Shown here one piece after another: positions 1-64,000 of a stretch of DNA of 64,000 nt. The notes beneath the pieces were generated by a model. That model had not been told where the DNA came from, did not search any database, and saw only the letters and a list, made by a program, of their open reading frames with translations. Source of the stretch: an uncultured Clostridia bacterium (lineage in GTDB: Bacteria; Bacillota; Clostridia; TANB77; CAG-508); NCBI GenBank assembly GCA_944389745.1, contig CALXNM010000002.1, forward strand, positions 27,389 through 91,388, read 5' to 3'. The translations under genes and the position numbers were made by a program. How positions within the stretch are numbered: the first letter of the stretch is position 1; every line of letters starts with the position of its first letter.

Positions 1-3000
1 ACATAGATATGGACTCAAAGATAGAAGTTAATGGAGAAGAGCTAACATATAAAGAATTCTTAGAGAGATTAGGTATTATTCAAGCAGAGGAAAATAATAA
101 AACAGAGGAAACAGAAAATACAATAGAGAATGAAATAGGAGAAAACAATGTTGAAGAAGAAACAACAACACATGAGGAAAATAACGAAAGTAACACAAAC
201 AAAGTAGAAACAAATAAACCAACAGAGCAAGAATGGCAAGAAGGACAATGGGAAAAACCAACAGTAAGTTGCACAGACTTTGAAAGTGGTGTGTATACAA
301 TAAATACAAACCTATCAGTAACAGATAGGGCTGGTGTAATATCAAGAGGAGTAATATTTGAAATATATTTAGATGGAAGATTAAATAGAAGAGTTTTAGC
401 AACACAAACAGGGAATATAGAAATAACAAACCTACAACCAGATACAGAGTTTGAGATAAGAGGAGCATTTTACTACTATGATGAAGATGGAGAAGAACAA
501 GTTGAAGAATTTTATAACGGAACAGTAAAAACAAAACCAATAAGCGCATTAGGAACAATAGACTTTAGTTTCCAAAATGGAGAAATATACTCTAATAAAA
601 TAGAACTAATTCACCTAAAACTAAACAACGACCTAAATGAAGAAGTAATAAAAGGGATATCGAGAATACAAGTAGAGATAGGAGATGTAGCATTTAGATT
701 AACAAATGACCAAATAGACCAATTAAAAGCAGGAGAAGAAATAACATATCAAACAAGTGAAAGTTTAACATCAAATAGTAAAATAAAATATAAAATAACA
801 GCATTTGATAGATTTGGAAATGAGCTAAAAGCAATAAATAATGAAGGAGAAACAATAACATCAAAACAGTCACCAAGAGTAAGCATCACAGCAACAAAAC
901 AAGATGTAACAGAAGTAATACTAGATGTAACATTAAACAATAAAGATAATGTAAGCTTAGAAAACTATAGATATGAAATAACAAACCAAAGTGGAGATAT
1001 AGTAAAGCAAGGAATACTAGGAAACAATGGAACAGCAAGTGATGGAAGTAAAGAAACATTAACATTTAATGACTTAGACCCAAATGGATATTATCAAATA
1101 ATAATATATGGAGATTATGACTTAGACAATGGAGAGGGCAAACAACAAAACGAAGAATTAGGAAGAGCAAGCTTTGTAACAAGACCTTTAGCATCACTAG
1201 GATATATGCAAGTACATATAGATGATAAAGAAGTAACACAAAACAGCATGAACCTTGGCATAAGTATAGATGAAAATCAAACAGATGCAAGGTTACTTGC
1301 AATACTAGATAAAGTTGAAGTTGTGATATATGACAGAGGTAAGAATGTAGAGAGCAATGATGGAAATAATGATGGTAATAGTGGAAGTGAAAGCAATGAA
1401 AATGCAGGAGATAGTGACCAAGGGCAACAAGGCGATGATAATAACACGCCAACCACAGAAACAGAAGTAAAAAGAATAACATTTACCGAAGAACAAGTAC
1501 AAAGCCTAAAAATAGCTGAAGAAATACAATTAAACCTAGAACAATTAAACTCAAACACAAAATATAGAATAGATGTAATAACAAGTGTAAAACAAGGTAC
1601 TGTTGAAACAGTAGTAGAAGATAAACAAAATCTAGAACAAATAATCACACTAAAAATGCCAGCAGAAGTACAAGTAAGAAACCAATTTGTAATAGGAACA
1701 ATGATAGACCTAGACATAAGAGTAGAAGACTCAGATGGTGCGGTACTTGTAGACCAAGTAAGAATAGAGGTAAGAGATAAAGATAACAAACTAATTGACC
1801 TAAGCGAAATGCCAACAAATGCAGACTATGAAAGAAAAACATACGAAAACTTAACACCAAACGAAACTTACAGAATAATCGTGTATGCACCACAATATAA
1901 CATAGGAAGTACAGATGCAACATACGAGGCAGATTATATACTAAAAGAAATAGAAATAGTAACAGAAACAGGCATAAGTGGTAACCTAGATTTAATAGGC
2001 TTAGAAAAAACACCAACAGGCAAAAACTTAATAGATGTAGCCTCAAAAGTAAATTGGTATGAAAAATGCTTTGGAACAGATGCTAAGTATGGATTAAATT
2101 ATGATGAAAATACAAAAATACTTACATTAGGAGAAACAAATGGTTATAACAAATATAATTACTATGACTTAAGTAAATATCTAGGACAAGAAATAACAAT
2201 AAGTTTTAAAGCAAGAACGACAGATAGTGCTTATATGTATATTTCGGAAAAGGGAAATAATGATTTTAATAATGGAGACTATGTTGATTATTATACAATA
2301 AATGATTTAACTAGTGATTGGCGAGAGTATGTATATACTGTAACAATAAGTAAAACAGGATATATAGGTTTTAGAATAAATAGTGATAATACCTTAGTTG
2401 AAATACAGGATTTACAAGCAGAACTTGGAAACAGAAAAACCGACTACGAACAATTTCAATACAATTACAATGCAAATGTAGACATAACAGTAATAGATGC
2501 AAGAGATGAGATAGAAACAAATGATTATTATATAAGAATATACAAAAACGACGAACAAATTCAAGAAATTCGTTATGAAGAATTGGGCGAAGACAACGAA
2601 GTAGAAAATGTACAAAAAACATATGGTATAGAACCAGATGCAAATTACAGAATAGAATTGCTAGTAAAAATAACAGATAGATACTATGAACTAGACTCAC
2701 AGGAGTTCTCAACAGCAGGCTCAAGAGAGCTAAAGGGAATATTTAATTTAAATGATTATCTAAAAATTCAACCATACGGAGAATATATAGTGTTAGATGA
2801 TATAGATGTAACAGGAAGTGAATATGAATTTGGAAGTTATAATTTATCTTTTGCAGGAAGGGTAAATTTCAATGGAAACACATTGACAAAAGAAATTAAA
2901 AATAGCGAAGATAATCAAGTTCAAATTTTTACAGTGTTAGATAAAACTGGAATAATTGAAAATGTGGTTTTTGATATAAAAATGAATAATGACATCGAAG

Positions 3001-4268
3001 TAGTATTACAAGGATTATTAACAGACAGAAATTATGGAACGATAAAAAATATACGTTGCAATTTAGTAGAATCTACAGAAAAATTAAATTTCGATATTTA
3101 TTTTATAACGAGTTTTAATTATGGAACAATAGAAAATTTTATTGTGAACTTGCAAAAGCCATTATTTGTTCAAAAAGGGGCAGCTACGGTTGCATATTAT
3201 AATTATGGAACGATAAAAAATGGCTATGTATATGGGGAGACGATAATGCAGCCAAATGGAGAAACTACGACGAATAGCGCTGGTTTAGTCAGAATAAATC
3301 AAAGAAATGGAATTGTGAAAAATGTATACTCTTTAATAAATGTTAATGGGTCAAATATTATATTTGATAATACTGATAATGCTACAGTACAAAATATATA
3401 TTCAGTTGGTGTAAGTAAAAATGCAGATTTAACACATGGACCTAATATATGTAATAAAAATTCAAAAAAAATATATAATAATTATTATTTTGCAGATGAA
3501 ATCTCTACAAGTGAATTAGAAATAAAAGGAAACATGTTATCTTTATGGGATTCTACATTCCAGAATCAGTTAATAAATAATGATGGGGCTTTTAATGTAA
3601 ATGAGTTAGTAAATGAAGGATATTATCCTCAATTAAATATGTCTGATGTAATGCCAGTACAGGATTATATTAAACTACCAGAAGTTGAAAATGCGGACTT
3701 ACCAGATATACTTTCTACTAAAGTATTAGAACAAGGAACTGATACTGTAAAAGTACAGTTCAGCATAAATAATCCATCAGCTGCACAAATAAGTGAAATA
3801 AAAATACAAAATTTAGATGTAGAAATATTATCACAGGAATACAATAACGGAAAAAGCGCAGTAATAGCAGAATTAAAAAACCCAATAATATGTGTGTCAA
3901 GTTATAATGTAATAAGCATAACCACTAAAGGAGCATTTGGTAGTTCATATACAAGACCATATGATGCTGGAGAAAGAGTAATAAATGTGGATTTATATAA
4001 AGGAATATGGAACATAAATGACTGGAAAGCTATAAATGACTCACCAATAGAAAATTACATGCTAATGGTAGATTTAGACTTTATAAATGAAGGTAATACA
4101 ATAAGCATTTCAAATGTCAATGGAATAATAAATGGAAATGGGCACAGTTTATCAAACGTAAATTTGACAGGAAGTGAAGTTCTTGTAAATCACTTATATG
4201 GAACGTTAGAAAATATATTTATCAATAATTTTAGCCAGATTGATAGTGAATGGCGGAGGTATTGTTAA
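1..4268 (+). CDS. Giant GLUG-repeat cell-surface protein, paralog 1, segment 1. It is 5'-partial because the gene begins upstream of the window. The reading frame breaks near 4240-4250.
   Basis: The ORF 9..4268 continues in frame back to nt 1 (..IDMDSKIEV matches ..INDIDMKSKIEV at about aa 265 of intact paralog 2). It is about 95% identical in protein to paralog 2 over roughly 1,400 aa. It then stops at NNFSQIDSEWRRYC*, while the homologous sequence continues in another frame. Confidence 0.85.
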   Translation, partial: IDMDSKIEVNGEELTYKEFLERLGIIQAEENNKTEETENTIENEIGENNVEEETTTHEENNESNTNKVETNKPTEQEWQEGQWEKPTVSCTDFESGVYTINTNLSVTDRAGVISRGVIFEIYLDGRLNRRVLATQTGNIEITNLQPDTEFEIRGAFYYYDEDGEEQVEEFYNGTVKTKPISALGTIDFSFQNGEIYSNKIELIHLKLNNDLNEEVIKGISRIQVEIGDVAFRLTNDQIDQLKAGEEITYQTSESLTSNSKIKYKITAFDRFGNELKAINNEGETITSKQSPRVSITATKQDVTEVILDVTLNNKDNVSLENYRYEITNQSGDIVKQGILGNNGTASDGSKETLTFNDLDPNGYYQIIIYGDYDLDNGEGKQQNEELGRASFVTRPLASLGYMQVHIDDKEVTQNSMNLGISIDENQTDARLLAILDKVEVVIYDRGKNVESNDGNNDGNSGSESNENAGDSDQGQQGDDNNTPTTETEVKRITFTEEQVQSLKIAEEIQLNLEQLNSNTKYRIDVITSVKQGTVETVVEDKQNLEQIITLKMPAEVQVRNQFVIGTMIDLDIRVEDSDGAVLVDQVRIEVRDKDNKLIDLSEMPTNADYERKTYENLTPNETYRIIVYAPQYNIGSTDATYEADYILKEIEIVTETGISGNLDLIGLEKTPTGKNLIDVASKVNWYEKCFGTDAKYGLNYDENTKILTLGETNGYNKYNYYDLSKYLGQEITISFKARTTDSAYMYISEKGNNDFNNGDYVDYYTINDLTSDWREYVYTVTISKTGYIGFRINSDNTLVEIQDLQAELGNRKTDYEQFQYNYNANVDITVIDARDEIETNDYYIRIYKNDEQIQEIRYEELGEDNEVENVQKTYGIEPDANYRIELLVKITDRYYELDSQEFSTAGSRELKGIFNLNDYLKIQPYGEYIVLDDIDVTGSEYEFGSYNLSFAGRVNFNGNTLTKEIKNSEDNQVQIFTVLDKTGIIENVVFDIKMNNDIEVVLQGLLTDRNYGTIKNIRCNLVESTEKLNFDIYFITSFNYGTIENFIVNLQKPLFVQKGAATVAYYNYGTIKNGYVYGETIMQPNGETTTNSAGLVRINQRNGIVKNVYSLINVNGSNIIFDNTDNATVQNIYSVGVSKNADLTHGPNICNKNSKKIYNNYYFADEISTSELEIKGNMLSLWDSTFQNQLINNDGAFNVNELVNEGYYPQLNMSDVMPVQDYIKLPEVENADLPDILSTKVLEQGTDTVKVQFSINNPSAAQISEIKIQNLDVEILSQEYNNGKSAVIAELKNPIICVSSYNVISITTKGAFGSSYTRPYDAGERVINVDLYKGIWNINDWKAINDSPIENYMLMVDLDFINEGNTISISNVNGIINGNGHSLSNVNLTGSEVLVNHLYGTLENIFINNFSQIDSEWRRYC

Positions 4269-7200
4269 TTCAGCGTATGAAGGGTCATTTATAGATAATG
4301 TACATTTGGTAAATGGAAGTATAACAAAGAATGGCAGTTCTGGATATGCTGGTGGAATTGTTAGGTATGCAACGACTTCAACTATAAGTAATTGTTCAGT
4401 AAAAAATTTGGATATTAATGTAGAAGTAAATCCGGATGATATATACATAGGTGGAATTGTTGGCCGAATAAGTAACTCGTCAATAGAAAACTGTTATGTA
4501 CAAGGATTAAGTATAATTGATAAAAAAGGAGTAAATTCTGGAATAGGAGGAATAGCTGGTTCCGGTTTAAATAATAATAGTATAATAAATTGTTATTCTG
4601 AAGGAAAAATAAATTCTCAAAATACTAATGTAGGAGGAATTATTGGAAACGCGGCCATTATATCATTAGAAAATTGTTATTCAAAAGTAAATATTTCAAC
4701 TACTAATAGTAATGCGGGAGGAATAGTTGGCTATTATACAGGCACAGATGTTAGTGAAATATCAAATAATTTAAGTATAGGGAATATTTATACAACATCA
4801 GGATTAGATGCTCTAAATAGAATAGTAGGAAGCAATAGTGATACAGTAAATAGTAACTATGCATATGAAAATCAATTATTAAATGGATATAAAAGAGCGG
4901 ATCCAAAAGGAGCAACTCTATTAAATAAGAAAGAAATATTAGAATTGGATTTAGAAGATAGTTATAATTATGAGGAAAAAGAAGATGGAATATTGCCAAA
5001 ACTATATAATACAGAAGGAACTGAGTTGTTACCAAACCAAGAAGACATATTAGTTGATGACAACATAGAAGAAAATGTGGATTTAGAAGTAGAAAGTATA
5101 GAGGCAACAAAGCCAAATACAACAGAAGCAGAAATAGTAGTAAGAATAAAAAATCCCGAAGAAATAGAAATAACTGGAATTGAAATAGAAGACATGACAA
5201 TAAGCTCAGTAACAAGAAACGTAGCACAAAACGGAATAACAAGTATTACTGTAAGAAGTACTCCAAACAGATATTATGATAGTTATAAATTAATTGGAAT
5301 AAAATATAAAGATGAATATGGAGAGGAAAAAACAAAAAAAGTAGAAAATGAAATACAAGTTCAATTCTATAAGGAGATATATACATTTGAAGATTGGCAA
5401 GCAATAGAAGAAGGAACATATCAAAACTATAGATTAATGGCAGATATAGATTTTGGTGGAAGAACAAATATAAAAAATAATATAACATTAAACAGATTAG
5501 AAGCAGAAAATAGAATATATACACTAAAAAATATAAACTTATCATATAATACGTCTAATGCTGGATTAATAAATAATGTAAAAACAAATTTGAAAAACAT
5601 AGGATTTGAAAATATAATATTAACAAATACAGCTGAAACTGGAAATTACTTTGGATTAATAGCAAGCAATAATGGCAATATTGAAAATTTACAAATTACT
5701 GAAGTTTCAATTGATGGAACAGGCATGAACTATGTTGGAGTAATTGGAAGAATGAATAATGGTAATATTGAAAATGTTGTGCTTAAGGATGTGAATGTAA
5801 AAGGAAAAGATTATATAGGCGGTTTGGTAGGAGATATAAATATACAAGTTTATGCATTAGTTGAAAACATTTCAGGATATAGTTTAACTATAGAAAGTGA
5901 TGGAAATTATGTGGGTGGATTAATAGGAAGGCAAGAAGGTAATATGGTATCAGAAAATACTATAAGAACTAATAATTTGTCAATAGACCGCTCAAATATT
6001 ACAGGAAAAACGTATACTGGTGGAATTTTAGGTTATGTTCATTACGGAAACATATCATTTTTAAAAACTAATGACTCTACTGTGTCAGGCGGAGATTACG
6101 TTGGTGGAGTTTTTGGCTCAGCTGTAACTACGGACGGTAATTATCAATTGGAATATTTTCAAACGAGTTTATCAATTATAAATGGAACTGGCAATCAAAT
6201 AGGAGGAATTTCTGGTTACTTTGATCATGGTTTTACTAAGTTTTGTGTAGTAAACGATACGGAAGTAAATGCTCCATCACCTAATTCTACTTATATAGGC
6301 GGAATTTTTGGAAGGGTAGAATGGACACGAACATATCGCTATCAAGTTTATAATGTGGATATTAATAGCAATGGTAGGTATGTTGGAGGATTTGGAAATA
6401 GTCCTTATTCTTCAATTGGAGATGCTACAATAGGGTATATTGAAAAAACTAATATAAAAGGTGGGCAATATGTAGGTGGCATATATGGAATTGTGCGTTG
6501 GGCCAATGTGGGAGATGCTTATGTAAATGCAGATATTAAAGCTTCTTTAAATACAGCAGGAGGAATAGTAGGTTACTTGGAAAATTCCAGTATGACAGCA
6601 GCTCAAAATGCTATAAATCTTTATCGTTTAATGGTAGCCGACACTTCGGTAACTGCACCAACAGAAGCAGGAGGCTATTTAGGCGATATTGCTAAAGAAA
6701 TATATAGAGAAGCTTACTTGCCAAGAAATACTTACATAGATGCAGATGTAACAAGTGAAAATACATCGACGGGCTCACTACTAATAGGTGGGAGACCAGA
6801 TGAGAACTCATACATAGAAAATACATATGTTTATAAATACAGTACTTTAAATGGAAATTATGTATATGCAACAAATGATAATATAGGAGATAGCCAATAT
6901 TTAGTAAGAACAGACTTAGAGGATGTTGTCACATTAAGAGATAAAGTTAGTTTGGGTACAACCTTTAATTACACTCCAATACAAACTGGAAAATATCCAA
7001 AGATAGCAGATAGTTATTTATATTATCCAGAATTACAAACAGGTGTAGACCTACCAACAGACCCAGAAATTTCATCAATAAACTCGTTAAGCGTTGACGA
7101 TGAAACTAGTGAAGATAATACTAATGAAGCAGGAGCTAACATAAACAATATAGCAGATAAAAATGGAATATCAACACAAAGTATAGAAGCATTACCAACT

Positions 7201-8595
7201 TGGACAGTGTATCCAACAAAGGTAGATGAAGTGAACATAGACTTTAGCTCAGTTCCAGAAGGAGTAAGCTTTAGCTACTACGTAAATGGTGAAGAAAAAG
7301 AAACAGTTGAATTGACTAAGAAATCATACACATTCAAATACAATTATCAAGATACACTTGAAATTAAACTAACAAAAGGACAAGACAATGAAACAATTAC
7401 AATTACACCAGAAGATGTAAGAAGCAATGCAAGTTTAGTAGGAAATAATAATGCTTACTTATTAGGTTCAAACTTATACATAAACGGAGAACTACAACCA
7501 GATGAATATGTAAACGTATACGACGGTTATGCACTAAATAGCAGTGGACAAGTTGTGGATATTGCAACGAAACAAATGGTAATAAATGCAGAAGATAGCA
7601 CAAATGAAAATGTGGGTGAAGCGGTTCAGACAGCATTAGAACAAACAACAAAACCACTTCACACATATGATTATAAAGGAAGCAGTATAGAAGTTTATGG
7701 AACATATAGCACAGTAGATGGCAATGTAAAATTACAAATTTACAATGTAAGAAATGGACAGCTATCAGCAATATCAAACAATGTAGATATGAAAATTGGA
7801 AACAGTATAATAGATAACTACAACGATAAAGAGTATCAAACAATATTAAATACATCAGGAGAATTAGTTGATTTAAAAGAACAATTACAATATCCAAATA
7901 ACTTCTTAAGCGGCAACATTAAGCAAATAGTACAAAACACAGATGCTGAGAAACCTGAAATGATGGTGTTATACAATACAGGAAAAGTAATTGTGTTCAA
8001 CTATGTAACAGGAAAGGTAGTATACGAAAACGACGAAAAAGCAGATTCAGGCTTAGTAAGTTATCTAACAAGAAGCTTTTCAAACATATGGAATGACTAT
8101 GAAGATAAGCAGCAAGAATATGCAAAGAGCAAAGAATTAGAAGCAAAACTTGCTAAATTACCAGTAGAGGAAGCAATAAAAGAAAACACGATAGAAAATA
8201 TTACTTCAAGTGAAACTAATACTATTGAAAACAATAATGTAAATACCTTAATTAATGCAAATACAGAGATAAATTCAACAGTTAACAATAATGTAAGTAA
8301 TACAACTTCTGATGACAACTATATCACAGTCTACAATGCAGACACAGGAGAATATGAAGTATACAGCGAAGACGAAATACTAAATGGAGAAGGTGAAAAT
8401 CCAATATCAGAAACAGAAAAAATAAAAGAAAATGGATTAGAAGGAGTATATGGCTATAACACAAAAGAAGAAAGCAAACCACAAGCCAATGGAGCGATAA
8501 TAGTTGTTTCAATAATAGCTGTAGCTATAATAGCATTAGTTATTTTAAGAAAAGTAATTGTAAAAAATAACAACAAAAAAGAAAAACGTAAATAA
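4240..8595 (+). CDS. Giant GLUG-repeat cell-surface protein, paralog 1, segment 2. It contains the GLUG beta-helix blocks and the C-terminal TM anchor, and continues segment 1 after a frame break.
   Basis: 1,451-aa ORF. Repeated GGIVG/GGIIG...NCY motifs are present. The C-terminus ANGAIIVVSIIAVAIIALVILRKVIVKNNNKKEKRK is a TM helix plus basic tail. It aligns collinearly with aa about 1,715-3,195 of paralogs 2 and 5. The TTG 'start' in the ORF track is an artefact of the frameshift. Confidence 0.85.
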   Translation: MIVNGGGIVNSAYEGSFIDNVHLVNGSITKNGSSGYAGGIVRYATTSTISNCSVKNLDINVEVNPDDIYIGGIVGRISNSSIENCYVQGLSIIDKKGVNSGIGGIAGSGLNNNSIINCYSEGKINSQNTNVGGIIGNAAIISLENCYSKVNISTTNSNAGGIVGYYTGTDVSEISNNLSIGNIYTTSGLDALNRIVGSNSDTVNSNYAYENQLLNGYKRADPKGATLLNKKEILELDLEDSYNYEEKEDGILPKLYNTEGTELLPNQEDILVDDNIEENVDLEVESIEATKPNTTEAEIVVRIKNPEEIEITGIEIEDMTISSVTRNVAQNGITSITVRSTPNRYYDSYKLIGIKYKDEYGEEKTKKVENEIQVQFYKEIYTFEDWQAIEEGTYQNYRLMADIDFGGRTNIKNNITLNRLEAENRIYTLKNINLSYNTSNAGLINNVKTNLKNIGFENIILTNTAETGNYFGLIASNNGNIENLQITEVSIDGTGMNYVGVIGRMNNGNIENVVLKDVNVKGKDYIGGLVGDINIQVYALVENISGYSLTIESDGNYVGGLIGRQEGNMVSENTIRTNNLSIDRSNITGKTYTGGILGYVHYGNISFLKTNDSTVSGGDYVGGVFGSAVTTDGNYQLEYFQTSLSIINGTGNQIGGISGYFDHGFTKFCVVNDTEVNAPSPNSTYIGGIFGRVEWTRTYRYQVYNVDINSNGRYVGGFGNSPYSSIGDATIGYIEKTNIKGGQYVGGIYGIVRWANVGDAYVNADIKASLNTAGGIVGYLENSSMTAAQNAINLYRLMVADTSVTAPTEAGGYLGDIAKEIYREAYLPRNTYIDADVTSENTSTGSLLIGGRPDENSYIENTYVYKYSTLNGNYVYATNDNIGDSQYLVRTDLEDVVTLRDKVSLGTTFNYTPIQTGKYPKIADSYLYYPELQTGVDLPTDPEISSINSLSVDDETSEDNTNEAGANINNIADKNGISTQSIEALPTWTVYPTKVDEVNIDFSSVPEGVSFSYYVNGEEKETVELTKKSYTFKYNYQDTLEIKLTKGQDNETITITPEDVRSNASLVGNNNAYLLGSNLYINGELQPDEYVNVYDGYALNSSGQVVDIATKQMVINAEDSTNENVGEAVQTALEQTTKPLHTYDYKGSSIEVYGTYSTVDGNVKLQIYNVRNGQLSAISNNVDMKIGNSIIDNYNDKEYQTILNTSGELVDLKEQLQYPNNFLSGNIKQIVQNTDAEKPEMMVLYNTGKVIVFNYVTGKVVYENDEKADSGLVSYLTRSFSNIWNDYEDKQQEYAKSKELEAKLAKLPVEEAIKENTIENITSSETNTIENNNVNTLINANTEINSTVNNNVSNTTSDDNYITVYNADTGEYEVYSEDEILNGEGENPISETEKIKENGLEGVYGYNTKEESKPQANGAIIVVSIIAVAIIALVILRKVIVKNNNKKEKRK

Positions 8596-8623
8596 AATTA
8601 GAACAAACTAATTCAAATAAATG

Positions 8624-8669
8624 CATCCCAAATGTTAAAATATAAAATAACATTCTGGGATGTTTTTTT
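8624..8669 (+). terminator. Rho-independent terminator of paralog 1
   Basis: Hairpin catcccaaatgtt...aacattctgggatg followed by TTTTTTT. Confidence 0.7.
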
Positions 8670-8796
8670 AGAAAAATATAAAAAATAAAGTTACAATATA
8701 AAATAATTATGATATACTGTAGAAATAAAAAATATAATATAAACAAGTAGAGTAAATTTTAAGAAGGTTAAATAATTTATGCAAGGAGGTTTGAAT

Positions 8797-9576
8797 ATGG
8801 AGAATTATCCACCATATAGTATCACTGATAAGATGTTAAACTATGTTTCTGAAATAATGGAAAAAATAGGCGAAACAAATTATTTTATAAATTTAAATAA
8901 ATATCCAGAACTAAGAAGAAAAACAAGAATAAAATCAATCCATTCCTCTCTTGCAATTGAAAACAACCAGTTATCATTATTTCAAGTTGAAGATGTAATT
9001 AATGGAAAACTTGTTATAGGAGAACAAAAGGATATTCAAGAAGTAAAAAATGCTTTCAAAGCATATGAAGAGATAGGAAATGTAGATCCATATTCTATTG
9101 AAGATTTAAAAAGAGTTCAAGGAATTATGACTTATCTAATTGAGGAGGATAGTGGAAGATTTAGAAACCATGGAGAAGGTGTTTATGATGTGGACAAATG
9201 TATTTTTATGGCTCCATCTGAAAATATGGTACCGAAACTCATGGATAATTTATTTAATTGGATGAAAGAGGCAAAAAGCTCAGTAAATCCATTAATTTTA
9301 TCTTCAATTTTTCATTATGAATTTGTATTTATTCATCCATTCTCTGATGGAAATGGCAGAACTGCAAGACTATGGCAAACCGTTATTTTGTCTGATTGGA
9401 AAGAGATTTTTAAATATATTTCAATTGAAAGTATTATTAAAGAAAATCAGGAAGAATATTATAAAGCAATAGCCGATTGCAATCAAAAAGGAGATTCTAA
9501 TGAGTTTATAGAATTCATGTTAAAAGTTATAAATAAATCTATAGATGAAGTTATAAATTCAAAAGATGAAAAGTAA
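8797..9576 (+). CDS. fic: Fic/DOC family protein (AMPylation-type Fic domain)
   Basis: Canonical Fic motif HPFSDGNGRTARL. AAGGAGG lies 7 nt upstream of the ATG at 8797. The ORF-track start at 8779 sits directly at the RBS and is unlikely to be used. Confidence 0.8.
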   Translation: MENYPPYSITDKMLNYVSEIMEKIGETNYFINLNKYPELRRKTRIKSIHSSLAIENNQLSLFQVEDVINGKLVIGEQKDIQEVKNAFKAYEEIGNVDPYSIEDLKRVQGIMTYLIEEDSGRFRNHGEGVYDVDKCIFMAPSENMVPKLMDNLFNWMKEAKSSVNPLILSSIFHYEFVFIHPFSDGNGRTARLWQTVILSDWKEIFKYISIESIIKENQEEYYKAIADCNQKGDSNEFIEFMLKVINKSIDEVINSKDEK

Positions 9577-9787
9577 AAACGAATTATTATTTTCTGAAAG
9601 CGAAAAGAAAGTAATAGATTGTATTAGGACTAATATTCTTATAGGAACAAAAGAAATAATACAACAGACTAACATTTCTGATAGAACAGTTAGAAGAATT
9701 TTAAAAAAATTAGTTGAATGTAATATAATTGAATGTGTTGGGACAAATGAAAAAGCTCCAAACAAAAAATATAAAATGGTAGAGTAA
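9566..9787 (+). CDS. Winged-helix HTH domain ORF. It is probably the detached C-terminal domain of the Fic protein.
   Basis: The 73-aa ORF overlaps the Fic stop by 11 nt in another frame. ...DRTVRRILKKLVECNIIECVGTNEKAPNKKYKMV resembles the C-terminal wHTH of Fic-wHTH proteins. The junction is an A-rich tract (aaaagatgaaaagtaaaaac). Confidence 0.55.
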   Translation: MKSKNELLFSESEKKVIDCIRTNILIGTKEIIQQTNISDRTVRRILKKLVECNIIECVGTNEKAPNKKYKMVE

Positions 9788-9881
9788 TGGCAGAGCTATA
9801 AAGATTTTTAAAGAAGGAAAAAATTGCTAATAAAAAAGTGTATAAAAAAATAAAAAATAATGATGCAATATAAAAAAGTTA

Positions 9882-9890
9882 TGATATAAT
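9882..9890 (+). promoter_or_regulatory. Extended -10 promoter (TGaTATAAT) for paralog 2
   Basis: TGnTATAAT is conserved at the equivalent position upstream of paralogs 3, 4 and 5. It implies a 5' UTR of about 420 nt. Confidence 0.55.
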
Positions 9891-9995
9891 GATTAATGAT
9901 AAATATATAAAACAAAAGCAAATGCTTGAAAATCAAGGAAAAAGAGGAAAGGAAAACTAGAAAGAAATGACAAGACTTGAAAGCCGCATGGCTCT

Positions 9996-10019
9996 AGAGA
10001 GAGAGAGAGAGAGAGAGAG
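9996..10019 (+). repeat. (AG)12 dinucleotide microsatellite in the leader
   Basis: Perfect AG x12. The orthologous tracts are (AG)14 at 22047-22074, (AG)11 at 32541-32562 and (AG)12 at 43984-44007. Confidence 0.95.
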
Positions 10020-10102
10020 GTACATTATTAAATAACGGATTCTTCGCAAGAAGAATCCTATTAAGCATGCTTAAAATAAATATATATAGCAAAGGTAAAG
10101 CA

Positions 10103-10169
10103 GGGATAGACTGTATTATTGTAAATGTTTGTAAGAAAAACATTTATGGTGATATGGTCTATCCTTTTT
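10103..10169 (+). terminator. Leader terminator-like hairpin plus U-tract (attenuator candidate), about 150 nt upstream of the start codon
   Basis: Outer stem gggatagac/gtctatcc and inner stem taaatgttt/aaacattta, then TTTTT. It is conserved in all four leaders with compensatory changes (see findings). Confidence 0.55.
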
Positions 10170-10316
10170 GTGTGTGAAAAAAAGTTTTATACACATCAAG
10201 TTGAAAGTGAGAAGACTTTAAATTGCAATAATATCGGCAACAACGATAAATATAAATTGAAATTCTAAAAACGAATGTAAGCAAAAATAATCAAAAGCAG
10301 AAAGGAAAGATGTGAA

Positions 10317-13300
10317 GTGAAAAAGAGAGAAGTTAGAAATAATGAGGCAAAGCAAAATAGAAAAATGCATAGAAGAAAAAATTTAGATAAAAGCCTAAAC
10401 AAAAATAAAACTAATAGAATAAACACAAAGAATCTACCAACTTTTATATTGATAGGTTTACTTCTAATGTTAATTATAATTGCAATAATTTACTATGTAT
10501 TCCTAAGATATGCCCCAGAAATGATAATTACATATAGTGGTTATGCCGTAGAAGGAAAAACAATGGTAGAGAACCTAAAAAATAGTGATTTAAGTAATGT
10601 GAACCCATACTTGGGTTTAGTTGAAGTGCATGAAAACGACCTACTATATAAAAGGATAAATTCATATTACATAGGCGAAGATGACAAAAAAGAAATAGAT
10701 ATAAATTATCCAATATACATTAACGAGGGGAATGCTTTACTAAACATCGGACAAAATACTAGGTTAATAACTGTAAATTACGAAGAAGTAGAAGGATATC
10801 CAGACTTCATGATGGCAGATGGAGTAATGTATAACGGAGCTGATATAACAAGAGCAGATGGAAACAAGTACATATTCTTAAAGAGCGAAGACGAAATTTA
10901 TACAAATGTAGGAAAGATAAATATAAGTACAGGATTAAATGAGTATGAGATTAAAGAATTCAGTAATATATATTTTACAGAGGATTATATAGCATACTAT
11001 GAGATGGAAGACGGAACTAATGCCAGCGACGGTAATGATGAAAATTCAGGTAATGCACAAAATAGAACAAATAATGTGCAAAATTGGTACATGCAATACA
11101 AGAGAATAAATGATATAGATATGAAGTCTAAGATAGAAGTTAATAATGAAACTATGTCCTACAAAACATTCTTAGAAAGATTAGGAATTATTCAATCAGA
11201 AGAAAACAATAACAGCAATGAAATTGTAAATGAAACGAACGAAATAGATGAAACAGCTGAAAACAATGTTGAAGAAGACAACATAACACATCAAGAAAAT
11301 AATTCAAATAAAAACAAAGTAGAAACAAATAAGCCAGATGAACAAAAATGGCAAGAAGGACAATGGGAAAAACCAACAGTAAGCTGTACAGATTTTGAAA
11401 GTGGAGTATACACAATAAGTACCAACCTTTCAGTAACAGATAAAGCAGGAGCAATTTCAAGAGGAGTAATATTTGAAATATACTTAGATGGAAGATTAAA
11501 TAGAAGAGCACTAGCAATACAAACTGGAAACATAGAGATAACAAACTTACAACCAGATACAGAATTTGAAATAAGAGGAATATTCTATTACTATGATGAA
11601 GAAGGAGTAGAACAGGAAGAAGAATTTTACATAGGAACAGTAAAAACAAAACCAATAAGTGCATTAGGAACAATAGACTTTAGTTTCCAAAATGGAGAAA
11701 TATACTCAAATAAAATAGAATTAATACACCTAAAATTAAACAATGACTTAAATGAAGAAGTAATAAAAGGAATATCAAGAATACAAGTAGAGATAGGAGA
11801 TGTAGCATATAGATTAACAAACGACCAAATAGACAAATTAAAAGCAGGGGAAGAAATAACATATCAAACAAGTGAAAGCTTAACATCAAATAGCAAGATA
11901 AAATACAAAATAACAGCATTTGATAGATTCGGAAATGAACTAAAAGCAATAAATAATGAAGGAGAAACAATAACATCAAAACAATCACCAAGAGTAAGCA
12001 TTACAGCAACAAAACAAGATGTAACAGAAGTAATACTTAATGTGACATTAAACAATAAAGATAACGTAAGTTTGGAAAACTATAGATATGAAATAACAAA
12101 CCAAAGTGGAGATATAGTAAAACAAGGAATATTAGGAAACAATGGAACAGCAAATGATGGAAGTAAAGAAACATTAACATTTAATGACTTAGACCCAAAT
12201 GGATATTATCAAATAATAATCTATGGTGATTACGACCTAGATAATGGAGAAGGTATGCAACAAAATGCAGAACTAGGAAGAGCAAGTTTTGTAACAAGAC
12301 CACTAGCTTCACTAGGATATATGCAAGTACATATAGATGATAAAGAAGTAACACAAGACAGTATGAATTTAGGCATAAGTATAGATGAAAACCAAACAGA
12401 TGCAAGATTGCTTGCTATATTAGATAAGGTAGAAGTAGTTATTTACGACCAAGGTAAGAATGTGGCTGATAATGGTGGAAACAATGATAGCGAAAACGAC
12501 GGTAGCAATGGTAATAACGATGGAAATGCTGACAATGAAGAAAGCACAGGTAGCAGCGATAATGGTGACAACCAAAGTGGCAACAGTGATTCCGAAAATA
12601 ATAACAGCATAACCACAGAAACCGAAGTAAAAAGAATAACATTCACAGAAGAACAAGTACAAGCATTAAAAATAGCCGAAGAAGTAGAATTAAATCTAGA
12701 CCAACTAAATTCAAACACAATATATAGAATAGATGTAATAACTACAGTAAAACAAGGAACTGTAGAAACAGTAGTTGAAGACAAACAAAACTTAGAAGAA
12801 TTAATAACACTAAAAATGCCAGCAGAAGTACAAGTAAGAAACCAATTTGTAATAGGTACTATGATAGATTTAGACATAAGAATAGAAGATATAGATAATG
12901 CAGTATTAACGGACCAAGTAAGAATTGAGGTAAGAGATAAAGACAATAAATTAATAGACTTAAGCGAAATGTCAACAAATGCAGACTATGAAAGAAAAAC
13001 ATACGAAGACCTAACACCAAACGAAACATACAAAATAATAGTATATGCTCCACAGTATAACATAGGAAGTACAGATGCAACGTATAAAGCAGATTATATC
13101 TTAAAGAAAATAGAAATTGTGACAGAAACAGGAATAAGTGGTAACATAGACTTAATAGGATTAGAAAAAACACCAACAGGAAAGAACTTGATAGATATGT
13201 CATCAAAAGTAAATTGGTATGAATATTGTTTTTTAAACTGGGAAAATCCATACGGCATTAGTTATGATGAAGATACGAAAATACTTACAATAGGAGGTTC

Positions 13301-16300
13301 GGTAGGAAATTTAAATAGAGCCTATTATAATTTAGTGGAATACTTAGGACAAGAAGTAACCATTAGTTTTAGGATAAAAAGTGAAGAAGATACACCATTA
13401 TATATAGTTGAAAAGGATAATGATGATTCGGAAAATACTGCATATACTATATATCAAACAATAACAGATTTATCAACCGAGTGGCAAGAATATAGTTATA
13501 CAGTTACCTTAAGTAAAAGTGGATATATTGGATTTATTGTTGCCAACTATTCGAAAGTGCAAATTGAAGATCTACAAATTGAATTAGGAAATAAAAAAAC
13601 AGATTACGAAAAATTTCAATACGATTACAACGCGAACGTTGGTATAACAGTAAATGATGAAAGAAATGAAATAACAACGAACGATTATTACGTAAGAATA
13701 TACAAAAACGACGAGCAAATTCAAGAAATTCGTTATGAAGAACTTGGAGAAGATAATGAAGTAGAAAATGTACAAAAAACATACAATATCGAACCTGATG
13801 CAAACTATAGGATAGAACTACTTGTAAAAATATCAGATAGATATTATGAACTAGACTCACAAGAATTTTCAACAGAAGATTCGAAAGAGATAAAAGGAAT
13901 AATAAATAAAAATGATTTCTTAAAAATACAACCGTATGGTGAATATATTGTGTTAAATGACATAGATTTATCAAGTAATAGTACTGACCAATATCGATTT
14001 GGAAATGGAGATTTGCCATTTGAAGGAAAAATTAATTTTAATGGAAACACTTTGCAAAGAAATGTAGAAAGTTCAAGAAGTTCGATATTTCATGTATTAG
14101 GAAACGATGCAATATTAGAAAACTTAGTATTTGACATAAAAATGAATAATGAAATTGCTGTGTCTATGAGTGGACTTGTAAATACTAATAGGGGGACAAT
14201 AAGAAATATACAAATCAATTTGTTAGAATCTACGGAAAAACAAAATTTTGATGTTTTTTTAATAACGAATTCGAATTACGGCTTGATTGAGAACTTTGTA
14301 GTTAATCTTGACGTACCACTTTATGTCTATAGAGGAGCTGGGGTTACGTACTCAAATAATGGAATTATCAGAAATGGGTATTTATATGGAGAGAATATCA
14401 AACTGCTTAGTTCAGAAAATATTACTAGTGATGTGGGAGGTGTAACCAGATATAATAACGGAAATGCGGTAATAGAAAATGTATATACTTTGGTAACTAT
14501 TGATTCTGTATACAATAATCAAACAAAAGGAAATATTACTGTTGTTAACCAAAACAATGCAACTGTTCAAAATGTATATTCAGTGGGAATTGGCGAAAAT
14601 ACTAACTTAACCAGAGGACCAAATGTATATTTAAAAACATCAAAAAAAGTATACAATAATTATTATTTCGCAGATGAAATATTTACTAGCGAATTAGAAA
14701 CAAAAGGAAATAAATTATCGTTATGGGACGCACAATTTCAAAATCAATTAATAAATGGTGATGGGGCGTACACTGTAGATGAACTTGTAAATCAAGGGTA
14801 CTATCCTCATTTAAATATGCCAGATGTAATGCCGGCACAAGAGTATATAGAGTTACCGGAAGTAGAAGACGCTGATTTACCTGATATATTATCCACAAAA
14901 GTTTTAGAACAAGGAACTGATATGGTAAAAGTACAGTTTAGTGTTAATAACCCCTCTTCTGCACAAATTAATGATATACAAATAGAAAATTTAGATGTGG
15001 AAATCTTATCACAAGAATATAGTAGTGGAAAAAACACAGTAATAGCAGAACTAAAAAATCCAGTAATATGTGTATCAAGCTATGATGTACTAAGTATAAG
15101 TACAATAGGAGCATTTGGAAGCTCATATAAAAGACCATATGAAGAAGGAGAAAGAACAATAAATGTTGACTTATATAAGGAAATATGGAGCGTAAATGAC
15201 TGGAAAGCAATAAAAGATTCACCAACAGAAAATTATATGTTAATGGAAGACCTAGATTTTATAAATGAAGGAAACACAGTATCTTTAGGAACAATAAATG
15301 GAATATTAAATGGAAATGGACACAGTGTATCTAATATATATTTAACAAGCGATACCCATATCATAACAAACCTATATGGAACATTAGAGAACTTATTTAT
15401 TAACAATTTCAACCAAGATGGAAACTATGGTGGGGGCTTGGTGGGGGATGCTCTTATTGGTTCTGTAGTTGACAATGTTCATATGAGGAACGTGAGTATT
15501 GTGAAAACAGAAAGTAGCAGTGTCGGAGGACTGTTGGGACACGCAAATTATAGTGACATAAAAAATTGTTCATTAAATGATATTCAAATAGAAACAAAAG
15601 GAAATGTGAGTAACATTTTTATAGGAGGGATGGTTGGTCAGATTGATTACACTTCTATGGAAAACTGCTATGTGAGAGGATTACAGGTAAAAGATGCTAA
15701 AGGTGTGGATGCTGGAATTGGTGGAGTAGTAGGTTATGGTTCTGGAACAAATGATATAAAAGATTGTTATGCAGAAGGAACAATAACTTCGGTTAATATA
15801 AATGTAGGTGGGATTATTGGACAATTATATTCTGGAGAAATAAAAAATTGCTATTCAAAAGTAAAAATTTCAACAACAAATAGCAATGTTGGAGGAATAG
15901 TGGGAATTTTCTCTGGAAGTGATGTAAACACTATATCTAACAATTTGAGTATTGGTACTATATATACAACTTCAGGATTAAGTACTTTAAATAGAATAAT
16001 AGGAAATAGTGAAGATACAGTTGATAGTAATTATGCATATGAAAATCAATTGTTAAATGGATATGTGAATAGAGATAGTAAAGGAGCTATACTATTAAGT
16101 GTAGAAGAAATCTCAGAATTAGAACTAGGAGATAGTTATAATTCTGATAAAGAGAAAAATGGAGTTTTACCAAAATTATACAACACAGAAGGAACAGAAT
16201 TATTACCAAATCAAGAAGCTATCTATGTAGATGATAATATATCAAATAGTGGGGCAAACTTAGTAGTAGAAAGTATAGAGGCAATAAAGCCAAATAGTTC

Positions 16301-19300
16301 AGAAGCAGAAATATCAGTAAGAATAATTAATCCGGAAGAAGTAGAAATAACAGAAATAGAGATAGAAGATATGTTAAGCTCAGTAACAAGAAATGTAACA
16401 CAAAATGGAATAACAAGTATAACAGTACGTGCTACACCAACAAGATATTATGATAGCTATAAGCTGACTGGTATAAAATACAAAGTGGATACTTTAGAAG
16501 AAGAACAATCAAAAGAAGTAGAAAACGAAATACAGGTGCAATTCTATAAGGAAATATATACATATGAAGATTGGCAAAGCATAGAAGCAGATACTTATCA
16601 GAATTATAGATTAATGGCTGACATAGACTTTACAGGTAAAACAAATATAAAAAATAATATAAATGTAAATAGACTAGAAGCAGAGAACAATTTGTATACA
16701 CTAAAAAATATAGAATTAGAGTTTAACGAACAAAATACAGGATTAATAAATAATGTGAAAACAAGTATTAAAAATATTGGATTTGAAAATATAACATTAA
16801 CTAACTCAGTTAATTCAGGAAATTATTTTGGATTGATTGCGACTAACACAGGAGATTCTGTAAACTTAAAATTTACAAAAGTAAAAATTTATGGTTATGG
16901 AATAGATTATGTGGGAATTATTGGTGGAACAATCTCGGGCTATATAAGAGATATTGAAATTAAAGAAATTGAAATTTATGGAAATAATTATACAGGTGGC
17001 TTAGTTGGATATATGGACGTAAATGAGTATGAAGAAGTAGATAATATTATAGGCAATCATATTACTGTACAAAGTTCTGGAAACTTTGCAGGTGGGATAT
17101 TTGGCAGGCAAGATTCTAATGTTTCATTAGAAACCACTGTTCAAACCAACAATTTGGAAATAAATAATTCAAATATTACAGGAAAAGATTATGTGGGGGG
17201 GCTATTTGGTTATGTGCAATATGGAAGTTTAAAAAACTTGGAAACGAACAAAACAAACATTTCTGGAAGTTCGTATGTAGGAGGAATATCGGGATATTTC
17301 AATTCAACAGATGGAAATTATTATAGGTATTATTTTCAAATCAATTCATCAACCATAAATGGAAGTGGATATTACATAGGCGGGATAACAGGATTTATGA
17401 ATCATGGAGAAACAAAGTATTTAGTTGTAAGTGGTTCTACAATAAATGCTCCTTCAGTAAGTTCACAATACATTGGCGGAATTACCGGTGGTTTTTTATG
17501 GGAGCATATGTGTGATATTCAAGTAGTTAATACTATAATAAGTAGTAATGGAATTAACGTAGGCGGAATTGGAAATGTTATTGGTGATGGCTCCGGTGGA
17601 GTATATTATGGATATGTTGATAATACTACTATTCAAGGAAATTATAATGTTGGTGGTGTGATGGGAAAAACAAAGTATAGTTATACCAGTCATATATATA
17701 TAAATGCTGACATAAAAGCAAATTCATCAGCAGCAGGAGGTGTAGTAGGTTTTTTGTCTAATGCTAATATGACTTCGCTATATGATGTCATTCGTGTTGA
17801 TGATACAATGGTATTGAATAGTTCTATATCATCTCCGACAAATGCAGGAGGCTTGATTGGCGATATAGCAAAAGAAATTTATAGAGACCAATCGTTCTAT
17901 TACAACAATTACATTGATGCAGATGTGACAAGCGAAAATACTTCAACAGGGTCACTAATAATAGGAGGAAGACCAGACGAAAACACATATATAGAAAATA
18001 CATATGTGTATAGATATAGTAGTTTAAATGGAAATTACGTATATGCAACAAATGATAATATTGAAGATGACCAATATTTAGTAAGAAGTGATTTAGATGT
18101 TCAAAGTACATTTTCTAGTACGATTGGATTAGGAACAACATACTGGAGCTATGAGTCATTAGCAGAAGGAAAATATCCAAAAATAAAAGATAGTTATTTA
18201 TACCACCCAGAATTACAAACTGGTGTGGACCTACCAACAGATCCAGAAATTTCATCAATAAACGCACTAAGTGTTGGAGATGAAATTAGCGAAGATAGTG
18301 CTAATGAGATAGGACCTAGCACAAACAATATAGCAGATAAAAATGGAATATCAACGCAAAGTGTAGAATCATTACCAAGTTATAAAGTGTATCCAACAAA
18401 GGTAAATGAAATAAACATAGACTTTAGCAATATGCCAGAAGGAGTAAGTTTCACGTACTACGTAAATGGTGATGAAAAAGAGACTAATGAATTAACTAAG
18501 AGAACATATACATTTAAATACAACTATCGAGACACATTAGAAATTAAACTAACAAATGACACAGACGAAGAAACAATCACAATAACACCAGACGATGTAA
18601 GAAGTGAAGCAAGCTTGGCAGGTAGCAACAACGTATACTTATTAGGTACAAACTTATACATTAATGGAGAATTACAACAAGGAGAATATGTAAATGTATA
18701 TGGTAGTTATGCACTAAATAGTAGTGGACAAATCTTGGATATAGAAACAAAGCAATTAACAAGCACAAATACTACAAATGAAACAAGTGAAAACTCAGGA
18801 ATAAATGCAACTAAAGCAAATGACTCAGCTAGTGATATAGCAACATCAAACGATGAACTTGAAGTGATTACAACCTCATTAAAACAAACAACAACACCAC
18901 TTCACACATATGCTTATAAAGGAAACAACATAGAAGTTTATGGAACATATAGCACAGTAGATGGCAATGTAAAATCACAAATATATAATGTAAGAAACGG
19001 ACAACTTTCTGCAATATCAAACAATGTAGATATGAAAATTGAAAACAGTATAATAGATAACTACAACGATAAAGAGTATCAAACAATATTAAATACTTCA
19101 GGAAAATTAGTTGATTTAAAAGAACAACTACAATATCCAAATAACTTCTTAAGTAACAATATAAAGCAAATAGTACAAAATACAGATGCAGAAAAAACAG
19201 AAATGCTAGTATTGTATAACACAGGCAAAGTAATTGTATTTAATTATGTAACAGGAAATGTAGTATATGAAAACGACGAAAAAGCGGATTCAGGCTTAGT

Positions 19301-19904
19301 AAGTTATCTAACAAGAAGTTTCTCAAATATATGGAGTGATTATGAAGATAGGTGGCAAGAATATGCTAAGAGTAAAGAATTAGAAACAAAACTTGCGGAA
19401 TTATCAGTGGAAGAGGCAATACAAAAAGCATCAAACAACAGTGAGATAAATGCTATAAGCAATAATATAGCTGGTAATGTAAATACAAACCAAAGCAATA
19501 ATGCTACTAACAGTATCAGCACTAACAATACAAATAATGCAAGCGGAAGCTCAAGCACTGACAATGCTAGCTCAAGTACCAGCACAAATACTATAGCAGA
19601 TAACAGCTACATTACAGTCTACAATGCAGATACAGGAGAGTATGAAGTATACAGCGAAGAAGAAATATTAAATGGAGAAGATGAAAATCCGGTATCTGAA
19701 ACAGAAAAAATAAAAGAAAATGGACTAGAAGGAGTATATGGATATGACACAAAAGAAGAAACAAAGCCACAAGCGAATGGAGCAATAATAGTAATCTCAA
19801 TAATAGCTGTAGCTGTAATAGCATTAGTTGTCTTAAGAAAAGTAATTGTAAAAAATAACAACAAAAAAGAGAAAACAAACAAAGACAATAGTAAAATTAA
19901 ATAG
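10317..19904 (+). CDS. Giant GLUG-repeat cell-surface protein, paralog 2. It is intact at 3,195 aa. It has an N-terminal signal-anchor TM helix, Ig-like and CBM-like domains, two GLUG/beta-helix cassettes and a C-terminal TM anchor.
   Basis: Uninterrupted ORF with a GTG start 10 nt after AGGA. It is paralogous end to end with the 44302..53880 gene. N-terminal TM helix: FILIGLLLMLIIIAIIYYVFL. C-terminal TM helix: AIIVISIIAVAVIALVVL followed by RKVIVKNNNKKEK. Confidence 0.9.
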   Translation: MKKREVRNNEAKQNRKMHRRKNLDKSLNKNKTNRINTKNLPTFILIGLLLMLIIIAIIYYVFLRYAPEMIITYSGYAVEGKTMVENLKNSDLSNVNPYLGLVEVHENDLLYKRINSYYIGEDDKKEIDINYPIYINEGNALLNIGQNTRLITVNYEEVEGYPDFMMADGVMYNGADITRADGNKYIFLKSEDEIYTNVGKINISTGLNEYEIKEFSNIYFTEDYIAYYEMEDGTNASDGNDENSGNAQNRTNNVQNWYMQYKRINDIDMKSKIEVNNETMSYKTFLERLGIIQSEENNNSNEIVNETNEIDETAENNVEEDNITHQENNSNKNKVETNKPDEQKWQEGQWEKPTVSCTDFESGVYTISTNLSVTDKAGAISRGVIFEIYLDGRLNRRALAIQTGNIEITNLQPDTEFEIRGIFYYYDEEGVEQEEEFYIGTVKTKPISALGTIDFSFQNGEIYSNKIELIHLKLNNDLNEEVIKGISRIQVEIGDVAYRLTNDQIDKLKAGEEITYQTSESLTSNSKIKYKITAFDRFGNELKAINNEGETITSKQSPRVSITATKQDVTEVILNVTLNNKDNVSLENYRYEITNQSGDIVKQGILGNNGTANDGSKETLTFNDLDPNGYYQIIIYGDYDLDNGEGMQQNAELGRASFVTRPLASLGYMQVHIDDKEVTQDSMNLGISIDENQTDARLLAILDKVEVVIYDQGKNVADNGGNNDSENDGSNGNNDGNADNEESTGSSDNGDNQSGNSDSENNNSITTETEVKRITFTEEQVQALKIAEEVELNLDQLNSNTIYRIDVITTVKQGTVETVVEDKQNLEELITLKMPAEVQVRNQFVIGTMIDLDIRIEDIDNAVLTDQVRIEVRDKDNKLIDLSEMSTNADYERKTYEDLTPNETYKIIVYAPQYNIGSTDATYKADYILKKIEIVTETGISGNIDLIGLEKTPTGKNLIDMSSKVNWYEYCFLNWENPYGISYDEDTKILTIGGSVGNLNRAYYNLVEYLGQEVTISFRIKSEEDTPLYIVEKDNDDSENTAYTIYQTITDLSTEWQEYSYTVTLSKSGYIGFIVANYSKVQIEDLQIELGNKKTDYEKFQYDYNANVGITVNDERNEITTNDYYVRIYKNDEQIQEIRYEELGEDNEVENVQKTYNIEPDANYRIELLVKISDRYYELDSQEFSTEDSKEIKGIINKNDFLKIQPYGEYIVLNDIDLSSNSTDQYRFGNGDLPFEGKINFNGNTLQRNVESSRSSIFHVLGNDAILENLVFDIKMNNEIAVSMSGLVNTNRGTIRNIQINLLESTEKQNFDVFLITNSNYGLIENFVVNLDVPLYVYRGAGVTYSNNGIIRNGYLYGENIKLLSSENITSDVGGVTRYNNGNAVIENVYTLVTIDSVYNNQTKGNITVVNQNNATVQNVYSVGIGENTNLTRGPNVYLKTSKKVYNNYYFADEIFTSELETKGNKLSLWDAQFQNQLINGDGAYTVDELVNQGYYPHLNMPDVMPAQEYIELPEVEDADLPDILSTKVLEQGTDMVKVQFSVNNPSSAQINDIQIENLDVEILSQEYSSGKNTVIAELKNPVICVSSYDVLSISTIGAFGSSYKRPYEEGERTINVDLYKEIWSVNDWKAIKDSPTENYMLMEDLDFINEGNTVSLGTINGILNGNGHSVSNIYLTSDTHIITNLYGTLENLFINNFNQDGNYGGGLVGDALIGSVVDNVHMRNVSIVKTESSSVGGLLGHANYSDIKNCSLNDIQIETKGNVSNIFIGGMVGQIDYTSMENCYVRGLQVKDAKGVDAGIGGVVGYGSGTNDIKDCYAEGTITSVNINVGGIIGQLYSGEIKNCYSKVKISTTNSNVGGIVGIFSGSDVNTISNNLSIGTIYTTSGLSTLNRIIGNSEDTVDSNYAYENQLLNGYVNRDSKGAILLSVEEISELELGDSYNSDKEKNGVLPKLYNTEGTELLPNQEAIYVDDNISNSGANLVVESIEAIKPNSSEAEISVRIINPEEVEITEIEIEDMLSSVTRNVTQNGITSITVRATPTRYYDSYKLTGIKYKVDTLEEEQSKEVENEIQVQFYKEIYTYEDWQSIEADTYQNYRLMADIDFTGKTNIKNNINVNRLEAENNLYTLKNIELEFNEQNTGLINNVKTSIKNIGFENITLTNSVNSGNYFGLIATNTGDSVNLKFTKVKIYGYGIDYVGIIGGTISGYIRDIEIKEIEIYGNNYTGGLVGYMDVNEYEEVDNIIGNHITVQSSGNFAGGIFGRQDSNVSLETTVQTNNLEINNSNITGKDYVGGLFGYVQYGSLKNLETNKTNISGSSYVGGISGYFNSTDGNYYRYYFQINSSTINGSGYYIGGITGFMNHGETKYLVVSGSTINAPSVSSQYIGGITGGFLWEHMCDIQVVNTIISSNGINVGGIGNVIGDGSGGVYYGYVDNTTIQGNYNVGGVMGKTKYSYTSHIYINADIKANSSAAGGVVGFLSNANMTSLYDVIRVDDTMVLNSSISSPTNAGGLIGDIAKEIYRDQSFYYNNYIDADVTSENTSTGSLIIGGRPDENTYIENTYVYRYSSLNGNYVYATNDNIEDDQYLVRSDLDVQSTFSSTIGLGTTYWSYESLAEGKYPKIKDSYLYHPELQTGVDLPTDPEISSINALSVGDEISEDSANEIGPSTNNIADKNGISTQSVESLPSYKVYPTKVNEINIDFSNMPEGVSFTYYVNGDEKETNELTKRTYTFKYNYRDTLEIKLTNDTDEETITITPDDVRSEASLAGSNNVYLLGTNLYINGELQQGEYVNVYGSYALNSSGQILDIETKQLTSTNTTNETSENSGINATKANDSASDIATSNDELEVITTSLKQTTTPLHTYAYKGNNIEVYGTYSTVDGNVKSQIYNVRNGQLSAISNNVDMKIENSIIDNYNDKEYQTILNTSGKLVDLKEQLQYPNNFLSNNIKQIVQNTDAEKTEMLVLYNTGKVIVFNYVTGNVVYENDEKADSGLVSYLTRSFSNIWSDYEDRWQEYAKSKELETKLAELSVEEAIQKASNNSEINAISNNIAGNVNTNQSNNATNSISTNNTNNASGSSSTDNASSSTSTNTIADNSYITVYNADTGEYEVYSEEEILNGEDENPVSETEKIKENGLEGVYGYDTKEETKPQANGAIIVISIIAVAVIALVVLRKVIVKNNNKKEKTNKDNSKIK

Positions 19905-19940
19905 CTGAAAAGCAGAACACAAATAAAACATAAAAGAAGA

Positions 19941-20036
19941 AATTGTGAGTTCAGTACAATTCAAGAAGAGACTGTTTTATTAACTTTTAAGTTAATAATT
20001 TAGACCCAGTACAATTGTACAACTCACAATTTTTTA
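19941..20036 (+). terminator. Long imperfect hairpin plus U-tract terminator of paralog 2
   Basis: aattgtgagttcagtacaatt ... aattgtacaactcacaatt followed by TTTTTT. There is an inner palindrome ttaacttttaagttaa. Confidence 0.6.
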
Positions 20037-20131
20037 TTGATTTATAGTCTCTATTATAGTAAAATATAGATGTAAAATAAAAAAGAAAATTTCCACAAGA
20101 AACAATAAGACCCAAGAAGGAGGAAACCAGC

Positions 20132-21805
20132 ATGGAGTTTAATGGCATAGGAATAGGAGAAAGTGATTTTAAAAGTTTACGAATAAAAAATAATTATTTT
20201 ATAGACAAAACAATGTATATAAAAGATATAATAGATAACCAAAGTAAAGTAATATTAGTAACTAGGCCACGTAGATTCGGAAAAACATTAAATATGAGTA
20301 TGCTAAGATATTTTTTTGATTGCAATATAAAAAACTCAAAAGAATTATTTGAAGGACTAAAAATAATGAAGCAAGAAGAAAAATACACATCAAAATTAGG
20401 AACGTACCCATGCATATATTTAACATTAAAGGATTTAAATGTTAGCTCATATGAATATATGTTAATGCAAATGAAAACAGTAATGATGGAAATATTTTTT
20501 GAAAAAAGGTATTTGCTTGAAAGTGAAATTTCAGAAGGAGAAAGAGAAATATATAATAAAATGATGGCAGCCAAGGTTAATGAAATGGAACTTATAAATA
20601 GTGTAAAAATATTATCAAAAATGCTTTATAATTATCATAATAAACCAGTAATGCTATTTATAGATGAATACGATGTTCCAATTCAAGCAGCGTATGTAAA
20701 AGGATATTATGAAAAAGCAATAGAATTTCTAAAAACATTTTATGGAACAACATTTAAAGACAACCAATACTTAGAAAAAACAGTATTAACAGGAGTAAGC
20801 AGAGTAGCAAAAGAAAGTATATTCAGTGGAGCAAATAACTTTAAAGTATTTACGGTACTGGACAATGAATTTGCAGATGATTTTGGAATAACAAGCGAAG
20901 AAATGGATAAGGTAATAAAAGACTTTAACGTAAAAGATGAAAAAGACGAAATAAAAAAATGGTATGATGGGTATAGAATAGGAAATGTAGAAGGCATATA
21001 CAATCCATGGAGTATTTTAAATTATCTAACAGATAAAGAATTAAAACCATATTGGGTAAATACTAGTTCAAATGACTTAATAAAATTAACATTGAAAAAC
21101 TCAGTAACAATAAAAGAAAAAATGGAAAAACTATTAAAAGATGAAGAAATAGAAGTACCAATAAATCTAGAAACAATAATAGTAGGAATAGAAGAAAATG
21201 AAGATAACATCTGGGGCTTAATGTTAGGAACAGGGTATTTGAAAGTAGTAGAAGTGGTAAACTTAGCAGAAGGAATATATAAAGTAAAAATACCAAATTA
21301 TGAAATAAAAACACTATTTCAAGACATAGTAAGAGACTGGTTCAGAAATAAAGTACAAGGAAATGACTTAAGAAGTATATTAAAAGATTTAGTAGAACTA
21401 AATTTAGACGAATTCCAAATGAAATTTAGAGTACTAGTAAGAGAAATGTTTAGTTATATGGATGTAGGAGAGAACACAGCAGAAAATTTCTACCATGCAT
21501 TTGTATTAGGAATGTTAGTAGGACTAAGAGACACATACTATGTAAATTCAAATAGAGAATCTGGATTTGGAAGATACGACATCATGTTAGAACCACATGA
21601 CAAAAACGGAAATAGCTTTATAATAGAATTTAAAGTAGCAAACAACTTCGAAGATGAAACAATAGACGAAGTAATAGAAAGCGCAAAAAAACAAATAGAA
21701 GAAAAAGGATATGAAAGCAATTTAAGAGAAAGAGGCTTCAATAACATAACAAAAATGGTATTTGCATTTAAAGGAAAAGAATGCAAAATGGAAGTAGTAA
21801 AATAA
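20132..21805 (+). CDS. AAA-ATPase-like (PF09820-type) protein with a C-terminal PD-(D/E)XK nuclease-like domain
   Basis: The N-terminus MEFNGIGIGESDFKSLR..YFIDKT..TRPRRFGKTLNMSML is typical of this family. AAGGAGGA RBS. 557 aa. Confidence 0.75.
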   Translation: MEFNGIGIGESDFKSLRIKNNYFIDKTMYIKDIIDNQSKVILVTRPRRFGKTLNMSMLRYFFDCNIKNSKELFEGLKIMKQEEKYTSKLGTYPCIYLTLKDLNVSSYEYMLMQMKTVMMEIFFEKRYLLESEISEGEREIYNKMMAAKVNEMELINSVKILSKMLYNYHNKPVMLFIDEYDVPIQAAYVKGYYEKAIEFLKTFYGTTFKDNQYLEKTVLTGVSRVAKESIFSGANNFKVFTVLDNEFADDFGITSEEMDKVIKDFNVKDEKDEIKKWYDGYRIGNVEGIYNPWSILNYLTDKELKPYWVNTSSNDLIKLTLKNSVTIKEKMEKLLKDEEIEVPINLETIIVGIEENEDNIWGLMLGTGYLKVVEVVNLAEGIYKVKIPNYEIKTLFQDIVRDWFRNKVQGNDLRSILKDLVELNLDEFQMKFRVLVREMFSYMDVGENTAENFYHAFVLGMLVGLRDTYYVNSNRESGFGRYDIMLEPHDKNGNSFIIEFKVANNFEDETIDEVIESAKKQIEEKGYESNLRERGFNNITKMVFAFKGKECKMEVVK

Positions 21806-21877
21806 AAACATAGAAAATTTTATACTAAAAAATTATATATAAAAATAAAAAAATAGTATTTAAATTATAAATTGTTA

Positions 21878-21886
21878 TGTTATAAT
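21878..21886 (+). promoter_or_regulatory. Extended -10 promoter (TGtTATAAT) for paralog 3. A second TATAAT lies at 21891-21896.
   Basis: Motif position and leader homology. Confidence 0.45.
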
Positions 21887-22046
21887 AGTTTATAATTGAA
21901 GCATACTTGTTTTGTAAAAGCAATCTGCAAAAGCTAAATTAGATTTAAGACAGATATATAAAACATAAGCAAATGCTTGAAAATCAAGGAAAAAGAGGAA
22001 AGGAAAACTAGAAAGAAATGATGAAGTCTGAAAACCGCATGGCTCT

Positions 22047-22077
<31 letters not shown>

Positions 22078-22157
22078 CATTATTAAATAACGGATTCTTC
22101 GCAAGAAGAATTCTATTAAGCATGCTTAAAATAAATATATATAGCAAAGGTAAAGCA

Positions 22158-22224
22158 GGGATAGACTGTATTACTGTAAGTGTTTGTAAGAAAGCACTTA
22201 TGGCAATATAGCCTATCCTTTTTT
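22158..22224 (+). terminator. Leader terminator-like hairpin plus U-tract (paralog 3 copy)
   Basis: gggatagac...gcctatcc with inner stem aagtgttt/aagcactt, then TTTTTT. Confidence 0.5.
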
Positions 22225-22313
22225 GCGTGTAAAAAAACAAAAAAGTAAATAAGAAAATTAAATACTTTAGAGAAAATTTATAAAAAGCAAAAGCAGAAAG
22301 GATTTGAGGTATA

Positions 22314-25300
22314 GTGAAAAAGAGACAAGCTAGAGGTGCTAAGGTAAAGGAAAATAGAAAACCAAATAAAGGATTAAACCAGAATAAAACCAAACGAATA
22401 AACACAAAGAACTTACCAACTTTTATATTAATAGGTTTGATTATAATGCTTATAATAATAGCAATAATTTACTACGTATTTCTAAGATATGCCCCAGAAA
22501 TGATAATTACATATAGTGGTTATGCAATAGAAGGAAAAACAATAGTAGAAAACCTAAAAAATAGTGATATGTCTAATGTAACCCCATACTTGGGTTTAAT
22601 TGAAGTGCATGAAAATGACTTGTTATATAAAAGATTAAATTCATACTATATTGGAGAAGATGACAAAAAAGAAATAGATATTAACTATCCAATATATATA
22701 AATGAAGGAAATGCTTTATTAAATATAGGAAAAAATACAAAATTAATCACAGTAAATTATGAAGAGGTAGAAGGATACCCAGACTTCATGATGACAGATG
22801 GAGTAATGTATAATGGAGCAGATATAACAAGAGCGGATGGAAACAAGTATATATTCTTAAAGAGCGAAGATGAAATTTATACAAATGTAGGAAAAATAAT
22901 AATTAATACAGCATCAAATAAGTATGAAATAAAGGAATTCAGTAACATATACTTTACAGAAAATTATATTACATATTACGAGATGGAAGATAACTCATCA
23001 GATGTTACAAAAGATGAATTAAAGAGTAATATGCAAAATTGGTACATGCAGTATAAAAGAATAAATGATATAGACATGGATTCTAAAATAGAGGTAAATG
23101 GAGAAACTATTTCATATAAAACTTTTCTAGTGAGACTTGGAATCATACAAGCAGAAGAAAACAATAAGAATAACATTGAAAACGTAGTAGAAGAAAACAC
23201 AGTAAAAGAAGAAGACAACACAACACATGAAGAAAATAATTCAAATAAAAACAAAGTAGAAACAAATAAGCCAGATGAACAAAAATGGCAAGAAGGACAA
23301 TGGGAAAAACCAACAGTAAGCTGTACAGACTTTGAAGGAGAAGTGTATACAATAAGAACAAATCTATCTGTAACAGATAGAGCAGGAGTAATATCAAGAG
23401 GAGTAATATTTGAAATATATTTAGATGGAAGATTAAATAGAAGAGTACAAGCAACACAAACAGGATTACTTGAAATAACAGGATTACAACCAAGCTCAGA
23501 ATATGAGATTAGAGGAATATTCTACTACAATGATGAAGACGGAAAAGACCAAGAAGAAGTATTCTACAATGGAACAGTAAAAACAAAACCAATAAGTGCA
23601 TTAGGAACAATAGACTTTAGCTTCCAAAACGGAAAAATATATTCAAACAAAATAGAATTAATACACTTAAAACTAAATAATGACTTAAATGAAGAAGTAA
23701 TACGTGGAATTTCAAGACTACAAGTAGAAATAGGAGATGCAGCATATAGACTAACAAATGACCAAATAGATGAATTAAAAGCAGGAAAAGAAATAACTTT
23801 CCAAACAAGTGAAAACCTAACATCAAATAGCAAGATAAAATATAAAATAACAGCATTTGATAGATTCGGAAATGAACCAAAAGAAAAAAATAATACAGGA
23901 GAAACAATAACATCAAAACAAGAACCAAGTGCAAGTATAAGAGTAACAAAACAAGACGTGACAGAAGTGGATTTAGAAGTAACATTGACCAACAAGGACA
24001 ATGTATCTTTAGAAAATTATAGATATGAAATAACAAATCAAAGTGGAGATGTAGTAAAACAAGGAACTTTAAACAAAAACAGTGATAAAGAAACATTAGT
24101 ATTTAATGACCTTGATCCAAATGGATACTACCAAATCACAATTTATGGAGATTACGACATAGAAAATGGAGATGGAAAACAAGAAAATGCAGAAATAGGA
24201 AAAGCAAGCTTTGTTACAAGACCACTAGCATCACTTGGATACATGCAAGTAAAAATAGATGACAAAGAAGTAAAACAAGACAGTATGAATTTAGGAATAA
24301 GCATAGACACAAATCAAACAGATTCAAGATTAGTAGCTATTTTAAATAAAGTAGAAATTGTAATTTATGATCAAGGAAAAAATATAGAGTATGAAGAAGA
24401 AGAGCCAGAAGAAACAGAGGTAAAAAGAATAACCTTTACTGATGAGGAAGTTGAGCAATTAAAAGTAGCAGAGGAAGTAGAACTAAACTTAGAACAATTA
24501 AACTCAAATACAAAATATAGAATAGATGTAATAACGACAATAAAACAAGGTTCGGTGGAAGCAGTTGTAGAAGATAAACAAAACCTAGAACAACTAATAA
24601 CATTAAAAATGCCAGCAGAAGTACAAGTAAGAAACCAATTTGTAATTGGAGACATGATAGATTTAGACATGAGAATAGAAGACCAAGATGGTGCGGTTTT
24701 AGTAGATAAGGTAAGAATAGAAGTAAGAGACAAAGACAATAAATTAGTTGATTTAAGTGAAATGCCAACAAATGCAGACTATGAAAGAAAAACATACGAA
24801 AACCTAACGACAAATGAAACATATAGAATTATTGTATACGCACCACAATACAACGAAGGAAGTACAGATGCAACATATGAAGCAGACTATATCTTAAAAG
24901 AAATAGAAATAGTAACAGAAACAGGAATAAGTGGCAGATTGGACTTAATAGGTTTAGAAAAAACACCGACAGGAAAGAATTTAATAGATGTAACATCAAA
25001 AGTAAATTGGTATGAAAAATGTTTTGGGACAGGCTATAAATATGGTTTGAAATATGATGAAAATACGAAAATACTTACATTAGGTGGCTCAACATCATAT
25101 AACAATATAAATTACTACGACTTAAGTAAATATTTAGGACAAGAAATAACTATAAGTTTTAAAGCTAGAAAACAAGGGAACACCAATTTATTAATAGTAG
25201 AAAAAAGCAGTAATGATTTTAACAATACCAGCTATACAACATATTATACAATAAGCAATCTAAGCGATAATTGGCAAGAATATAGTTATACTGTAAATTT

Positions 25301-28300
25301 AAATAAAACCGGATATATTGGATTTTTTGTTAGTATAGCTAATGCATCAGTAGAAATACAAGATTTACAAGTAGAACTAGGTAACAGAAAAACAGATTAT
25401 GAAGAATTTAAATACAATTACAATGCCAATGTAGCAATAACAGTAAATGATGCAAGAGATGAAATACAAACCAATGATTATTATATTAGAATATATAAAA
25501 ATGACGAACAAATACAAGAGCTAAGATATGAAGAATTAAGTGAAGACAACAAAGTAGAAAATGTACAAAAAACATACAATATAGAACCAGATGCAAATTA
25601 CAAAATAGAGTTATTAGTAAAAATATCAGATAGATATTATGAATTAGATTCACAGGAATTTTCTACAGAAGCCTCAAGAGAATTAAAAGGAATTTTTAAT
25701 AAGAATGATTTTTTAAAAATACAACCATATGGAGAATATATTGTATTGGGTGAAATAGATTTAACTGGTGCTTCAGGTGAGCAGTATTCCTTTGGAAGTA
25801 CTGAAATGAAATTTGAGGGAATATTAGACTTTAATGGAAGGCATTTGATAAGAGATAATTCAAATACACCTAGTGAAGTATTTCAATATATAGAACGTAA
25901 TGGATTAATTGAAAACTTAGTATTTGATGTAAGGATGAATGGAAATGTAGGCAGAGGAGGTATTGAATTTTGCACAACAAATAGAGGAACAATAAGAAAT
26001 GTTCAGATAAACTTAATTGAATCAGCGGAAGTAGAATATAATGAATTGACATTGTTTGTTACTTTGAATTATGGGACAATAGAGAATTTTATTGTGAATT
26101 TAAAGCAACCTTTCTATATTAATACTATTGGTGCACTTGTTGTTAGTGATAATTATGGTGTTTTAAAAAATGGCTATTTGTATGGAGAAAATATAAGAAT
26201 TTTAAATGATTCAAGCACAATGGGCTCATCAGTTGGAGGAGTCGCTATATATAATAGAAGAAATGGAATTATAGAAAATGTATATACTTTAGTGAAAATA
26301 AATAATAGCGGTAATGTTTCTCAATATTTTGGTAATATTGCATTAGTAAATGAAGATAATGCGACAGTACAAAATGTTTATTCAGTTGGAATAGGAGAAA
26401 ATTTTGCTTTAACACATGGTCCAAACATATGTAATAAAACTTCGAAGAAAGTATATAATAATTATTATTTTACTGACGAAATATTTACAAGTGAATTAGA
26501 AACAAAAGGAAACAAACTATCATTATGGGATGCTCAGTTCCAAAATCAGTTAATAAATGGTGATGGAGCGTTTTTGGTAGATGACTTAGTTAATGAAGGG
26601 TACTATCCTCATTTAGATATGCCGGATGTAATGCCAGCACAAGATTATGTTGAGTTACCAGAGGTAGATGATGAGGATTTACCAGACATACTTTCTACTA
26701 AAGTACTAAATCAAGGAACAGATACAGTAAAAGTACAATTTAGTGTAAATAACCCATCAGCGGAACAAATAAGTGATATAAAAATAGAAAACATAGATGT
26801 AGAAATATTATCGCAGGAGTATAATAACGGAAAAAGCACAGTAATAGCAGAACTAAAAAATCCTGTAATATTTGTATCAAATTATGATTTAATAAGTCTA
26901 AGCACAAAAGGTGCATTTAATAATTCATACACAAGACAATATAAAGAAGGAGAGAGAGTAATAAATGTAGATTTATATAAAGAAATATGGAGTGTAAATG
27001 ATTGGAAAAAAGTAAGTGATTCACCGACAGAAAACTATATGCTAATGACAGATTTAGATTTTGTAAATGAAGGAAATTCAATAGGAATAAATACTATAAA
27101 CGGTATTATAAATGGAAATGGGCATACTATATCAAATGTAAATCTATCAAATGATATATCTTTAATAGGCAACTTAAATGGGACATTAAACAATTTATTT
27201 ATAAACAATTTTAATCAAGAAGCCAAAACATACGGTGGATTAATAGCAACAGCAGGCTCTGGTTCTAGAATAGATAATGTTCATGTGACAAATGTAAATA
27301 TAACAAAAAAAGACAGTGGATATTCAGGAGGGATTGTGAGGTATGCTAGTAGTTGTATAATTAGAAATAGTTCGGTTAATTGTGTTAAGATACGTGTGGA
27401 AGGAAATCATAGTCTGTTATATTTAGGTGGAGTTTCTGGATATAATGAGTCTGTAACTTTGGAAAACTGCTATGCAACTGGTATTGATTTCATAGATACA
27501 AAAGCTGTAAATTCTGGAATAGGAGGGATTGCTGGATATGTTGGAGCTTCAGCAATAGTTAGTATAAACAATTGTTATGCTGAAGGTAGTATACTATCTG
27601 ATAACTTGAATGTAGGAGGAGTTGTAGGTAGCATAGGAATATCTAATGTTGAAAATTGTTATTCTAAGGTAAATATATCAACTACAAATAATAGTGTAGG
27701 AGGAATTGTTGGAACATTTACTGCTACTGATGTAGGCATGATAACAAACAACTTAAGTGTAGGAAATATATATACCACGTCTGGTTTAGAAAATTTAAAT
27801 AGAATAATAGGAAGTAATAGCGATACTGCAAGTGGTAACTATGCATACAAAGAACAGCTATTAAACGGATATGTACGCGAAGAAGAAAAAGGAGCTACTT
27901 TATTAAATAGAGAAGAAGTGCTAAATCTTGATTTGGGTAGTAGCTATAATTATGATGGAGCAAAATCAGGTATATTACCTAAACTATACAATACAGAAGG
28001 AACAGAACTTTTACCCAACCAAAAAGATATATTAATCGATAGCAATACAGAGGAAAGTGTAGATTTAGAAGTAGAAAATATAGAAGTATCAAAGCCAAAT
28101 ACAACAGAAGCTGAGATAACATTAAGAATAAGTAATCCTAAAGAGATAGAAGTAACGGGAATAGAAATAGAAGATATGACCATAGCTGAAATAACAAGAA
28201 ATGTAACGCAAAGTGGAATAACGAGTATTACTGTAAAAGCAACACCTAATAGATATTATGACAGTTATAAATTGACTGGAATAAAATATAGAACAGGAAC

Positions 28301-29294
28301 TTTAGATGAAGAACAAGTAAAAAAAGTAGAATTAGATATTGGTGTACAATTCTATAAAGAAATCTATACATATGAAGATTGGCAATCAATAGAAGAAGGA
28401 ACATATCAAAATTATAGATTAATGGCAGATATAGATTTTAATGGAAAATCAAATATAAAAAATAATATAACAGTAAATAGATTAGAATCAGAAAATAAAG
28501 TGTATACACTAAAAAATATAACATTAGAATTTAATACCGGAAATACTGGATTAATAAATAATATAAAAACTAATATAAAAAATATAGGCTTTGAAAATAT
28601 AATATTAACAAATACCGCAAGTTCAGGTGATTACTTTGGAATAATAGCAAGTGATAACGGAAATATAAAAAATTTACAATTTAGTGAAATTAAAATTGAT
28701 GGCTCTTCATTAAGCTATGTAGGAATTATTGGGGGGAAAACATCGGGCAATATTGAAAATATAGAGATGGATGATGTGAATGTAAATGGAGGCAGCTACA
28801 CAGGAGGACTTATTGGTTACATGGATATTGGTGTTGAATCCAATGTTAGTAATATAAGTGGAAGTAATATTACGGTAGAATCTTCAGGGTCTTATGTAGG
28901 TGGAATCGCAGGTTATTTAAAAGGTCGATTTATAGACGCAACTAATATAACAATTAATGAATCTTACATAAAAGGTAACAATTATACAGGAGGTATTATA
29001 GGAATAACTTCAGGAGTAGAAGTAAATTATTTTTCAACCACTAATACAGAAGTTTCAGGAGGTTCGAATGTAGGTGGCATAACTGGTTCGTTTTCTTATT
29101 ATGCATGGAGTGATTATCAACGTAATTATTTAGATGTGAAAGAAAGCAATATTACTGGATGGGGTTCCTGCGTTGGTGGTATATCTGGAATATATAGATG
29201 GGGACCAGGCTATTTTTGGAATGTCGAGAGTTCGGTTGTAAATGCCCCTCCTACGTATGCAAAGTGGGTAGGACGGATTATTTGGAAGTGGTGA
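22314..29294 (+). CDS. Giant GLUG-repeat cell-surface protein, paralog 3, segment 1. It ends at a +1-nt insertion near 29274.
   Basis: 2,326-aa ORF, collinear with paralog 2. It terminates at NAPPTYAKWVGRIIWKW*, while the homologous sequence continues in the next frame. Confidence 0.85.
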   Translation: MKKRQARGAKVKENRKPNKGLNQNKTKRINTKNLPTFILIGLIIMLIIIAIIYYVFLRYAPEMIITYSGYAIEGKTIVENLKNSDMSNVTPYLGLIEVHENDLLYKRLNSYYIGEDDKKEIDINYPIYINEGNALLNIGKNTKLITVNYEEVEGYPDFMMTDGVMYNGADITRADGNKYIFLKSEDEIYTNVGKIIINTASNKYEIKEFSNIYFTENYITYYEMEDNSSDVTKDELKSNMQNWYMQYKRINDIDMDSKIEVNGETISYKTFLVRLGIIQAEENNKNNIENVVEENTVKEEDNTTHEENNSNKNKVETNKPDEQKWQEGQWEKPTVSCTDFEGEVYTIRTNLSVTDRAGVISRGVIFEIYLDGRLNRRVQATQTGLLEITGLQPSSEYEIRGIFYYNDEDGKDQEEVFYNGTVKTKPISALGTIDFSFQNGKIYSNKIELIHLKLNNDLNEEVIRGISRLQVEIGDAAYRLTNDQIDELKAGKEITFQTSENLTSNSKIKYKITAFDRFGNEPKEKNNTGETITSKQEPSASIRVTKQDVTEVDLEVTLTNKDNVSLENYRYEITNQSGDVVKQGTLNKNSDKETLVFNDLDPNGYYQITIYGDYDIENGDGKQENAEIGKASFVTRPLASLGYMQVKIDDKEVKQDSMNLGISIDTNQTDSRLVAILNKVEIVIYDQGKNIEYEEEEPEETEVKRITFTDEEVEQLKVAEEVELNLEQLNSNTKYRIDVITTIKQGSVEAVVEDKQNLEQLITLKMPAEVQVRNQFVIGDMIDLDMRIEDQDGAVLVDKVRIEVRDKDNKLVDLSEMPTNADYERKTYENLTTNETYRIIVYAPQYNEGSTDATYEADYILKEIEIVTETGISGRLDLIGLEKTPTGKNLIDVTSKVNWYEKCFGTGYKYGLKYDENTKILTLGGSTSYNNINYYDLSKYLGQEITISFKARKQGNTNLLIVEKSSNDFNNTSYTTYYTISNLSDNWQEYSYTVNLNKTGYIGFFVSIANASVEIQDLQVELGNRKTDYEEFKYNYNANVAITVNDARDEIQTNDYYIRIYKNDEQIQELRYEELSEDNKVENVQKTYNIEPDANYKIELLVKISDRYYELDSQEFSTEASRELKGIFNKNDFLKIQPYGEYIVLGEIDLTGASGEQYSFGSTEMKFEGILDFNGRHLIRDNSNTPSEVFQYIERNGLIENLVFDVRMNGNVGRGGIEFCTTNRGTIRNVQINLIESAEVEYNELTLFVTLNYGTIENFIVNLKQPFYINTIGALVVSDNYGVLKNGYLYGENIRILNDSSTMGSSVGGVAIYNRRNGIIENVYTLVKINNSGNVSQYFGNIALVNEDNATVQNVYSVGIGENFALTHGPNICNKTSKKVYNNYYFTDEIFTSELETKGNKLSLWDAQFQNQLINGDGAFLVDDLVNEGYYPHLDMPDVMPAQDYVELPEVDDEDLPDILSTKVLNQGTDTVKVQFSVNNPSAEQISDIKIENIDVEILSQEYNNGKSTVIAELKNPVIFVSNYDLISLSTKGAFNNSYTRQYKEGERVINVDLYKEIWSVNDWKKVSDSPTENYMLMTDLDFVNEGNSIGINTINGIINGNGHTISNVNLSNDISLIGNLNGTLNNLFINNFNQEAKTYGGLIATAGSGSRIDNVHVTNVNITKKDSGYSGGIVRYASSCIIRNSSVNCVKIRVEGNHSLLYLGGVSGYNESVTLENCYATGIDFIDTKAVNSGIGGIAGYVGASAIVSINNCYAEGSILSDNLNVGGVVGSIGISNVENCYSKVNISTTNNSVGGIVGTFTATDVGMITNNLSVGNIYTTSGLENLNRIIGSNSDTASGNYAYKEQLLNGYVREEEKGATLLNREEVLNLDLGSSYNYDGAKSGILPKLYNTEGTELLPNQKDILIDSNTEESVDLEVENIEVSKPNTTEAEITLRISNPKEIEVTGIEIEDMTIAEITRNVTQSGITSITVKATPNRYYDSYKLTGIKYRTGTLDEEQVKKVELDIGVQFYKEIYTYEDWQSIEEGTYQNYRLMADIDFNGKSNIKNNITVNRLESENKVYTLKNITLEFNTGNTGLINNIKTNIKNIGFENIILTNTASSGDYFGIIASDNGNIKNLQFSEIKIDGSSLSYVGIIGGKTSGNIENIEMDDVNVNGGSYTGGLIGYMDIGVESNVSNISGSNITVESSGSYVGGIAGYLKGRFIDATNITINESYIKGNNYTGGIIGITSGVEVNYFSTTNTEVSGGSNVGGITGSFSYYAWSDYQRNYLDVKESNITGWGSCVGGISGIYRWGPGYFWNVESSVVNAPPTYAKWVGRIIWKW

Positions 29295-31494
29295 TTGGGC
29301 TTCTTTACATAATTTTAATGTGATAAGTTCTGAAATTAATAGTGGAGGAACAAATGTTGGAGGTGTTTGTGGAGGAAACTCGAGCAATAGTACAAGTTGT
29401 GACCTTTTGACAGGTTACATAAGTGATACAAAAATAAATGGAGCAAGTAATGTAGGAGGTGCGATAGGATATACTAGTTATGCAGGCGTTAATCATGTAT
29501 ACATCAACGCAAACATAAAAGCGAATAGTAACAATGTAGGAGGAGTAGTTGGATACATGGATAATTCTAATATGACAGAATCTAGATATGGAATATATAT
29601 TAAACAAACGATGTTATATGACACAAAAATAGATGCATTAACTAATGTGGGTGGTCTAATTGGAGATATGGCAAAAGAAATATTTAGAGATAAATCATTT
29701 TACGACAATAATTACATAGATGCAGATGTAACAAGTGACAATACTTCTACAGGTTCATTAATAATAGGTAGTAGACCAGAGGAAAATGATTATATAACTA
29801 ATACTTATGTGTATAAATATAGTACTTTAAATGGAGATTATGTATATACAACAAATGATAATGTGGAGGATGACCAGTATTTAGTAAGAGTTGATTTAGA
29901 GAATCAAAGCACATATTCTAGTAAAATTGGTTTAGGAACAAACACATGGAGTTATACACCTTTAGAGGAAGGAAAATATCCAAAACTAAAGGATGGAAGA
30001 ACTTATCATCCAGAGATACAAATAGGTGTTAACTTACCAACAGATCCAGACATTACGATAATAAATTCATTAAGTAGCGAGGATGAAAATGATAATTTTA
30101 ATAATAGCACATTAACCGAAAACGGAATAGCAACTCAAGATTTAGAAATATTACCAACTATAACATTTTACCCAGTATCAGTAGAAGAAATAAACATAGA
30201 CTTTAGCTCGGTTCCAGAAGGAGCAAGCTTCACATACTACGTAAATGGAGAAGAAAAAGAGAAAATTGAATTAACTAAGAAAACATATACTTTTAGATAT
30301 AATTATAAAGATACGATTGAGATAAAATTATCAAATGGACAAGATGAAGAAACAATTACAATTAATCCAGATGATGTAAAAAGTGAGGTAAGCTTAGTAG
30401 GAGCAAACAATGCATACTTGCTTGGCACAAACTTATACATTAATGGAGAATTGCAATCAGGAGAGTATATAAATGTGTATGACGGATATGCATTGAATAG
30501 TAGTGGACAAGTTGTGGATATTGCAAGTCAAGAAACATCAGGAGAAGCGGTTACAACCACATTAGAAGAAACGGCAAAACCACTTCAAACGTACAGTTAC
30601 AAAAATAGCAATATAGAAGTTTATGGAACATATAGCACAGTAGATGGCAATGTAAAATCACAAATCTACAATGTAAGAAATGGACAGCTATCAGCAATAT
30701 CAAACAATGTAGATATGAAAATAGGAAACAGTATAATAGATAATTACAATAATAAAGAATATCAAACAATATTAACTACAGATGGAAATTTAGTTGATTT
30801 AAAGGAACAACTACAATATCCAAACAATTTCTTAAGTAGCAACATTAATCAAATAGTACAAAATACAGATGCAGAAAGTCCAGAAGTGATGGTGCTATAC
30901 AATACTGGAAAAGTAATTGTGTTCAACTATGTAACTGGTCAAGTTACATATGAAAATGACGAAAAAGCAGATTCAGGCTTGGTGAGTTACTTAACAAGAA
31001 GTTTTTCAAGCATATGGAGTGACTATGAAGATAGGGGGCAAGAATATGTTAAGAGCAAAGAGCTAGAAGCAAAACTTGCAAAATTACCAGTAGAAGAAGC
31101 AATGCAAGAGGTAGTAAACAACAATAAAGATAATGAAAGTGGTAATACAGCAGGAGGTGTAAATGCTAGCAGTAACAATACAAGTTCAAACAGCAACACA
31201 ACAGCAGACAATAATTACATTACAGTATACAACGGAGATACAGGAGAATATGAAGTATACAGTGAAGACGAAATACTAAATGGAGAAGATGAAAATCCAG
31301 TATCAGAAACAGAAAAAATAAAAGAAAATGGACTAGAAGGAGTATATGGATATGACGCAAAAGAAGAAACAAAACCACAAGCAAACGGAGCAATAATAGT
31401 TGTTTCAATAATTGCAGTTGCAATAATAGCATTAGTTATTTTAAGAAAAATAATTGTGAAAAATAACAGGAAAGAAAAAAGGTTAAAAAAATAA
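29275..31494 (+). CDS. Giant GLUG-repeat cell-surface protein, paralog 3, segment 2. It carries the C-terminal third and the TM anchor. The ORF track starts it at GTG 29320.
   Basis: Translation from about 29275 (..GLFGSGDWASLHNFNVISSEINSGGTNVGGVCGG..) aligns with paralog 4 (IGGITGQTYW..SIGGVCGE). The C-terminus is ANGAIIVVSIIAVAIIALVILRKIIVKNNRKEKRLKK. Confidence 0.8.
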   Translation, partial: GLFGSGDWASLHNFNVISSEINSGGTNVGGVCGGNSSNSTSCDLLTGYISDTKINGASNVGGAIGYTSYAGVNHVYINANIKANSNNVGGVVGYMDNSNMTESRYGIYIKQTMLYDTKIDALTNVGGLIGDMAKEIFRDKSFYDNNYIDADVTSDNTSTGSLIIGSRPEENDYITNTYVYKYSTLNGDYVYTTNDNVEDDQYLVRVDLENQSTYSSKIGLGTNTWSYTPLEEGKYPKLKDGRTYHPEIQIGVNLPTDPDITIINSLSSEDENDNFNNSTLTENGIATQDLEILPTITFYPVSVEEINIDFSSVPEGASFTYYVNGEEKEKIELTKKTYTFRYNYKDTIEIKLSNGQDEETITINPDDVKSEVSLVGANNAYLLGTNLYINGELQSGEYINVYDGYALNSSGQVVDIASQETSGEAVTTTLEETAKPLQTYSYKNSNIEVYGTYSTVDGNVKSQIYNVRNGQLSAISNNVDMKIGNSIIDNYNNKEYQTILTTDGNLVDLKEQLQYPNNFLSSNINQIVQNTDAESPEVMVLYNTGKVIVFNYVTGQVTYENDEKADSGLVSYLTRSFSSIWSDYEDRGQEYVKSKELEAKLAKLPVEEAMQEVVNNNKDNESGNTAGGVNASSNNTSSNSNTTADNNYITVYNGDTGEYEVYSEDEILNGEDENPVSETEKIKENGLEGVYGYDAKEETKPQANGAIIVVSIIAVAIIALVILRKIIVKNNRKEKRLKK

Positions 31495-31506
31495 TAGACT
31501 AAAAAA

Positions 31507-31550
31507 GCACACCTTAAATGTTAGATAAAAACATTTAAGGTGTGCTTTTA
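31507..31550. terminator. Perfect-stem hairpin terminator, probably bidirectional, between convergent paralog 3 and the TA operon
   Basis: gcacaccttaaatgtt / aacatttaaggtgtgc with T-run and A-run flanks. Confidence 0.75.
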
Positions 31551-31572
31551 CAAATATTTACACAAGAATATA

Positions 31573-31803
31573 TTAAGCAACTTTATCAGTATAATTAATT
31601 ACTGTAATTTCTGTTATAGCATTTCTTACGGAATTTACTAATTTTTCTAATTGCTTAGCAACCTCATCACTATAAGAAACTTCGCCACATTGTTTGCACA
31701 CTTGAGATGGTACATTTTTAACAATAATAATACAATTATCTAATTCAACCATAAATGTTGTATTTTTATTTTCTAATTCTCCCTTACACATAAAACAATT
31801 CAT
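31573..31803 (-). CDS. YgiT-type zinc-finger protein (MqsA-like N-terminal domain), putative antitoxin
   Basis: MNCFMCKGEL...VCKQCGEVSYSDEVAKQLEKL has two CxxC pairs. It lies 2 nt downstream of the DUF4258 gene on the same strand. Confidence 0.75.
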   Translation of the reverse strand: MNCFMCKGELENKNTTFMVELDNCIIIVKNVPSQVCKQCGEVSYSDEVAKQLEKLVNSVRNAITEITVINYTDKVA

Positions 31804-31805
31804 AA

Positions 31806-32135
31806 TTATTTTTTCTCCTTTCTAGTTTTTAAATCGTCTTCCCATTCTATATTATTTGGATAATATGCTGTAATAATCCATAATTCTTCACCATTTGATC
31901 CACATACTACATGAATTACTTCGTTATTTAGATTTATTCCATATACTAAGCAACTTGAATATGGATAATCATTTTCATATTCTTCTATTATTTCTCCTTT
32001 AATAAGAGCATTTTCAACATCACGTTGAGTTATATTTCTTTGCAATAATCTAATCATTATATGATTAGTCCACCTAATTTTTCTAATTTTAATTAAACGT
32101 CTTATAGTTGTAATATCTAGTTTTTCCATAAGCAC
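31806..32135 (-). CDS. DUF4258 domain protein, putative toxin partner of the YgiT-type zinc-finger protein
   Basis: ...ALIKGEIIEEYENDYPYSSCLVYGINLNNEVIHVVCGSNGEELWIITAYYPNNIEWEDDLKTRK matches the DUF4258 signature. Confidence 0.75.
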   Translation of the reverse strand: MLMEKLDITTIRRLIKIRKIRWTNHIMIRLLQRNITQRDVENALIKGEIIEEYENDYPYSSCLVYGINLNNEVIHVVCGSNGEELWIITAYYPNNIEWEDDLKTRKEKK

Positions 32136-32370
32136 CTCTTTCTATTCTTAATATATATTATCACATTTATCATAAAATTTCCATATATAGCGAATATTTC
32201 TAAAAAAAATATATAAAAGATTATAAAATAATGACACAATAAAAAAGTATGGCATAAAAAGTCTAAAGTTTTTAATTAGTTTAATATTCGTTATTTTTTA
32301 TACAGGAATAAATTACTAATAAAAAAATATACAAAAAAATAAAAAATAATGGTACAATTAAAAATAGTTA

Positions 32371-32379
32371 TGATATAAT
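32371..32379 (+). promoter_or_regulatory. Extended -10 promoter (TGaTATAAT) for paralog 4
   Basis: Same motif and context as 9882-9890 and 43815-43823. Confidence 0.5.
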
Positions 32380-32540
32380 AATTTTCAATTGGAGATAGAC
32401 TTGTTAGGCTAATGCAAGATATAAAAGTCCAATTTGATTTGAAATAATTATTTAAAAATTAAGTAGAATGCATAGAAAATAAGGAAAAGAAGAAAGGAAA
32501 ACTAGAAAGAAATGATAAGGCTTGAAAACTGCATGGCTCT

Positions 32541-32562
32541 AGAGAGAGAGAGAGAGAGAGAG
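32541..32562 (+). repeat. (AG)11 microsatellite in the paralog 4 leader
   Basis: Perfect AG x11. Confidence 0.95.
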
Positions 32563-32648
32563 GTACACTATTAAATAACAAATTCTTCGCAAGAAGAATC
32601 TTATTAAGCATGCCTCAAATTTCTAAAAATATAGATAAAGTAACTACA

Positions 32649-32715
32649 GGGATAGACTGTATTATTGTAAATGTTTCTAAAAGGAACATTTATGGTGATA
32701 TGGCCTATCCTTTTT
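32649..32715 (+). terminator. Leader terminator-like hairpin plus U-tract (paralog 4 copy)
   Basis: gggatagac...gcctatcc with inner stem aaatgtt/aacattt, then TTTTT. Confidence 0.5.
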
Positions 32716-32770
32716 GCGTGTGAAAACTAATAAACAAAAATTAATCAAAAGCAGAAAGGAAAGATGAGAA

Positions 32771-33832
32771 GTGAAAAAGAGACAAGTTAGAAATGCTGAG
32801 GCAAGGGAAAATAGAAAAATAAATAACCAAAATAGACAAAAGAATAACGGGTTAAATAATAATAAAACGAAAAGAATAAATACCAAGAACTTACCAACCT
32901 TTATATTAATAGGATTAATCTTAATGATTATTATAATAGCAATAATATATTATGTATTTTTAAGATATGCACCAGAACAAATAATTACATATAGTGGCTA
33001 CGCAGTAGAAGGTAAAACTATGGTAGAAAATTTGAAGAATAGCGATATATCTAATATAGCCCCATACTTGGGGCTAATTGAAGTGCAAGAAAATGATTTG
33101 CTATATAAAAGGTTAAATTCATATTACATTGGAGAAGATGATAAAAAAGAAATTGATATAAACTATCCAATATACATAAACGAAGGCAATGCATTATTAA
33201 ATATAGGAAAAAACACAAAATTAATAACAGTAAATTATGAAGAGGTAGAAGGATACCCAGACTTCATGATGACAGATGGAGTAATGTATAATGGAGCAGA
33301 TATAACAAGAGCAGATGGAAACAAATACATATTCTTAAAAAGCGAAGACCAAATTTTCACAAACGTAGGCAAGATAAAAATAACAACTTCATCAAACCAA
33401 TATGAAATAAAAGAATTCAGTAACATATATTTTACAGAAGACTATATTACATATTATGAGATGCCAGGCGACTCTGATGTGCAGAATTGGTACATGCAAT
33501 ATAAGAGAATTGCAGACATAGACAATAACTCAAAAATAGAAGTAAATGGAGAAACTATTTCATACAAAACATTCCTAGAAAAATTAGGATTAATTCAAAT
33601 AGAAGATAACAATAATACAAATAATGAAGAACAAACAAATAAAGTAGCAGAAAATACAGTAAAAAATGAAATAGAGCAAGAGCAAACAAATGATGAAAAT
33701 AGCACAAACACAGTAGATAGTAATAAAGACGACAACAAAGAAAATGAATGGCAAGAAGGCATGTGGGAAAAGCCAACAGTAAGTTGTAGGAGACGTTTAT
33801 ACAATAAGAACGAACTTATCTGTAACAGATAG
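32771..33832 (+). pseudogene. Giant surface protein, paralog 4, segment A. It is disrupted by a 14-nt deletion relative to paralogs at about 33786.
   Basis: Ends ..KPTVSCRRRLYNKNELICNR*. The paralogs read KPTVSCTDFEGEVYTIRTNLS at this point. Confidence 0.75.
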
Positions 33833-36800
33833 AGCAGGAGTAATCACAAGAGGAATTACTTTTGAAATATATTTAGGCGGAAGATTAAACAGGAGAGTAC
33901 AGGTAGCACAAACGGGACTACTTGAAATAACTAATCTACAACCAAGTTCAGAATATGAAATAAGAGGAATATTCTATTACAATGATGAAAATGGAGTAGA
34001 ACAAGAAGAGGAATTCTATAATGGAAGCGTAAGAACAAAGTCAATAGACACATTAGGAACAATAGACTTTAGTTTTCAAAACGGAACAATATACTCAAAC
34101 AAAATAGAATTAATACATCTAAAACTAAATAACGACTTAAACGAAGAAGTAATAAAAGGAATTTCAAGACTACAAGTAGAGATAGGAGACGTAGCATATA
34201 GATTAACAAATGACCAAATAGATGAATTAAAAGCTGGAAAAGAAATAACATATCAAACAAGTGAAAACTTAATATCAAATAGCAAAATAAAATACGAAAT
34301 AACAGCATTTGATAAATTTGGAAATGAGCTAAAGGAAAGAAACAATACAGGAGAAACCATTACATCAAAACAATCTCCAACGGTAAGCGTAAGAGTAACA
34401 AAACAAGATGTAACAGAAGTGGATTTAGAAGTAAGCTTAACCAATAAAGACAATGTTAGTTTGGAAAACTATAGATATGAAATTACAAACCAAAGTGGAG
34501 ATATAGTAAAACAAGGAACACTAAACAAAGACAAAGAGACTCTTGTATTTATAGACTTAGATCCAAATGGATATTATCAAATAGTAATCTATGGAGACTA
34601 TGACCTAGAAAATGGAGACGGGAAACAACAAAATGCAGAACTAGGAAGAGGAAGTTTTGTAACAAGACCGTTAGCATCTTTAGGATATATGCAAATAAAA
34701 ATAAATGACAAAGAAGTAACACAAAACAGCATGAACTTAGGAATAAGCATAGATACAAACCAAACAGATGCAAGATTAGTAGCAATATTAAATAAAGTGG
34801 AAGTTGTTATATACGATCAAGGCAAAAATGTAGAAAGTGCACAAGATGGACAACAAGAAGGGCAACAAAATGAAGAAATTGAAATAAAAAGAATAACGCT
34901 AATATCTGAAGATGTAGAAAAACTAAAAATAGCAGAAGAAATAGAAATAAATCTAGAACAATTAAACTCAAATACAAAATACAGAATAGATGTTATAACA
35001 ACAGTAAAGCAAGGTTCAGTAGAAGAAGTAGTAGAAGACAAACAAAACTTAGACCAAGTAATAACATTAAAAATGCCGGCAGAAGTACAAATACGAAATC
35101 AATTTGTAATAGGAGACATGATAGACTTAGATATTAGGGTAGAAGACCAAGATGGAGCAGTACTTGTAGATAAAGTTAGAATAGAAGTAAGAGATAAAGA
35201 CAATAAATTAGTAAATTTAAGCGAAATACAAACAAACCAAGATTATGAGAGAAAGGTATATGAAAATCTAGAACCAAATGAAACATATAGAATTATAATT
35301 TATGCACCACAGTACAATGAAGGTAGCACAGATGCAACATATAAAGCAGATTACATATTAAAAGAGATAAAAATAGTTACAGAAGCAGGAATTAGTGGTA
35401 AGTTAGATTTGATATCTTTAGAAAAAACTGCGAAAGGCAAAAACTTAATAGATGTATCATCAAAAATAAATTGGTTTGAAAAATGTTTTAATAACACTGA
35501 CCAAGTCTATGGACTAAGTTATAATGAGAGCACAAAAATACTAACATTAGGTGGAACAGGCAGATACATGAAAAGAACCTATTATAATTTGAATAAATAC
35601 CTTGGTAAAGAAGTAACAATAAGCTTTAAAGCAAGAAGTGATGATAATACAGAAATGCATTTAGCAGAAAAGAATGATGACAATGCAGAAAATGTAGAAT
35701 ATAATTACTTTAAAGTTATACAGGATCTTTCTAGTGATTGGAAAGAATATGAGTTTACAACTACTTTAAATAAAAGTGGATATATTGGGTTTATTGTGGC
35801 TGATGATAGAGCAAAAGTAGAGGTACAAGATTTACAGATAGAACTAGGAAGTAAAAAGTCTGCCTATGAAGAATTTCAATATGAATATAATGCAAATGTA
35901 GCAATAACAGTAAATGATTCAAGAAACGAAATCACAACAAATGATTACTATATTAGAATTTACAAAAACGATGAACAGATACAAGAGCTAAGATATGAAG
36001 AATTAGGAGAGACAAATAAAGTTAAAAATGTACAAAAAACATATAATGTAGATTCTGATGCAACATATAGATTTGAATTATTAGTAAAAATATCTGATAG
36101 ATATTATGAACTAGATTCACAAGAATTTTCAACAGAAGGCTCAAAAGAGATTAGAGGAATATCAGGTTTAGAAGATTTCCTAAAGATACAGCCTTACGGA
36201 GAATACATAGTATTAAATGATATTGATTTATCTGGAGGATATGAAACTGAGTTCACATTCGGATGTGGCAACTTACCATTTAATGGAAGGATTGATTTTA
36301 ATGGAAATACAATAATAAAAGATTTTGTGCAATATCAAGGCACTGTCTTTGAGAAAGTTGGGAATAGTGGAGTACTTGAAAATATCGCTTTTGATATGAA
36401 AATTAATAATAATGTAGAAAGAGCTATTAGGGGACTAACATATAGTAATTATGGAACTATAAGAAATATACAAGTTAATGTAACAGAATCTACCAAACAG
36501 TTAAATTCAGTAATAATCTTAATAACAAGGACTAATTATGGAACAATAGAAAACTTTATCATAAATTTAGAAGTTCCGTTGTATTCAAGTATGCAGGTAT
36601 ATCTTGTAGCGTATAACAATTATGGTACAGTAAGAAATGGATATGCATATGGAGAAAATATAAAAGTGTTAAATCAGACAAGTAGTTTTGATGATAGCAC
36701 AATAGTATGTTTTAACAGAGAAAATGCGGTTATAGAAAATGTATATTCTTTAGTAAATATAGATGCATTAGAGGTTAATAAAGCTAGACAGACTAATATT

Positions 36801-37802
36801 TGTACTATAAACTATGACAATTCTACAATACAAAATGTGTATTCAGTTGGAATTGGGGAGAATTATTCGGATTATTCGCGAGGACCTAACATATATAATA
36901 AATTATCGGCAAATGTATATAATAATTATTATTTTACAGATGAAGTGTTTACAAGCAGTTTAGAGATAAAAGGAAATAAATTATCATTATGGGATGCTAC
37001 AGTCCAAAATCAATTGATAAATGGTGATGGAGCATTTATCGTAGATCAATTAGTAAATGAAGGTTATTACCCTTGGATTGATATGCCGGATGTAATGCCA
37101 GCACAAGATTATATAGAATTGCCTGAAGTCGATGATGCAGATTTGCCAGATATATTATCTACCAAAGTATTAGAACAAGGAACAGATACAGTAAAAGTTC
37201 AGTTTAGTGTAAATAATCCATCAGCAGAACAAATAAGTAATATAAAGATAGAAAATCTTGATGTGGAAATACTATCACAAGAATATACTGATGGAAAAAG
37301 TACAGTCATAGCAGAACTAAAAAATCCAGTAATTTGTGTATCAAGTTATGATGTACTAAGTATAAGTACAAAAGGAGCGTTTAATAGTTCATATACAAGA
37401 CCATACGAAAAAGGTGAAAGGGTAATTAATGTAGATTTATATAAAGAAATATGGAATATAAATGATTGGAAAAATATAAGTAACTCAACTACTGAAAATT
37501 ATATGTTAATGGCAGACCTTAATTTTGTAAATGAAGGAAATACAATAAGTCTTTCAAGAGTAGATGGAATTTTAAATGGAAATGGATATACTATCTCGAA
37601 TATAAGATTGACAAACAATGTTCCACTCATAAAATATTTATATGGAACTTTAGAGAATATATATATAAATAATTTTAATCAAGAAACAACAACATTAGGA
37701 GGAACGGTACAACGGAGAGGCTGGTTCAAAAATAGACAATGTTCATATGACAAATGTAAATATAACAAAAACAGGAAGTGGATATGTTGGTGGGATTGCT
37801 GA
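33783..37802 (+). pseudogene. Giant surface protein, paralog 4, segment B. The ORF track shows only 34419-37802 because 33783-34418 has no start codon.
   Basis: Frame 0 runs from the TAA at 33780-33782 and translates as VYTIRTNLSVTDRAGVITRG...SPTVSVRVTKQDVTEVDLEV. This continues directly into the listed ORF and is collinear with the paralogs. It ends at a 2-nt deletion near 37722. Confidence 0.7.
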
Positions 37803-40800
37803 ATTTGCGTATTCTTCTTGTACAATAACAAATAGTTCTGTAAATAATATTCAAATAAATACAGAAGGCGCACAAAGTGAAATTTATGTAGGAGGAATAG
37901 CAGGAGGTATTCAAAATGCCACTGTAGAAAATTGCTATGTACGTGGATTAGTGATAAATGATGTAAAAGGAGTAAGTTCGGGTATCGGAGGAATAGTTGG
38001 ACTGGGAAGAAATGTTAACACAATTAGAAATTGCTATTCAGAAGGAACTATAATTTCAGACAATATAAATGTAGGGGGAATAGTTGGGAATATAGCTACA
38101 GCTACAATAGAAAACTGCTATTCAAAAATAAATATTTCAACTACAAATAGTAATGTAGGGGGGATTATAGGTAGCTATTCAGGAGGAGATATAAGCACTA
38201 TATCTAATAACTTAAGTATAGGAAATATATATACAACATCAGGATTAGATAGCATAAACAGGATAGTAGGAAGCAGTAGCAGTACAGCAAGCAACAATTA
38301 TGCATATGAACATCAATTGTTAAATGGATATACAAGAGAAGAAGAAAAAGGAGCTATTTTATTAAATAAGGAAGAAGCGTTAAATTTAAGTTTAGGAGAT
38401 AGCTATAATTATGATGATAAAGCAAAAGAAATATTGCCAAAATTGTATAATACTAAAGGAACAGAATTACTACCAAATCAAACTGATATACTAATTGATG
38501 GCAATACAGAAGAAAATGTAGACTTAGAAATTGAAAGTATTGAAGCTACAAAACCAAATACAACAGAAGCAGAAATATCAGTAAGAATAAAAAATCCAGA
38601 AGAGATAGAAATAACAGGAATTGAAGTAGAAGATTTAACTGTTACTTCTATAACAAGAAATGTGACACAAAACGGAATAACAAATATAGTAGTTAGAGCA
38701 ACTCCAAATAGATATTATGATAGTTATAAACTAACTGGAATTAAATACAAGAATTCATCAGGAGAAGAGCAAAAAAAAGAAGTAGAAAACGAAATAGAGG
38801 TACAGTTCTATAAAGAAATCTATACATATGAAGATTGGCAATCTATAGAAGAAGGAACTTACCAAAACTATAGATTAATGGCTGATATAGATTTTAGTGA
38901 AAAGACAAACATAAAAAACAACATAACACTTAATAGATTAGAAGCAGAAAACAATGTATACACATTAAAAAACATAGAACTAGAATTTAATGAGGAAAAT
39001 ACAGGATTAATAAATAATCTAAAAACAAGTATGAAAAATATAAGATTTGAAAATATAACAATAACTAATCAAGGAGGTTCTGGGGATTACTTTGGAATAA
39101 TTGCAAGTAATAATGGAAATCTAGAAAACTTGGAGTTTGAAAGCATAACAATAGATGGAACTGGAATAGATTATGTAGGGCTAATAGGAGGAGAAACATC
39201 AGGTAATATAGAAAATATAGAACTAAAAGACATTAATATAAAAGGAAATAACTATACTGCAGGATTTGCGGGTAATATTGATATAGGTGTCGATGCAACT
39301 GTAAATAATATTACAGGCGATAATGTAACAGTAGAAGGGACAGGAGATTATGTAGGAGGTTTAATAGGATATCAAAATGGTAACACAATAGAAACAAGTA
39401 ACTTAGCAATAAATAATTCAAATGTTACAGGAAACAATTATACAGGTGGATTAATAGGATTTCAAAATTATGGAACTTTAAATTATGCGGAAACAAACGA
39501 AACAAATATTACAGGAAATTCATATGTGGGAGGCATTGCAGGAGAATTTTACTCAACCACTGATAACAGATATAAAAGATATTATATGCAAATTAATTCA
39601 TCAACTATAACAGGAACAGGCGACTATATTGGAGGGACCGCGGGATATATACGTAACGGTTATCCAAGATATACGATAGTAAAAGACACTATAATAAATG
39701 CTCCTTCTGTAAATTCTGAATACATAGGAGGAATTACTGGTCAAACTTATTGGTTAAACATTTATTATTTCCAGATAATAAATTTAACAATTAATAGTAA
39801 TGGGAAAAGTATTGGCGGTGTATGCGGAGAAAATAGAGGTGATTTGAGGATAGGGTATGGATACGTCGAAGGAAAAGTAGTAAGTGGCGATTCATACGTT
39901 GGTGGAGTAATAGGCAGTCCGGGTACAAATGGCTGTAATATGTATGTATTTAATGTATATGTAAAGACCAATACAAAAGCCAATTCTAATACAGCTGGTG
40001 GGGTAATCGGTTTTGCCGATAATACAAATATGACAGCTGCAAATAATGTAATAAGAATTTATAACACAATGGTATTAGACAGTTATGTAACAGCTCCAAC
40101 TAAGGCAGGTGGATTAATTGGCGACATTGCAAAAGATATTTATAGAGGAGGGGCAGACTCTTATAATAACTATATTGATGCAGATGTAACAAGTACAAAT
40201 GAATCGACAGGCTCACTAATAATAGGTGGTAGACCAGACGAAAATGAATACGTAACCAATACATATGTGTATAGATATAGCACTTTAAATGGAAATTATG
40301 TATATACAACAAACGATAATATAGATAATGACCAATACCTAATAAGAACAGATTTAGACCAGCGAAGTACATATTCAAATAATATTGGATTAGGAACAGC
40401 TCATTGGACATATACGTTATTATCAGAAGAAAAATATCCTACAATACAAGACTCATATTTATACTACCCAGAACTACAAACTGGTGTAGACTTACCAACA
40501 GATCCAGACATTACAATAATAAACTCATTAAGTAATGAAGGTGAAAACGATGACAAAAGCAGGGAGGATGCAACAAATGAAAATGAAATAGCAACACAAA
40601 ACTTAGAAGAACTACCAACTTGGGCAGTGTATCCAGTATCAGTAAATGAGATAAATGTAGACTTTAGCTCAGTTCCAGAAGGAGTAAGCTTCACATACTA
40701 TGTAAATGGTGAAGAAAAAGAATCAATTGAACTAACACAAAAAACATACGCCTTCAAATACAATTACCAAGACACATTAGAAATCAAACTTACAAATGGC

Positions 40801-42171
40801 ACGAATGAAGAAACAATAACAATAACTCCAGAAGATGTAAGAAGTGAAGCAAGTTTAGTAGGAACAAACAATGCATATTTATTAGGTACAAGTTTATACA
40901 TTAACGGGGAAGTTCAAGATGGAAACTATGTAAATATATATGATAGATATGCACTAAATAGTAGTGGACAAGTTGTGGATATTACAACAAAACAAATGGT
41001 AACAAATGTAGCTGGTATTGTAAAAGAAAGTGCGAATGAAAATACAAGAGAAGTGAGTATTACTGATACCTTAGGCAATACGACAACAACTTCAGCAAAT
41101 AATGCTGAAAATGCAATTGCAGATACCAATGCATCAAAAAGAAACAAAGCGGTTACCACTGCACTACAACAAACAACAATACCACTTCACATATACGATT
41201 ACAAAGGTAGCACTATTGAAGTTTATGGAATATATAGCACAGTAGATGGCAATGTAAAACTACAAATTTACAATGTAAGAAATGGACAATTATCAGCTAT
41301 TTCAAGCAATGTAGATATGAAAGTTGGAAACAGCATAATAGATAACTACAATAATAAAGAATATCAAACAATATTAACAACTTCAGGAGAATTAGTAGAC
41401 TTAAAAGAACAACTACAATATCCAAATGACTTCTTAAGTAGCAACATTAATCAAATAGTACAAAATACAGAAGCAGAAAGTCCAGAAATGATGGTGTTAT
41501 ACAATACTGGAAAAGTGATTGTGTTCAACTATGTAACGGGAAAAGTTGTATACGAAAACGACGAAAAAGCAGATTCAGGCTTGATGAATTATTTAACAAG
41601 AAGCTTTGCAAATATATGGAGTAACTATGAAGATAGGGTGCAAGAGTATGCAAAAAGTAAAGAGTTAGAAGCAAAGCTTGCAGAATTATCAGTGGAAGAA
41701 GCAATGAAAGAAAATAATAAAACTGAAACGGCGATTTCTAGTGAAAATAGTACTATTGCAAATAACAACAGTAATGAAAATACTTTAACCGATGCCAATA
41801 CCAATACAAACTCAACAAATAGTAACAACACGAGCGAAAACTTAAGCACTGACGATGCTAGCTTAAATACTAACACAAACTCAACAACAGACAATAGCTA
41901 CATTACAGTATACAATGCAGATACAGGAGAATATGAAGTCTATAGTGAAGACGAAATACTAAACGGAGAAGATGAAAATCCGATATCTGAAACAGAAAAA
42001 ATAAAAGAAAATGGACTTGAAGGAGTATATGGATATGACACAAAAGAAGAAAGCAAACCACAAGCAAACGGAGCAATAATAGTTATTGCAATAATTGCAG
42101 TTGCTATAGTAGCCTTAGTTGTTCTAAGGAAAGTAATTGTAAAAAATAATAACCAAAAACAATTAAAATAA
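37722..42171 (+). pseudogene. Giant surface protein, paralog 4, segment C. It carries the GLUG cassettes and the C-terminal TM anchor. The ORF track starts it at 37747.
   Basis: ..AGSKIDNVHMTNVNITKTGSGYVGGIA.. aligns with the paralogs. C-terminus: ANGAIIVIAIIAVAIVALVVLRKVIVKNNNQKQLK. Confidence 0.7.
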
Positions 42172-42175
42172 AGAA

Positions 42176-42229
42176 AAAAATGTGAAACGAATTTGAAAAA
42201 AATTTTCAAAGAAAGTTTCACATTTTTTT
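42176..42229 (+). terminator. Rho-independent terminator of paralog 4
   Basis: aaaaatgtgaaac ... gtttcacattttttt with an inner palindrome. Confidence 0.7.
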
Positions 42230-42416
42230 ATTAAAAGACCTTCAAAAAATGTGTGAGTTTATACAAAAAGTTGTTAAGAAAATGCATGATTTTAAAAAAT
42301 GTATATCAAAACACTTAAAAAATGTATATTAAAATCGTTAAAAAATGTATATTAATCATTGAAAAATTATATAATATATGATAAAATAAGAAATATAAAA
42401 AGAAGGTGAAAAAGTA

Positions 42417-43694
42417 ATGTCTTTAAGAAAAAAGGAATATATAGATAGATTAATAGATAAAAAAATAGAAGATTATTTATCAATATTTGGAGCCGTGAGC
42501 ATAGAAGGTCCAAAATGGTGTGGTAAAACATGGGCATCATTAAACCATGCGAATAGCGCAGTATTTTTAGATGAAGATGTCACAAAAGAAAAGGCCAAGC
42601 TAAGTTTAGATTTAATTCTAAACAGTGAAAAGCCAGAATTAATTGATGAATGGAATTTGATTCCTGAGGTTTGGGATGCTGTTAGAAGAAAATGTGATGA
42701 AACAACTGAAAAAGGAAAATATATTTTAACATGTTCTACAAAATTAACAGATGGAGAGCAAAAAGAAAAAATACACCATTCTGGAGCTGGTAGAATAGGC
42801 AAAATACAAATGCATACAATGAGTTTGTATGAGTCAGGAGATTCAACAGGAAAAGTATCAATACGAGACATGTTAAACGGAACTTTAAAAAACGAACTAA
42901 ATGATAAGATTACATTAGAAAAATTAGCAAATTTGACAATTCGTGGAGGATGGCCTTCAAATATAGATACTCCTGAAGATAAAATAGGAATAATTCCAAA
43001 AAGCTATATTGATGCTATTCTAGATAATGATATAAATGATGATAAACAAAGAGATAAAAACAAAATGTCAATGTTACTAAAAAGTTTAGCGAGAAATGAA
43101 TCTACTATATCTAACAAGATGACACTTTTAAAAGATATTGAACAATATAGCAATGAAAAAGAGATAATTGAAAGTAGAATAACAATAGAAGATTATCTAG
43201 ATGTTTTAATTAGACTTCATATAATAGAAAATCAAAATGCATATAGTGAAAACTATAGGTCACCAAACAGAGTTGGAAAAGCAGCTAAAAGGCATTTTAC
43301 AGACCCTTCACTTGCATGTGCATGCTTAGACTTAACAAAGGATAAGCTATTAAATGATATACGAACATTTGGATTTATGTTTGAAGCTCTAGTAGAAAGA
43401 GATTTACGTATATATATGGATTATTTAGATGGAAAGCTATTTCATTTTAGAGATAATGTAACGGGATTGGAAGCAGATTCAATATTAGAATTTAGTGATG
43501 GAGAATATGCTATAGTAGAGATAAAACTTGGATATAATCAAGTAGAAGAGGCAAAAAGAAATTTATTAAATTTATATAATAACATGGTTAAAAAACCGAA
43601 ATTCATGTGCATTATAGTAGGCTTTACAGACATAATAGCAAAAGATACTGAAACAGGAATATACATTGTTCCAATTACAGCATTAAGACCATAG
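42417..43694 (+). CDS. AAA_14 / DUF4143-family ATP-binding protein
   Basis: P-loop GPKWCGKTW near the N-terminus. The length (425 aa) and layout are typical of AAA_14 plus DUF4143 proteins. GAAGGTGA RBS. Confidence 0.65.
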   Translation: MSLRKKEYIDRLIDKKIEDYLSIFGAVSIEGPKWCGKTWASLNHANSAVFLDEDVTKEKAKLSLDLILNSEKPELIDEWNLIPEVWDAVRRKCDETTEKGKYILTCSTKLTDGEQKEKIHHSGAGRIGKIQMHTMSLYESGDSTGKVSIRDMLNGTLKNELNDKITLEKLANLTIRGGWPSNIDTPEDKIGIIPKSYIDAILDNDINDDKQRDKNKMSMLLKSLARNESTISNKMTLLKDIEQYSNEKEIIESRITIEDYLDVLIRLHIIENQNAYSENYRSPNRVGKAAKRHFTDPSLACACLDLTKDKLLNDIRTFGFMFEALVERDLRIYMDYLDGKLFHFRDNVTGLEADSILEFSDGEYAIVEIKLGYNQVEEAKRNLLNLYNNMVKKPKFMCIIVGFTDIIAKDTETGIYIVPITALRP

Positions 43695-43701
43695 GAAATG
43701 A

Positions 43702-43747
43702 AACGAATATTGAGCTTTTAAATTAGCTTAATATTCGTTATTTCTTG
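43702..43747 (+). terminator. Hairpin terminator after the DUF4143 ATPase gene
   Basis: aacgaatattgagc / gcttaatattcgtt followed by a T-rich tract. Confidence 0.55.
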
Positions 43748-43814
43748 CAGGAATAAATGACTAATAAAAAATATACAAAAAAATAAAAAATAATGGTGCA
43801 ATTAAAAAAAGTTA

Positions 43815-43823
43815 TGATATAAT
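43815..43823 (+). promoter_or_regulatory. Extended -10 promoter (TGaTATAAT) for paralog 5
   Basis: Conserved motif and context. Confidence 0.5.
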
Positions 43824-43983
43824 AATTTACAATTAGGGACAAACTTGTTTTACAAAAGCAAGCTGTAAAAAGCCAAATGTATTTAAAATAAGTATATAAA
43901 ACAAAAGTAAATGCTTGAAAAACAAGGAAAAGAAGAAAGGAAAACTAGAAAGAAATGATAAAGCTTAAAAACCGCATGGCTCT

Positions 43984-44007
43984 AGAGAGAGAGAGAGAGA
44001 GAGAGAG
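43984..44007 (+). repeat. (AG)12 microsatellite in the paralog 5 leader
   Basis: Perfect AG x12. Confidence 0.95.
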
Positions 44008-44093
44008 GTACACTATTAAATAACAGATTCTTCACAGGAAGAATCCTATTAAACGTGCCTCAAATTTCTAAATATATAGATGGAGTAATTACA

Positions 44094-44160
44094 GGGATAG
44101 ACTGTATTATTGTAAGTGTTTGCAAGAGAAACATTTACAGTAGTATGGTCTATCCTTTTT
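44094..44160 (+). terminator. Leader terminator-like hairpin plus U-tract (paralog 5 copy)
   Basis: gggatagac...gtctatcc with inner stem aagtgttt/aaacattt (G-U pair), then TTTTT. Confidence 0.5.
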
Positions 44161-44301
44161 GTGTGTGAAAAAGAAATTTTTATACTTACTAAATTGAAAG
44201 TGAGGAAACTTTAAATTGCAATAATAACGATAAATATAAATTGAAACTCTAAAGAACGAATGTAAGCAAAAATAATCAAAAGCAGAAAGGAAAGATGTGA
44301 A

Positions 44302-47300
44302 GTGAAAAAGAGAGAAAGAACAAACAATAACAAAATTAGAAATACTGGGACCGACAAAAATATAAAAGAGAATAAAAGAGAAAGAAAAAACTTAAATAAA
44401 AGCGTAAACCAAAGTAAAGCCAAAAGAATAAATACAAAGAACTTACCAACCTTTATTTTAATAGGCTTAATCATAATGCTAATTATCATAGCAATTATTT
44501 ATTACGTGTTCATAAGATATGCTCCAGAAATGATAATTACATATAGTGGTTATGCAGTAGAAGGAAAAACAATGGTAGAAAATCTAAAAAATAGTGATGT
44601 GTCTAATGTAAATCCCTACTTAGGCTTAATTGAAGTGCACGAAAATGATTTGTTATATAAAAAGCTTAACTCATATTACATTGGAGAAGATAACAAAAAA
44701 GAAATAGATATAAACTACCCAATATACATAAACGAAGGAAATGCCCTATTAAACATCGGACCAACTACTAGGTTAATAACCGTAAATTATGAAGAGGTAG
44801 AAGGCTACCCAGACTTCATGATGACAGATGGAGTAATGTATAATGGAGCAGATATAACAAGAGCAGATGGGAACAAGTACATATTTCTAAAAAGTGAAGA
44901 TGAGATTTATACAAACGTAGGAAAAATACAAATAAGTACAGCATTAAATGACTATGAGATAAGAGAATTTAGTAATATATACTTTACAGAAGATTATATT
45001 GCGTATTATGAAATGCAAGACGGAAATAATGCCAACGATGGTAATGAAGAAAATTCTAGCAATGACTCTGAAAATGCAAAAGATGCAAATCAAAACAATG
45101 TGCAAAATTGGTATATGCGATACAAGAGAATAAACGATATAGATATGGACTCAAAGATAGAAGTAAATAACGAAACAATCACGTATAAAGAATTCCTAGA
45201 AAGACTTGGAATTATACAAACAGAAGAAAATAACAAAGAAGAAGTTGTAAACGAAACAAGTGAAATAGACGAAACCGCAGAAAACGATGTTGAAGAAGAA
45301 AGCACAACACAAGAAGAAAATAACGAAAGCAACACAACTATAAACGAAAGTGAACCAACAGAACAAGAGTGGCAAGAAGGTATGTGGGAAAAACCAACAG
45401 TAAGTTGCACGGACTTCGAGTCAGGTGTTTACACAATAAGTACCAACCTATCAGTAACAGATAGAGCAGGAGTAATATCGAGAGGAGTAATATTTGAAAT
45501 ATATTTGGACGGAAGATTAAATAGAAGAGCATTAGCAACACAAACAGGAAACATTGAAATAACAAATTTACAACCAGATACAGAATTTGAAATAAGAGGA
45601 GTATTTTACTACTATGATGAAGACGGAGTAGAACAAGAAGAAGAATTCTACACAGGAACAGTAAAAACAAAACCAATAAGTGCATTAGGAACAATAGACT
45701 TTAGTTTCCAAAATGGAGAAATATATTCTAATAAAATAGAACTAATACACCTAAAATTAAACAACGATTTAAACGAAGAAGTAATAAGAGGAATCTCAAG
45801 AATACAAGTAGAAATAGGAGATGTAGCATTTAGATTAACAAATGACCAAATAGACCAATTAAAAGCAGGAGAAGAAATAACATATCAAACAAGTGAAAGC
45901 TTAACATCAAATAGTAGAATAAAATATAAAATAACAGCATTTGATAGGTTCGGAAATGAACTAAAAGCAATAAATAATGAAGGAGAAACAATAACATCAA
46001 AACAATTACCAAGGGTAAGCATTACAGCAACAAAACAAGATGTGACAGAAGTAATCCTAGATGTAACATTAAATAATAAAGATAATGTAAGCTTAGAAAA
46101 CTATAGATATGAAATAACCAACCAAAGTGGAGAAATAGTAAAACAAGGAATATTAGGAAACAACGGAACAGCAAATGATGGAAGTAAAGAAACATTAACA
46201 TTTAATGATTTAGACCCAAATGGATACTACCAAATAATAATCTATGGAGATTACGATTTAGACAATGGAGAAGGCATACAACAAAATGCAGAGCTAGGAA
46301 GAGCAAGTTTTGTAACAAGACCACTAGCATCACTAGGATACATGCAAGTACATATAGATGATAAAGAAGTAACACAAAACAGCATGAACCTAGGCATAAG
46401 CATAGACGAGAATCAAACAGATGCAAGATTACTTGCTATATTAGATAAGGTAGAAGTTGTAATCTATGACCAAGGAAAAAATATAGAACATGACGAAAAG
46501 AACAATGGTGACAACGATGGCAGTGATGGAAATAATGAAGGCAGTGGTGACAATGAAGGTAGTGGAAATACTGGAGATAGTAACCAAGGGCAACAAGGCA
46601 ATGACAATAACGCACAACAAGAGACCGAAGTACAAAGAATAACATTTACAGAAGAACAAGTACAAAGCCTAAAAATAGCTGAAGAAGTAGAGCTAAACAT
46701 AGACCAATTAAACTCAAACACAATATACAGAATAGATGTAATAACAATGGTAAAACAAGGTACAGTAGAAACAGTGGTAGAAGATAAGCAAAACATAGAA
46801 CAGCTAATCACACTAAAAATGCCAGCAGAAGTACAAGTAAGAAACCAATTCGTAATAGGAACAATGATAGACTTGGACATAAGAATAGAAGATATAGATA
46901 ATGCAGTACTAACAAACCAAGTAAGAATTGAGGTAAGAGATAAGGACAATAAATTAATAGATTTAAGCGAAATGCCAACAAATGCAGAATATAAAAGAAA
47001 AACATATGAAGACCTAACACCAAATGAAACATATAGAATAATAGTATATGCACCACAATATAATATAGGAAGTACAGATGCAACATATGAAGCAGATTAT
47101 ATACTAAAAGAAATAAAAATAGTAACAGAAACTGGAATAAGTGGTAACTTAGACTTGATAGGTTTAGAAAAAACACCAACAGGGAAAAATTTAATAGATG
47201 TGTCATCTAAAGTAAATTGGTATGAGAAATGTTTCGATACTGGCCGTGTATATGCGCTTAATTATAATGAAAGTACTAAAACTCTTACTTTAGGAGAAAA

Positions 47301-50300
47301 TTCAAGTCATAATTTGGCATCATACTATGATTTAAGTAAATATATTGGACAAGAAATAACAATAAGTTTTAAGGCTAGATCTTCGTATACTAAAACCTTA
47401 AGCATAGTGGAAAAAACTTATGAAGATTTTTTGAAAACAGATATCGTAACATATTATACAATAAATGATTTAAGTAGTGAATGGAAAGAATACTTGTTTA
47501 CAGTAACACTAAGTAAAACTGGTTATATAGGACTTCGTACAACAACTAACGATATTACATCAGTAGAAATACAAGATTTACAAGCAGAACTTGGAAACAG
47601 AAAAACTGACTATGAAACATTCCAGTATGATTACAATGCAAATGTATCAATAACAGTAAATGACACAAGAGATGAAATAACAACAAATGATTACTACATA
47701 AGAATCTACAAAAATGATGAGCAAATTCAAGAAATTCGTTATGAAGAAATCGGAGAAGAAAACAAAGTAGAAAATGTACAAAAAACATACAATATAGAAC
47801 CAGATGCAAATTACAGAATAGAATTACTAGTAAAAATAACAGATAGATATTATGAACTAGACTCACAGGAGTTCTCAACAACTGGTGCTAGAGAACTAAA
47901 AGGAATATTAAATGAAAATGAATACTTAAAAATACAACCATATGGAGAATATATAATATTAAACGATTTAAATTTTTCAGTAGTTTCTGGATTACAATAT
48001 AGATTTGGTAGTTCTAATTTACGATTTGAAGGGAAAATAGATTTTAATGGAAAGACTGTAACTAAAGGAATGGTGAATAAGTATGCTCGATTATTTGACT
48101 ACATAGGAAACAATGGATTAATTGAAAATATGGTATTAGATTTGAAATTAAATGATGGTTATGGTACTTCTATGCTTGGAGCTATAGCTAATTTTAATTA
48201 TGGAACAATTCGTAATCTAGAATTTAATATAATAGAATCAAAAGAAAAATCTAATACAGAAATGTGGTTGATTTGTTATCAAAACTTTGGAACAATCGAA
48301 AACTTTGTAATAAATTTTAAAAAAACATTTTATTTGTATACCACCGGTGGAATGATGTGGTTAAATTATGGAACAGTGAAGAATGGATATATTTGTGGAG
48401 AAGATATAAAGATATTAAATCGATCAACTGCTTCTAACTATGCTTCAGGACTGGTACTAGCTAATAATAGAAATGGATTAATAGAGAATGTATTTACATT
48501 AATTAACTTGGATGTTATGTATAGCTCTAATCAAATAAAAGCACTTATTGCTCTAGAAAATAATAGTAATGCGACTATACAAAATGTATATTCAGTGATT
48601 GATGAACCAAGTAAGAATTTAAGTAGTGGACCAAATGTATATACTAAAAGTTCTGAAAAAATTTATAACAATTATTATTTCTCAGATGAAATATATACCA
48701 GTGAATTAGAAACAAAAGGAAATAAATTATCGTTATGGGATGCTACATTTCAAAATCAATTAATAAACGGTGATGGAGCATTTATAGTAGATGATTTAGT
48801 AAATGAAGGATATTATCCTCAGCTAAATATGCCAGATGTAATGCCAGCACAAGAATATATAGAATTACCAGAAGTAGAAGATGCGGATTTGCCAGATATA
48901 CTATCTACAAAAGTGTTAGAGCAAGGAACAGATACAGTAAAAGTTCAATTTAGTGTAAATAATCCATCTGCAGAGCTAATTAGTGATATTAAAATACAAA
49001 ATCTAGAGGTAGAGATATTGTCACAAGAGTATATCAATGGAAAAAGTATAGTAATAGCAGAATTAAAAAATCCAATAATATGTGTATCAAGTTATGATGT
49101 ACAAAGTATTACTACAAAAGGTGCATTTGGAAGCTCATATACAAGACCATATGATCCTGGAGAAAGAGTTATAAATGTAGATTTATACAAAGAAATTTGG
49201 AGTGTAAATGATTGGAGAGCAATAAATGATTCACCAACAGAAAATTATATGCTAATGACAGATTTAGACTTTATAAATGAAGAGAATACTATTAGATTAG
49301 ATAATGTAAACGGAATTTTAAATGGAAATGGACATACCATATCAAATGTAAATTTAACAAATAATTATTCGTTGATAGTCTATTTAAATGGGATACTAAA
49401 AAATATATACATTAATAATTTTAAGCAGGAGGCTACAACTAATGGAGGTTTAATAAGTGTTGCTCAGATAAGCTCGTCAATCGATAATGTACACATGTCA
49501 AATGTAAGTATAACAAAAACTGGAAGTGGTATGGTTGGTGGATTGGTGAGAGATGCTAATTCTAATGCAATAAAGAATAGCTCTGTTAATAATATTCAAA
49601 TAAATACCGAAGGAACTCAAAGCATGATGAGAATTGGAGGGATAGCGGGACAAATTAATAATACAGTAATAAATAATTGTTATGTGAAAAATATAAGTGT
49701 GAAGGATACAAAAGGAATTGAGTCTGGAGTAGGAGGAATTGCTGGGTATGGTTTGGTAGCTTGCACCATACAAAATTGCTATGCCGAGGGAAGAATTATT
49801 TCTGAAAATAATAATGTAGGAGGAATAGTAGGAGGTTTAGATGCTACTAATATTGAAAATTGCTATTCAAAAGTAGATATATCAACTACAAATAATAATG
49901 TAGGTGGAATTATTGGTTTATGTACTCAGGCTAATGCAAGTACTATATCAAATAATTTGAGTATTGGAAATATATATACAATAGCAGGAATTGACAATTT
50001 GGACAGAATAATTGGATTTGGTTCTGGAGAAAATGGTACTAATTATGCATATGAAAATCAGTTATTAAACGGATTCGTAAGCGATGAAGATAAAGGAGCC
50101 ACTCTATTAAACAAAGAAGAAATACTAAATTTAAACTTAGGAGAAAGTTACAATTATGATGATAAAGAAAAAGGAATTCTTCCTAAACTATACAACATGG
50201 AAGGAACAGAGTTGTTACCAAACCAAACAGACATATTGTTAGAAGATAATTATACTACAAAAGTAGAATTAGGAGTAGAAAACATTGAAGCAACAAAACC

Positions 50301-53300
50301 AAATACAACAGAAGCAGAGATTACAGTGAGAATAAACAATCCAGAAGAAGTAGAAATAACAGGAATAGAAATAGAAGATATGACAATTTCTTCTATTTCA
50401 AGAAATGTAACACAAAATGGAGTGACTAATATTGTAGTAAGAGCACTACCTACTAGATATTATGATAGTTATAAATTAACTGGAATAAGATATAAAACAG
50501 GAGTTTCTTCAGAAGAGCAAATAAAAGAAGTAGAAGCAGAAATAAAAGTACAATTCTATAAGGAAATCTATACATATGAAGATTGGCAAACAATAGAGGA
50601 AGGAACATTTCAAAATTATAGATTAATGGCAGATATAGATTTTAGTGGAAAAACTAATGTAAAAAATAATATAGCTGTAAATAGATTAGAAGCAGAAAAT
50701 AGAATATATATGCTAAAGAACATAAATTTACAGTTTAGTGCTGGAAATGCAGGATTAATACAAAATGTAAAAAACAGTATAAAAAATATAGGTTTTGAAA
50801 ATATAACATTAACTAATTCTTCAGGAGATCATTACTTTGGCGTTATAGCAAGTAATAATGGAGAAATAGAAAACTTGAGATTTAAAAATATAACAATAAC
50901 AGGAAAATTAATGCATTATATTGGAACAATAGGTGGAATGACATCAGGAAATATTAATAATGTAGAACTAGAAAATATAAACATTAATGGAAGCAGTCAT
51001 AATGGTGGATTGGTTGGATATTTGAGCTTGAATATGGGAGGCTCAATAAAGAATATAACAGCAGATAAGATAACAATAGTGGGAACAAGTACTTATACTG
51101 GTGGAATATTAGGTTATCAATATGGAAGTGGAGTAGAAATTACAAATATACATGTGGATAATTCAAATATAACAGGCAAAGATTATACAGCGGGAATTTT
51201 AGGAAATGGTTCACAAGGAAACCTAACATATTTCGAAGTAAACAACACGGATGTATCTGGAACTGCCTATGTAGGTGGAATTCTAGGCTACACGACTTCA
51301 AGTGAAAATACGATGCTTAGGATGTACATGCAAGTAAATTCATGCAATATAACAGGTGCTGGTAATTATGTAGGTGGAATCATTGGATCTTTTTGGGGAG
51401 GATATAATAGATATTGGAATGTAAATAATTCTCAAATAAATGTAACTTCAAGCTCTTCGGAAGATGTTGGAGGATTGGCGGGATTCTTAGGACAATCACA
51501 GTTATGGTACTTCCAAATAAACAATACAACAATATCTAGCAAAGGCAAAAATGTAGGTGGGGCAATTGGTTATACTTTGTCTAGAACAACATTAGGTTGG
51601 GGTTATTCATTTAATACAATTGTTTATGGAAGTACTACTGTAGGCGGCCTTGTTGGGTCAGGCAATTATCTTAACATAAAATCTGTGTATGTAAATGCAA
51701 ATGTAAAAGCCGATAACTCAGTGGCAGGTGGAGTGCTTGGATATGCACAAAACGCTAATGTGATTGCTTATGGCTCGCCAATTAATATATATACTGCATT
51801 GGTAGAGGATGGTTCTGTAGAAGCTCAATCAAAAGCAGGTGGATTAATTGGAGACTTAGAAACGGACATTTACAGAGATGGTACATTCTTCTATAACAAT
51901 TATATAGAAGCTGATGTAACAAGTACTAATACTTCTACAGGTTCACTTTTAATAGGAGGAAGACCAGATGAAAATCCATATATAGAAAATACATATGTGT
52001 ACAGATATAGCACTTTAAATGGAAATTATGTATATGGAACAAATGACAATATTGAAGATGAGCAGTATTTAATAAGAAGTGATTTGGATATACAAAGTAC
52101 ATTTTCTAGTAAAATAGGACTAGGTACAACATATTGGAATTATGCATCTTTATCAGAAGGAAAATATCCAAAGATAAAAGACCAATATATATACATGCCA
52201 GAATTACAAACTGGAGTTGATTTACCAACGGACCCAGAAATATCATCAATAAATTCATTAAGTCTCGGTGTTGAAATTAGTGAAGACAGTGCTAATGAGG
52301 CAGGGACTAACGCAAACAATATAGCAGAAGAAATTGGAATATCAACACAAAGCACAGAATCATTACCAAGTTATAAGGTGTATCCAATAAAGGTAGATGA
52401 GATAAACATAGGCTTTAGTGATATTCCAGAAGGAGTAAGCTTCACATACAGTGTAAATGATGAAAATGTGGAAAGCAAAAACATAACAAAAGGACAAAGA
52501 GCAGATAATGGATTAAATGAAAATAGTGATATAGACAACAACAATGCAAATGAATTACTTCAGCTAACGCAAAAAACATACACGTTCAAATACAATTACC
52601 AAGATACATTAGAAATTAAACTAACAAATGGCACTGACGAAGAAACAATTACAATAACTCCAGATGATGTAAGAAGTAATGCAAGTTTAGTAGGTAATAA
52701 CAATGCATACTTGTTAGAAACAAACTTATATATTAACGGAGAACTACAACCAGGTGAATATGTAAACGTATACGACGGTTATGCACTAAATAGCAGTGGA
52801 CAAGTTGTGGATATTGCAACGAAACAAATGGTAATAAATGCAGATAGTGTTGCAAGTGAAAATACAATTGCAGATGATAATGATGAAGAATCAAACGAAG
52901 CGGTTACAACATCTTTAAAACAAACAACAAAACCACTTCACATATACGATTACAAAGGTAGCACTATTGAAGTTTATGGAACATACAGCACAGTAGATGG
53001 CAATGTAAAACTACAAATTTACAATGTAAGAAATGGACAGCTATCAGCAATATCAAACAATGTGGATATGAAAGTCGGCAACAGCATAATAGATAACTAC
53101 AATGATAAAGAGTATCAAACAGTATTAACAACTTCAGGAGAATTAGTAGATTTGAAAGAACAACTACAATATCCAAACAATTTCTTAAGTAGCAACATTA
53201 AACAAATAGTACAAAATACAGAAGCAGAAAGTCCAGAAGTGATGGTGTTATACAATACTGGAAAAGTGATTGTGTTCAACTATGTAACGGGAAAAGTTGT

Positions 53301-53880
53301 ATACGAAAACGACGAAAAAGCAGATTCAGGCTTGATGAATTATTTAACAAGAAGCTTTTCAAGTATATGGAGTGACTATGAAGATAAGCAGCAAGAATAT
53401 GCAAAGAGTAAAGAGTTAGAAGCAAAACTTGCAGAATTATCAATAGAAGAAGCAATGAAAGAAAATAATAAAAATGAAACGGCTACTTCAAGTGAAGATA
53501 ATACTATTACAAGCAACAATAACAATACTTTAACTAATGTAAATACAGATACAAATTCAACATTTAGTAATAATGTAAGCAATACAACGGTAGACAACGA
53601 TTACATTACAGTATACAATGCAGATACAGGAGAATATGAAGTATACAGTGAAGACGAAATATTAAATGGAGAAGATGAAAATCCAGTATCAGAAACAGAA
53701 AAAATAAAAGAAAACGGACTGGAAGGAATATATGGCTATGATGCTAAAGAAGAAACAAAACCACAAGCAAATGGAGCGGTAATAGTTATTTCAATAATCG
53801 CTGTAGCTATAATAGCATTAGTTGTTTTAAGAAAAGTAATTGTAAAAAATGGCAAAAAGGATTCTAAAAATAAAAGCTAA
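44302..53880 (+). CDS. Giant GLUG-repeat cell-surface protein, paralog 5, intact at 3,192 aa
   Basis: Uninterrupted ORF with a GTG start after AAAGGAAAG. It has the same architecture as paralog 2, with N-terminal and C-terminal TM helices. Confidence 0.9.
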   Translation: MKKRERTNNNKIRNTGTDKNIKENKRERKNLNKSVNQSKAKRINTKNLPTFILIGLIIMLIIIAIIYYVFIRYAPEMIITYSGYAVEGKTMVENLKNSDVSNVNPYLGLIEVHENDLLYKKLNSYYIGEDNKKEIDINYPIYINEGNALLNIGPTTRLITVNYEEVEGYPDFMMTDGVMYNGADITRADGNKYIFLKSEDEIYTNVGKIQISTALNDYEIREFSNIYFTEDYIAYYEMQDGNNANDGNEENSSNDSENAKDANQNNVQNWYMRYKRINDIDMDSKIEVNNETITYKEFLERLGIIQTEENNKEEVVNETSEIDETAENDVEEESTTQEENNESNTTINESEPTEQEWQEGMWEKPTVSCTDFESGVYTISTNLSVTDRAGVISRGVIFEIYLDGRLNRRALATQTGNIEITNLQPDTEFEIRGVFYYYDEDGVEQEEEFYTGTVKTKPISALGTIDFSFQNGEIYSNKIELIHLKLNNDLNEEVIRGISRIQVEIGDVAFRLTNDQIDQLKAGEEITYQTSESLTSNSRIKYKITAFDRFGNELKAINNEGETITSKQLPRVSITATKQDVTEVILDVTLNNKDNVSLENYRYEITNQSGEIVKQGILGNNGTANDGSKETLTFNDLDPNGYYQIIIYGDYDLDNGEGIQQNAELGRASFVTRPLASLGYMQVHIDDKEVTQNSMNLGISIDENQTDARLLAILDKVEVVIYDQGKNIEHDEKNNGDNDGSDGNNEGSGDNEGSGNTGDSNQGQQGNDNNAQQETEVQRITFTEEQVQSLKIAEEVELNIDQLNSNTIYRIDVITMVKQGTVETVVEDKQNIEQLITLKMPAEVQVRNQFVIGTMIDLDIRIEDIDNAVLTNQVRIEVRDKDNKLIDLSEMPTNAEYKRKTYEDLTPNETYRIIVYAPQYNIGSTDATYEADYILKEIKIVTETGISGNLDLIGLEKTPTGKNLIDVSSKVNWYEKCFDTGRVYALNYNESTKTLTLGENSSHNLASYYDLSKYIGQEITISFKARSSYTKTLSIVEKTYEDFLKTDIVTYYTINDLSSEWKEYLFTVTLSKTGYIGLRTTTNDITSVEIQDLQAELGNRKTDYETFQYDYNANVSITVNDTRDEITTNDYYIRIYKNDEQIQEIRYEEIGEENKVENVQKTYNIEPDANYRIELLVKITDRYYELDSQEFSTTGARELKGILNENEYLKIQPYGEYIILNDLNFSVVSGLQYRFGSSNLRFEGKIDFNGKTVTKGMVNKYARLFDYIGNNGLIENMVLDLKLNDGYGTSMLGAIANFNYGTIRNLEFNIIESKEKSNTEMWLICYQNFGTIENFVINFKKTFYLYTTGGMMWLNYGTVKNGYICGEDIKILNRSTASNYASGLVLANNRNGLIENVFTLINLDVMYSSNQIKALIALENNSNATIQNVYSVIDEPSKNLSSGPNVYTKSSEKIYNNYYFSDEIYTSELETKGNKLSLWDATFQNQLINGDGAFIVDDLVNEGYYPQLNMPDVMPAQEYIELPEVEDADLPDILSTKVLEQGTDTVKVQFSVNNPSAELISDIKIQNLEVEILSQEYINGKSIVIAELKNPIICVSSYDVQSITTKGAFGSSYTRPYDPGERVINVDLYKEIWSVNDWRAINDSPTENYMLMTDLDFINEENTIRLDNVNGILNGNGHTISNVNLTNNYSLIVYLNGILKNIYINNFKQEATTNGGLISVAQISSSIDNVHMSNVSITKTGSGMVGGLVRDANSNAIKNSSVNNIQINTEGTQSMMRIGGIAGQINNTVINNCYVKNISVKDTKGIESGVGGIAGYGLVACTIQNCYAEGRIISENNNVGGIVGGLDATNIENCYSKVDISTTNNNVGGIIGLCTQANASTISNNLSIGNIYTIAGIDNLDRIIGFGSGENGTNYAYENQLLNGFVSDEDKGATLLNKEEILNLNLGESYNYDDKEKGILPKLYNMEGTELLPNQTDILLEDNYTTKVELGVENIEATKPNTTEAEITVRINNPEEVEITGIEIEDMTISSISRNVTQNGVTNIVVRALPTRYYDSYKLTGIRYKTGVSSEEQIKEVEAEIKVQFYKEIYTYEDWQTIEEGTFQNYRLMADIDFSGKTNVKNNIAVNRLEAENRIYMLKNINLQFSAGNAGLIQNVKNSIKNIGFENITLTNSSGDHYFGVIASNNGEIENLRFKNITITGKLMHYIGTIGGMTSGNINNVELENININGSSHNGGLVGYLSLNMGGSIKNITADKITIVGTSTYTGGILGYQYGSGVEITNIHVDNSNITGKDYTAGILGNGSQGNLTYFEVNNTDVSGTAYVGGILGYTTSSENTMLRMYMQVNSCNITGAGNYVGGIIGSFWGGYNRYWNVNNSQINVTSSSSEDVGGLAGFLGQSQLWYFQINNTTISSKGKNVGGAIGYTLSRTTLGWGYSFNTIVYGSTTVGGLVGSGNYLNIKSVYVNANVKADNSVAGGVLGYAQNANVIAYGSPINIYTALVEDGSVEAQSKAGGLIGDLETDIYRDGTFFYNNYIEADVTSTNTSTGSLLIGGRPDENPYIENTYVYRYSTLNGNYVYGTNDNIEDEQYLIRSDLDIQSTFSSKIGLGTTYWNYASLSEGKYPKIKDQYIYMPELQTGVDLPTDPEISSINSLSLGVEISEDSANEAGTNANNIAEEIGISTQSTESLPSYKVYPIKVDEINIGFSDIPEGVSFTYSVNDENVESKNITKGQRADNGLNENSDIDNNNANELLQLTQKTYTFKYNYQDTLEIKLTNGTDEETITITPDDVRSNASLVGNNNAYLLETNLYINGELQPGEYVNVYDGYALNSSGQVVDIATKQMVINADSVASENTIADDNDEESNEAVTTSLKQTTKPLHIYDYKGSTIEVYGTYSTVDGNVKLQIYNVRNGQLSAISNNVDMKVGNSIIDNYNDKEYQTVLTTSGELVDLKEQLQYPNNFLSSNIKQIVQNTEAESPEVMVLYNTGKVIVFNYVTGKVVYENDEKADSGLMNYLTRSFSSIWSDYEDKQQEYAKSKELEAKLAELSIEEAMKENNKNETATSSEDNTITSNNNNTLTNVNTDTNSTFSNNVSNTTVDNDYITVYNADTGEYEVYSEDEILNGEDENPVSETEKIKENGLEGIYGYDAKEETKPQANGAVIVISIIAVAIIALVVLRKVIVKNGKKDSKNKS

Positions 53881-53941
53881 GTTTAAAATCTAAATCATCA
53901 TTAGATATATTAGAAAATGTGGTAATATAATTAAATAAAAA

Positions 53942-53983
53942 AACAAGTACTAAGATTTAAAGATTTTAGTGCTTGTTTTTTTT
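53942..53983 (+). terminator. Rho-independent terminator of paralog 5
   Basis: aacaagtactaa / ttagtgcttgtt followed by TTTTTTTT. Confidence 0.65.
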
Positions 53984-54081
53984 CTTAATATGGTTAATTC
54001 AAAGAATTTATGCTATACTAATTGCAATGTTTAAAGTGATTTTGCGAGTTTTAGTATTCATAAAAATGAAAGGATTTTACT

Positions 54082-54744
54082 ATGAAAAAAATATTAGTGG
54101 TAGAAGATGATGAATCTATTCATAATTTAATAAAAGAAGTGCTAAAAAAAGAGCATTACTCTGTGGTAAGTGCATATTCTGGAACAGAAGCTCTTCTAGT
54201 AATAGAAAAAGAAAAGATAGACCTCATATTATTGGATTTAATGCTTCCAGGGTTAAATGGTGAAGAAATAGTAAAAAGAGTTAAAAACATACCAATTATT
54301 GTAATAAGTGCAAAAATGGATCAAGAAAATAAAGTAAAAGTTTTATTAGATGGTGCCAATGATTATATTGTTAAACCGTTTGATACAGAAGAGTTGATTG
54401 CAAGAGTAAAAGTTCAATTAAGGATAGGAAAAGCAGAACAAAGTAATAACACAATAAAGTACAAAGAGATTATTATGGTTAATGATAATCGCACAGTAAC
54501 TATAAATAATAAAGAGGTATATCTAACAAGAACCGAATATGCTATTTTAAAGCAATTGATATTAAATGCAAAACAAGTTGTAACCAAAAGCAAATTGCTC
54601 CAACTGATAAGCATCGATACACCGGATTGTGATGAGAATTCTTTAAAGGTACATATAAGTAATTTAAGAAAGAAAATAAAAAAAGTTACAGATGAAGAAT
54701 ATATTGAATCTGTATGGGGAATAGGTTTTAAAATTCATGAGTAA
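54082..54744 (+). CDS. OmpR-family response regulator
   Basis: Receiver domain (VVEDDESI...ILLDLMLPGLNG...KPF) plus a C-terminal winged helix. Confidence 0.85.
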   Translation: MKKILVVEDDESIHNLIKEVLKKEHYSVVSAYSGTEALLVIEKEKIDLILLDLMLPGLNGEEIVKRVKNIPIIVISAKMDQENKVKVLLDGANDYIVKPFDTEELIARVKVQLRIGKAEQSNNTIKYKEIIMVNDNRTVTINNKEVYLTRTEYAILKQLILNAKQVVTKSKLLQLISIDTPDCDENSLKVHISNLRKKIKKVTDEEYIESVWGIGFKIHE

Positions 54745-54825
54745 AATCTTAACCAAATTTCAACTTTTTTCTTAACTAATTCCTTAACATTTTAATAATA
54801 AAATACTCCTTGAAAGGAGGCTTTT

Positions 54826-55737
54826 ATGGAATATATTTTAGAAACTCAAAATTTGTGCAAATATTATAAAAAGAATAAGGTATTAAATGATTTAAATATT
54901 CATGTGCCAAAGGGAGCAATTTATGGCCTTATTGGAAAGAATGGTGCAGGAAAAACCACTTTAATTAGAGTGATTTGTGGATTACAAAGGCCTAGCAAAG
55001 GCAATTATTGCATTTATGAAACTGAAAACGGTAAAAAGATTAATTATGTAAGGAAAAGAATTGGAGCTATTATAGAAACTCCATCAATTTATTTTGATAT
55101 GACAGCAGAAGAAAATTTAAAAGAGCAATACAAAGTAATAGGTTTGCCTATTGATGATAATCTAAAAGAATTGTTAAGTACAGTTGGATTAAAAAATGTA
55201 GATAAAAAGAAAGTTAAAGATTTTTCTTTAGGTATGAAGCAAAGGCTAGGGATAGCTATAGCATTAGTTGGACATCCGGATTTTCTTATTTTGGACGAGC
55301 CTATAAATGGACTTGATCCAGAAGGAATTATAGAAATAAGAGAATTAATTTTAAAACTAAATAAAGAAAACGGAATTACATTTTTAATATCAAGCCATTA
55401 TTTAGATGAATTATCAAAAGTTGCTACACATTATGGATTTATTAATAAAGGAAAAATAATTAAAGAAATAAGTAAAAAAGACCTAGAAGAAAAGTGCAAA
55501 AGACGAATTGAAATAAAAGTAAATAATGTACAAGAATGTGTGAAATATTTAGAAGAAAACAAAATTGAATACACCATAAAAGAAGATAACATTATAAATA
55601 TTTATAGCCCGATAAATATATCCGAATTAGTTATCGGCCTTTCTAAGAAAAATTGTATAATATCAGATTTGCATGAAAAAGATGCATCACTTGAAAGTTA
55701 TTATATAAATTTGATTGGAGGGGATGATAATGTATAA
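54826..55737 (+). CDS. ABC transporter ATP-binding protein (BcrA/BceA-like)
   Basis: Walker A GKNGAGKTT, signature LGMKQRLGIA, Walker B ILDEP. AAGGAGG RBS. Confidence 0.85.
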   Translation: MEYILETQNLCKYYKKNKVLNDLNIHVPKGAIYGLIGKNGAGKTTLIRVICGLQRPSKGNYCIYETENGKKINYVRKRIGAIIETPSIYFDMTAEENLKEQYKVIGLPIDDNLKELLSTVGLKNVDKKKVKDFSLGMKQRLGIAIALVGHPDFLILDEPINGLDPEGIIEIRELILKLNKENGITFLISSHYLDELSKVATHYGFINKGKIIKEISKKDLEEKCKRRIEIKVNNVQECVKYLEENKIEYTIKEDNIINIYSPINISELVIGLSKKNCIISDLHEKDASLESYYINLIGGDDNV

Positions 55738-56566
55738 ATTACTGAATGCAGGCTTTTACAGACTAAAAAAGGAAAAGATATTTTGGTGTTTAGTAGTCAT
55801 AACTATACTAATTGCCGGCTCTACTTTATTTAATCAGATACAGCATGTACAAACATGGGGAAAAACTGGAATAGATCAAATTTTAATAAATTATACAAAT
55901 TGGATCGGTATATTTATAGCTTTATTTACAAGCACTTTTATAGGAACAGAATATGCGAATGGAACAATAAGAAATAAAATAATTGTAGGACATAGTAGAG
56001 TTAAAATATATGTATCTAATTTAATTATAAGTATTGTTGTAGGAACTATATTAGAACTAATTTATATGCTTCTTATATGTGTTATAGGAATTCTAGCACT
56101 TGGTAGCATAGCAATGCCTGCAAAAGAATTTGCGATTATATTAGTAAATATATTTATGATAATTATAGCATATTCATCAATTTTTTCTTTTATAGCATTA
56201 TTATGTACAAATATAACAATGACAACAGTTATAAGTTTTATTCTTTTACTTGTGATGTTTGTAGTAAATAACTTGTTAGGACCAACTGCAAGTGCAGATA
56301 GATATAGTTACAATATTACAGCAAATGAACGTGGCGAGCTGGTAAAAGAAATAACTGGAATAAATCAAAATTACCCAGGAGATACAAAAAAGAAAATATG
56401 TCAAGCAATTGTATATTCTATGCCATTAGGACAAGCTGATATAATAAGCAGTAAATTTGAAAAAGATATAAATGAATTATATGTTTTAATAATATATGCA
56501 GTTATTGAATCTGTTGTAATAACAGCAGTTGGCATCTATGTATTTAGGAAAAAAGATTTGAAATAG
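55730..56566 (+). CDS. ABC-2 family transporter permease
   Basis: Multi-TM hydrophobic protein. The ATG at 55730 is 7 nt after GGAGGGG. The ORF-track TTG start at 55715 is unlikely to be used. It overlaps the stop of the ATPase gene. Confidence 0.75.
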   Translation: MYKLLNAGFYRLKKEKIFWCLVVITILIAGSTLFNQIQHVQTWGKTGIDQILINYTNWIGIFIALFTSTFIGTEYANGTIRNKIIVGHSRVKIYVSNLIISIVVGTILELIYMLLICVIGILALGSIAMPAKEFAIILVNIFMIIIAYSSIFSFIALLCTNITMTTVISFILLLVMFVVNNLLGPTASADRYSYNITANERGELVKEITGINQNYPGDTKKKICQAIVYSMPLGQADIISSKFEKDINELYVLIIYAVIESVVITAVGIYVFRKKDLK

Positions 56567-56650
56567 GAAAAGTGATTTAAAGAATGAAAACTGGTAAAAA
56601 AAGCCTTAAGAAAAGCATTAGAAAAAGTAAAGTGATAAAGGAGGAACAAA

Positions 56651-57535
56651 GTGGATGTTTGGCTATATCTCATAATTGGAATATTATTGGTGGTAATTAT
56701 ATGGCTAATACTAAAGCTAGCTTTAATAAAAAAATCTATAAAAGAAATAAGCAATCAAACAAGTGATATACTAAGCAAAGACACAAACAATTTAATAACA
56801 ATATCATCATCAGATTCAGATGTAGCAGAATTAACCAAAAAGTTAAATAAAGAATTACAAGAACTAAGAACGCAAAAATTATATTATGAAAATGGAAACC
56901 AAGGATTAAAAGAGCAAATAACCAATATTTCCCACGATATGAGAACACCACTAACTGCAATAAAAGGATATGTTGAACTAATTAATCAAACGCAAGATGT
57001 AGAAAAACAAAAAGAATATTTAAAAATTGTAGAAAAGAAAGTAAATGCCTTAACAGTACTAACAGAGCAAATATTTGAATTTTCCAAAATAGTAGATAGA
57101 AACCAAAAAATAAAAAAAGAAAAATACTGTATAAATAATATTTTAGAAGAATTGCTAGTAAGCTATTATACAATTTTAAACACAAAGAAAATAATTCCAA
57201 AGATAGAAATTTGTGATAAGAAAATTTATAGAAATGTAGATATAAATATAATTACTAGAGTATTTGATAATATTTTATCAAATGCAATTAAGTATAGTGA
57301 TGGAGATCTAGAAGTAAAACTTGAAGAAAATGGCAAAATAACATTTTCTAATACAGCAAAAACACTAGATGAAGTAACAGTAAAGAAAATTTTTAACAGG
57401 TATTATACAGTAGAAAATGCGAAGAAATCTACAGGGCTAGGCTTGTCCATAGCAAAACAATTGATAGAAATGTGTAATGGAAAGATAAGTGCAAAATATG
57501 TAGATGGAAAATTGATAATTGAAATAGAGTTGTAG
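56651..57535 (+). CDS. Sensor histidine kinase (short, intramembrane-sensing type)
   Basis: Two N-terminal TM segments, H-box ISHDMRTPLTAIKGY, and a C-terminal HATPase region. AAGGAGG RBS before the GTG. Confidence 0.8.
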   Translation: MDVWLYLIIGILLVVIIWLILKLALIKKSIKEISNQTSDILSKDTNNLITISSSDSDVAELTKKLNKELQELRTQKLYYENGNQGLKEQITNISHDMRTPLTAIKGYVELINQTQDVEKQKEYLKIVEKKVNALTVLTEQIFEFSKIVDRNQKIKKEKYCINNILEELLVSYYTILNTKKIIPKIEICDKKIYRNVDINIITRVFDNILSNAIKYSDGDLEVKLEENGKITFSNTAKTLDEVTVKKIFNRYYTVENAKKSTGLGLSIAKQLIEMCNGKISAKYVDGKLIIEIEL

Positions 57536-57641
57536 GAAAAATGCCGAATTGTTTAGTTTAACAGTTTGGTTTTTTGTTACTAAGCATAAATTAATTTAAT
57601 ACGAATACAATTAAAGTAGTAAAAGCTTGGGGAGGATGTAT

Positions 57642-58496
57642 ATGAGTGGTAGAAAAATCAAAAAGCTTACTACTTTTTTTGCTTTTTTCTTGGTGTTTAT
57701 ATTTTCTTTTTCAATAATTAATATGAGCGAATATGAAAAGAATAGTTTAAATGCTTCAAATAATATAACTGGAAAAACAATTCAAACGAGTGCAAGTAGC
57801 AGTTTAAGCAATAAAAAAATAGGTTGGGGAATAAAAAGAGGCAAGGACCATGCACAGCCTGATTTAGGTAGTGAAAATGAAAAAATTATTAAAGTGTTTA
57901 ATGGAATATGTATGGGTAATAACAATAATCCTTATGTGTATCTAACATTTGATTGTGGTTATGAAGCAGGATATACAGAGAAAATACTGGAGGTCCTAAA
58001 ACAAAATGACGTAAAAGCTACCTTTTTTATAACAGGTCATTATTTAAATACTGCAGAGGATATGGTAAAAAAGATGATTGATGAAGGTCATATTATAGGA
58101 AACCATACGGCAGACCATATTTGCATGCCAGAGTCAAGTGATGAAGAAATAAAAGAAGATGTAATGGAATTACATACAGCTGTATATGATAAATTTGGGT
58201 ATGAAATGAAATATATAAGACCGCCAAAAGGTGAATACAGTGAAAGAACCGTGGAATATACAAATACATTAGGGTATACAACTGTAATGTGGTCTTTTGC
58301 ATATGATGACTGGGATGAAAATAAACAGGGCAGAGAAGAGTATGGAAAAGAAAAGATTTTAGAAAATGTACATAATGGTGAAGTAATGCTATTACATAGT
58401 ACCTCAAAAGATAACAGCAATATATTGGATAGTTGTATAAAAGAGATAAAAGATATGGGTTATGAATTTAAAAGCTTAGACGAATTTGAAGCATAA
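57642..58496 (+). CDS. pdaA: Polysaccharide deacetylase, PdaA-like (delta-lactam-biosynthetic de-N-acetylase family)
   Basis: NodB motifs TFDCGYE and HIIGNHTADH. Signal anchor present. GGAGG lies 7 nt before the ATG at 57642. The ORF track extends the ORF to a TTG at 57627. Confidence 0.7.
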   Translation: MSGRKIKKLTTFFAFFLVFIFSFSIINMSEYEKNSLNASNNITGKTIQTSASSSLSNKKIGWGIKRGKDHAQPDLGSENEKIIKVFNGICMGNNNNPYVYLTFDCGYEAGYTEKILEVLKQNDVKATFFITGHYLNTAEDMVKKMIDEGHIIGNHTADHICMPESSDEEIKEDVMELHTAVYDKFGYEMKYIRPPKGEYSERTVEYTNTLGYTTVMWSFAYDDWDENKQGREEYGKEKILENVHNGEVMLLHSTSKDNSNILDSCIKEIKDMGYEFKSLDEFEA

Positions 58497-58547
58497 TGTG
58501 GCATTGTGCCAATGGCACAGTCCCTGATTGTATAAGAGGAGGAAGGT

Positions 58548-58835
58548 ATGAGAAGAAAGCCAAGAAAAATAGATGAAATCCTGGAAATACCTACAGAACT
58601 TAGTACAAATAACCCTAAAATAACAATAATAGGTTTTGAAAAAGTATTGGTAGAAAATCATAAGGGAATATTAGAGTATCAGGATTATTTTGTTAGGTTA
58701 AATACATATATAGGTATTATAAATATAAATGGGTTTAATTTAAATTTAGAAGAAATGAATACAGATGATTTAATTATTACGGGAAAGATTGATGGTATTG
58801 ATTTTGAAAAAACAATAGATAATGAGGAGGAATAA
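58548..58835 (+). CDS. yqfC: YabP-family sporulation protein, YqfC-like
   Basis: 95 aa with the pattern ITIIGFEKVLVENHKGILEYQDYFVRLNT...LIITGKIDGIDFEK. It is followed directly by yqfD. Confidence 0.7.
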   Translation: MRRKPRKIDEILEIPTELSTNNPKITIIGFEKVLVENHKGILEYQDYFVRLNTYIGIININGFNLNLEEMNTDDLIITGKIDGIDFEKTIDNEEE

Positions 58836-58887
58836 ATATTGGGCTTAAATAAAATGCTACAATATTGTAATCGGTTATGTAAGAATT

Positions 58888-60021
58888 TTGGTAGAAGGAT
58901 ATTACATTGAAAGATTTATTAATTTATGTTCGAAGAAGCAAATTATTTTATGGAATTTGGAAAGAAAAGATAATATTACATTAGTAGCAGATATTGATAA
59001 AAAAGAATTTAAGAGATTAAGAGAAATATCCAGAAAAACAAAATGCAAAGTAAAAATACAAAATAAAATTGGATTACCTTTTGTGGTGAGAAAATATAAA
59101 AAAAGAAAAATTTTTTTTATTTTATTAGTTTTAATTTTTCTATTAATTTTTAGTTTATCACATTTTATATGGAATATTGAAGTAGAATGTAGTTCAAATA
59201 TTTCAAAAGATGAAATAATATCATTGGTAGAAAATGAAGGGCTAAAAATAGGAGCACTAAAAAATAGCCTAGATACCAAAGAAGTTATAAATAAATTAAG
59301 GCTAGAGCGTGATGATATTGCTTGGGTGGGAATAGAAATTAAAGGAACTAATGCAATAATAAAGATAGAGGAAGCAGATGCAAAACCAGATATTATAGAT
59401 GATGATGACTATTGTAATATTGTAGCAGATAAAGAAGGAGTAATAACCAAAATAAGTGCTGGAAATGGTACTCCCCTAGTAAAAGAAGGTGATGTTGTAA
59501 AAAATGGAGATGTGCTAATTGCAGGATATATGGAAGGAAAATATACTGGAAAGCAGTATGTGCACTCTATAGGCGAGGTTCAGGCAAAAGTTTGGTATAA
59601 AAATACCCAGAAAGTTTATTTTAAAGAGACAAAAAAAGAAGAAACAGGAAACCTTGAGAATAAATATTCCGTAAAGATAAATAATTTTCAAATAAATTTT
59701 CATAAAAGTATTCCAAATTTCAAAAAATATGATACAATAGAAACGACAGAAAAATTAAAATTATTTTCGAATTTCTATTTGCCGATTGAAATTATAAAAT
59801 ATGAATATAAAGAATATAATGAAGTACCTGTTATACATAGCGTTGAGGAATCCAAACAAATAGGAATAGAAAAAGCTGAAGAAGAATTAAAAAAAGAAAT
59901 AGAAAATAAAGAAATAACAGATAAAAAGATAAATGTAAGAACTGAAAAAGACTACATAGAAGTAGAACTCATTTATGAAGTAAAAGAACAAATAGGTATA
60001 GAAGAAAAAATAGTTTTTTAA
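58888..60021 (+). CDS. yqfD: Sporulation protein YqfD (stage IV). The true start is probably upstream of the called TTG.
   Basis: GYYIERFINLC...WNLER... then a single TM helix (FFILLVLIFLLIFSL), then ...IKIEEAD..GDVLIAGY. In-frame upstream codons (NIVIGYVRILVEGYY) also match the family. Confidence 0.7.
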   Translation: MVEGYYIERFINLCSKKQIILWNLERKDNITLVADIDKKEFKRLREISRKTKCKVKIQNKIGLPFVVRKYKKRKIFFILLVLIFLLIFSLSHFIWNIEVECSSNISKDEIISLVENEGLKIGALKNSLDTKEVINKLRLERDDIAWVGIEIKGTNAIIKIEEADAKPDIIDDDDYCNIVADKEGVITKISAGNGTPLVKEGDVVKNGDVLIAGYMEGKYTGKQYVHSIGEVQAKVWYKNTQKVYFKETKKEETGNLENKYSVKINNFQINFHKSIPNFKKYDTIETTEKLKLFSNFYLPIEIIKYEYKEYNEVPVIHSVEESKQIGIEKAEEELKKEIENKEITDKKINVRTEKDYIEVELIYEVKEQIGIEEKIVF

Positions 60022-60059
60022 AATAATTATATTAAGAAACAAACAAATGAAGAGAAAGG

Positions 60060-61298
60060 ATGGATAAAATGGAAGAAAGAAGTGTAAGAATTTATAATTC
60101 AGAAAGAACATTTTTCTCAAAGTTAACTAGCACAATTAGCAAACTACTTATACCAACAAAGATAGGGCTAAATGGAGTATTAATTTCTATAAAAAGAAAT
60201 AATGTGCTAAAAGTATTTGAAAACTTAAACAAAGCAGAAGATACAGAGAAAAAAGAAATATTAAATAAAAAATTTGATGATGCATATGCCTTGTATCTTG
60301 AATCTATAGATAAACATATAATGGATACTATATACAAAAAAGTTAAGAACGAAACAGCAAGTGAATTTGAAAAAGAAGCTTTATCACAGTATTATATGAT
60401 AACACATTTAAAAGAAACAGGCTACACAGAATACAAATACAGAAAGCAGATTTATTTAATTGGGCTAGATTACCAAAATGTTTTAACTGATAAACCAAAG
60501 GTAATAGAAAGATATAAAAAGTTTTATTGTACAGAAACAGAAATGTTATATAAAGGCTTATTAAAACATTATTCAATTAGACTTGCTGATAATATGACAG
60601 ATGGAGAAAAAGAAGAAATATATAACAAAATATTTAAAACATTAGAAGAATACATTTCAAACATTTTACCAATCAAATTTGAGATTGAACAAAAAGATAG
60701 TTATAAAGAAATTTTGGATGAATATGACAACTATGATAGATTCTCAGTAGGAAAATTAGATCAAAATGATGTTATAGAAAAGAATACAATACTTCTTGGA
60801 TTAAGCAGAAAATTATTTACACACAGCTTACCTTTAGTAGTAGCAGAGCAATGTTATGGCAAGTTGTTAAATGATGCAAGAAGTTTAATAGTAGATACAA
60901 AAGTATTAAGAAAACAAGAAAAAGCTTATTCACTATTAATAAATATAATAGAGGAATATAATGCAAAATTACTAAGTACAAAAATTTATTGGGAAAAACC
61001 AGCACAAAGAGAAGAATTTAAAAAGTTCTGGGATAATTACAAAGAATTAGAAAAAATTAAAGCAACAGATTATGATGAATACATAAAACAAAAAGAAATA
61101 TTATTCATAAGAAACGATTTAAACCAAGTAAGAACAAACGAAAACAAGTATTATAAAATTATCAAATTCTATAAAAATAAATTAGTAGAACTTGGAGTAA
61201 TGAGAAATTTATATAATTCTTATAAATCAGAAGGAGAATACAAGAAAGTAGCAAAAGATACCAAAAGAAAAACTGAAGTAAGTAGAGAGGCTGTATAA
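60060..61298 (+). CDS. Hypothetical K/E-rich protein of 412 aa
   Basis: Long ORF with an RBS. I recognise no motifs. It occupies the position where phoH-like genes sit in B. subtilis. Confidence 0.5.
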   Translation: MDKMEERSVRIYNSERTFFSKLTSTISKLLIPTKIGLNGVLISIKRNNVLKVFENLNKAEDTEKKEILNKKFDDAYALYLESIDKHIMDTIYKKVKNETASEFEKEALSQYYMITHLKETGYTEYKYRKQIYLIGLDYQNVLTDKPKVIERYKKFYCTETEMLYKGLLKHYSIRLADNMTDGEKEEIYNKIFKTLEEYISNILPIKFEIEQKDSYKEILDEYDNYDRFSVGKLDQNDVIEKNTILLGLSRKLFTHSLPLVVAEQCYGKLLNDARSLIVDTKVLRKQEKAYSLLINIIEEYNAKLLSTKIYWEKPAQREEFKKFWDNYKELEKIKATDYDEYIKQKEILFIRNDLNQVRTNENKYYKIIKFYKNKLVELGVMRNLYNSYKSEGEYKKVAKDTKRKTEVSREAV

Positions 61299-61323
61299 AT
61301 AATAAAGTAATAAAGGAAGAGAT

Positions 61324-62625
61324 ATGGAAGATAATTGCGAAATTATATATAAGAATTTAGAAAAAAATGAAAAATATGAAAATATCATAAAGGAAGTTGT
61401 TGATGAATGTTTTAAGGAAGAAAAACTTGATAAAGCCAATATTTATATAAGCATTACATTAACAAATGAAGAAGAAATAGAAAAAATAAATAAGCAATAT
61501 AGAAATATAGATAAGGCAACAGATGTGCTTTCATTTCCAATGTTTGAAAAAGAAGAATTGGATAAATTTATTAACGACAATGTAAAAAATGCAGACATAA
61601 ATATGCAAGGGGATATTCTAGGGGATGTGGTTATTTCCATCCCTAGAGTATACGAACAAGCAGAAGAGTATGGACATAGTTTTGAAAGAGAACTTGCATA
61701 TATGGTTGTTCATGGATTTTATCACATAATGGGATATGACCATATAGAAGAAGCAGACAGAAAAGTGATGAGAGAAAAAGAAGAAAATATATTATCAAAA
61801 TTAGGAATAAAAAGAGAAACATCAAAAGAAGAAAGCCAAAAAGAATTAGAAGAAATAGAAAGAATCGAAAAAAAAAATAAAAACAAAACCTCAAACTCAA
61901 ATTTTATAGATGCGTGGAAAAATGCAACTAATGGGATAATATATGCAACAACAACTCAAAGAAATATAAAAATACAATTAGTAATTGCAGTATTAGTTGT
62001 TATAGTGAGTTTATTTTTCGATTTAAGTAGGGCTGAATTTTTATGTTTCTTATTTACAATAATATTAATCCTATTTGCTGAAATGTGTAATACAGCAATA
62101 GAAACAGTTGTAGATTTATATGTAGATGTATATCATCCAAAAGCCAAGATAGCAAAAGACGTAGCAGCAGGAGGAGTTGTAATTACGGCTCTTAATGCAT
62201 TAATAGTTGCATATTTCTTATTTTTCGACAAAATAAGTGATATAGGATTAAATTTTATAAAAAATATTATTAAATCACCGGTACATCTAGCATTTGCAAC
62301 AATAATTATAGTACTTATAGCTATAGTTGCATTAATTGCTATAGCAAGAACAAATAAGCACAAAGGCTTAAATAAAAAGTTTGTACCAAGTGGATTTACA
62401 GCTATTGCTTTTGCAGCAAATACAATCATATGGCTAATGACAGACAATATCGTTATTTTAACATTATCATTAGTTCTTGCAATATTGGTTGCAACAAGTA
62501 GAACAGAAGCAAAAGTACATAAAACATCAGAAGTTATATTTAGTGCTTGTGTTGGAATTATAATTGTATTATTAATTTATGGAATTACTCTAGGAGTAAT
62601 GAGTATGAATATTATTAATTTATAA
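61324..62625 (+). CDS. ybeY: Fusion protein: YbeY (rRNA maturation RNase) plus DgkA-like undecaprenol/diacylglycerol kinase plus a C-terminal PAP2-like membrane extension
   Basis: YbeY motif HGFYHIMGYDH. DgkA motifs QRNIKIQL, EMCNTAIETVVD and AKIAKDVAAGGV. The C-terminus has PSGF(31-54 spacing)SRTEAKVHKTSE, which resembles PAP2 motifs 2 and 3. It is a single ORF containing an internal A10 tract at 61868-61877. Confidence 0.7.
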   Translation: MEDNCEIIYKNLEKNEKYENIIKEVVDECFKEEKLDKANIYISITLTNEEEIEKINKQYRNIDKATDVLSFPMFEKEELDKFINDNVKNADINMQGDILGDVVISIPRVYEQAEEYGHSFERELAYMVVHGFYHIMGYDHIEEADRKVMREKEENILSKLGIKRETSKEESQKELEEIERIEKKNKNKTSNSNFIDAWKNATNGIIYATTTQRNIKIQLVIAVLVVIVSLFFDLSRAEFLCFLFTIILILFAEMCNTAIETVVDLYVDVYHPKAKIAKDVAAGGVVITALNALIVAYFLFFDKISDIGLNFIKNIIKSPVHLAFATIIIVLIAIVALIAIARTNKHKGLNKKFVPSGFTAIAFAANTIIWLMTDNIVILTLSLVLAILVATSRTEAKVHKTSEVIFSACVGIIIVLLIYGITLGVMSMNIINL

Positions 62626-62684
62626 AAATTGAATATTTAAAATTATAAAAAGCTAAATTAAAGCGAGAGGAATGAATAAAAAAG

Positions 62685-63758
62685 ATGAAGGGGAAAAGAA
62701 CAAAAAATGCAGAGAACAAAAGCAAAAGGATTTTTATAATTGTTCTAGTAGTTTTAATTATAGTAGCAGGTATTTTAGTAGCACTTAAATTTTTAGATGG
62801 AAATAATGAAGAAGTACAAATAGCAAATACAAATGAAGTTTTAAATGAAATAGAAGAACCAGAAGTAAAAACACCAAAAACTTTTGCAGGAAAATCAAGA
62901 CCAATAGCAGTAATGATAGATAACCATATAAATGCTATGCCACAAGCAGGGCTTAAAGAAGCTGATCTTGTTTATGAAATTATCGTAGAAGGTGGAGAAA
63001 CAAGATTAATGCTAGTATTTAAAGATAAAGATATAGATAAGATAGGACCAATAAGAAGTTCAAGACATTATTTCTTAGATTATGCATTAGAAAATGATGC
63101 AATATATGTACATTATGGATGGAGTCCACAAGCTAGATCTGATATAGATACCTTAGGAGTAAACAACATAAATGGTATATTTGAAAGTAGCTCAGCATTT
63201 TGGAGAGTAAGCGATAAATATGCACCACATAATGTTGTAACAACTACTGATAATATAATGGAAATAGCAGAAAGAAAAGGATATAGAACAACTACAGATG
63301 AAAATCCAGTATTAAATTATGTTGCAGATGAAGTAAATTTAACAGATGGAAAAAAGGCAACAGACATTACAATACCATATTCAGACTATAATTCTGTAGA
63401 ATATGTATATGATAAAGATTCGAAAGAATATGTACGTTATTCAAGAGGAAAAAAACAAGTCGATTGGGAAACAGGAGATGAAATTACTACAAAAAATATA
63501 ATAATAGAATTTGCAGAAAATTATACATTAAATGATGGCTCTGGAAAGGGTAGACAAACATTAAACAACATAAAAAAATTAAAAGGATATTATATTACAA
63601 AAGGAAAAGCAATACCAATTACTTGTACAAAAACATCGAGATCAAGTAAAACAGTATATAAAGATTCAGATGGTAAAGAAATTGATGTAAATGACGGAAA
63701 AACATTTATACAAATATGCCCAATAAATGCAGATGTTACATTTGTTGATGAGGATTAG
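62685..63758 (+). CDS. DUF3048 (YerB-like) exported or membrane-anchored protein
   Basis: Signal anchor, then ..IAVMIDNHINAMPQAGL..ADLVYEIIVEGGETRLMLVF.. which is characteristic of DUF3048. Confidence 0.65.
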   Translation: MKGKRTKNAENKSKRIFIIVLVVLIIVAGILVALKFLDGNNEEVQIANTNEVLNEIEEPEVKTPKTFAGKSRPIAVMIDNHINAMPQAGLKEADLVYEIIVEGGETRLMLVFKDKDIDKIGPIRSSRHYFLDYALENDAIYVHYGWSPQARSDIDTLGVNNINGIFESSSAFWRVSDKYAPHNVVTTTDNIMEIAERKGYRTTTDENPVLNYVADEVNLTDGKKATDITIPYSDYNSVEYVYDKDSKEYVRYSRGKKQVDWETGDEITTKNIIIEFAENYTLNDGSGKGRQTLNNIKKLKGYYITKGKAIPITCTKTSRSSKTVYKDSDGKEIDVNDGKTFIQICPINADVTFVDED

Positions 63759-63775
63759 AAGAGGATTAAATAAAA

Positions 63776-63811
63776 AAAGAGTTTTATTTAGAAAAATAGA
63801 ACTCTTTTTTT
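63776..63811 (+). terminator. Rho-independent terminator
   Basis: aaagagttttattt / aaatagaactcttt followed by TTTTTTT. Confidence 0.65.
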
Positions 63812-63908
63812 ATTAAACAACCATTCTTTGTAATTAAATGTCGAAAATTATTGTATAAAAAAGAACGTTTTGATATAATACAAGTATTAAAATCAAGGAG
63901 GAAAATTA

Positions 63909-64000
63909 TGTGTGAATGTGTAGACAATAAAATAAGAGAAGAAGTAAGAGAGATAATGCAGCCATATAAACAAGAAAAAGATAATTTGATACAAATATTA
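63909..64000 (+). CDS. 5' end of a NuoE/HndA-like (thioredoxin-like [2Fe-2S]) oxidoreductase subunit gene. It runs off the window.
   Basis: AAGGAGG RBS. The N-terminus MCECVDNKIREEVREIMQPYKQEKDNLIQIL resembles NuoE/HndA starts (..IIEKYKGEKGNLIPIL). Only 31 codons are visible. Confidence 0.35.

Follow-up and report, generated by a model that had tools for sequence, protein, structure and literature searches.

The four AG dinucleotide tracts in the window (the whole 64-kb stretch of DNA that was analyzed) are probably switches. We put at about 70% the probability that a phase-variable leader-peptide attenuator controls each giant surface-protein gene, with (AG)n as its slippery part. A switch of this kind is already known but is rare; in the literature searched, an experimental demonstration of phase variation by a leader-peptide repeat and a terminator was found only for the pili of Streptococcus gallolyticus. 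At the S. gallolyticus pil1 locus a (GCAGA)n repeat lies in the open reading frame (ORF) of a leader peptide upstream of a stem-loop terminator; peptides that are lengthened so as to end within or after the hairpin increase pilus transcription, the ribosome destabilizing the terminator, and the evidence came from start-codon (ATG), stop-codon, and terminator-deletion mutants (Danne et al. 2014, PMC3894217). Because the leaders in the window have every sequence-level feature of the pil1 mechanism, we propose that the same mechanism operates here.

The G+C content of the window is 29%, and among its genes are sporulation and housekeeping genes of the Firmicute type, e.g., YqfD and YbeY. The four giant genes (Table 1) start 209 to 297 nt 3' of the AG tracts, with stop codons intervening in all four copies. 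Giant protein 1 consists of a K/R-rich N-terminal tail, a transmembrane (TM) helix (aa 39-60), an ectodomain of ~3090 aa, and another TM helix (aa 3151-3175). Searches of Pfam, NCBIfam, and PDB sequences with the giant protein returned a GLUG motif and a weak match to putative IgA1 protease, both in the ectodomain, and little else; metagenomic homologues are many, but all are unnamed. The giant proteins are plausibly cell-surface proteins. The frameshifts that split genes 2 and 3 are away from simple repeats.

Table 1. Positions in the window of the repeat tracts, leader elements, and giant genes
Feature	Position	Strand	Remarks
Leader 1 extended -10 box	9882..9890	+	TGATATAAT; promoter-like, putative activity
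Leader 1 short uORF	9967..10035	+	22 aa, MTRLESRMALERERERERYIIK-stop; encloses tract
Leader 1 tract	9996..10019	+	(AG)12, perfect repeat
Leader 1 latent long frame	10019..10177	+	GTLLNN...YPFCV-stop, 52 codons; TGA 8 nt past T-run; shuffle P = 0.012
Leader 1 hairpin 1	10037..10058	+	GGATTCTTC GCAA GAAGAATCC; 9 bp; -13.6 kcal/mol, z -6.4
Leader 1 terminator-like hairpin	10103..10169	+	~28 bp + T5; -34.3 kcal/mol, z -8.7
Giant gene 1 + RBS	10301..19904	+	RBS AAAGGA 10301-10306, optimal spacing; GTG 10317; intact, 3195 aa
Leader 2 extended -10 box	21878..21886	+	TGTTATAAT; promoter-like
Leader 2 short uORF	22018..22086	+	22 aa, ...EREVHY-stop
Leader 2 tract	22047..22074	+	(AG)14, perfect repeat
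Leader 2 latent long frame	22074..22211	+	45 codons; TAG stop within 3' arm of terminator hairpin
Leader 2 hairpin 1	22092..22113	+	
Leader 2 terminator-like hairpin	22158..22224	+	T6; -32.9 kcal/mol, z -6.6
Giant gene 2 + RBS	22297..31494	+	GTG 22314; split: ORFs 22314-29294, 29320-31494
Leader 3 extended -10 box	32371..32379	+	TGATATAAT; promoter-like
Leader 3 short uORF	32512..32574	+	20 aa
Leader 3 tract	32541..32562	+	(AG)11, perfect repeat
Leader 3 latent long frame	32562..32723	+	53 codons; TGA past T-run
Leader 3 hairpin 1	32580..32601	+	
Leader 3 terminator-like hairpin	32649..32715	+	T5; -31.8 kcal/mol, z -7.6
Giant gene 3 + RBS	32755..42171	+	GTG 32771; split: ORFs 32771-33832, 34419-37802, 37747-42171
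Leader 4 extended -10 box	43815..43823	+	TGATATAAT; promoter-like
Leader 4 short uORF	43955..44023	+	22 aa
Leader 4 tract	43984..44007	+	(AG)12, perfect repeat
Leader 4 latent long frame	44007..44168	+	53 codons; TGA past T-run; shuffle P = 0.016
Leader 4 hairpin 1	44025..44046	+	
Leader 4 terminator-like hairpin	44094..44160	+	T5; -37.5 kcal/mol, z -8.0
Giant gene 4 + RBS	44286..53880	+	GTG 44302; intact, 3192 aa

The AG tracts are the only dinucleotide arrays of at least 6 units in the 64 kb, and no (AG)10 appeared in 100 dinucleotide-preserving shuffles. Each tract belongs to a conserved leader of ~430 nt and falls in the same alignment column in all four copies. The flanks have the form ...C[CT]GCATGGCTCT(AG)nGTACA[TC]TATTAAATAAC..., in which GCATGGCTCT and TATTAAATAAC are invariant. 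An extended -10 box (TGATATAAT or TGTTATAAT) is part of a block conserved in all four leaders, and transcription may start there; it escaped a simple -35/-10 scan because its -35 region is poor. Part of this anatomy had been described in a first-pass annotation of the DNA, and it stood up well: the four tracts were found where that annotation had placed them in homologous leaders (n = 12, 14, 11, and 12), copies 1 and 4 were intact (3195 and 3192 aa) and copies 2 and 3 split, and the distance from promoter candidate to tract, given as ~100-160 nt, was 97-152 nt when measured from the end of the extended -10 box to the start of the tract. The flanks were also conserved as claimed, but the extra G reported after the tract does not exist; the base in question belongs to GTACA. 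At 97-152 nt downstream, the repeat is neither inside nor upstream of the core promoter, where it would be in a switch of the vlhA type or one that varies the -10/-35 spacer.

In all four leaders an ATG 29 nt 5' of the tract opens a putative upstream ORF (uORF) that enters the tract after 9 codons and reads it as (ER)n. A Shine-Dalgarno (SD)-like GAAAGGA lies ~11 nt 5' of this ATG, which is longer than optimal, so initiation of the uORF may be weak. As in pil1, then, the repeat lies in a short candidate leader ORF with a start codon and an RBS-like element. Annotation pipelines overlooked the uORFs. Right after the tract, TATTAAATAAC closes two of the frames, each with a TAA, at 12 and 16 nt past the tract. 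All-frame translation gave ...ERYIIK-stop at n = 12 and ...EVHY-stop at n = 11 or 14, and in the window leaders these two phases stop 3-5 codons past the tract. The uORF gains 45-53 codons, and so reaches into or through the terminator, only when n = 1 mod 3 (10, 13, 16). The stop of this long frame lies between 7 nt before and 8 nt after the T-run, and is 8 nt past the T-run in copies 1, 3, and 4. A 1-nt deletion shifts it into the 3' arm in three leaders, including copy 2 of the window; thus, the exact end point of the long frame is not conserved. When the leaders were shuffled 5000 times with dinucleotides preserved, a frame as long as that observed turned up in 0.4-2.7% of shuffles per leader (P = 0.004-0.03), or in 19% for the short type found in the rabbit metagenome-assembled genome (MAG). 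The feature that n controls, as far as can be read from the sequence, is whether a ribosome would pass through the terminator stem.

Two hairpins lie in the path of the long frame. Hairpin 1, which in leader 1 starts just past both out-of-phase stop codons, is possibly a pause hairpin. The larger one, ~85 nt 3' of the tract, is a terminator-like stem-loop of 26-29 bp followed by a T-run, with a stability z of -6.6 to -8.7 versus shuffles. Its stem of ~28 bp exceeds the typical length of intrinsic terminators, and a simple terminator scan missed it because the loop and stem limits of the scan were exceeded. Both helices are conserved. In 13 leaders, 96.7% of the helix cells could pair, versus ~48% in controls with slid partners, and compensatory changes had occurred in 5 pairs; a diverged clade (loci L020 and L021) retained both hairpins by such changes, with UA replaced by GC in hairpin 1. 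In the window and the other loci fetched, every one of the 14 copies of the hairpin motif had an AG or AC tract of at least 8 units upstream. We considered and rejected a dispersed palindromic (MITE-like) element, because the motif turned up in these leaders alone, each time downstream of a tract. A stem-loop predicted to be a terminator thus separates the leader ORF from the structural gene, as in pil1. Leaders 1 and 4 have an additional insert of ~95 nt 3' of the hairpin, but a simple scan from the hairpin to the giant gene found no promoter-like site on the + strand, and the idea of an internal promoter in the insert was therefore dropped.

The first-pass annotation had proposed that slippage of the tract gates expression, either by changing the folding of the leader RNA or by changing the phase of a short leader ORF. 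The latter fits both the anatomy and the comparative data. The former fails, because the basal terminator stem of a modeled leader 1 transcript had a pairing probability of 0.999 at every n from 6 to 18 and the tract was mostly unpaired, and because relatives carry (AC)n instead (see below). Since the predicted folding is constant and AG and AC interchange, the reading phase is the sole n-dependent feature left. It had also been hinted that (AG)12, which precedes both intact genes, is the permissive length. We found that the uORF is short and ends ahead of the terminator at n = 12, 11, and 14 alike, a long one requiring n = 1 mod 3, so the association of (AG)12 with the intact genes is probably a coincidence.

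The signature of slippage, in contrast, was borne out: the tract is hypermutable compared with the sequence around it. At the locus of window copy 4, n is 12 in the window and 11 in metagenome ERZ24773440, with 3000 of 3000 flanking nt identical and the same 3192-aa product. Likewise, loci L010 and L018 have n = 13 and 11 with flanks identical at 596 of 600 nt, and loci L005 and L011 have n = 11 and 17 with flanks identical at 513 of 513 nt. Copy 1 had n = 12 in three assemblies. Thus, between assemblies, the repeat number varies while the flanks remain constant, as it does in pil1.

The leaders of relatives were gathered via homologues of the giant proteins and via a DNA pattern of the tract flanks. 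The pattern recurs in MAGs labeled "uncultured Clostridia bacterium," among them a complete 1.70-Mb HiFi chromosome (OZ006978.1) and the rabbit MAG. Matches to the pattern in JGI metagenomes (L015 and L016) were chance matches in high-GC contigs, and one from the genome scan (L006) was a chance match inside a coding region. A lookup with the neighboring Fic gene as the query yielded only a 1.6-kb contig that ends short of the tract. In 19 of 19 uORF-type leaders the long frame that extends to the terminator is open in a single phase, and stop codons follow within 3-16 codons in the other two; in all 19, therefore, the repeat number sets the frame relative to the hairpin, as it does in pil1. 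This geometry is found in leaders that differ in other respects. L009 and L013, from the rabbit MAG, have a different spacer sequence with its own hairpin and T-run, and the long frame stops in that hairpin's loop. In the clade of L022 and L023, the proteins of which are ~40% identical, a long frame of 107-109 codons runs across three hairpin/T-run elements, and its end, TAATG, falls on the main start codon. The long frame of L023 is in phase and has already been called as a gene of 127 aa. In L017, L018, L019, L022, and L023, (AC)8-15 substitutes for (AG)n in the homologous uORF, and one phase still reaches the long frame; L017 (21410-22088) combines an AG and an AC module in tandem. The conserved feature is, on this evidence, a putative frame-shifting dinucleotide repeat before a terminator and not the AG sequence itself.

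Six paralogs on OZ006978.1 (L005, L007, L008, L011, L012, and L014) have the tract inside the 5' coding sequence of the giant gene. The true N-terminus of these giant proteins is formed by the cassette M..NRMAL(ER)n-ATLLNN, which runs directly into the membrane helix. These paralogs need n = 1 mod 3 to be in frame, and one of the six is (n = 13). Because they are in frame only at n = 1 mod 3, the family evidently uses the tract as a frame switch. This in-gene contingency-locus arrangement was found in the OZ006978 paralogs only, and not in the window. At L004 the gene call started inside the membrane helix; in-gene versions can be mis-started by annotation. The permissive phase was present in 2 of 19 uORF-type tracts and 1 of 6 in-gene tracts, i.e., at 3 of 25 loci, which is below the one third expected by chance (binomial P of ~0.015, to be read with the caution that the loci are not independent). 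A low share of permissive phases is the pattern expected of a mostly silent contingency family.

The switch that we propose would work as follows. Transcription would start at the conserved extended -10 promoter, and a ribosome would begin the uORF, M..RMAL(ER)n, ~70-125 nt downstream (the distance depends on the leader) and enter the tract. Slipped-strand mispairing during replication would change n by whole AG units and with it the phase of the uORF. At n = 0 or 2 mod 3, the ribosome would reach one of the TAA codons 12 or 16 nt past the tract, just before hairpin 1; after this early stop the ~28-bp hairpin and T-run would form, most transcripts would terminate, and the gene would be OFF or low. 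At n = 10, 13, 16, and so on, the uORF would run for 45-53 codons through hairpin 1 and the terminator stem, the ribosome would block the stem, RNA polymerase would read through, and the giant gene would be ON, translated from its own RBS and GTG. We infer this direction, with the long phase as ON, by analogy with the S. gallolyticus experiments. Against this scheme, tight transcription-translation coupling is not universal among Firmicutes. If the rule holds, all four window copies (n = 12, 14, 11, and 12) would currently be OFF. That none of the four is in the permissive phase and yet two 3.2-kaa genes are intact is a counterpoint to the switch; either all copies are silent in the majority population, or the intact genes are expressed via readthrough or another promoter.

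The same counterpoint counts in favor of the most serious of the rival explanations, which nonetheless we consider unlikely, namely that the leader is a neutral relic, a decayed duplicate of the 5' end of an in-gene paralog. The tract would then slip without effect, and the gene would be expressed via constitutive readthrough or an unrecognized internal promoter. Such an origin would account for the fact that the uORF and long frame open with NRMAL(ER)n-TLLNN, the true N-terminus of the in-gene paralogs, and the long frame could indeed be inherited in part from ancestral coding sequence, TLLNN being common to the in-gene version. That the main ORFs have their own well-spaced RBSs and that leaders 1 and 4 bear the ~95-nt insert after the hairpin also agree with a relic. 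Against a relic, a long frame into the terminator was retained while the spacers diverged and AG was replaced by AC, and such a frame is improbable in shuffles. Compensatory changes have also maintained the pairing of the hairpin, all 14 hairpins have a long tract upstream, and the simple scan gave no + strand promoter-like site between the hairpin and the gene.

The repeat could instead act as a nucleic acid, independently of its reading frame, but both versions of this idea are more doubtful than a relic. As RNA, (AG)n would be a protein-binding element (Hfq is the candidate) or a structural element of the leader, the length of which tunes expression. Gram-positive Hfq reportedly binds (AG)n on its distal face, as in a structure of B. 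subtilis Hfq with (AG)3A; the transcript is predicted to include the tract, mostly in single-stranded form, and the 22-28 nt of the tract could span one or two Hfq hexamers. However, the (AC)n of homologous leaders would not bind the same partner, and for this reason Hfq-like or TRAP-like binding of (AG)n was set aside. A structural role is at odds with the pairing of the terminator, which stays at 0.999 across n 6-18, and the whole window had no match in Rfam at gathering thresholds, i.e., to no known structured RNA family. The reading-frame geometry would be left unexplained, and we consider this account highly improbable. The least probable of the rivals is that the repeat acts as DNA, forming a triplex or Z-DNA that slows RNA polymerase according to its length and without regard to translation. 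Polypurine (AG)n and alternating (AC)n are classical formers of non-B-DNA, so both repeat types of the family qualify, and the tract lies 3' of the promoter-like box. Left unexplained are the uORF, the immediate out-of-phase stops, the single long frame, and the ever-present terminator, and in the in-gene paralogs the tract plainly works via the reading frame. All three rivals explain less than does leader-peptide antitermination.

Leader-peptide antitermination of this sort matches pil1 (and pil3) in several ways. The repeat is in a short leader ORF with its own start, a terminator precedes the structural genes, and the repeat number determines where the leader ORF ends, either before the hairpin or inside or past it. 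The host is a Firmicute, a surface structure is gated, and the majority state is low or OFF, here by prediction. In sequence, the pil1 leader is not homologous to those described here; the likeness is one of mechanism class, which here is predicted from sequence. To the pil1 kind, the present leaders add a number of features. The repeat is a dinucleotide, AG or AC interchangeably, of 8-17 units, versus the pentanucleotide GCAGA of ~22 units in pil1, and only one of the three phases is permissive and gives the long peptide, whereas in pil1 either gain or loss of a repeat does so. The hairpin is much longer and more stable, at about -30 to -37 kcal/mol versus -18.7 in pil1. Unlike pil1, the switch has been copied before at least 4-7 paralogous genes of a giant multigene family per genome, exists in both in-gene and uORF modes, and occurs as tandem modules in L017.

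Other known switches share parts of this design. CT/AG repeats in sabA, oipA, and hopZ of Helicobacter pylori and CTCTT repeats in opa of Neisseria switch the frame of surface proteins by slippage in the 5' coding region, and the six in-gene paralogs have exactly this arrangement of H. pylori outer membrane protein (OMP) and Neisseria opa genes. In the window, by contrast, a separate uORF ~300 nt upstream holds the tract, and a terminator intervenes between this uORF and the gene; control is accordingly predicted at the level of transcription (attenuation), and not by protein truncation as in H. pylori and opa. In Escherichia coli pyrBI the leader ORF spans an intrinsic terminator, and a ribosome that trails the polymerase prevents the hairpin from forming; the coupling there is physiological, by UTP-dependent pausing, whereas here it would be genetic and random, by repeat phase. 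The (GAA)n of Mycoplasma gallisepticum vlhA, 5' of the promoter, affects transcription initiation, for which one length is permissive. It resembles the present case in that a variable repeat precedes each member of a multigene surface-protein family in which most copies are silent (here a prediction), and differs in that the tract here is downstream of the promoter-like box in a predicted uORF and that what counts is n mod 3. The site of action of vlhA is the promoter, so this analogy, drawn in the first-pass annotation, is not the nearest one; S. gallolyticus pil1 is closer.

More speculatively, the attenuator may be the control layer of antigenic variation across the whole family in uncultured gut Clostridia. 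Each doubly membrane-anchored giant protein would be held OFF by its own switch, with one or a few ON per cell, in keeping with the 3 of 25 loci in the permissive phase, and the cassette would move between its in-gene and uORF + terminator modes, swap AG for AC, and be used twice in series as an AND gate (L017). We regard this extension as possible but, at present, more doubtful than not. If it is true, the switch would be a general modular device of gut Firmicutes and not a Streptococcus curiosity. The occurrence of pil1-like logic with another repeat unit before every member of a giant family, in several lineages of uncultured gut Clostridia, suggests that the design is recurrent and portable, and n mod 3 would be a sequence rule that predicts which of these ~3000-residue surface proteins a population expresses.

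Besides the proposed phase-variable attenuator, a short uORF with an (AG)n or (AC)n tract followed by a terminator-like hairpin and a T-run, the leaders of the giant surface-protein genes differed by two longer segments. In leaders 1 and 4, which lie 5' of the two intact genes, the terminator is followed by an additional segment of ~95 nt before the RBS; this segment is absent from leaders 2 and 3, and no promoter-like site was called within it. In leaders 2 to 4 the uORF is set farther from the -10 box by a shared insert of ~55 nt, which leader 1 lacks (alignment A1, columns 200 to 255).

The ~95-nt segment was also found in L017, a locus from a related genome or metagenome, where it lies 3' of the second of two switch modules that serially precede one giant gene. 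Each of these modules has its own uORF, hairpin, and T-run. Leader 4, the orthologue of this two-module leader, has one module only.

Coordinates of leader, intergenic, and coding features (window positions unless a locus is named)
Feature	Position	Remark
Extra ~95-nt segment, leader 1	about 10178-10272	
Extra ~95-nt segment, leader 4	about 44170-44257	
~55-nt insert, leaders 2, 3, 4	21890-21945, 32383-32438, 43827-43882	approximate
L017 module 1	within L017:21410-22088	(AG)9 uORF + hairpin + T-run
L017 module 2	within L017:21410-22088	complete (AC)15 uORF, MVNLESVGAV(HT)n; own hairpin + T-run
Gap genes, in listed order	8779-9576; about 9566-9787; 20132-21805; 42417-43694	
Gap genes of relatives	L018:19548-20962, L022:1452-2455, L023:1428-2425	AbiEi/AbiEii or DUF6922/AbiEii
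Split-ORF junctions	4240-4268, 29294-29320, 33832-34419, 37747-37802	no simple repeats
G7 and G6 homopolymers	17195-17201; 28731-28736; 38158-38163	

At six loci on contig OZ006978.1 (L005, L007, L008, L011, L012, and L014), a complete MAG chromosome, the AG tract is instead in the 5' coding sequence of the giant gene, past the start codon and ahead of the region encoding the membrane helix. The tract is similarly placed at another related locus, L004 (1395 to 1560), where n is 14 and the tract is out of frame; the annotated gene start (1501) falls within the membrane helix. The 5' UTR there contains a conserved hairpin, TGTGCCA...TGGCACA.

One or two genes occupy each gap separating giant genes, and several of these gap genes are members of toxin-antitoxin or defense-associated families. 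The pairs in the window are Fic/DOC with a small HTH protein, AAA-ATPase_like with PDDEXK_9, and AAA_14 with DUF4143. Just 5' of the DUF4143 ATPase gene is a 23-nt tandem repeat of 3.7 copies (TTAAAAAATGTATATTAA..., 42292 to 42372). Directly 3' of giant gene 4 are a response regulator, an ABC-2 transporter pair, and a histidine kinase (54082 to 57535), probably an unrelated module. Farther on, a single 433-amino-acid ORF (61324 to 62625) unites YbeY endoribonuclease, diacylglycerol kinase, and PAP2 phosphatase domains, an unusual fusion.

Of the window's five giant genes, three (the partial first copy and copies 2 and 3) are broken into two or three ORFs, and similar splits occur in L017. The split genes could be pseudogenes, assembly errors, or the product of another cause. 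The coding sequences of the giant genes also hold G7 and G6 homopolymers, in a genome of 29% G+C, and these runs might be additional slippage sites.

Follow-up and report, generated by a model that had tools for sequence, protein, structure and literature searches.

The window, the whole 64,000-nt stretch of DNA that we analysed from an uncultured Clostridia bacterium, carries four giant paralogous genes, numbered copies 2 to 5, each preceded by a leader built on the same plan. A Fic gene lies upstream of copy 2. The features of these leaders and genes are as follows:

9882–9890, plus strand: likely promoter of the copy 2 leader, an extended −10 element (TGATATAAT), assigned by conservation
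21878–21886 (TGTTATAAT), 32371–32379 and 43815–43823, plus strand: promoter equivalents
9967–10035, plus strand: leader ORF (uORF) of copy 2, starting at the ATG at 9967 and reading MTRLESRMAL(ER)4YIIK-stop in its present OFF frame
22018–22086, 32512–32574 and 43955–44023, plus strand: uORF equivalents, with ATG at 22018, 32512 and 43955
9996–10019, plus strand: hypervariable (AG)12 tract inside the copy 2 uORF, about 85 nt upstream of the terminator-like hairpin
22047–22074, plus strand: (AG)14 tract of copy 3
32541–32562, plus strand: (AG)11 tract of copy 4
43984–44007, plus strand: (AG)12 tract of copy 5
10026–10035, plus strand: TATTAAATAA, in which TAA at 10029–10031 and 10033–10035 closes two frames and leaves the third open
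10020–10177, plus strand: read-through (ON) frame of copy 2, GTLLNNGFFARRILLSMLKINIYSKGKAGIDCIIVNVCKKNIYGDMVYPFCV followed by a TGA stop at 10175–10177
10037–10058, plus strand: hairpin 1, GGATTCTTC-GCAA-GAAGAATCC, beginning 2–6 nt after the OFF stops
22092–22113, 32580–32601 and 44025–44046, plus strand: hairpin 1 equivalents
10102–10169, plus strand: terminator-like hairpin and U-tract of copy 2, 29 bp with loop GUAAGAA, from RNA folding and covariation
22157–22224, plus strand: the same hairpin with U6 in the copy 3 leader (stem part 22157–22220)
32648–32715, plus strand: the same hairpin with U5 in the copy 4 leader (stem part 32648–32712)
44093–44160, plus strand: the same hairpin with U5 in the copy 5 leader (stem part 44093–44157)
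10317–19904, plus strand: controlled gene of copy 2, encoding 3195 aa with an N-terminal membrane anchor and a GLUG motif
22314 (copy 3), 32771 (copy 4, a pseudogene with a GTG start) and 44302 (copy 5), plus strand: starts of the paralogues

The initial annotation of this DNA had placed a terminator-like hairpin in the leader, and RNA folding finds it there: nucleotides 10102–10166 of the copy 2 leader form 29 unbroken pairs with a 7-nt loop at −34.3 kcal/mol, compared with −11.6 ± 2.5 kcal/mol for shuffled sequences (z = −9.1; 0 of 200 shuffles equal), and are followed by UUUUU and then GUGUGUG. The hairpin is present in the leaders of all four giant genes, with stems of 27–29 bp and, in copies 3 to 5, energies of −32.6 to −38.1 kcal/mol (z = −6.1 to −8.1 against shuffles). 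It is strand-specific, as the minus strand folds to just −16.4 to −24.5 kcal/mol and the plus strand is about twice as stable; the DNA arms of copy 2 are 78% complementary because seven of its pairs are G–U. Across 16 distinct homologous hairpins, aligned by fitting the second hairpin type to the first by hand with N-padding, 95.1% of cells pair, compared with 39–51% when the partners are slid by 1–3 columns, and the U-tract is invariant. Eight pairs, with 26 cells, are changed on both sides, and the observed covariation score is reached by 0 of 500 shuffles, upholding the compensatory changes that had been proposed from the window copies alone. The inner-stem differences and loops quoted earlier for those copies are likewise correct, and the distances given from hairpin to start codon hold for copy 2 (about 150 nt) and copy 3 (94 nt, for a claimed 90 or so), the copy 4 distance being 59 nt in place of about 90; copy 5 resembles copy 2 at about 150 nt. 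This pattern of substitution argues that the hairpin is an RNA structure under selection. As expected of an intrinsic terminator, a stable hairpin (about −31 to −38 kcal/mol) adjoins a U-tract (U5–6) on the transcribed strand. A simple consensus terminator scan, which seeks a short G+C-rich stem, does not call the hairpin, its sole call being on the minus strand at hairpin 1. With 29 bp in copy 2, the stem is unusually long as well as AU-rich, and the missed call is a limit of the simple scan, not proof against termination.

The proposed controlling element lies outside the coordinates of the initial annotation, which missed it, and is a small ORF that contains an (AG)n tract. The copy 2 uORF starts about 135 nt 5′ of the hairpin and 29 nt before the tract, which it reads as (ER)n. 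Its Shine–Dalgarno sequence is weak in the window (GAAAGGAAAA, about 11–13 nt before the ATG) and strong in three relatives (L012, L067 and L071). The extended −10 element further upstream is common to all four leaders and to two relatives (L002 and L007) and is likely the promoter of the copy 2 leader on the strength of this conservation; a simple −35/−10 scan does not call the element at 9882–9890. Directly after the tract, the conserved GGTACAYTATTAAATAA supplies a TAA in two frames, ending the peptides in ...EVHY and ...YIIK, and TATTAAATAA is conserved in all leaders of the window type. The third frame runs for about 55 codons through hairpin 1 and both arms of the terminator hairpin to a TGA 11 nt past the stem, a stop codon held by the conserved GYGTGTGA 3′ of the U-tract. 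From the tract to the 3′ end of the copy 2 hairpin, this read-through frame has 0 stops compared with 5 and 6 in the others, and the early stops lie 67–71 nt before the hairpin. In all four window leaders, two frames close 13–17 nt past the tract and 67–74 nt before the hairpin. In copy 4 the read-through frame stops at 32721–32723 and in copy 5 at 44166–44168, and in copy 3 it meets a TAG (22209–22211) 9 nt short of the stem's 3′ end. The ATG of every window copy (4 of 4) is in one of the two short (OFF) frames, and the gain or loss of one AG unit would shift it into the long frame; from the ATG at 9967, the ON frame is reached only at n = 10, 13 or 16.

Two accessory elements lie between the early stops and the terminator-like hairpin. 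Hairpin 1, with its GCAA loop in copy 2 and ACAG in copy 5, is as first described and is kept in both alignable leader types, with stems ATTCTTC/GAAGAAT in one and ATGCTTY/RAAGCAT in the other and with varying tetraloops. It is absent from three relatives (L012, L035 and L037) and is therefore not essential to the switch logic. The palindrome ttaaGCATGCttaa sits at 10061–10074 as reported, but its candidacy as a protein-binding site does not survive comparison: the GCATGC palindrome is perfect in 3 of 10 related leaders of the window hairpin type, has decayed in copies 4 and 5 and in most relatives, and falls inside the read-through frame.

To place the window among its relatives, we drew on contigs encoding the N-terminal domain of the giant protein, which is rare (19 matches among 5.8 billion clusters), and on a scan of species-representative genomes with a trimmed protein alignment (A4) as the query. 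These yielded 26 further loci in about 9 MAGs of uncultured Clostridia, including chicken-gut MAGs and a closed 1.70-Mb MAG chromosome. Loci of the window layout, termed type B, comprise 21 leaders from the window, ENA contigs and MAGs, representing at least 7 uncultured gut Clostridia. All 21 contain a uORF with an (AG)n or (AC)n tract (n = 8–17 in relatives), and in each the frames divide between an early stop, 28 nt or more upstream of the hairpin, and a late stop inside the hairpin or past it. Two frames close 5–51 nt past the tract and 29–125 nt before the hairpin, and the third ends inside the hairpin or 11–101 nt past it. The hairpins themselves fall into five mutually unalignable groups (the window type, the L007/L023–L030 type, L035, L012 and L037), all of which have a 23–29-bp stem and then T5–8. 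A second layout, type A, has the same start and an (AG)n tract within the N terminus of the giant ORF itself (MRKAKNRMAL(ER)nATLLNN-LPVFILVG...) and no hairpin (L006, L009, L014–L019, L033 and L039); these genes have their true start at the position homologous to the window uORF start, and we interpret their arrangement as classical translational phase variation. The closed MAG holds at least ten family copies, three with a leader switch and seven with an in-ORF repeat, and its paralogues range from n = 8 to 17; the seven type A copies have n = 11, 11, 13, 8, 14, 8 and 17, and one of the seven is in frame. Three more distant homologues (L010, L011 and L013) lack a leader altogether, the giant gene occupying the second position of an operon.

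The frame layout is too regular to be readily ascribed to chance or to decay. From the tract to the 3′ end of the hairpin, 20 of 21 leaders have 0–1 stops in the read-through frame compared with 3–9 in each other frame, the exception being the short L012 leader (2 compared with 3 and 3). In dinucleotide-shuffled sequences, any frame stays open to the hairpin midpoint with P = 0.003–0.09 per locus, and with P = 0.19–0.31 in two short leaders. Between the second early stop and the hairpin lie 69, 72, 75, 78, 114 or 120 nt, all multiples of 3. These sequence statistics indicate that the open read-through frame is not a product of chance. Beyond the loop, conservation of the frame lapses: copy 3, L002 and L020a have each lost 1 nt of the loop, so that their stop falls in the 3′ arm, which suggests that what matters is reaching the hairpin and not where the peptide ends. 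We considered whether the leaders are duplicated DNA in which neutral remnants persist of an ancestral 5′ coding region that bore the repeat, as the homology between the type A N terminus and the uORF start and repeat of the leaders might imply and as the 77% average identity of the four window leaders would allow. Neutral decay does not account for compensatory changes in the stem, for the same logic in leaders with unalignable hairpins, for indels that are all in-frame or for similar modules before unrelated surface genes in other metagenomes, and we find this explanation barely credible.

Repeat number varies within the species. In the copy 4 leader, the window and three independent metagenome assemblies of the same species are 100% identical over about 350 nt outside the tract and differ within it, with n = 11 in the window, 12 in L003, 13 in L004 and 11 in L005 (which has an N-filled scaffold gap); these values are read from assemblies, in which errors are possible, and not from reads, and they document cross-sample variation at one locus, the pseudogene copy 4. 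At n = 13, the L004 leader has a predicted 71-aa ORF that spans the hairpin and that a gene caller had already annotated. Altogether six modules are in the ON frame: L004, both modules of L020, L021, L025 and L027. A search of public protein sets with the hypothetical ON peptide of copy 2 recovered 22 distinct peptides of 41–88 aa, nearly all of which terminate in ...YPFCV or ...TLMAI or near variants; a few extend up to about 12 residues further, and one (P0041) is incomplete. The (ER)n runs of these peptides vary by whole ER steps, as the frame rule predicts. For copy 2 itself, a search for other leader alleles by way of the Fic gene found a contig that stops about 40 nt before the repeat.

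How repeat number could act on the hairpin is constrained by folding. Across n = 9–16 the predicted fold of the terminator is unchanged and the tract does not pair with it, and we reject an effect of repeat length through RNA structure alone. The most serious rival to termination is that the long hairpin serves as an RNase III or RNA-stability element, in which cleavage or protection of the duplex sets the fate of the mRNA, possibly still gated by a ribosome moving along the read-through frame. Stems of 23–29 bp in all five hairpin families are longer than a terminator needs, the simple terminator scan makes no call on the hairpin, and an RNase III-cut 5′-UTR hairpin is essential for SSR phase variation of Haemophilus influenzae hmw1A, where the repeats form a hairpin arm and RNase III links the level of expression to repeat number (PMC12721329). 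In both systems a repeat is transcribed in the 5′ leader of a large adhesin gene that also has a long leader hairpin; however, the repeat here is coding and unpaired with the hairpin, and the predicted output follows n mod 3. RNase III moreover needs no U-tract, yet T5–8 directly follows every hairpin and the U-tract is invariant, and we consider a stability element unlikely. The hairpin might instead end a separate short transcript, a small ORF or sRNA, with the giant genes expressed from their own downstream promoters, for which the 170–480 nt between hairpin and gene in L012 and L037 would leave room. Such promoters are hard to reconcile with the window, where the scan finds no plus-strand promoter-like site between 10170 and 10317 and only 55 nt separate the U-tract of copy 4 from its GTG start at 32771, or with L035, where the stop of the read-through frame overlaps the gene start as UAAUG; a separate transcript would also leave the constant hairpin-reaching frame unexplained, and we regard it as highly improbable. 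Because the fold is constant, the promoter-like site is lacking and the copy 4 spacer is so short, we favour a terminator-attenuator over an RNA-only effect or a separate promoter.

A terminator in a leader could also be overcome in trans. Long leaders with terminators before long operons are typical targets of processive antitermination, and the initial annotation had accordingly proposed attenuation or antitermination control, naming a LoaP/NusG paralogue or an ANTAR-type protein as candidates. A factor or ligand of this kind, including a riboswitch ligand, would render the repeat and uORF incidental and might give a role to hairpin 1, which is conserved and otherwise unexplained. Pfam searches of 17 window ORFs find no NusG/KOW or ANTAR domain; the Rfam comparison that had been recommended finds no match to Rfam 15 in the whole window at the gathering score and, at relaxed thresholds, only chance-level matches to miRNA and snoRNA models in 9577–10330 (E ≥ 0.34); and in the predicted fold of the full leader the terminator has no antiterminator to compete with it. 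As an open frame, in-frame-only indels and paired stop codons would go unexplained as well, we judge control in trans very unlikely. What stands of the earlier proposal is the terminator-like RNA structure, with which attenuation-type on/off control fits, whereas antitermination by a protein is without support. Attenuation of the trp/his type is rejected on the same fold and on the peptides, which carry (ER)n or (HT)n and no run of pathway-product codons.

The closest precedent is the pil1/pil3 switch of Streptococcus gallolyticus, demonstrated by genetic experiments, in which GCAGA repeats in a leader-peptide gene alter peptide length (Danne et al. 2014, PMC3894217). Expression is low when the peptide stops 39 bp short of a stem-loop terminator and high when it stops inside the terminator or past it; this effect requires translation, and expression is locked ON once the terminator is deleted (PMC3894217). 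Both systems have a promoter-proximal leader ORF with an SSR of a unit length not divisible by 3, a stem-loop terminator between the leader and genes for surface structures, and stochastic output (here predicted); in both, short frames stop upstream of the hairpin (39 bp there, 67–74 nt here) and long ones within or just past it. Because the anatomy matches, we read the window hairpin as the equivalent of the pil1 terminator. The resemblance is mechanistic and not one of sequence, as judged from the repeat unit and gene type. The repeat here is a dinucleotide, (AG)n or (AC)n, rather than the pentanucleotide GCAGA; a single one of the three frames is ON, compared with both out-of-frame states in pil1; and the repeat is followed by two dedicated TAA stops and an additional hairpin. 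The setting also differs, a GLUG-motif giant protein of an uncultured Clostridium in place of a Streptococcus pilus operon, with four to ten giant paralogues per genome, each with its own switch, and with tandem double modules and in-ORF versions in the same genome.

On this analogy, we consider it probable, at roughly 0.78, that the hairpin and U-tract act as the terminator in a phase-variable attenuator, whose stochastic state is set by n mod 3. Transcription would start at the conserved TGATATAAT promoter, and a ribosome would initiate at the ATG at 9967 and traverse the (AG)n tract, where slipped-strand changes in n would shift it among three frames. In two frames it would stop at the TAA codons at 10029–10035, allowing the hairpin to form, transcription to terminate at the U-tract and the 9.6-kb gene to remain OFF. 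In the third (n = 10, 13, 16...), it would translate about 55 more codons through both arms to the TGA 11 nt past the stem, keeping the stem melted so that polymerase could continue into the gene (ON). Each paralogue would have a separate switch, and all four window switches would at present be OFF. We infer that the uORF is translated and that the hairpin terminates transcription, and the analogy with pil1 suggests that passage of the ribosome would suppress termination. Transcription–translation coupling is weak in Bacillus subtilis, so close pursuit of polymerase by a ribosome is not to be assumed in Clostridium. We speculate that hairpin 1 may be a pause or synchronising element that lets the ribosome catch the polymerase.

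Other switches share parts of this design. Neisseria opa is a classical case of translational phase variation by an in-ORF SSR. Mycoplasma mycoides M.MmyCI is a further in-ORF example, with an (AG)12 repeat (PMC3498834). Slipped-strand change of a repeat would likewise shift the frame after the start codon in the window, and sister loci (L006, L014–L019 and L033) are built as those genes are; the window repeat, however, lies in a separate upstream ORF, and its predicted output is termination or read-through, not a truncated protein. In Escherichia coli pyrBI, a leader ORF runs through an intrinsic terminator, a close ribosome blocks the hairpin and UTP is sensed through polymerase pausing. The leader ORF extends through the terminator in both cases, but the proposed input here is a heritable frame change, and the window leader lacks both regulatory codons and pause tracts for sensing nucleotides. 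Clostridioides difficile cwpV, which the initial annotation invoked, combines a leader terminator before a large surface protein with site-specific inversion between inverted repeats. The comparison holds in spirit, as stochastic ON/OFF control of a large surface protein via a leader terminator is predicted here too, but not in mechanism: the variable element is a dinucleotide repeat, and an invertible element is rejected because, as was correctly noted, no inverted repeats flank the leader, the sole inverted repeat in 9577–10330 being the hairpin itself.

In the literature searched, phase variation through a leader-peptide repeat and a terminator was found for S. gallolyticus only. What the two systems share is logic, and not sequence, repeat unit, ON fraction or gene context; our results are a testable extension of a known mechanism to uncultured gut Clostridia, not a new principle, and suggest that the same logic arose independently or spread there. 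The proposed switch lies before every member of the window's family of 3,000-aa surface proteins. AL(ER)n and AV(HT)n units with a shared junction, GCTNT-(AG/AC)n, also occur in other metagenomes before unrelated surface genes, including a pilin-like gene (L052, L067 and L071); a metagenome scan for GCTCT(AG)8 returned mostly unrelated microsatellites, the relevant loci among the matches listed being L052, L058, L067 and L071. It is possible, and we propose it tentatively, that the unit of uORF, dinucleotide repeat and terminator is a portable modular switch widespread in uncultured gut Clostridia, a reading that accords with the two L020 modules arranged in series, as an AND gate, and with in-ORF repeat versions in the same genome. 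The type A and type B loci would represent a natural series from in-ORF repeat switching to leader attenuation. The location in the leader may have its own rationale, as stopping after about 270 nt in the OFF state would spare 9.6 kb of transcription. The findings also urge caution in annotation, as leaders taken to be ‘non-coding’ are coding in one frame. If the n mod 3 rule holds, metagenome reads alone would suffice to predict which of the giant surface proteins are expressed, and a portable module would provide these bacteria with combinatorial, low-cost antigenic variation of 10-kb adhesin genes.

Modules resembling the leader switches of the giant surface-protein genes also occur 5′ of unrelated surface genes on three metagenome contigs with a GC content of 0.29–0.30 (L052, from human gut, L067 and L071). 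Each module carries a Shine–Dalgarno-like sequence, strong in L067 and L071, and an ATG that opens a leader peptide reading MKTVAAL(ER)n or ...KTLAAL(ER)n. Two frames contain stops, and the third reaches or abuts a hairpin followed by T5–8. The genes 3′ of these modules encode a protein with a signal peptide and one that resembles a pilin (MKKQNNGITLIALVITIIVLLILAG...). On a further contig, L058, the repeat lies within a large ORF.

At locus L020 (OZ006978.1, 1680–2345), one giant gene is preceded by two complete uORF–repeat–hairpin modules in series:

L020 1756–1779, (AC)12 repeat of the first module, with its hairpin at about 1903–1966
L020 2150–2181, (AG)16 repeat of the second module, with its hairpin at 2267–2331

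Both modules are in the ON frame, and the serial arrangement looks like an AND gate. In relative L035, the stop of the read-through uORF overlaps the giant gene start codon as UAAUG (2421–2425), and the ON frame could additionally couple translation to the main ORF. In relative L037, a REP-like element (gtaggggcgattttaatcgcccg...) occurs twice in the region that separates the giant gene from its leader terminator (1990–2350), surrounded by AT-rich repeats (gaataatgaa...). Within the window, the leaders of copies 3–5 contain an extra segment of about 55 nt between promoter and uORF (ATTGGAGACAnACTTGTTTTGCAAAAGCAAGCTGTAAAAG...), absent from copy 2, that includes a small hairpin-like CTTGTTTTGCAAAAGCAAG:

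window 21887–21945, extra segment, copy 3 leader
window 32380–32440, extra segment, copy 4 leader
window 43824–43880, extra segment, copy 5 leader

A different accessory gene lies 5′ of the giant gene at each of three copies. Copies 3 and 4 are separated by a toxin–antitoxin-like pair, made up of a 109-aa DUF4258 protein and a zinc-ribbon protein of 76 aa that weakly matches MqsA/YokU-like proteins:

window 8779–9576, Fic/DOC, preceding a giant gene
window 20132–21805, AAA-ATPase_like + PD-(D/E)XK, preceding a giant gene
window 31573–32135, minus strand, toxin–antitoxin-like pair
window 42417–43694, AAA_14 + DUF4143, preceding a giant gene

An AAA_14/DUF4143 gene likewise lies 5′ of the giant gene in relatives L002 and L009. 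Copy 4 (window 32771–42171) is a real pseudogene, with a frameshift near 33800, after ...EKPTVSC, and an additional break near 37750; a 353-aa product identical to that of copy 4 is found on 7 contigs from other samples. The leader repeat of this pseudogene is still variable (n = 11, 12, 13). Copies 1 and 3 are each split into two ORFs (1419 + 1451 aa at window 4240–4268; 2326 + 724 aa at 29294–29320) at break points with no obvious homopolymer or repeat, and these splits may be errors, pseudogenes or programmed breaks.

The short-read BRZ_MC contig L160, which carries a Fic gene identical to the one preceding copy 2, stops roughly 40 nt short of the repeat in the copy-2 leader. These leaders seem to be points at which assemblies break, and the switches are therefore probably under-represented in short-read MAGs.
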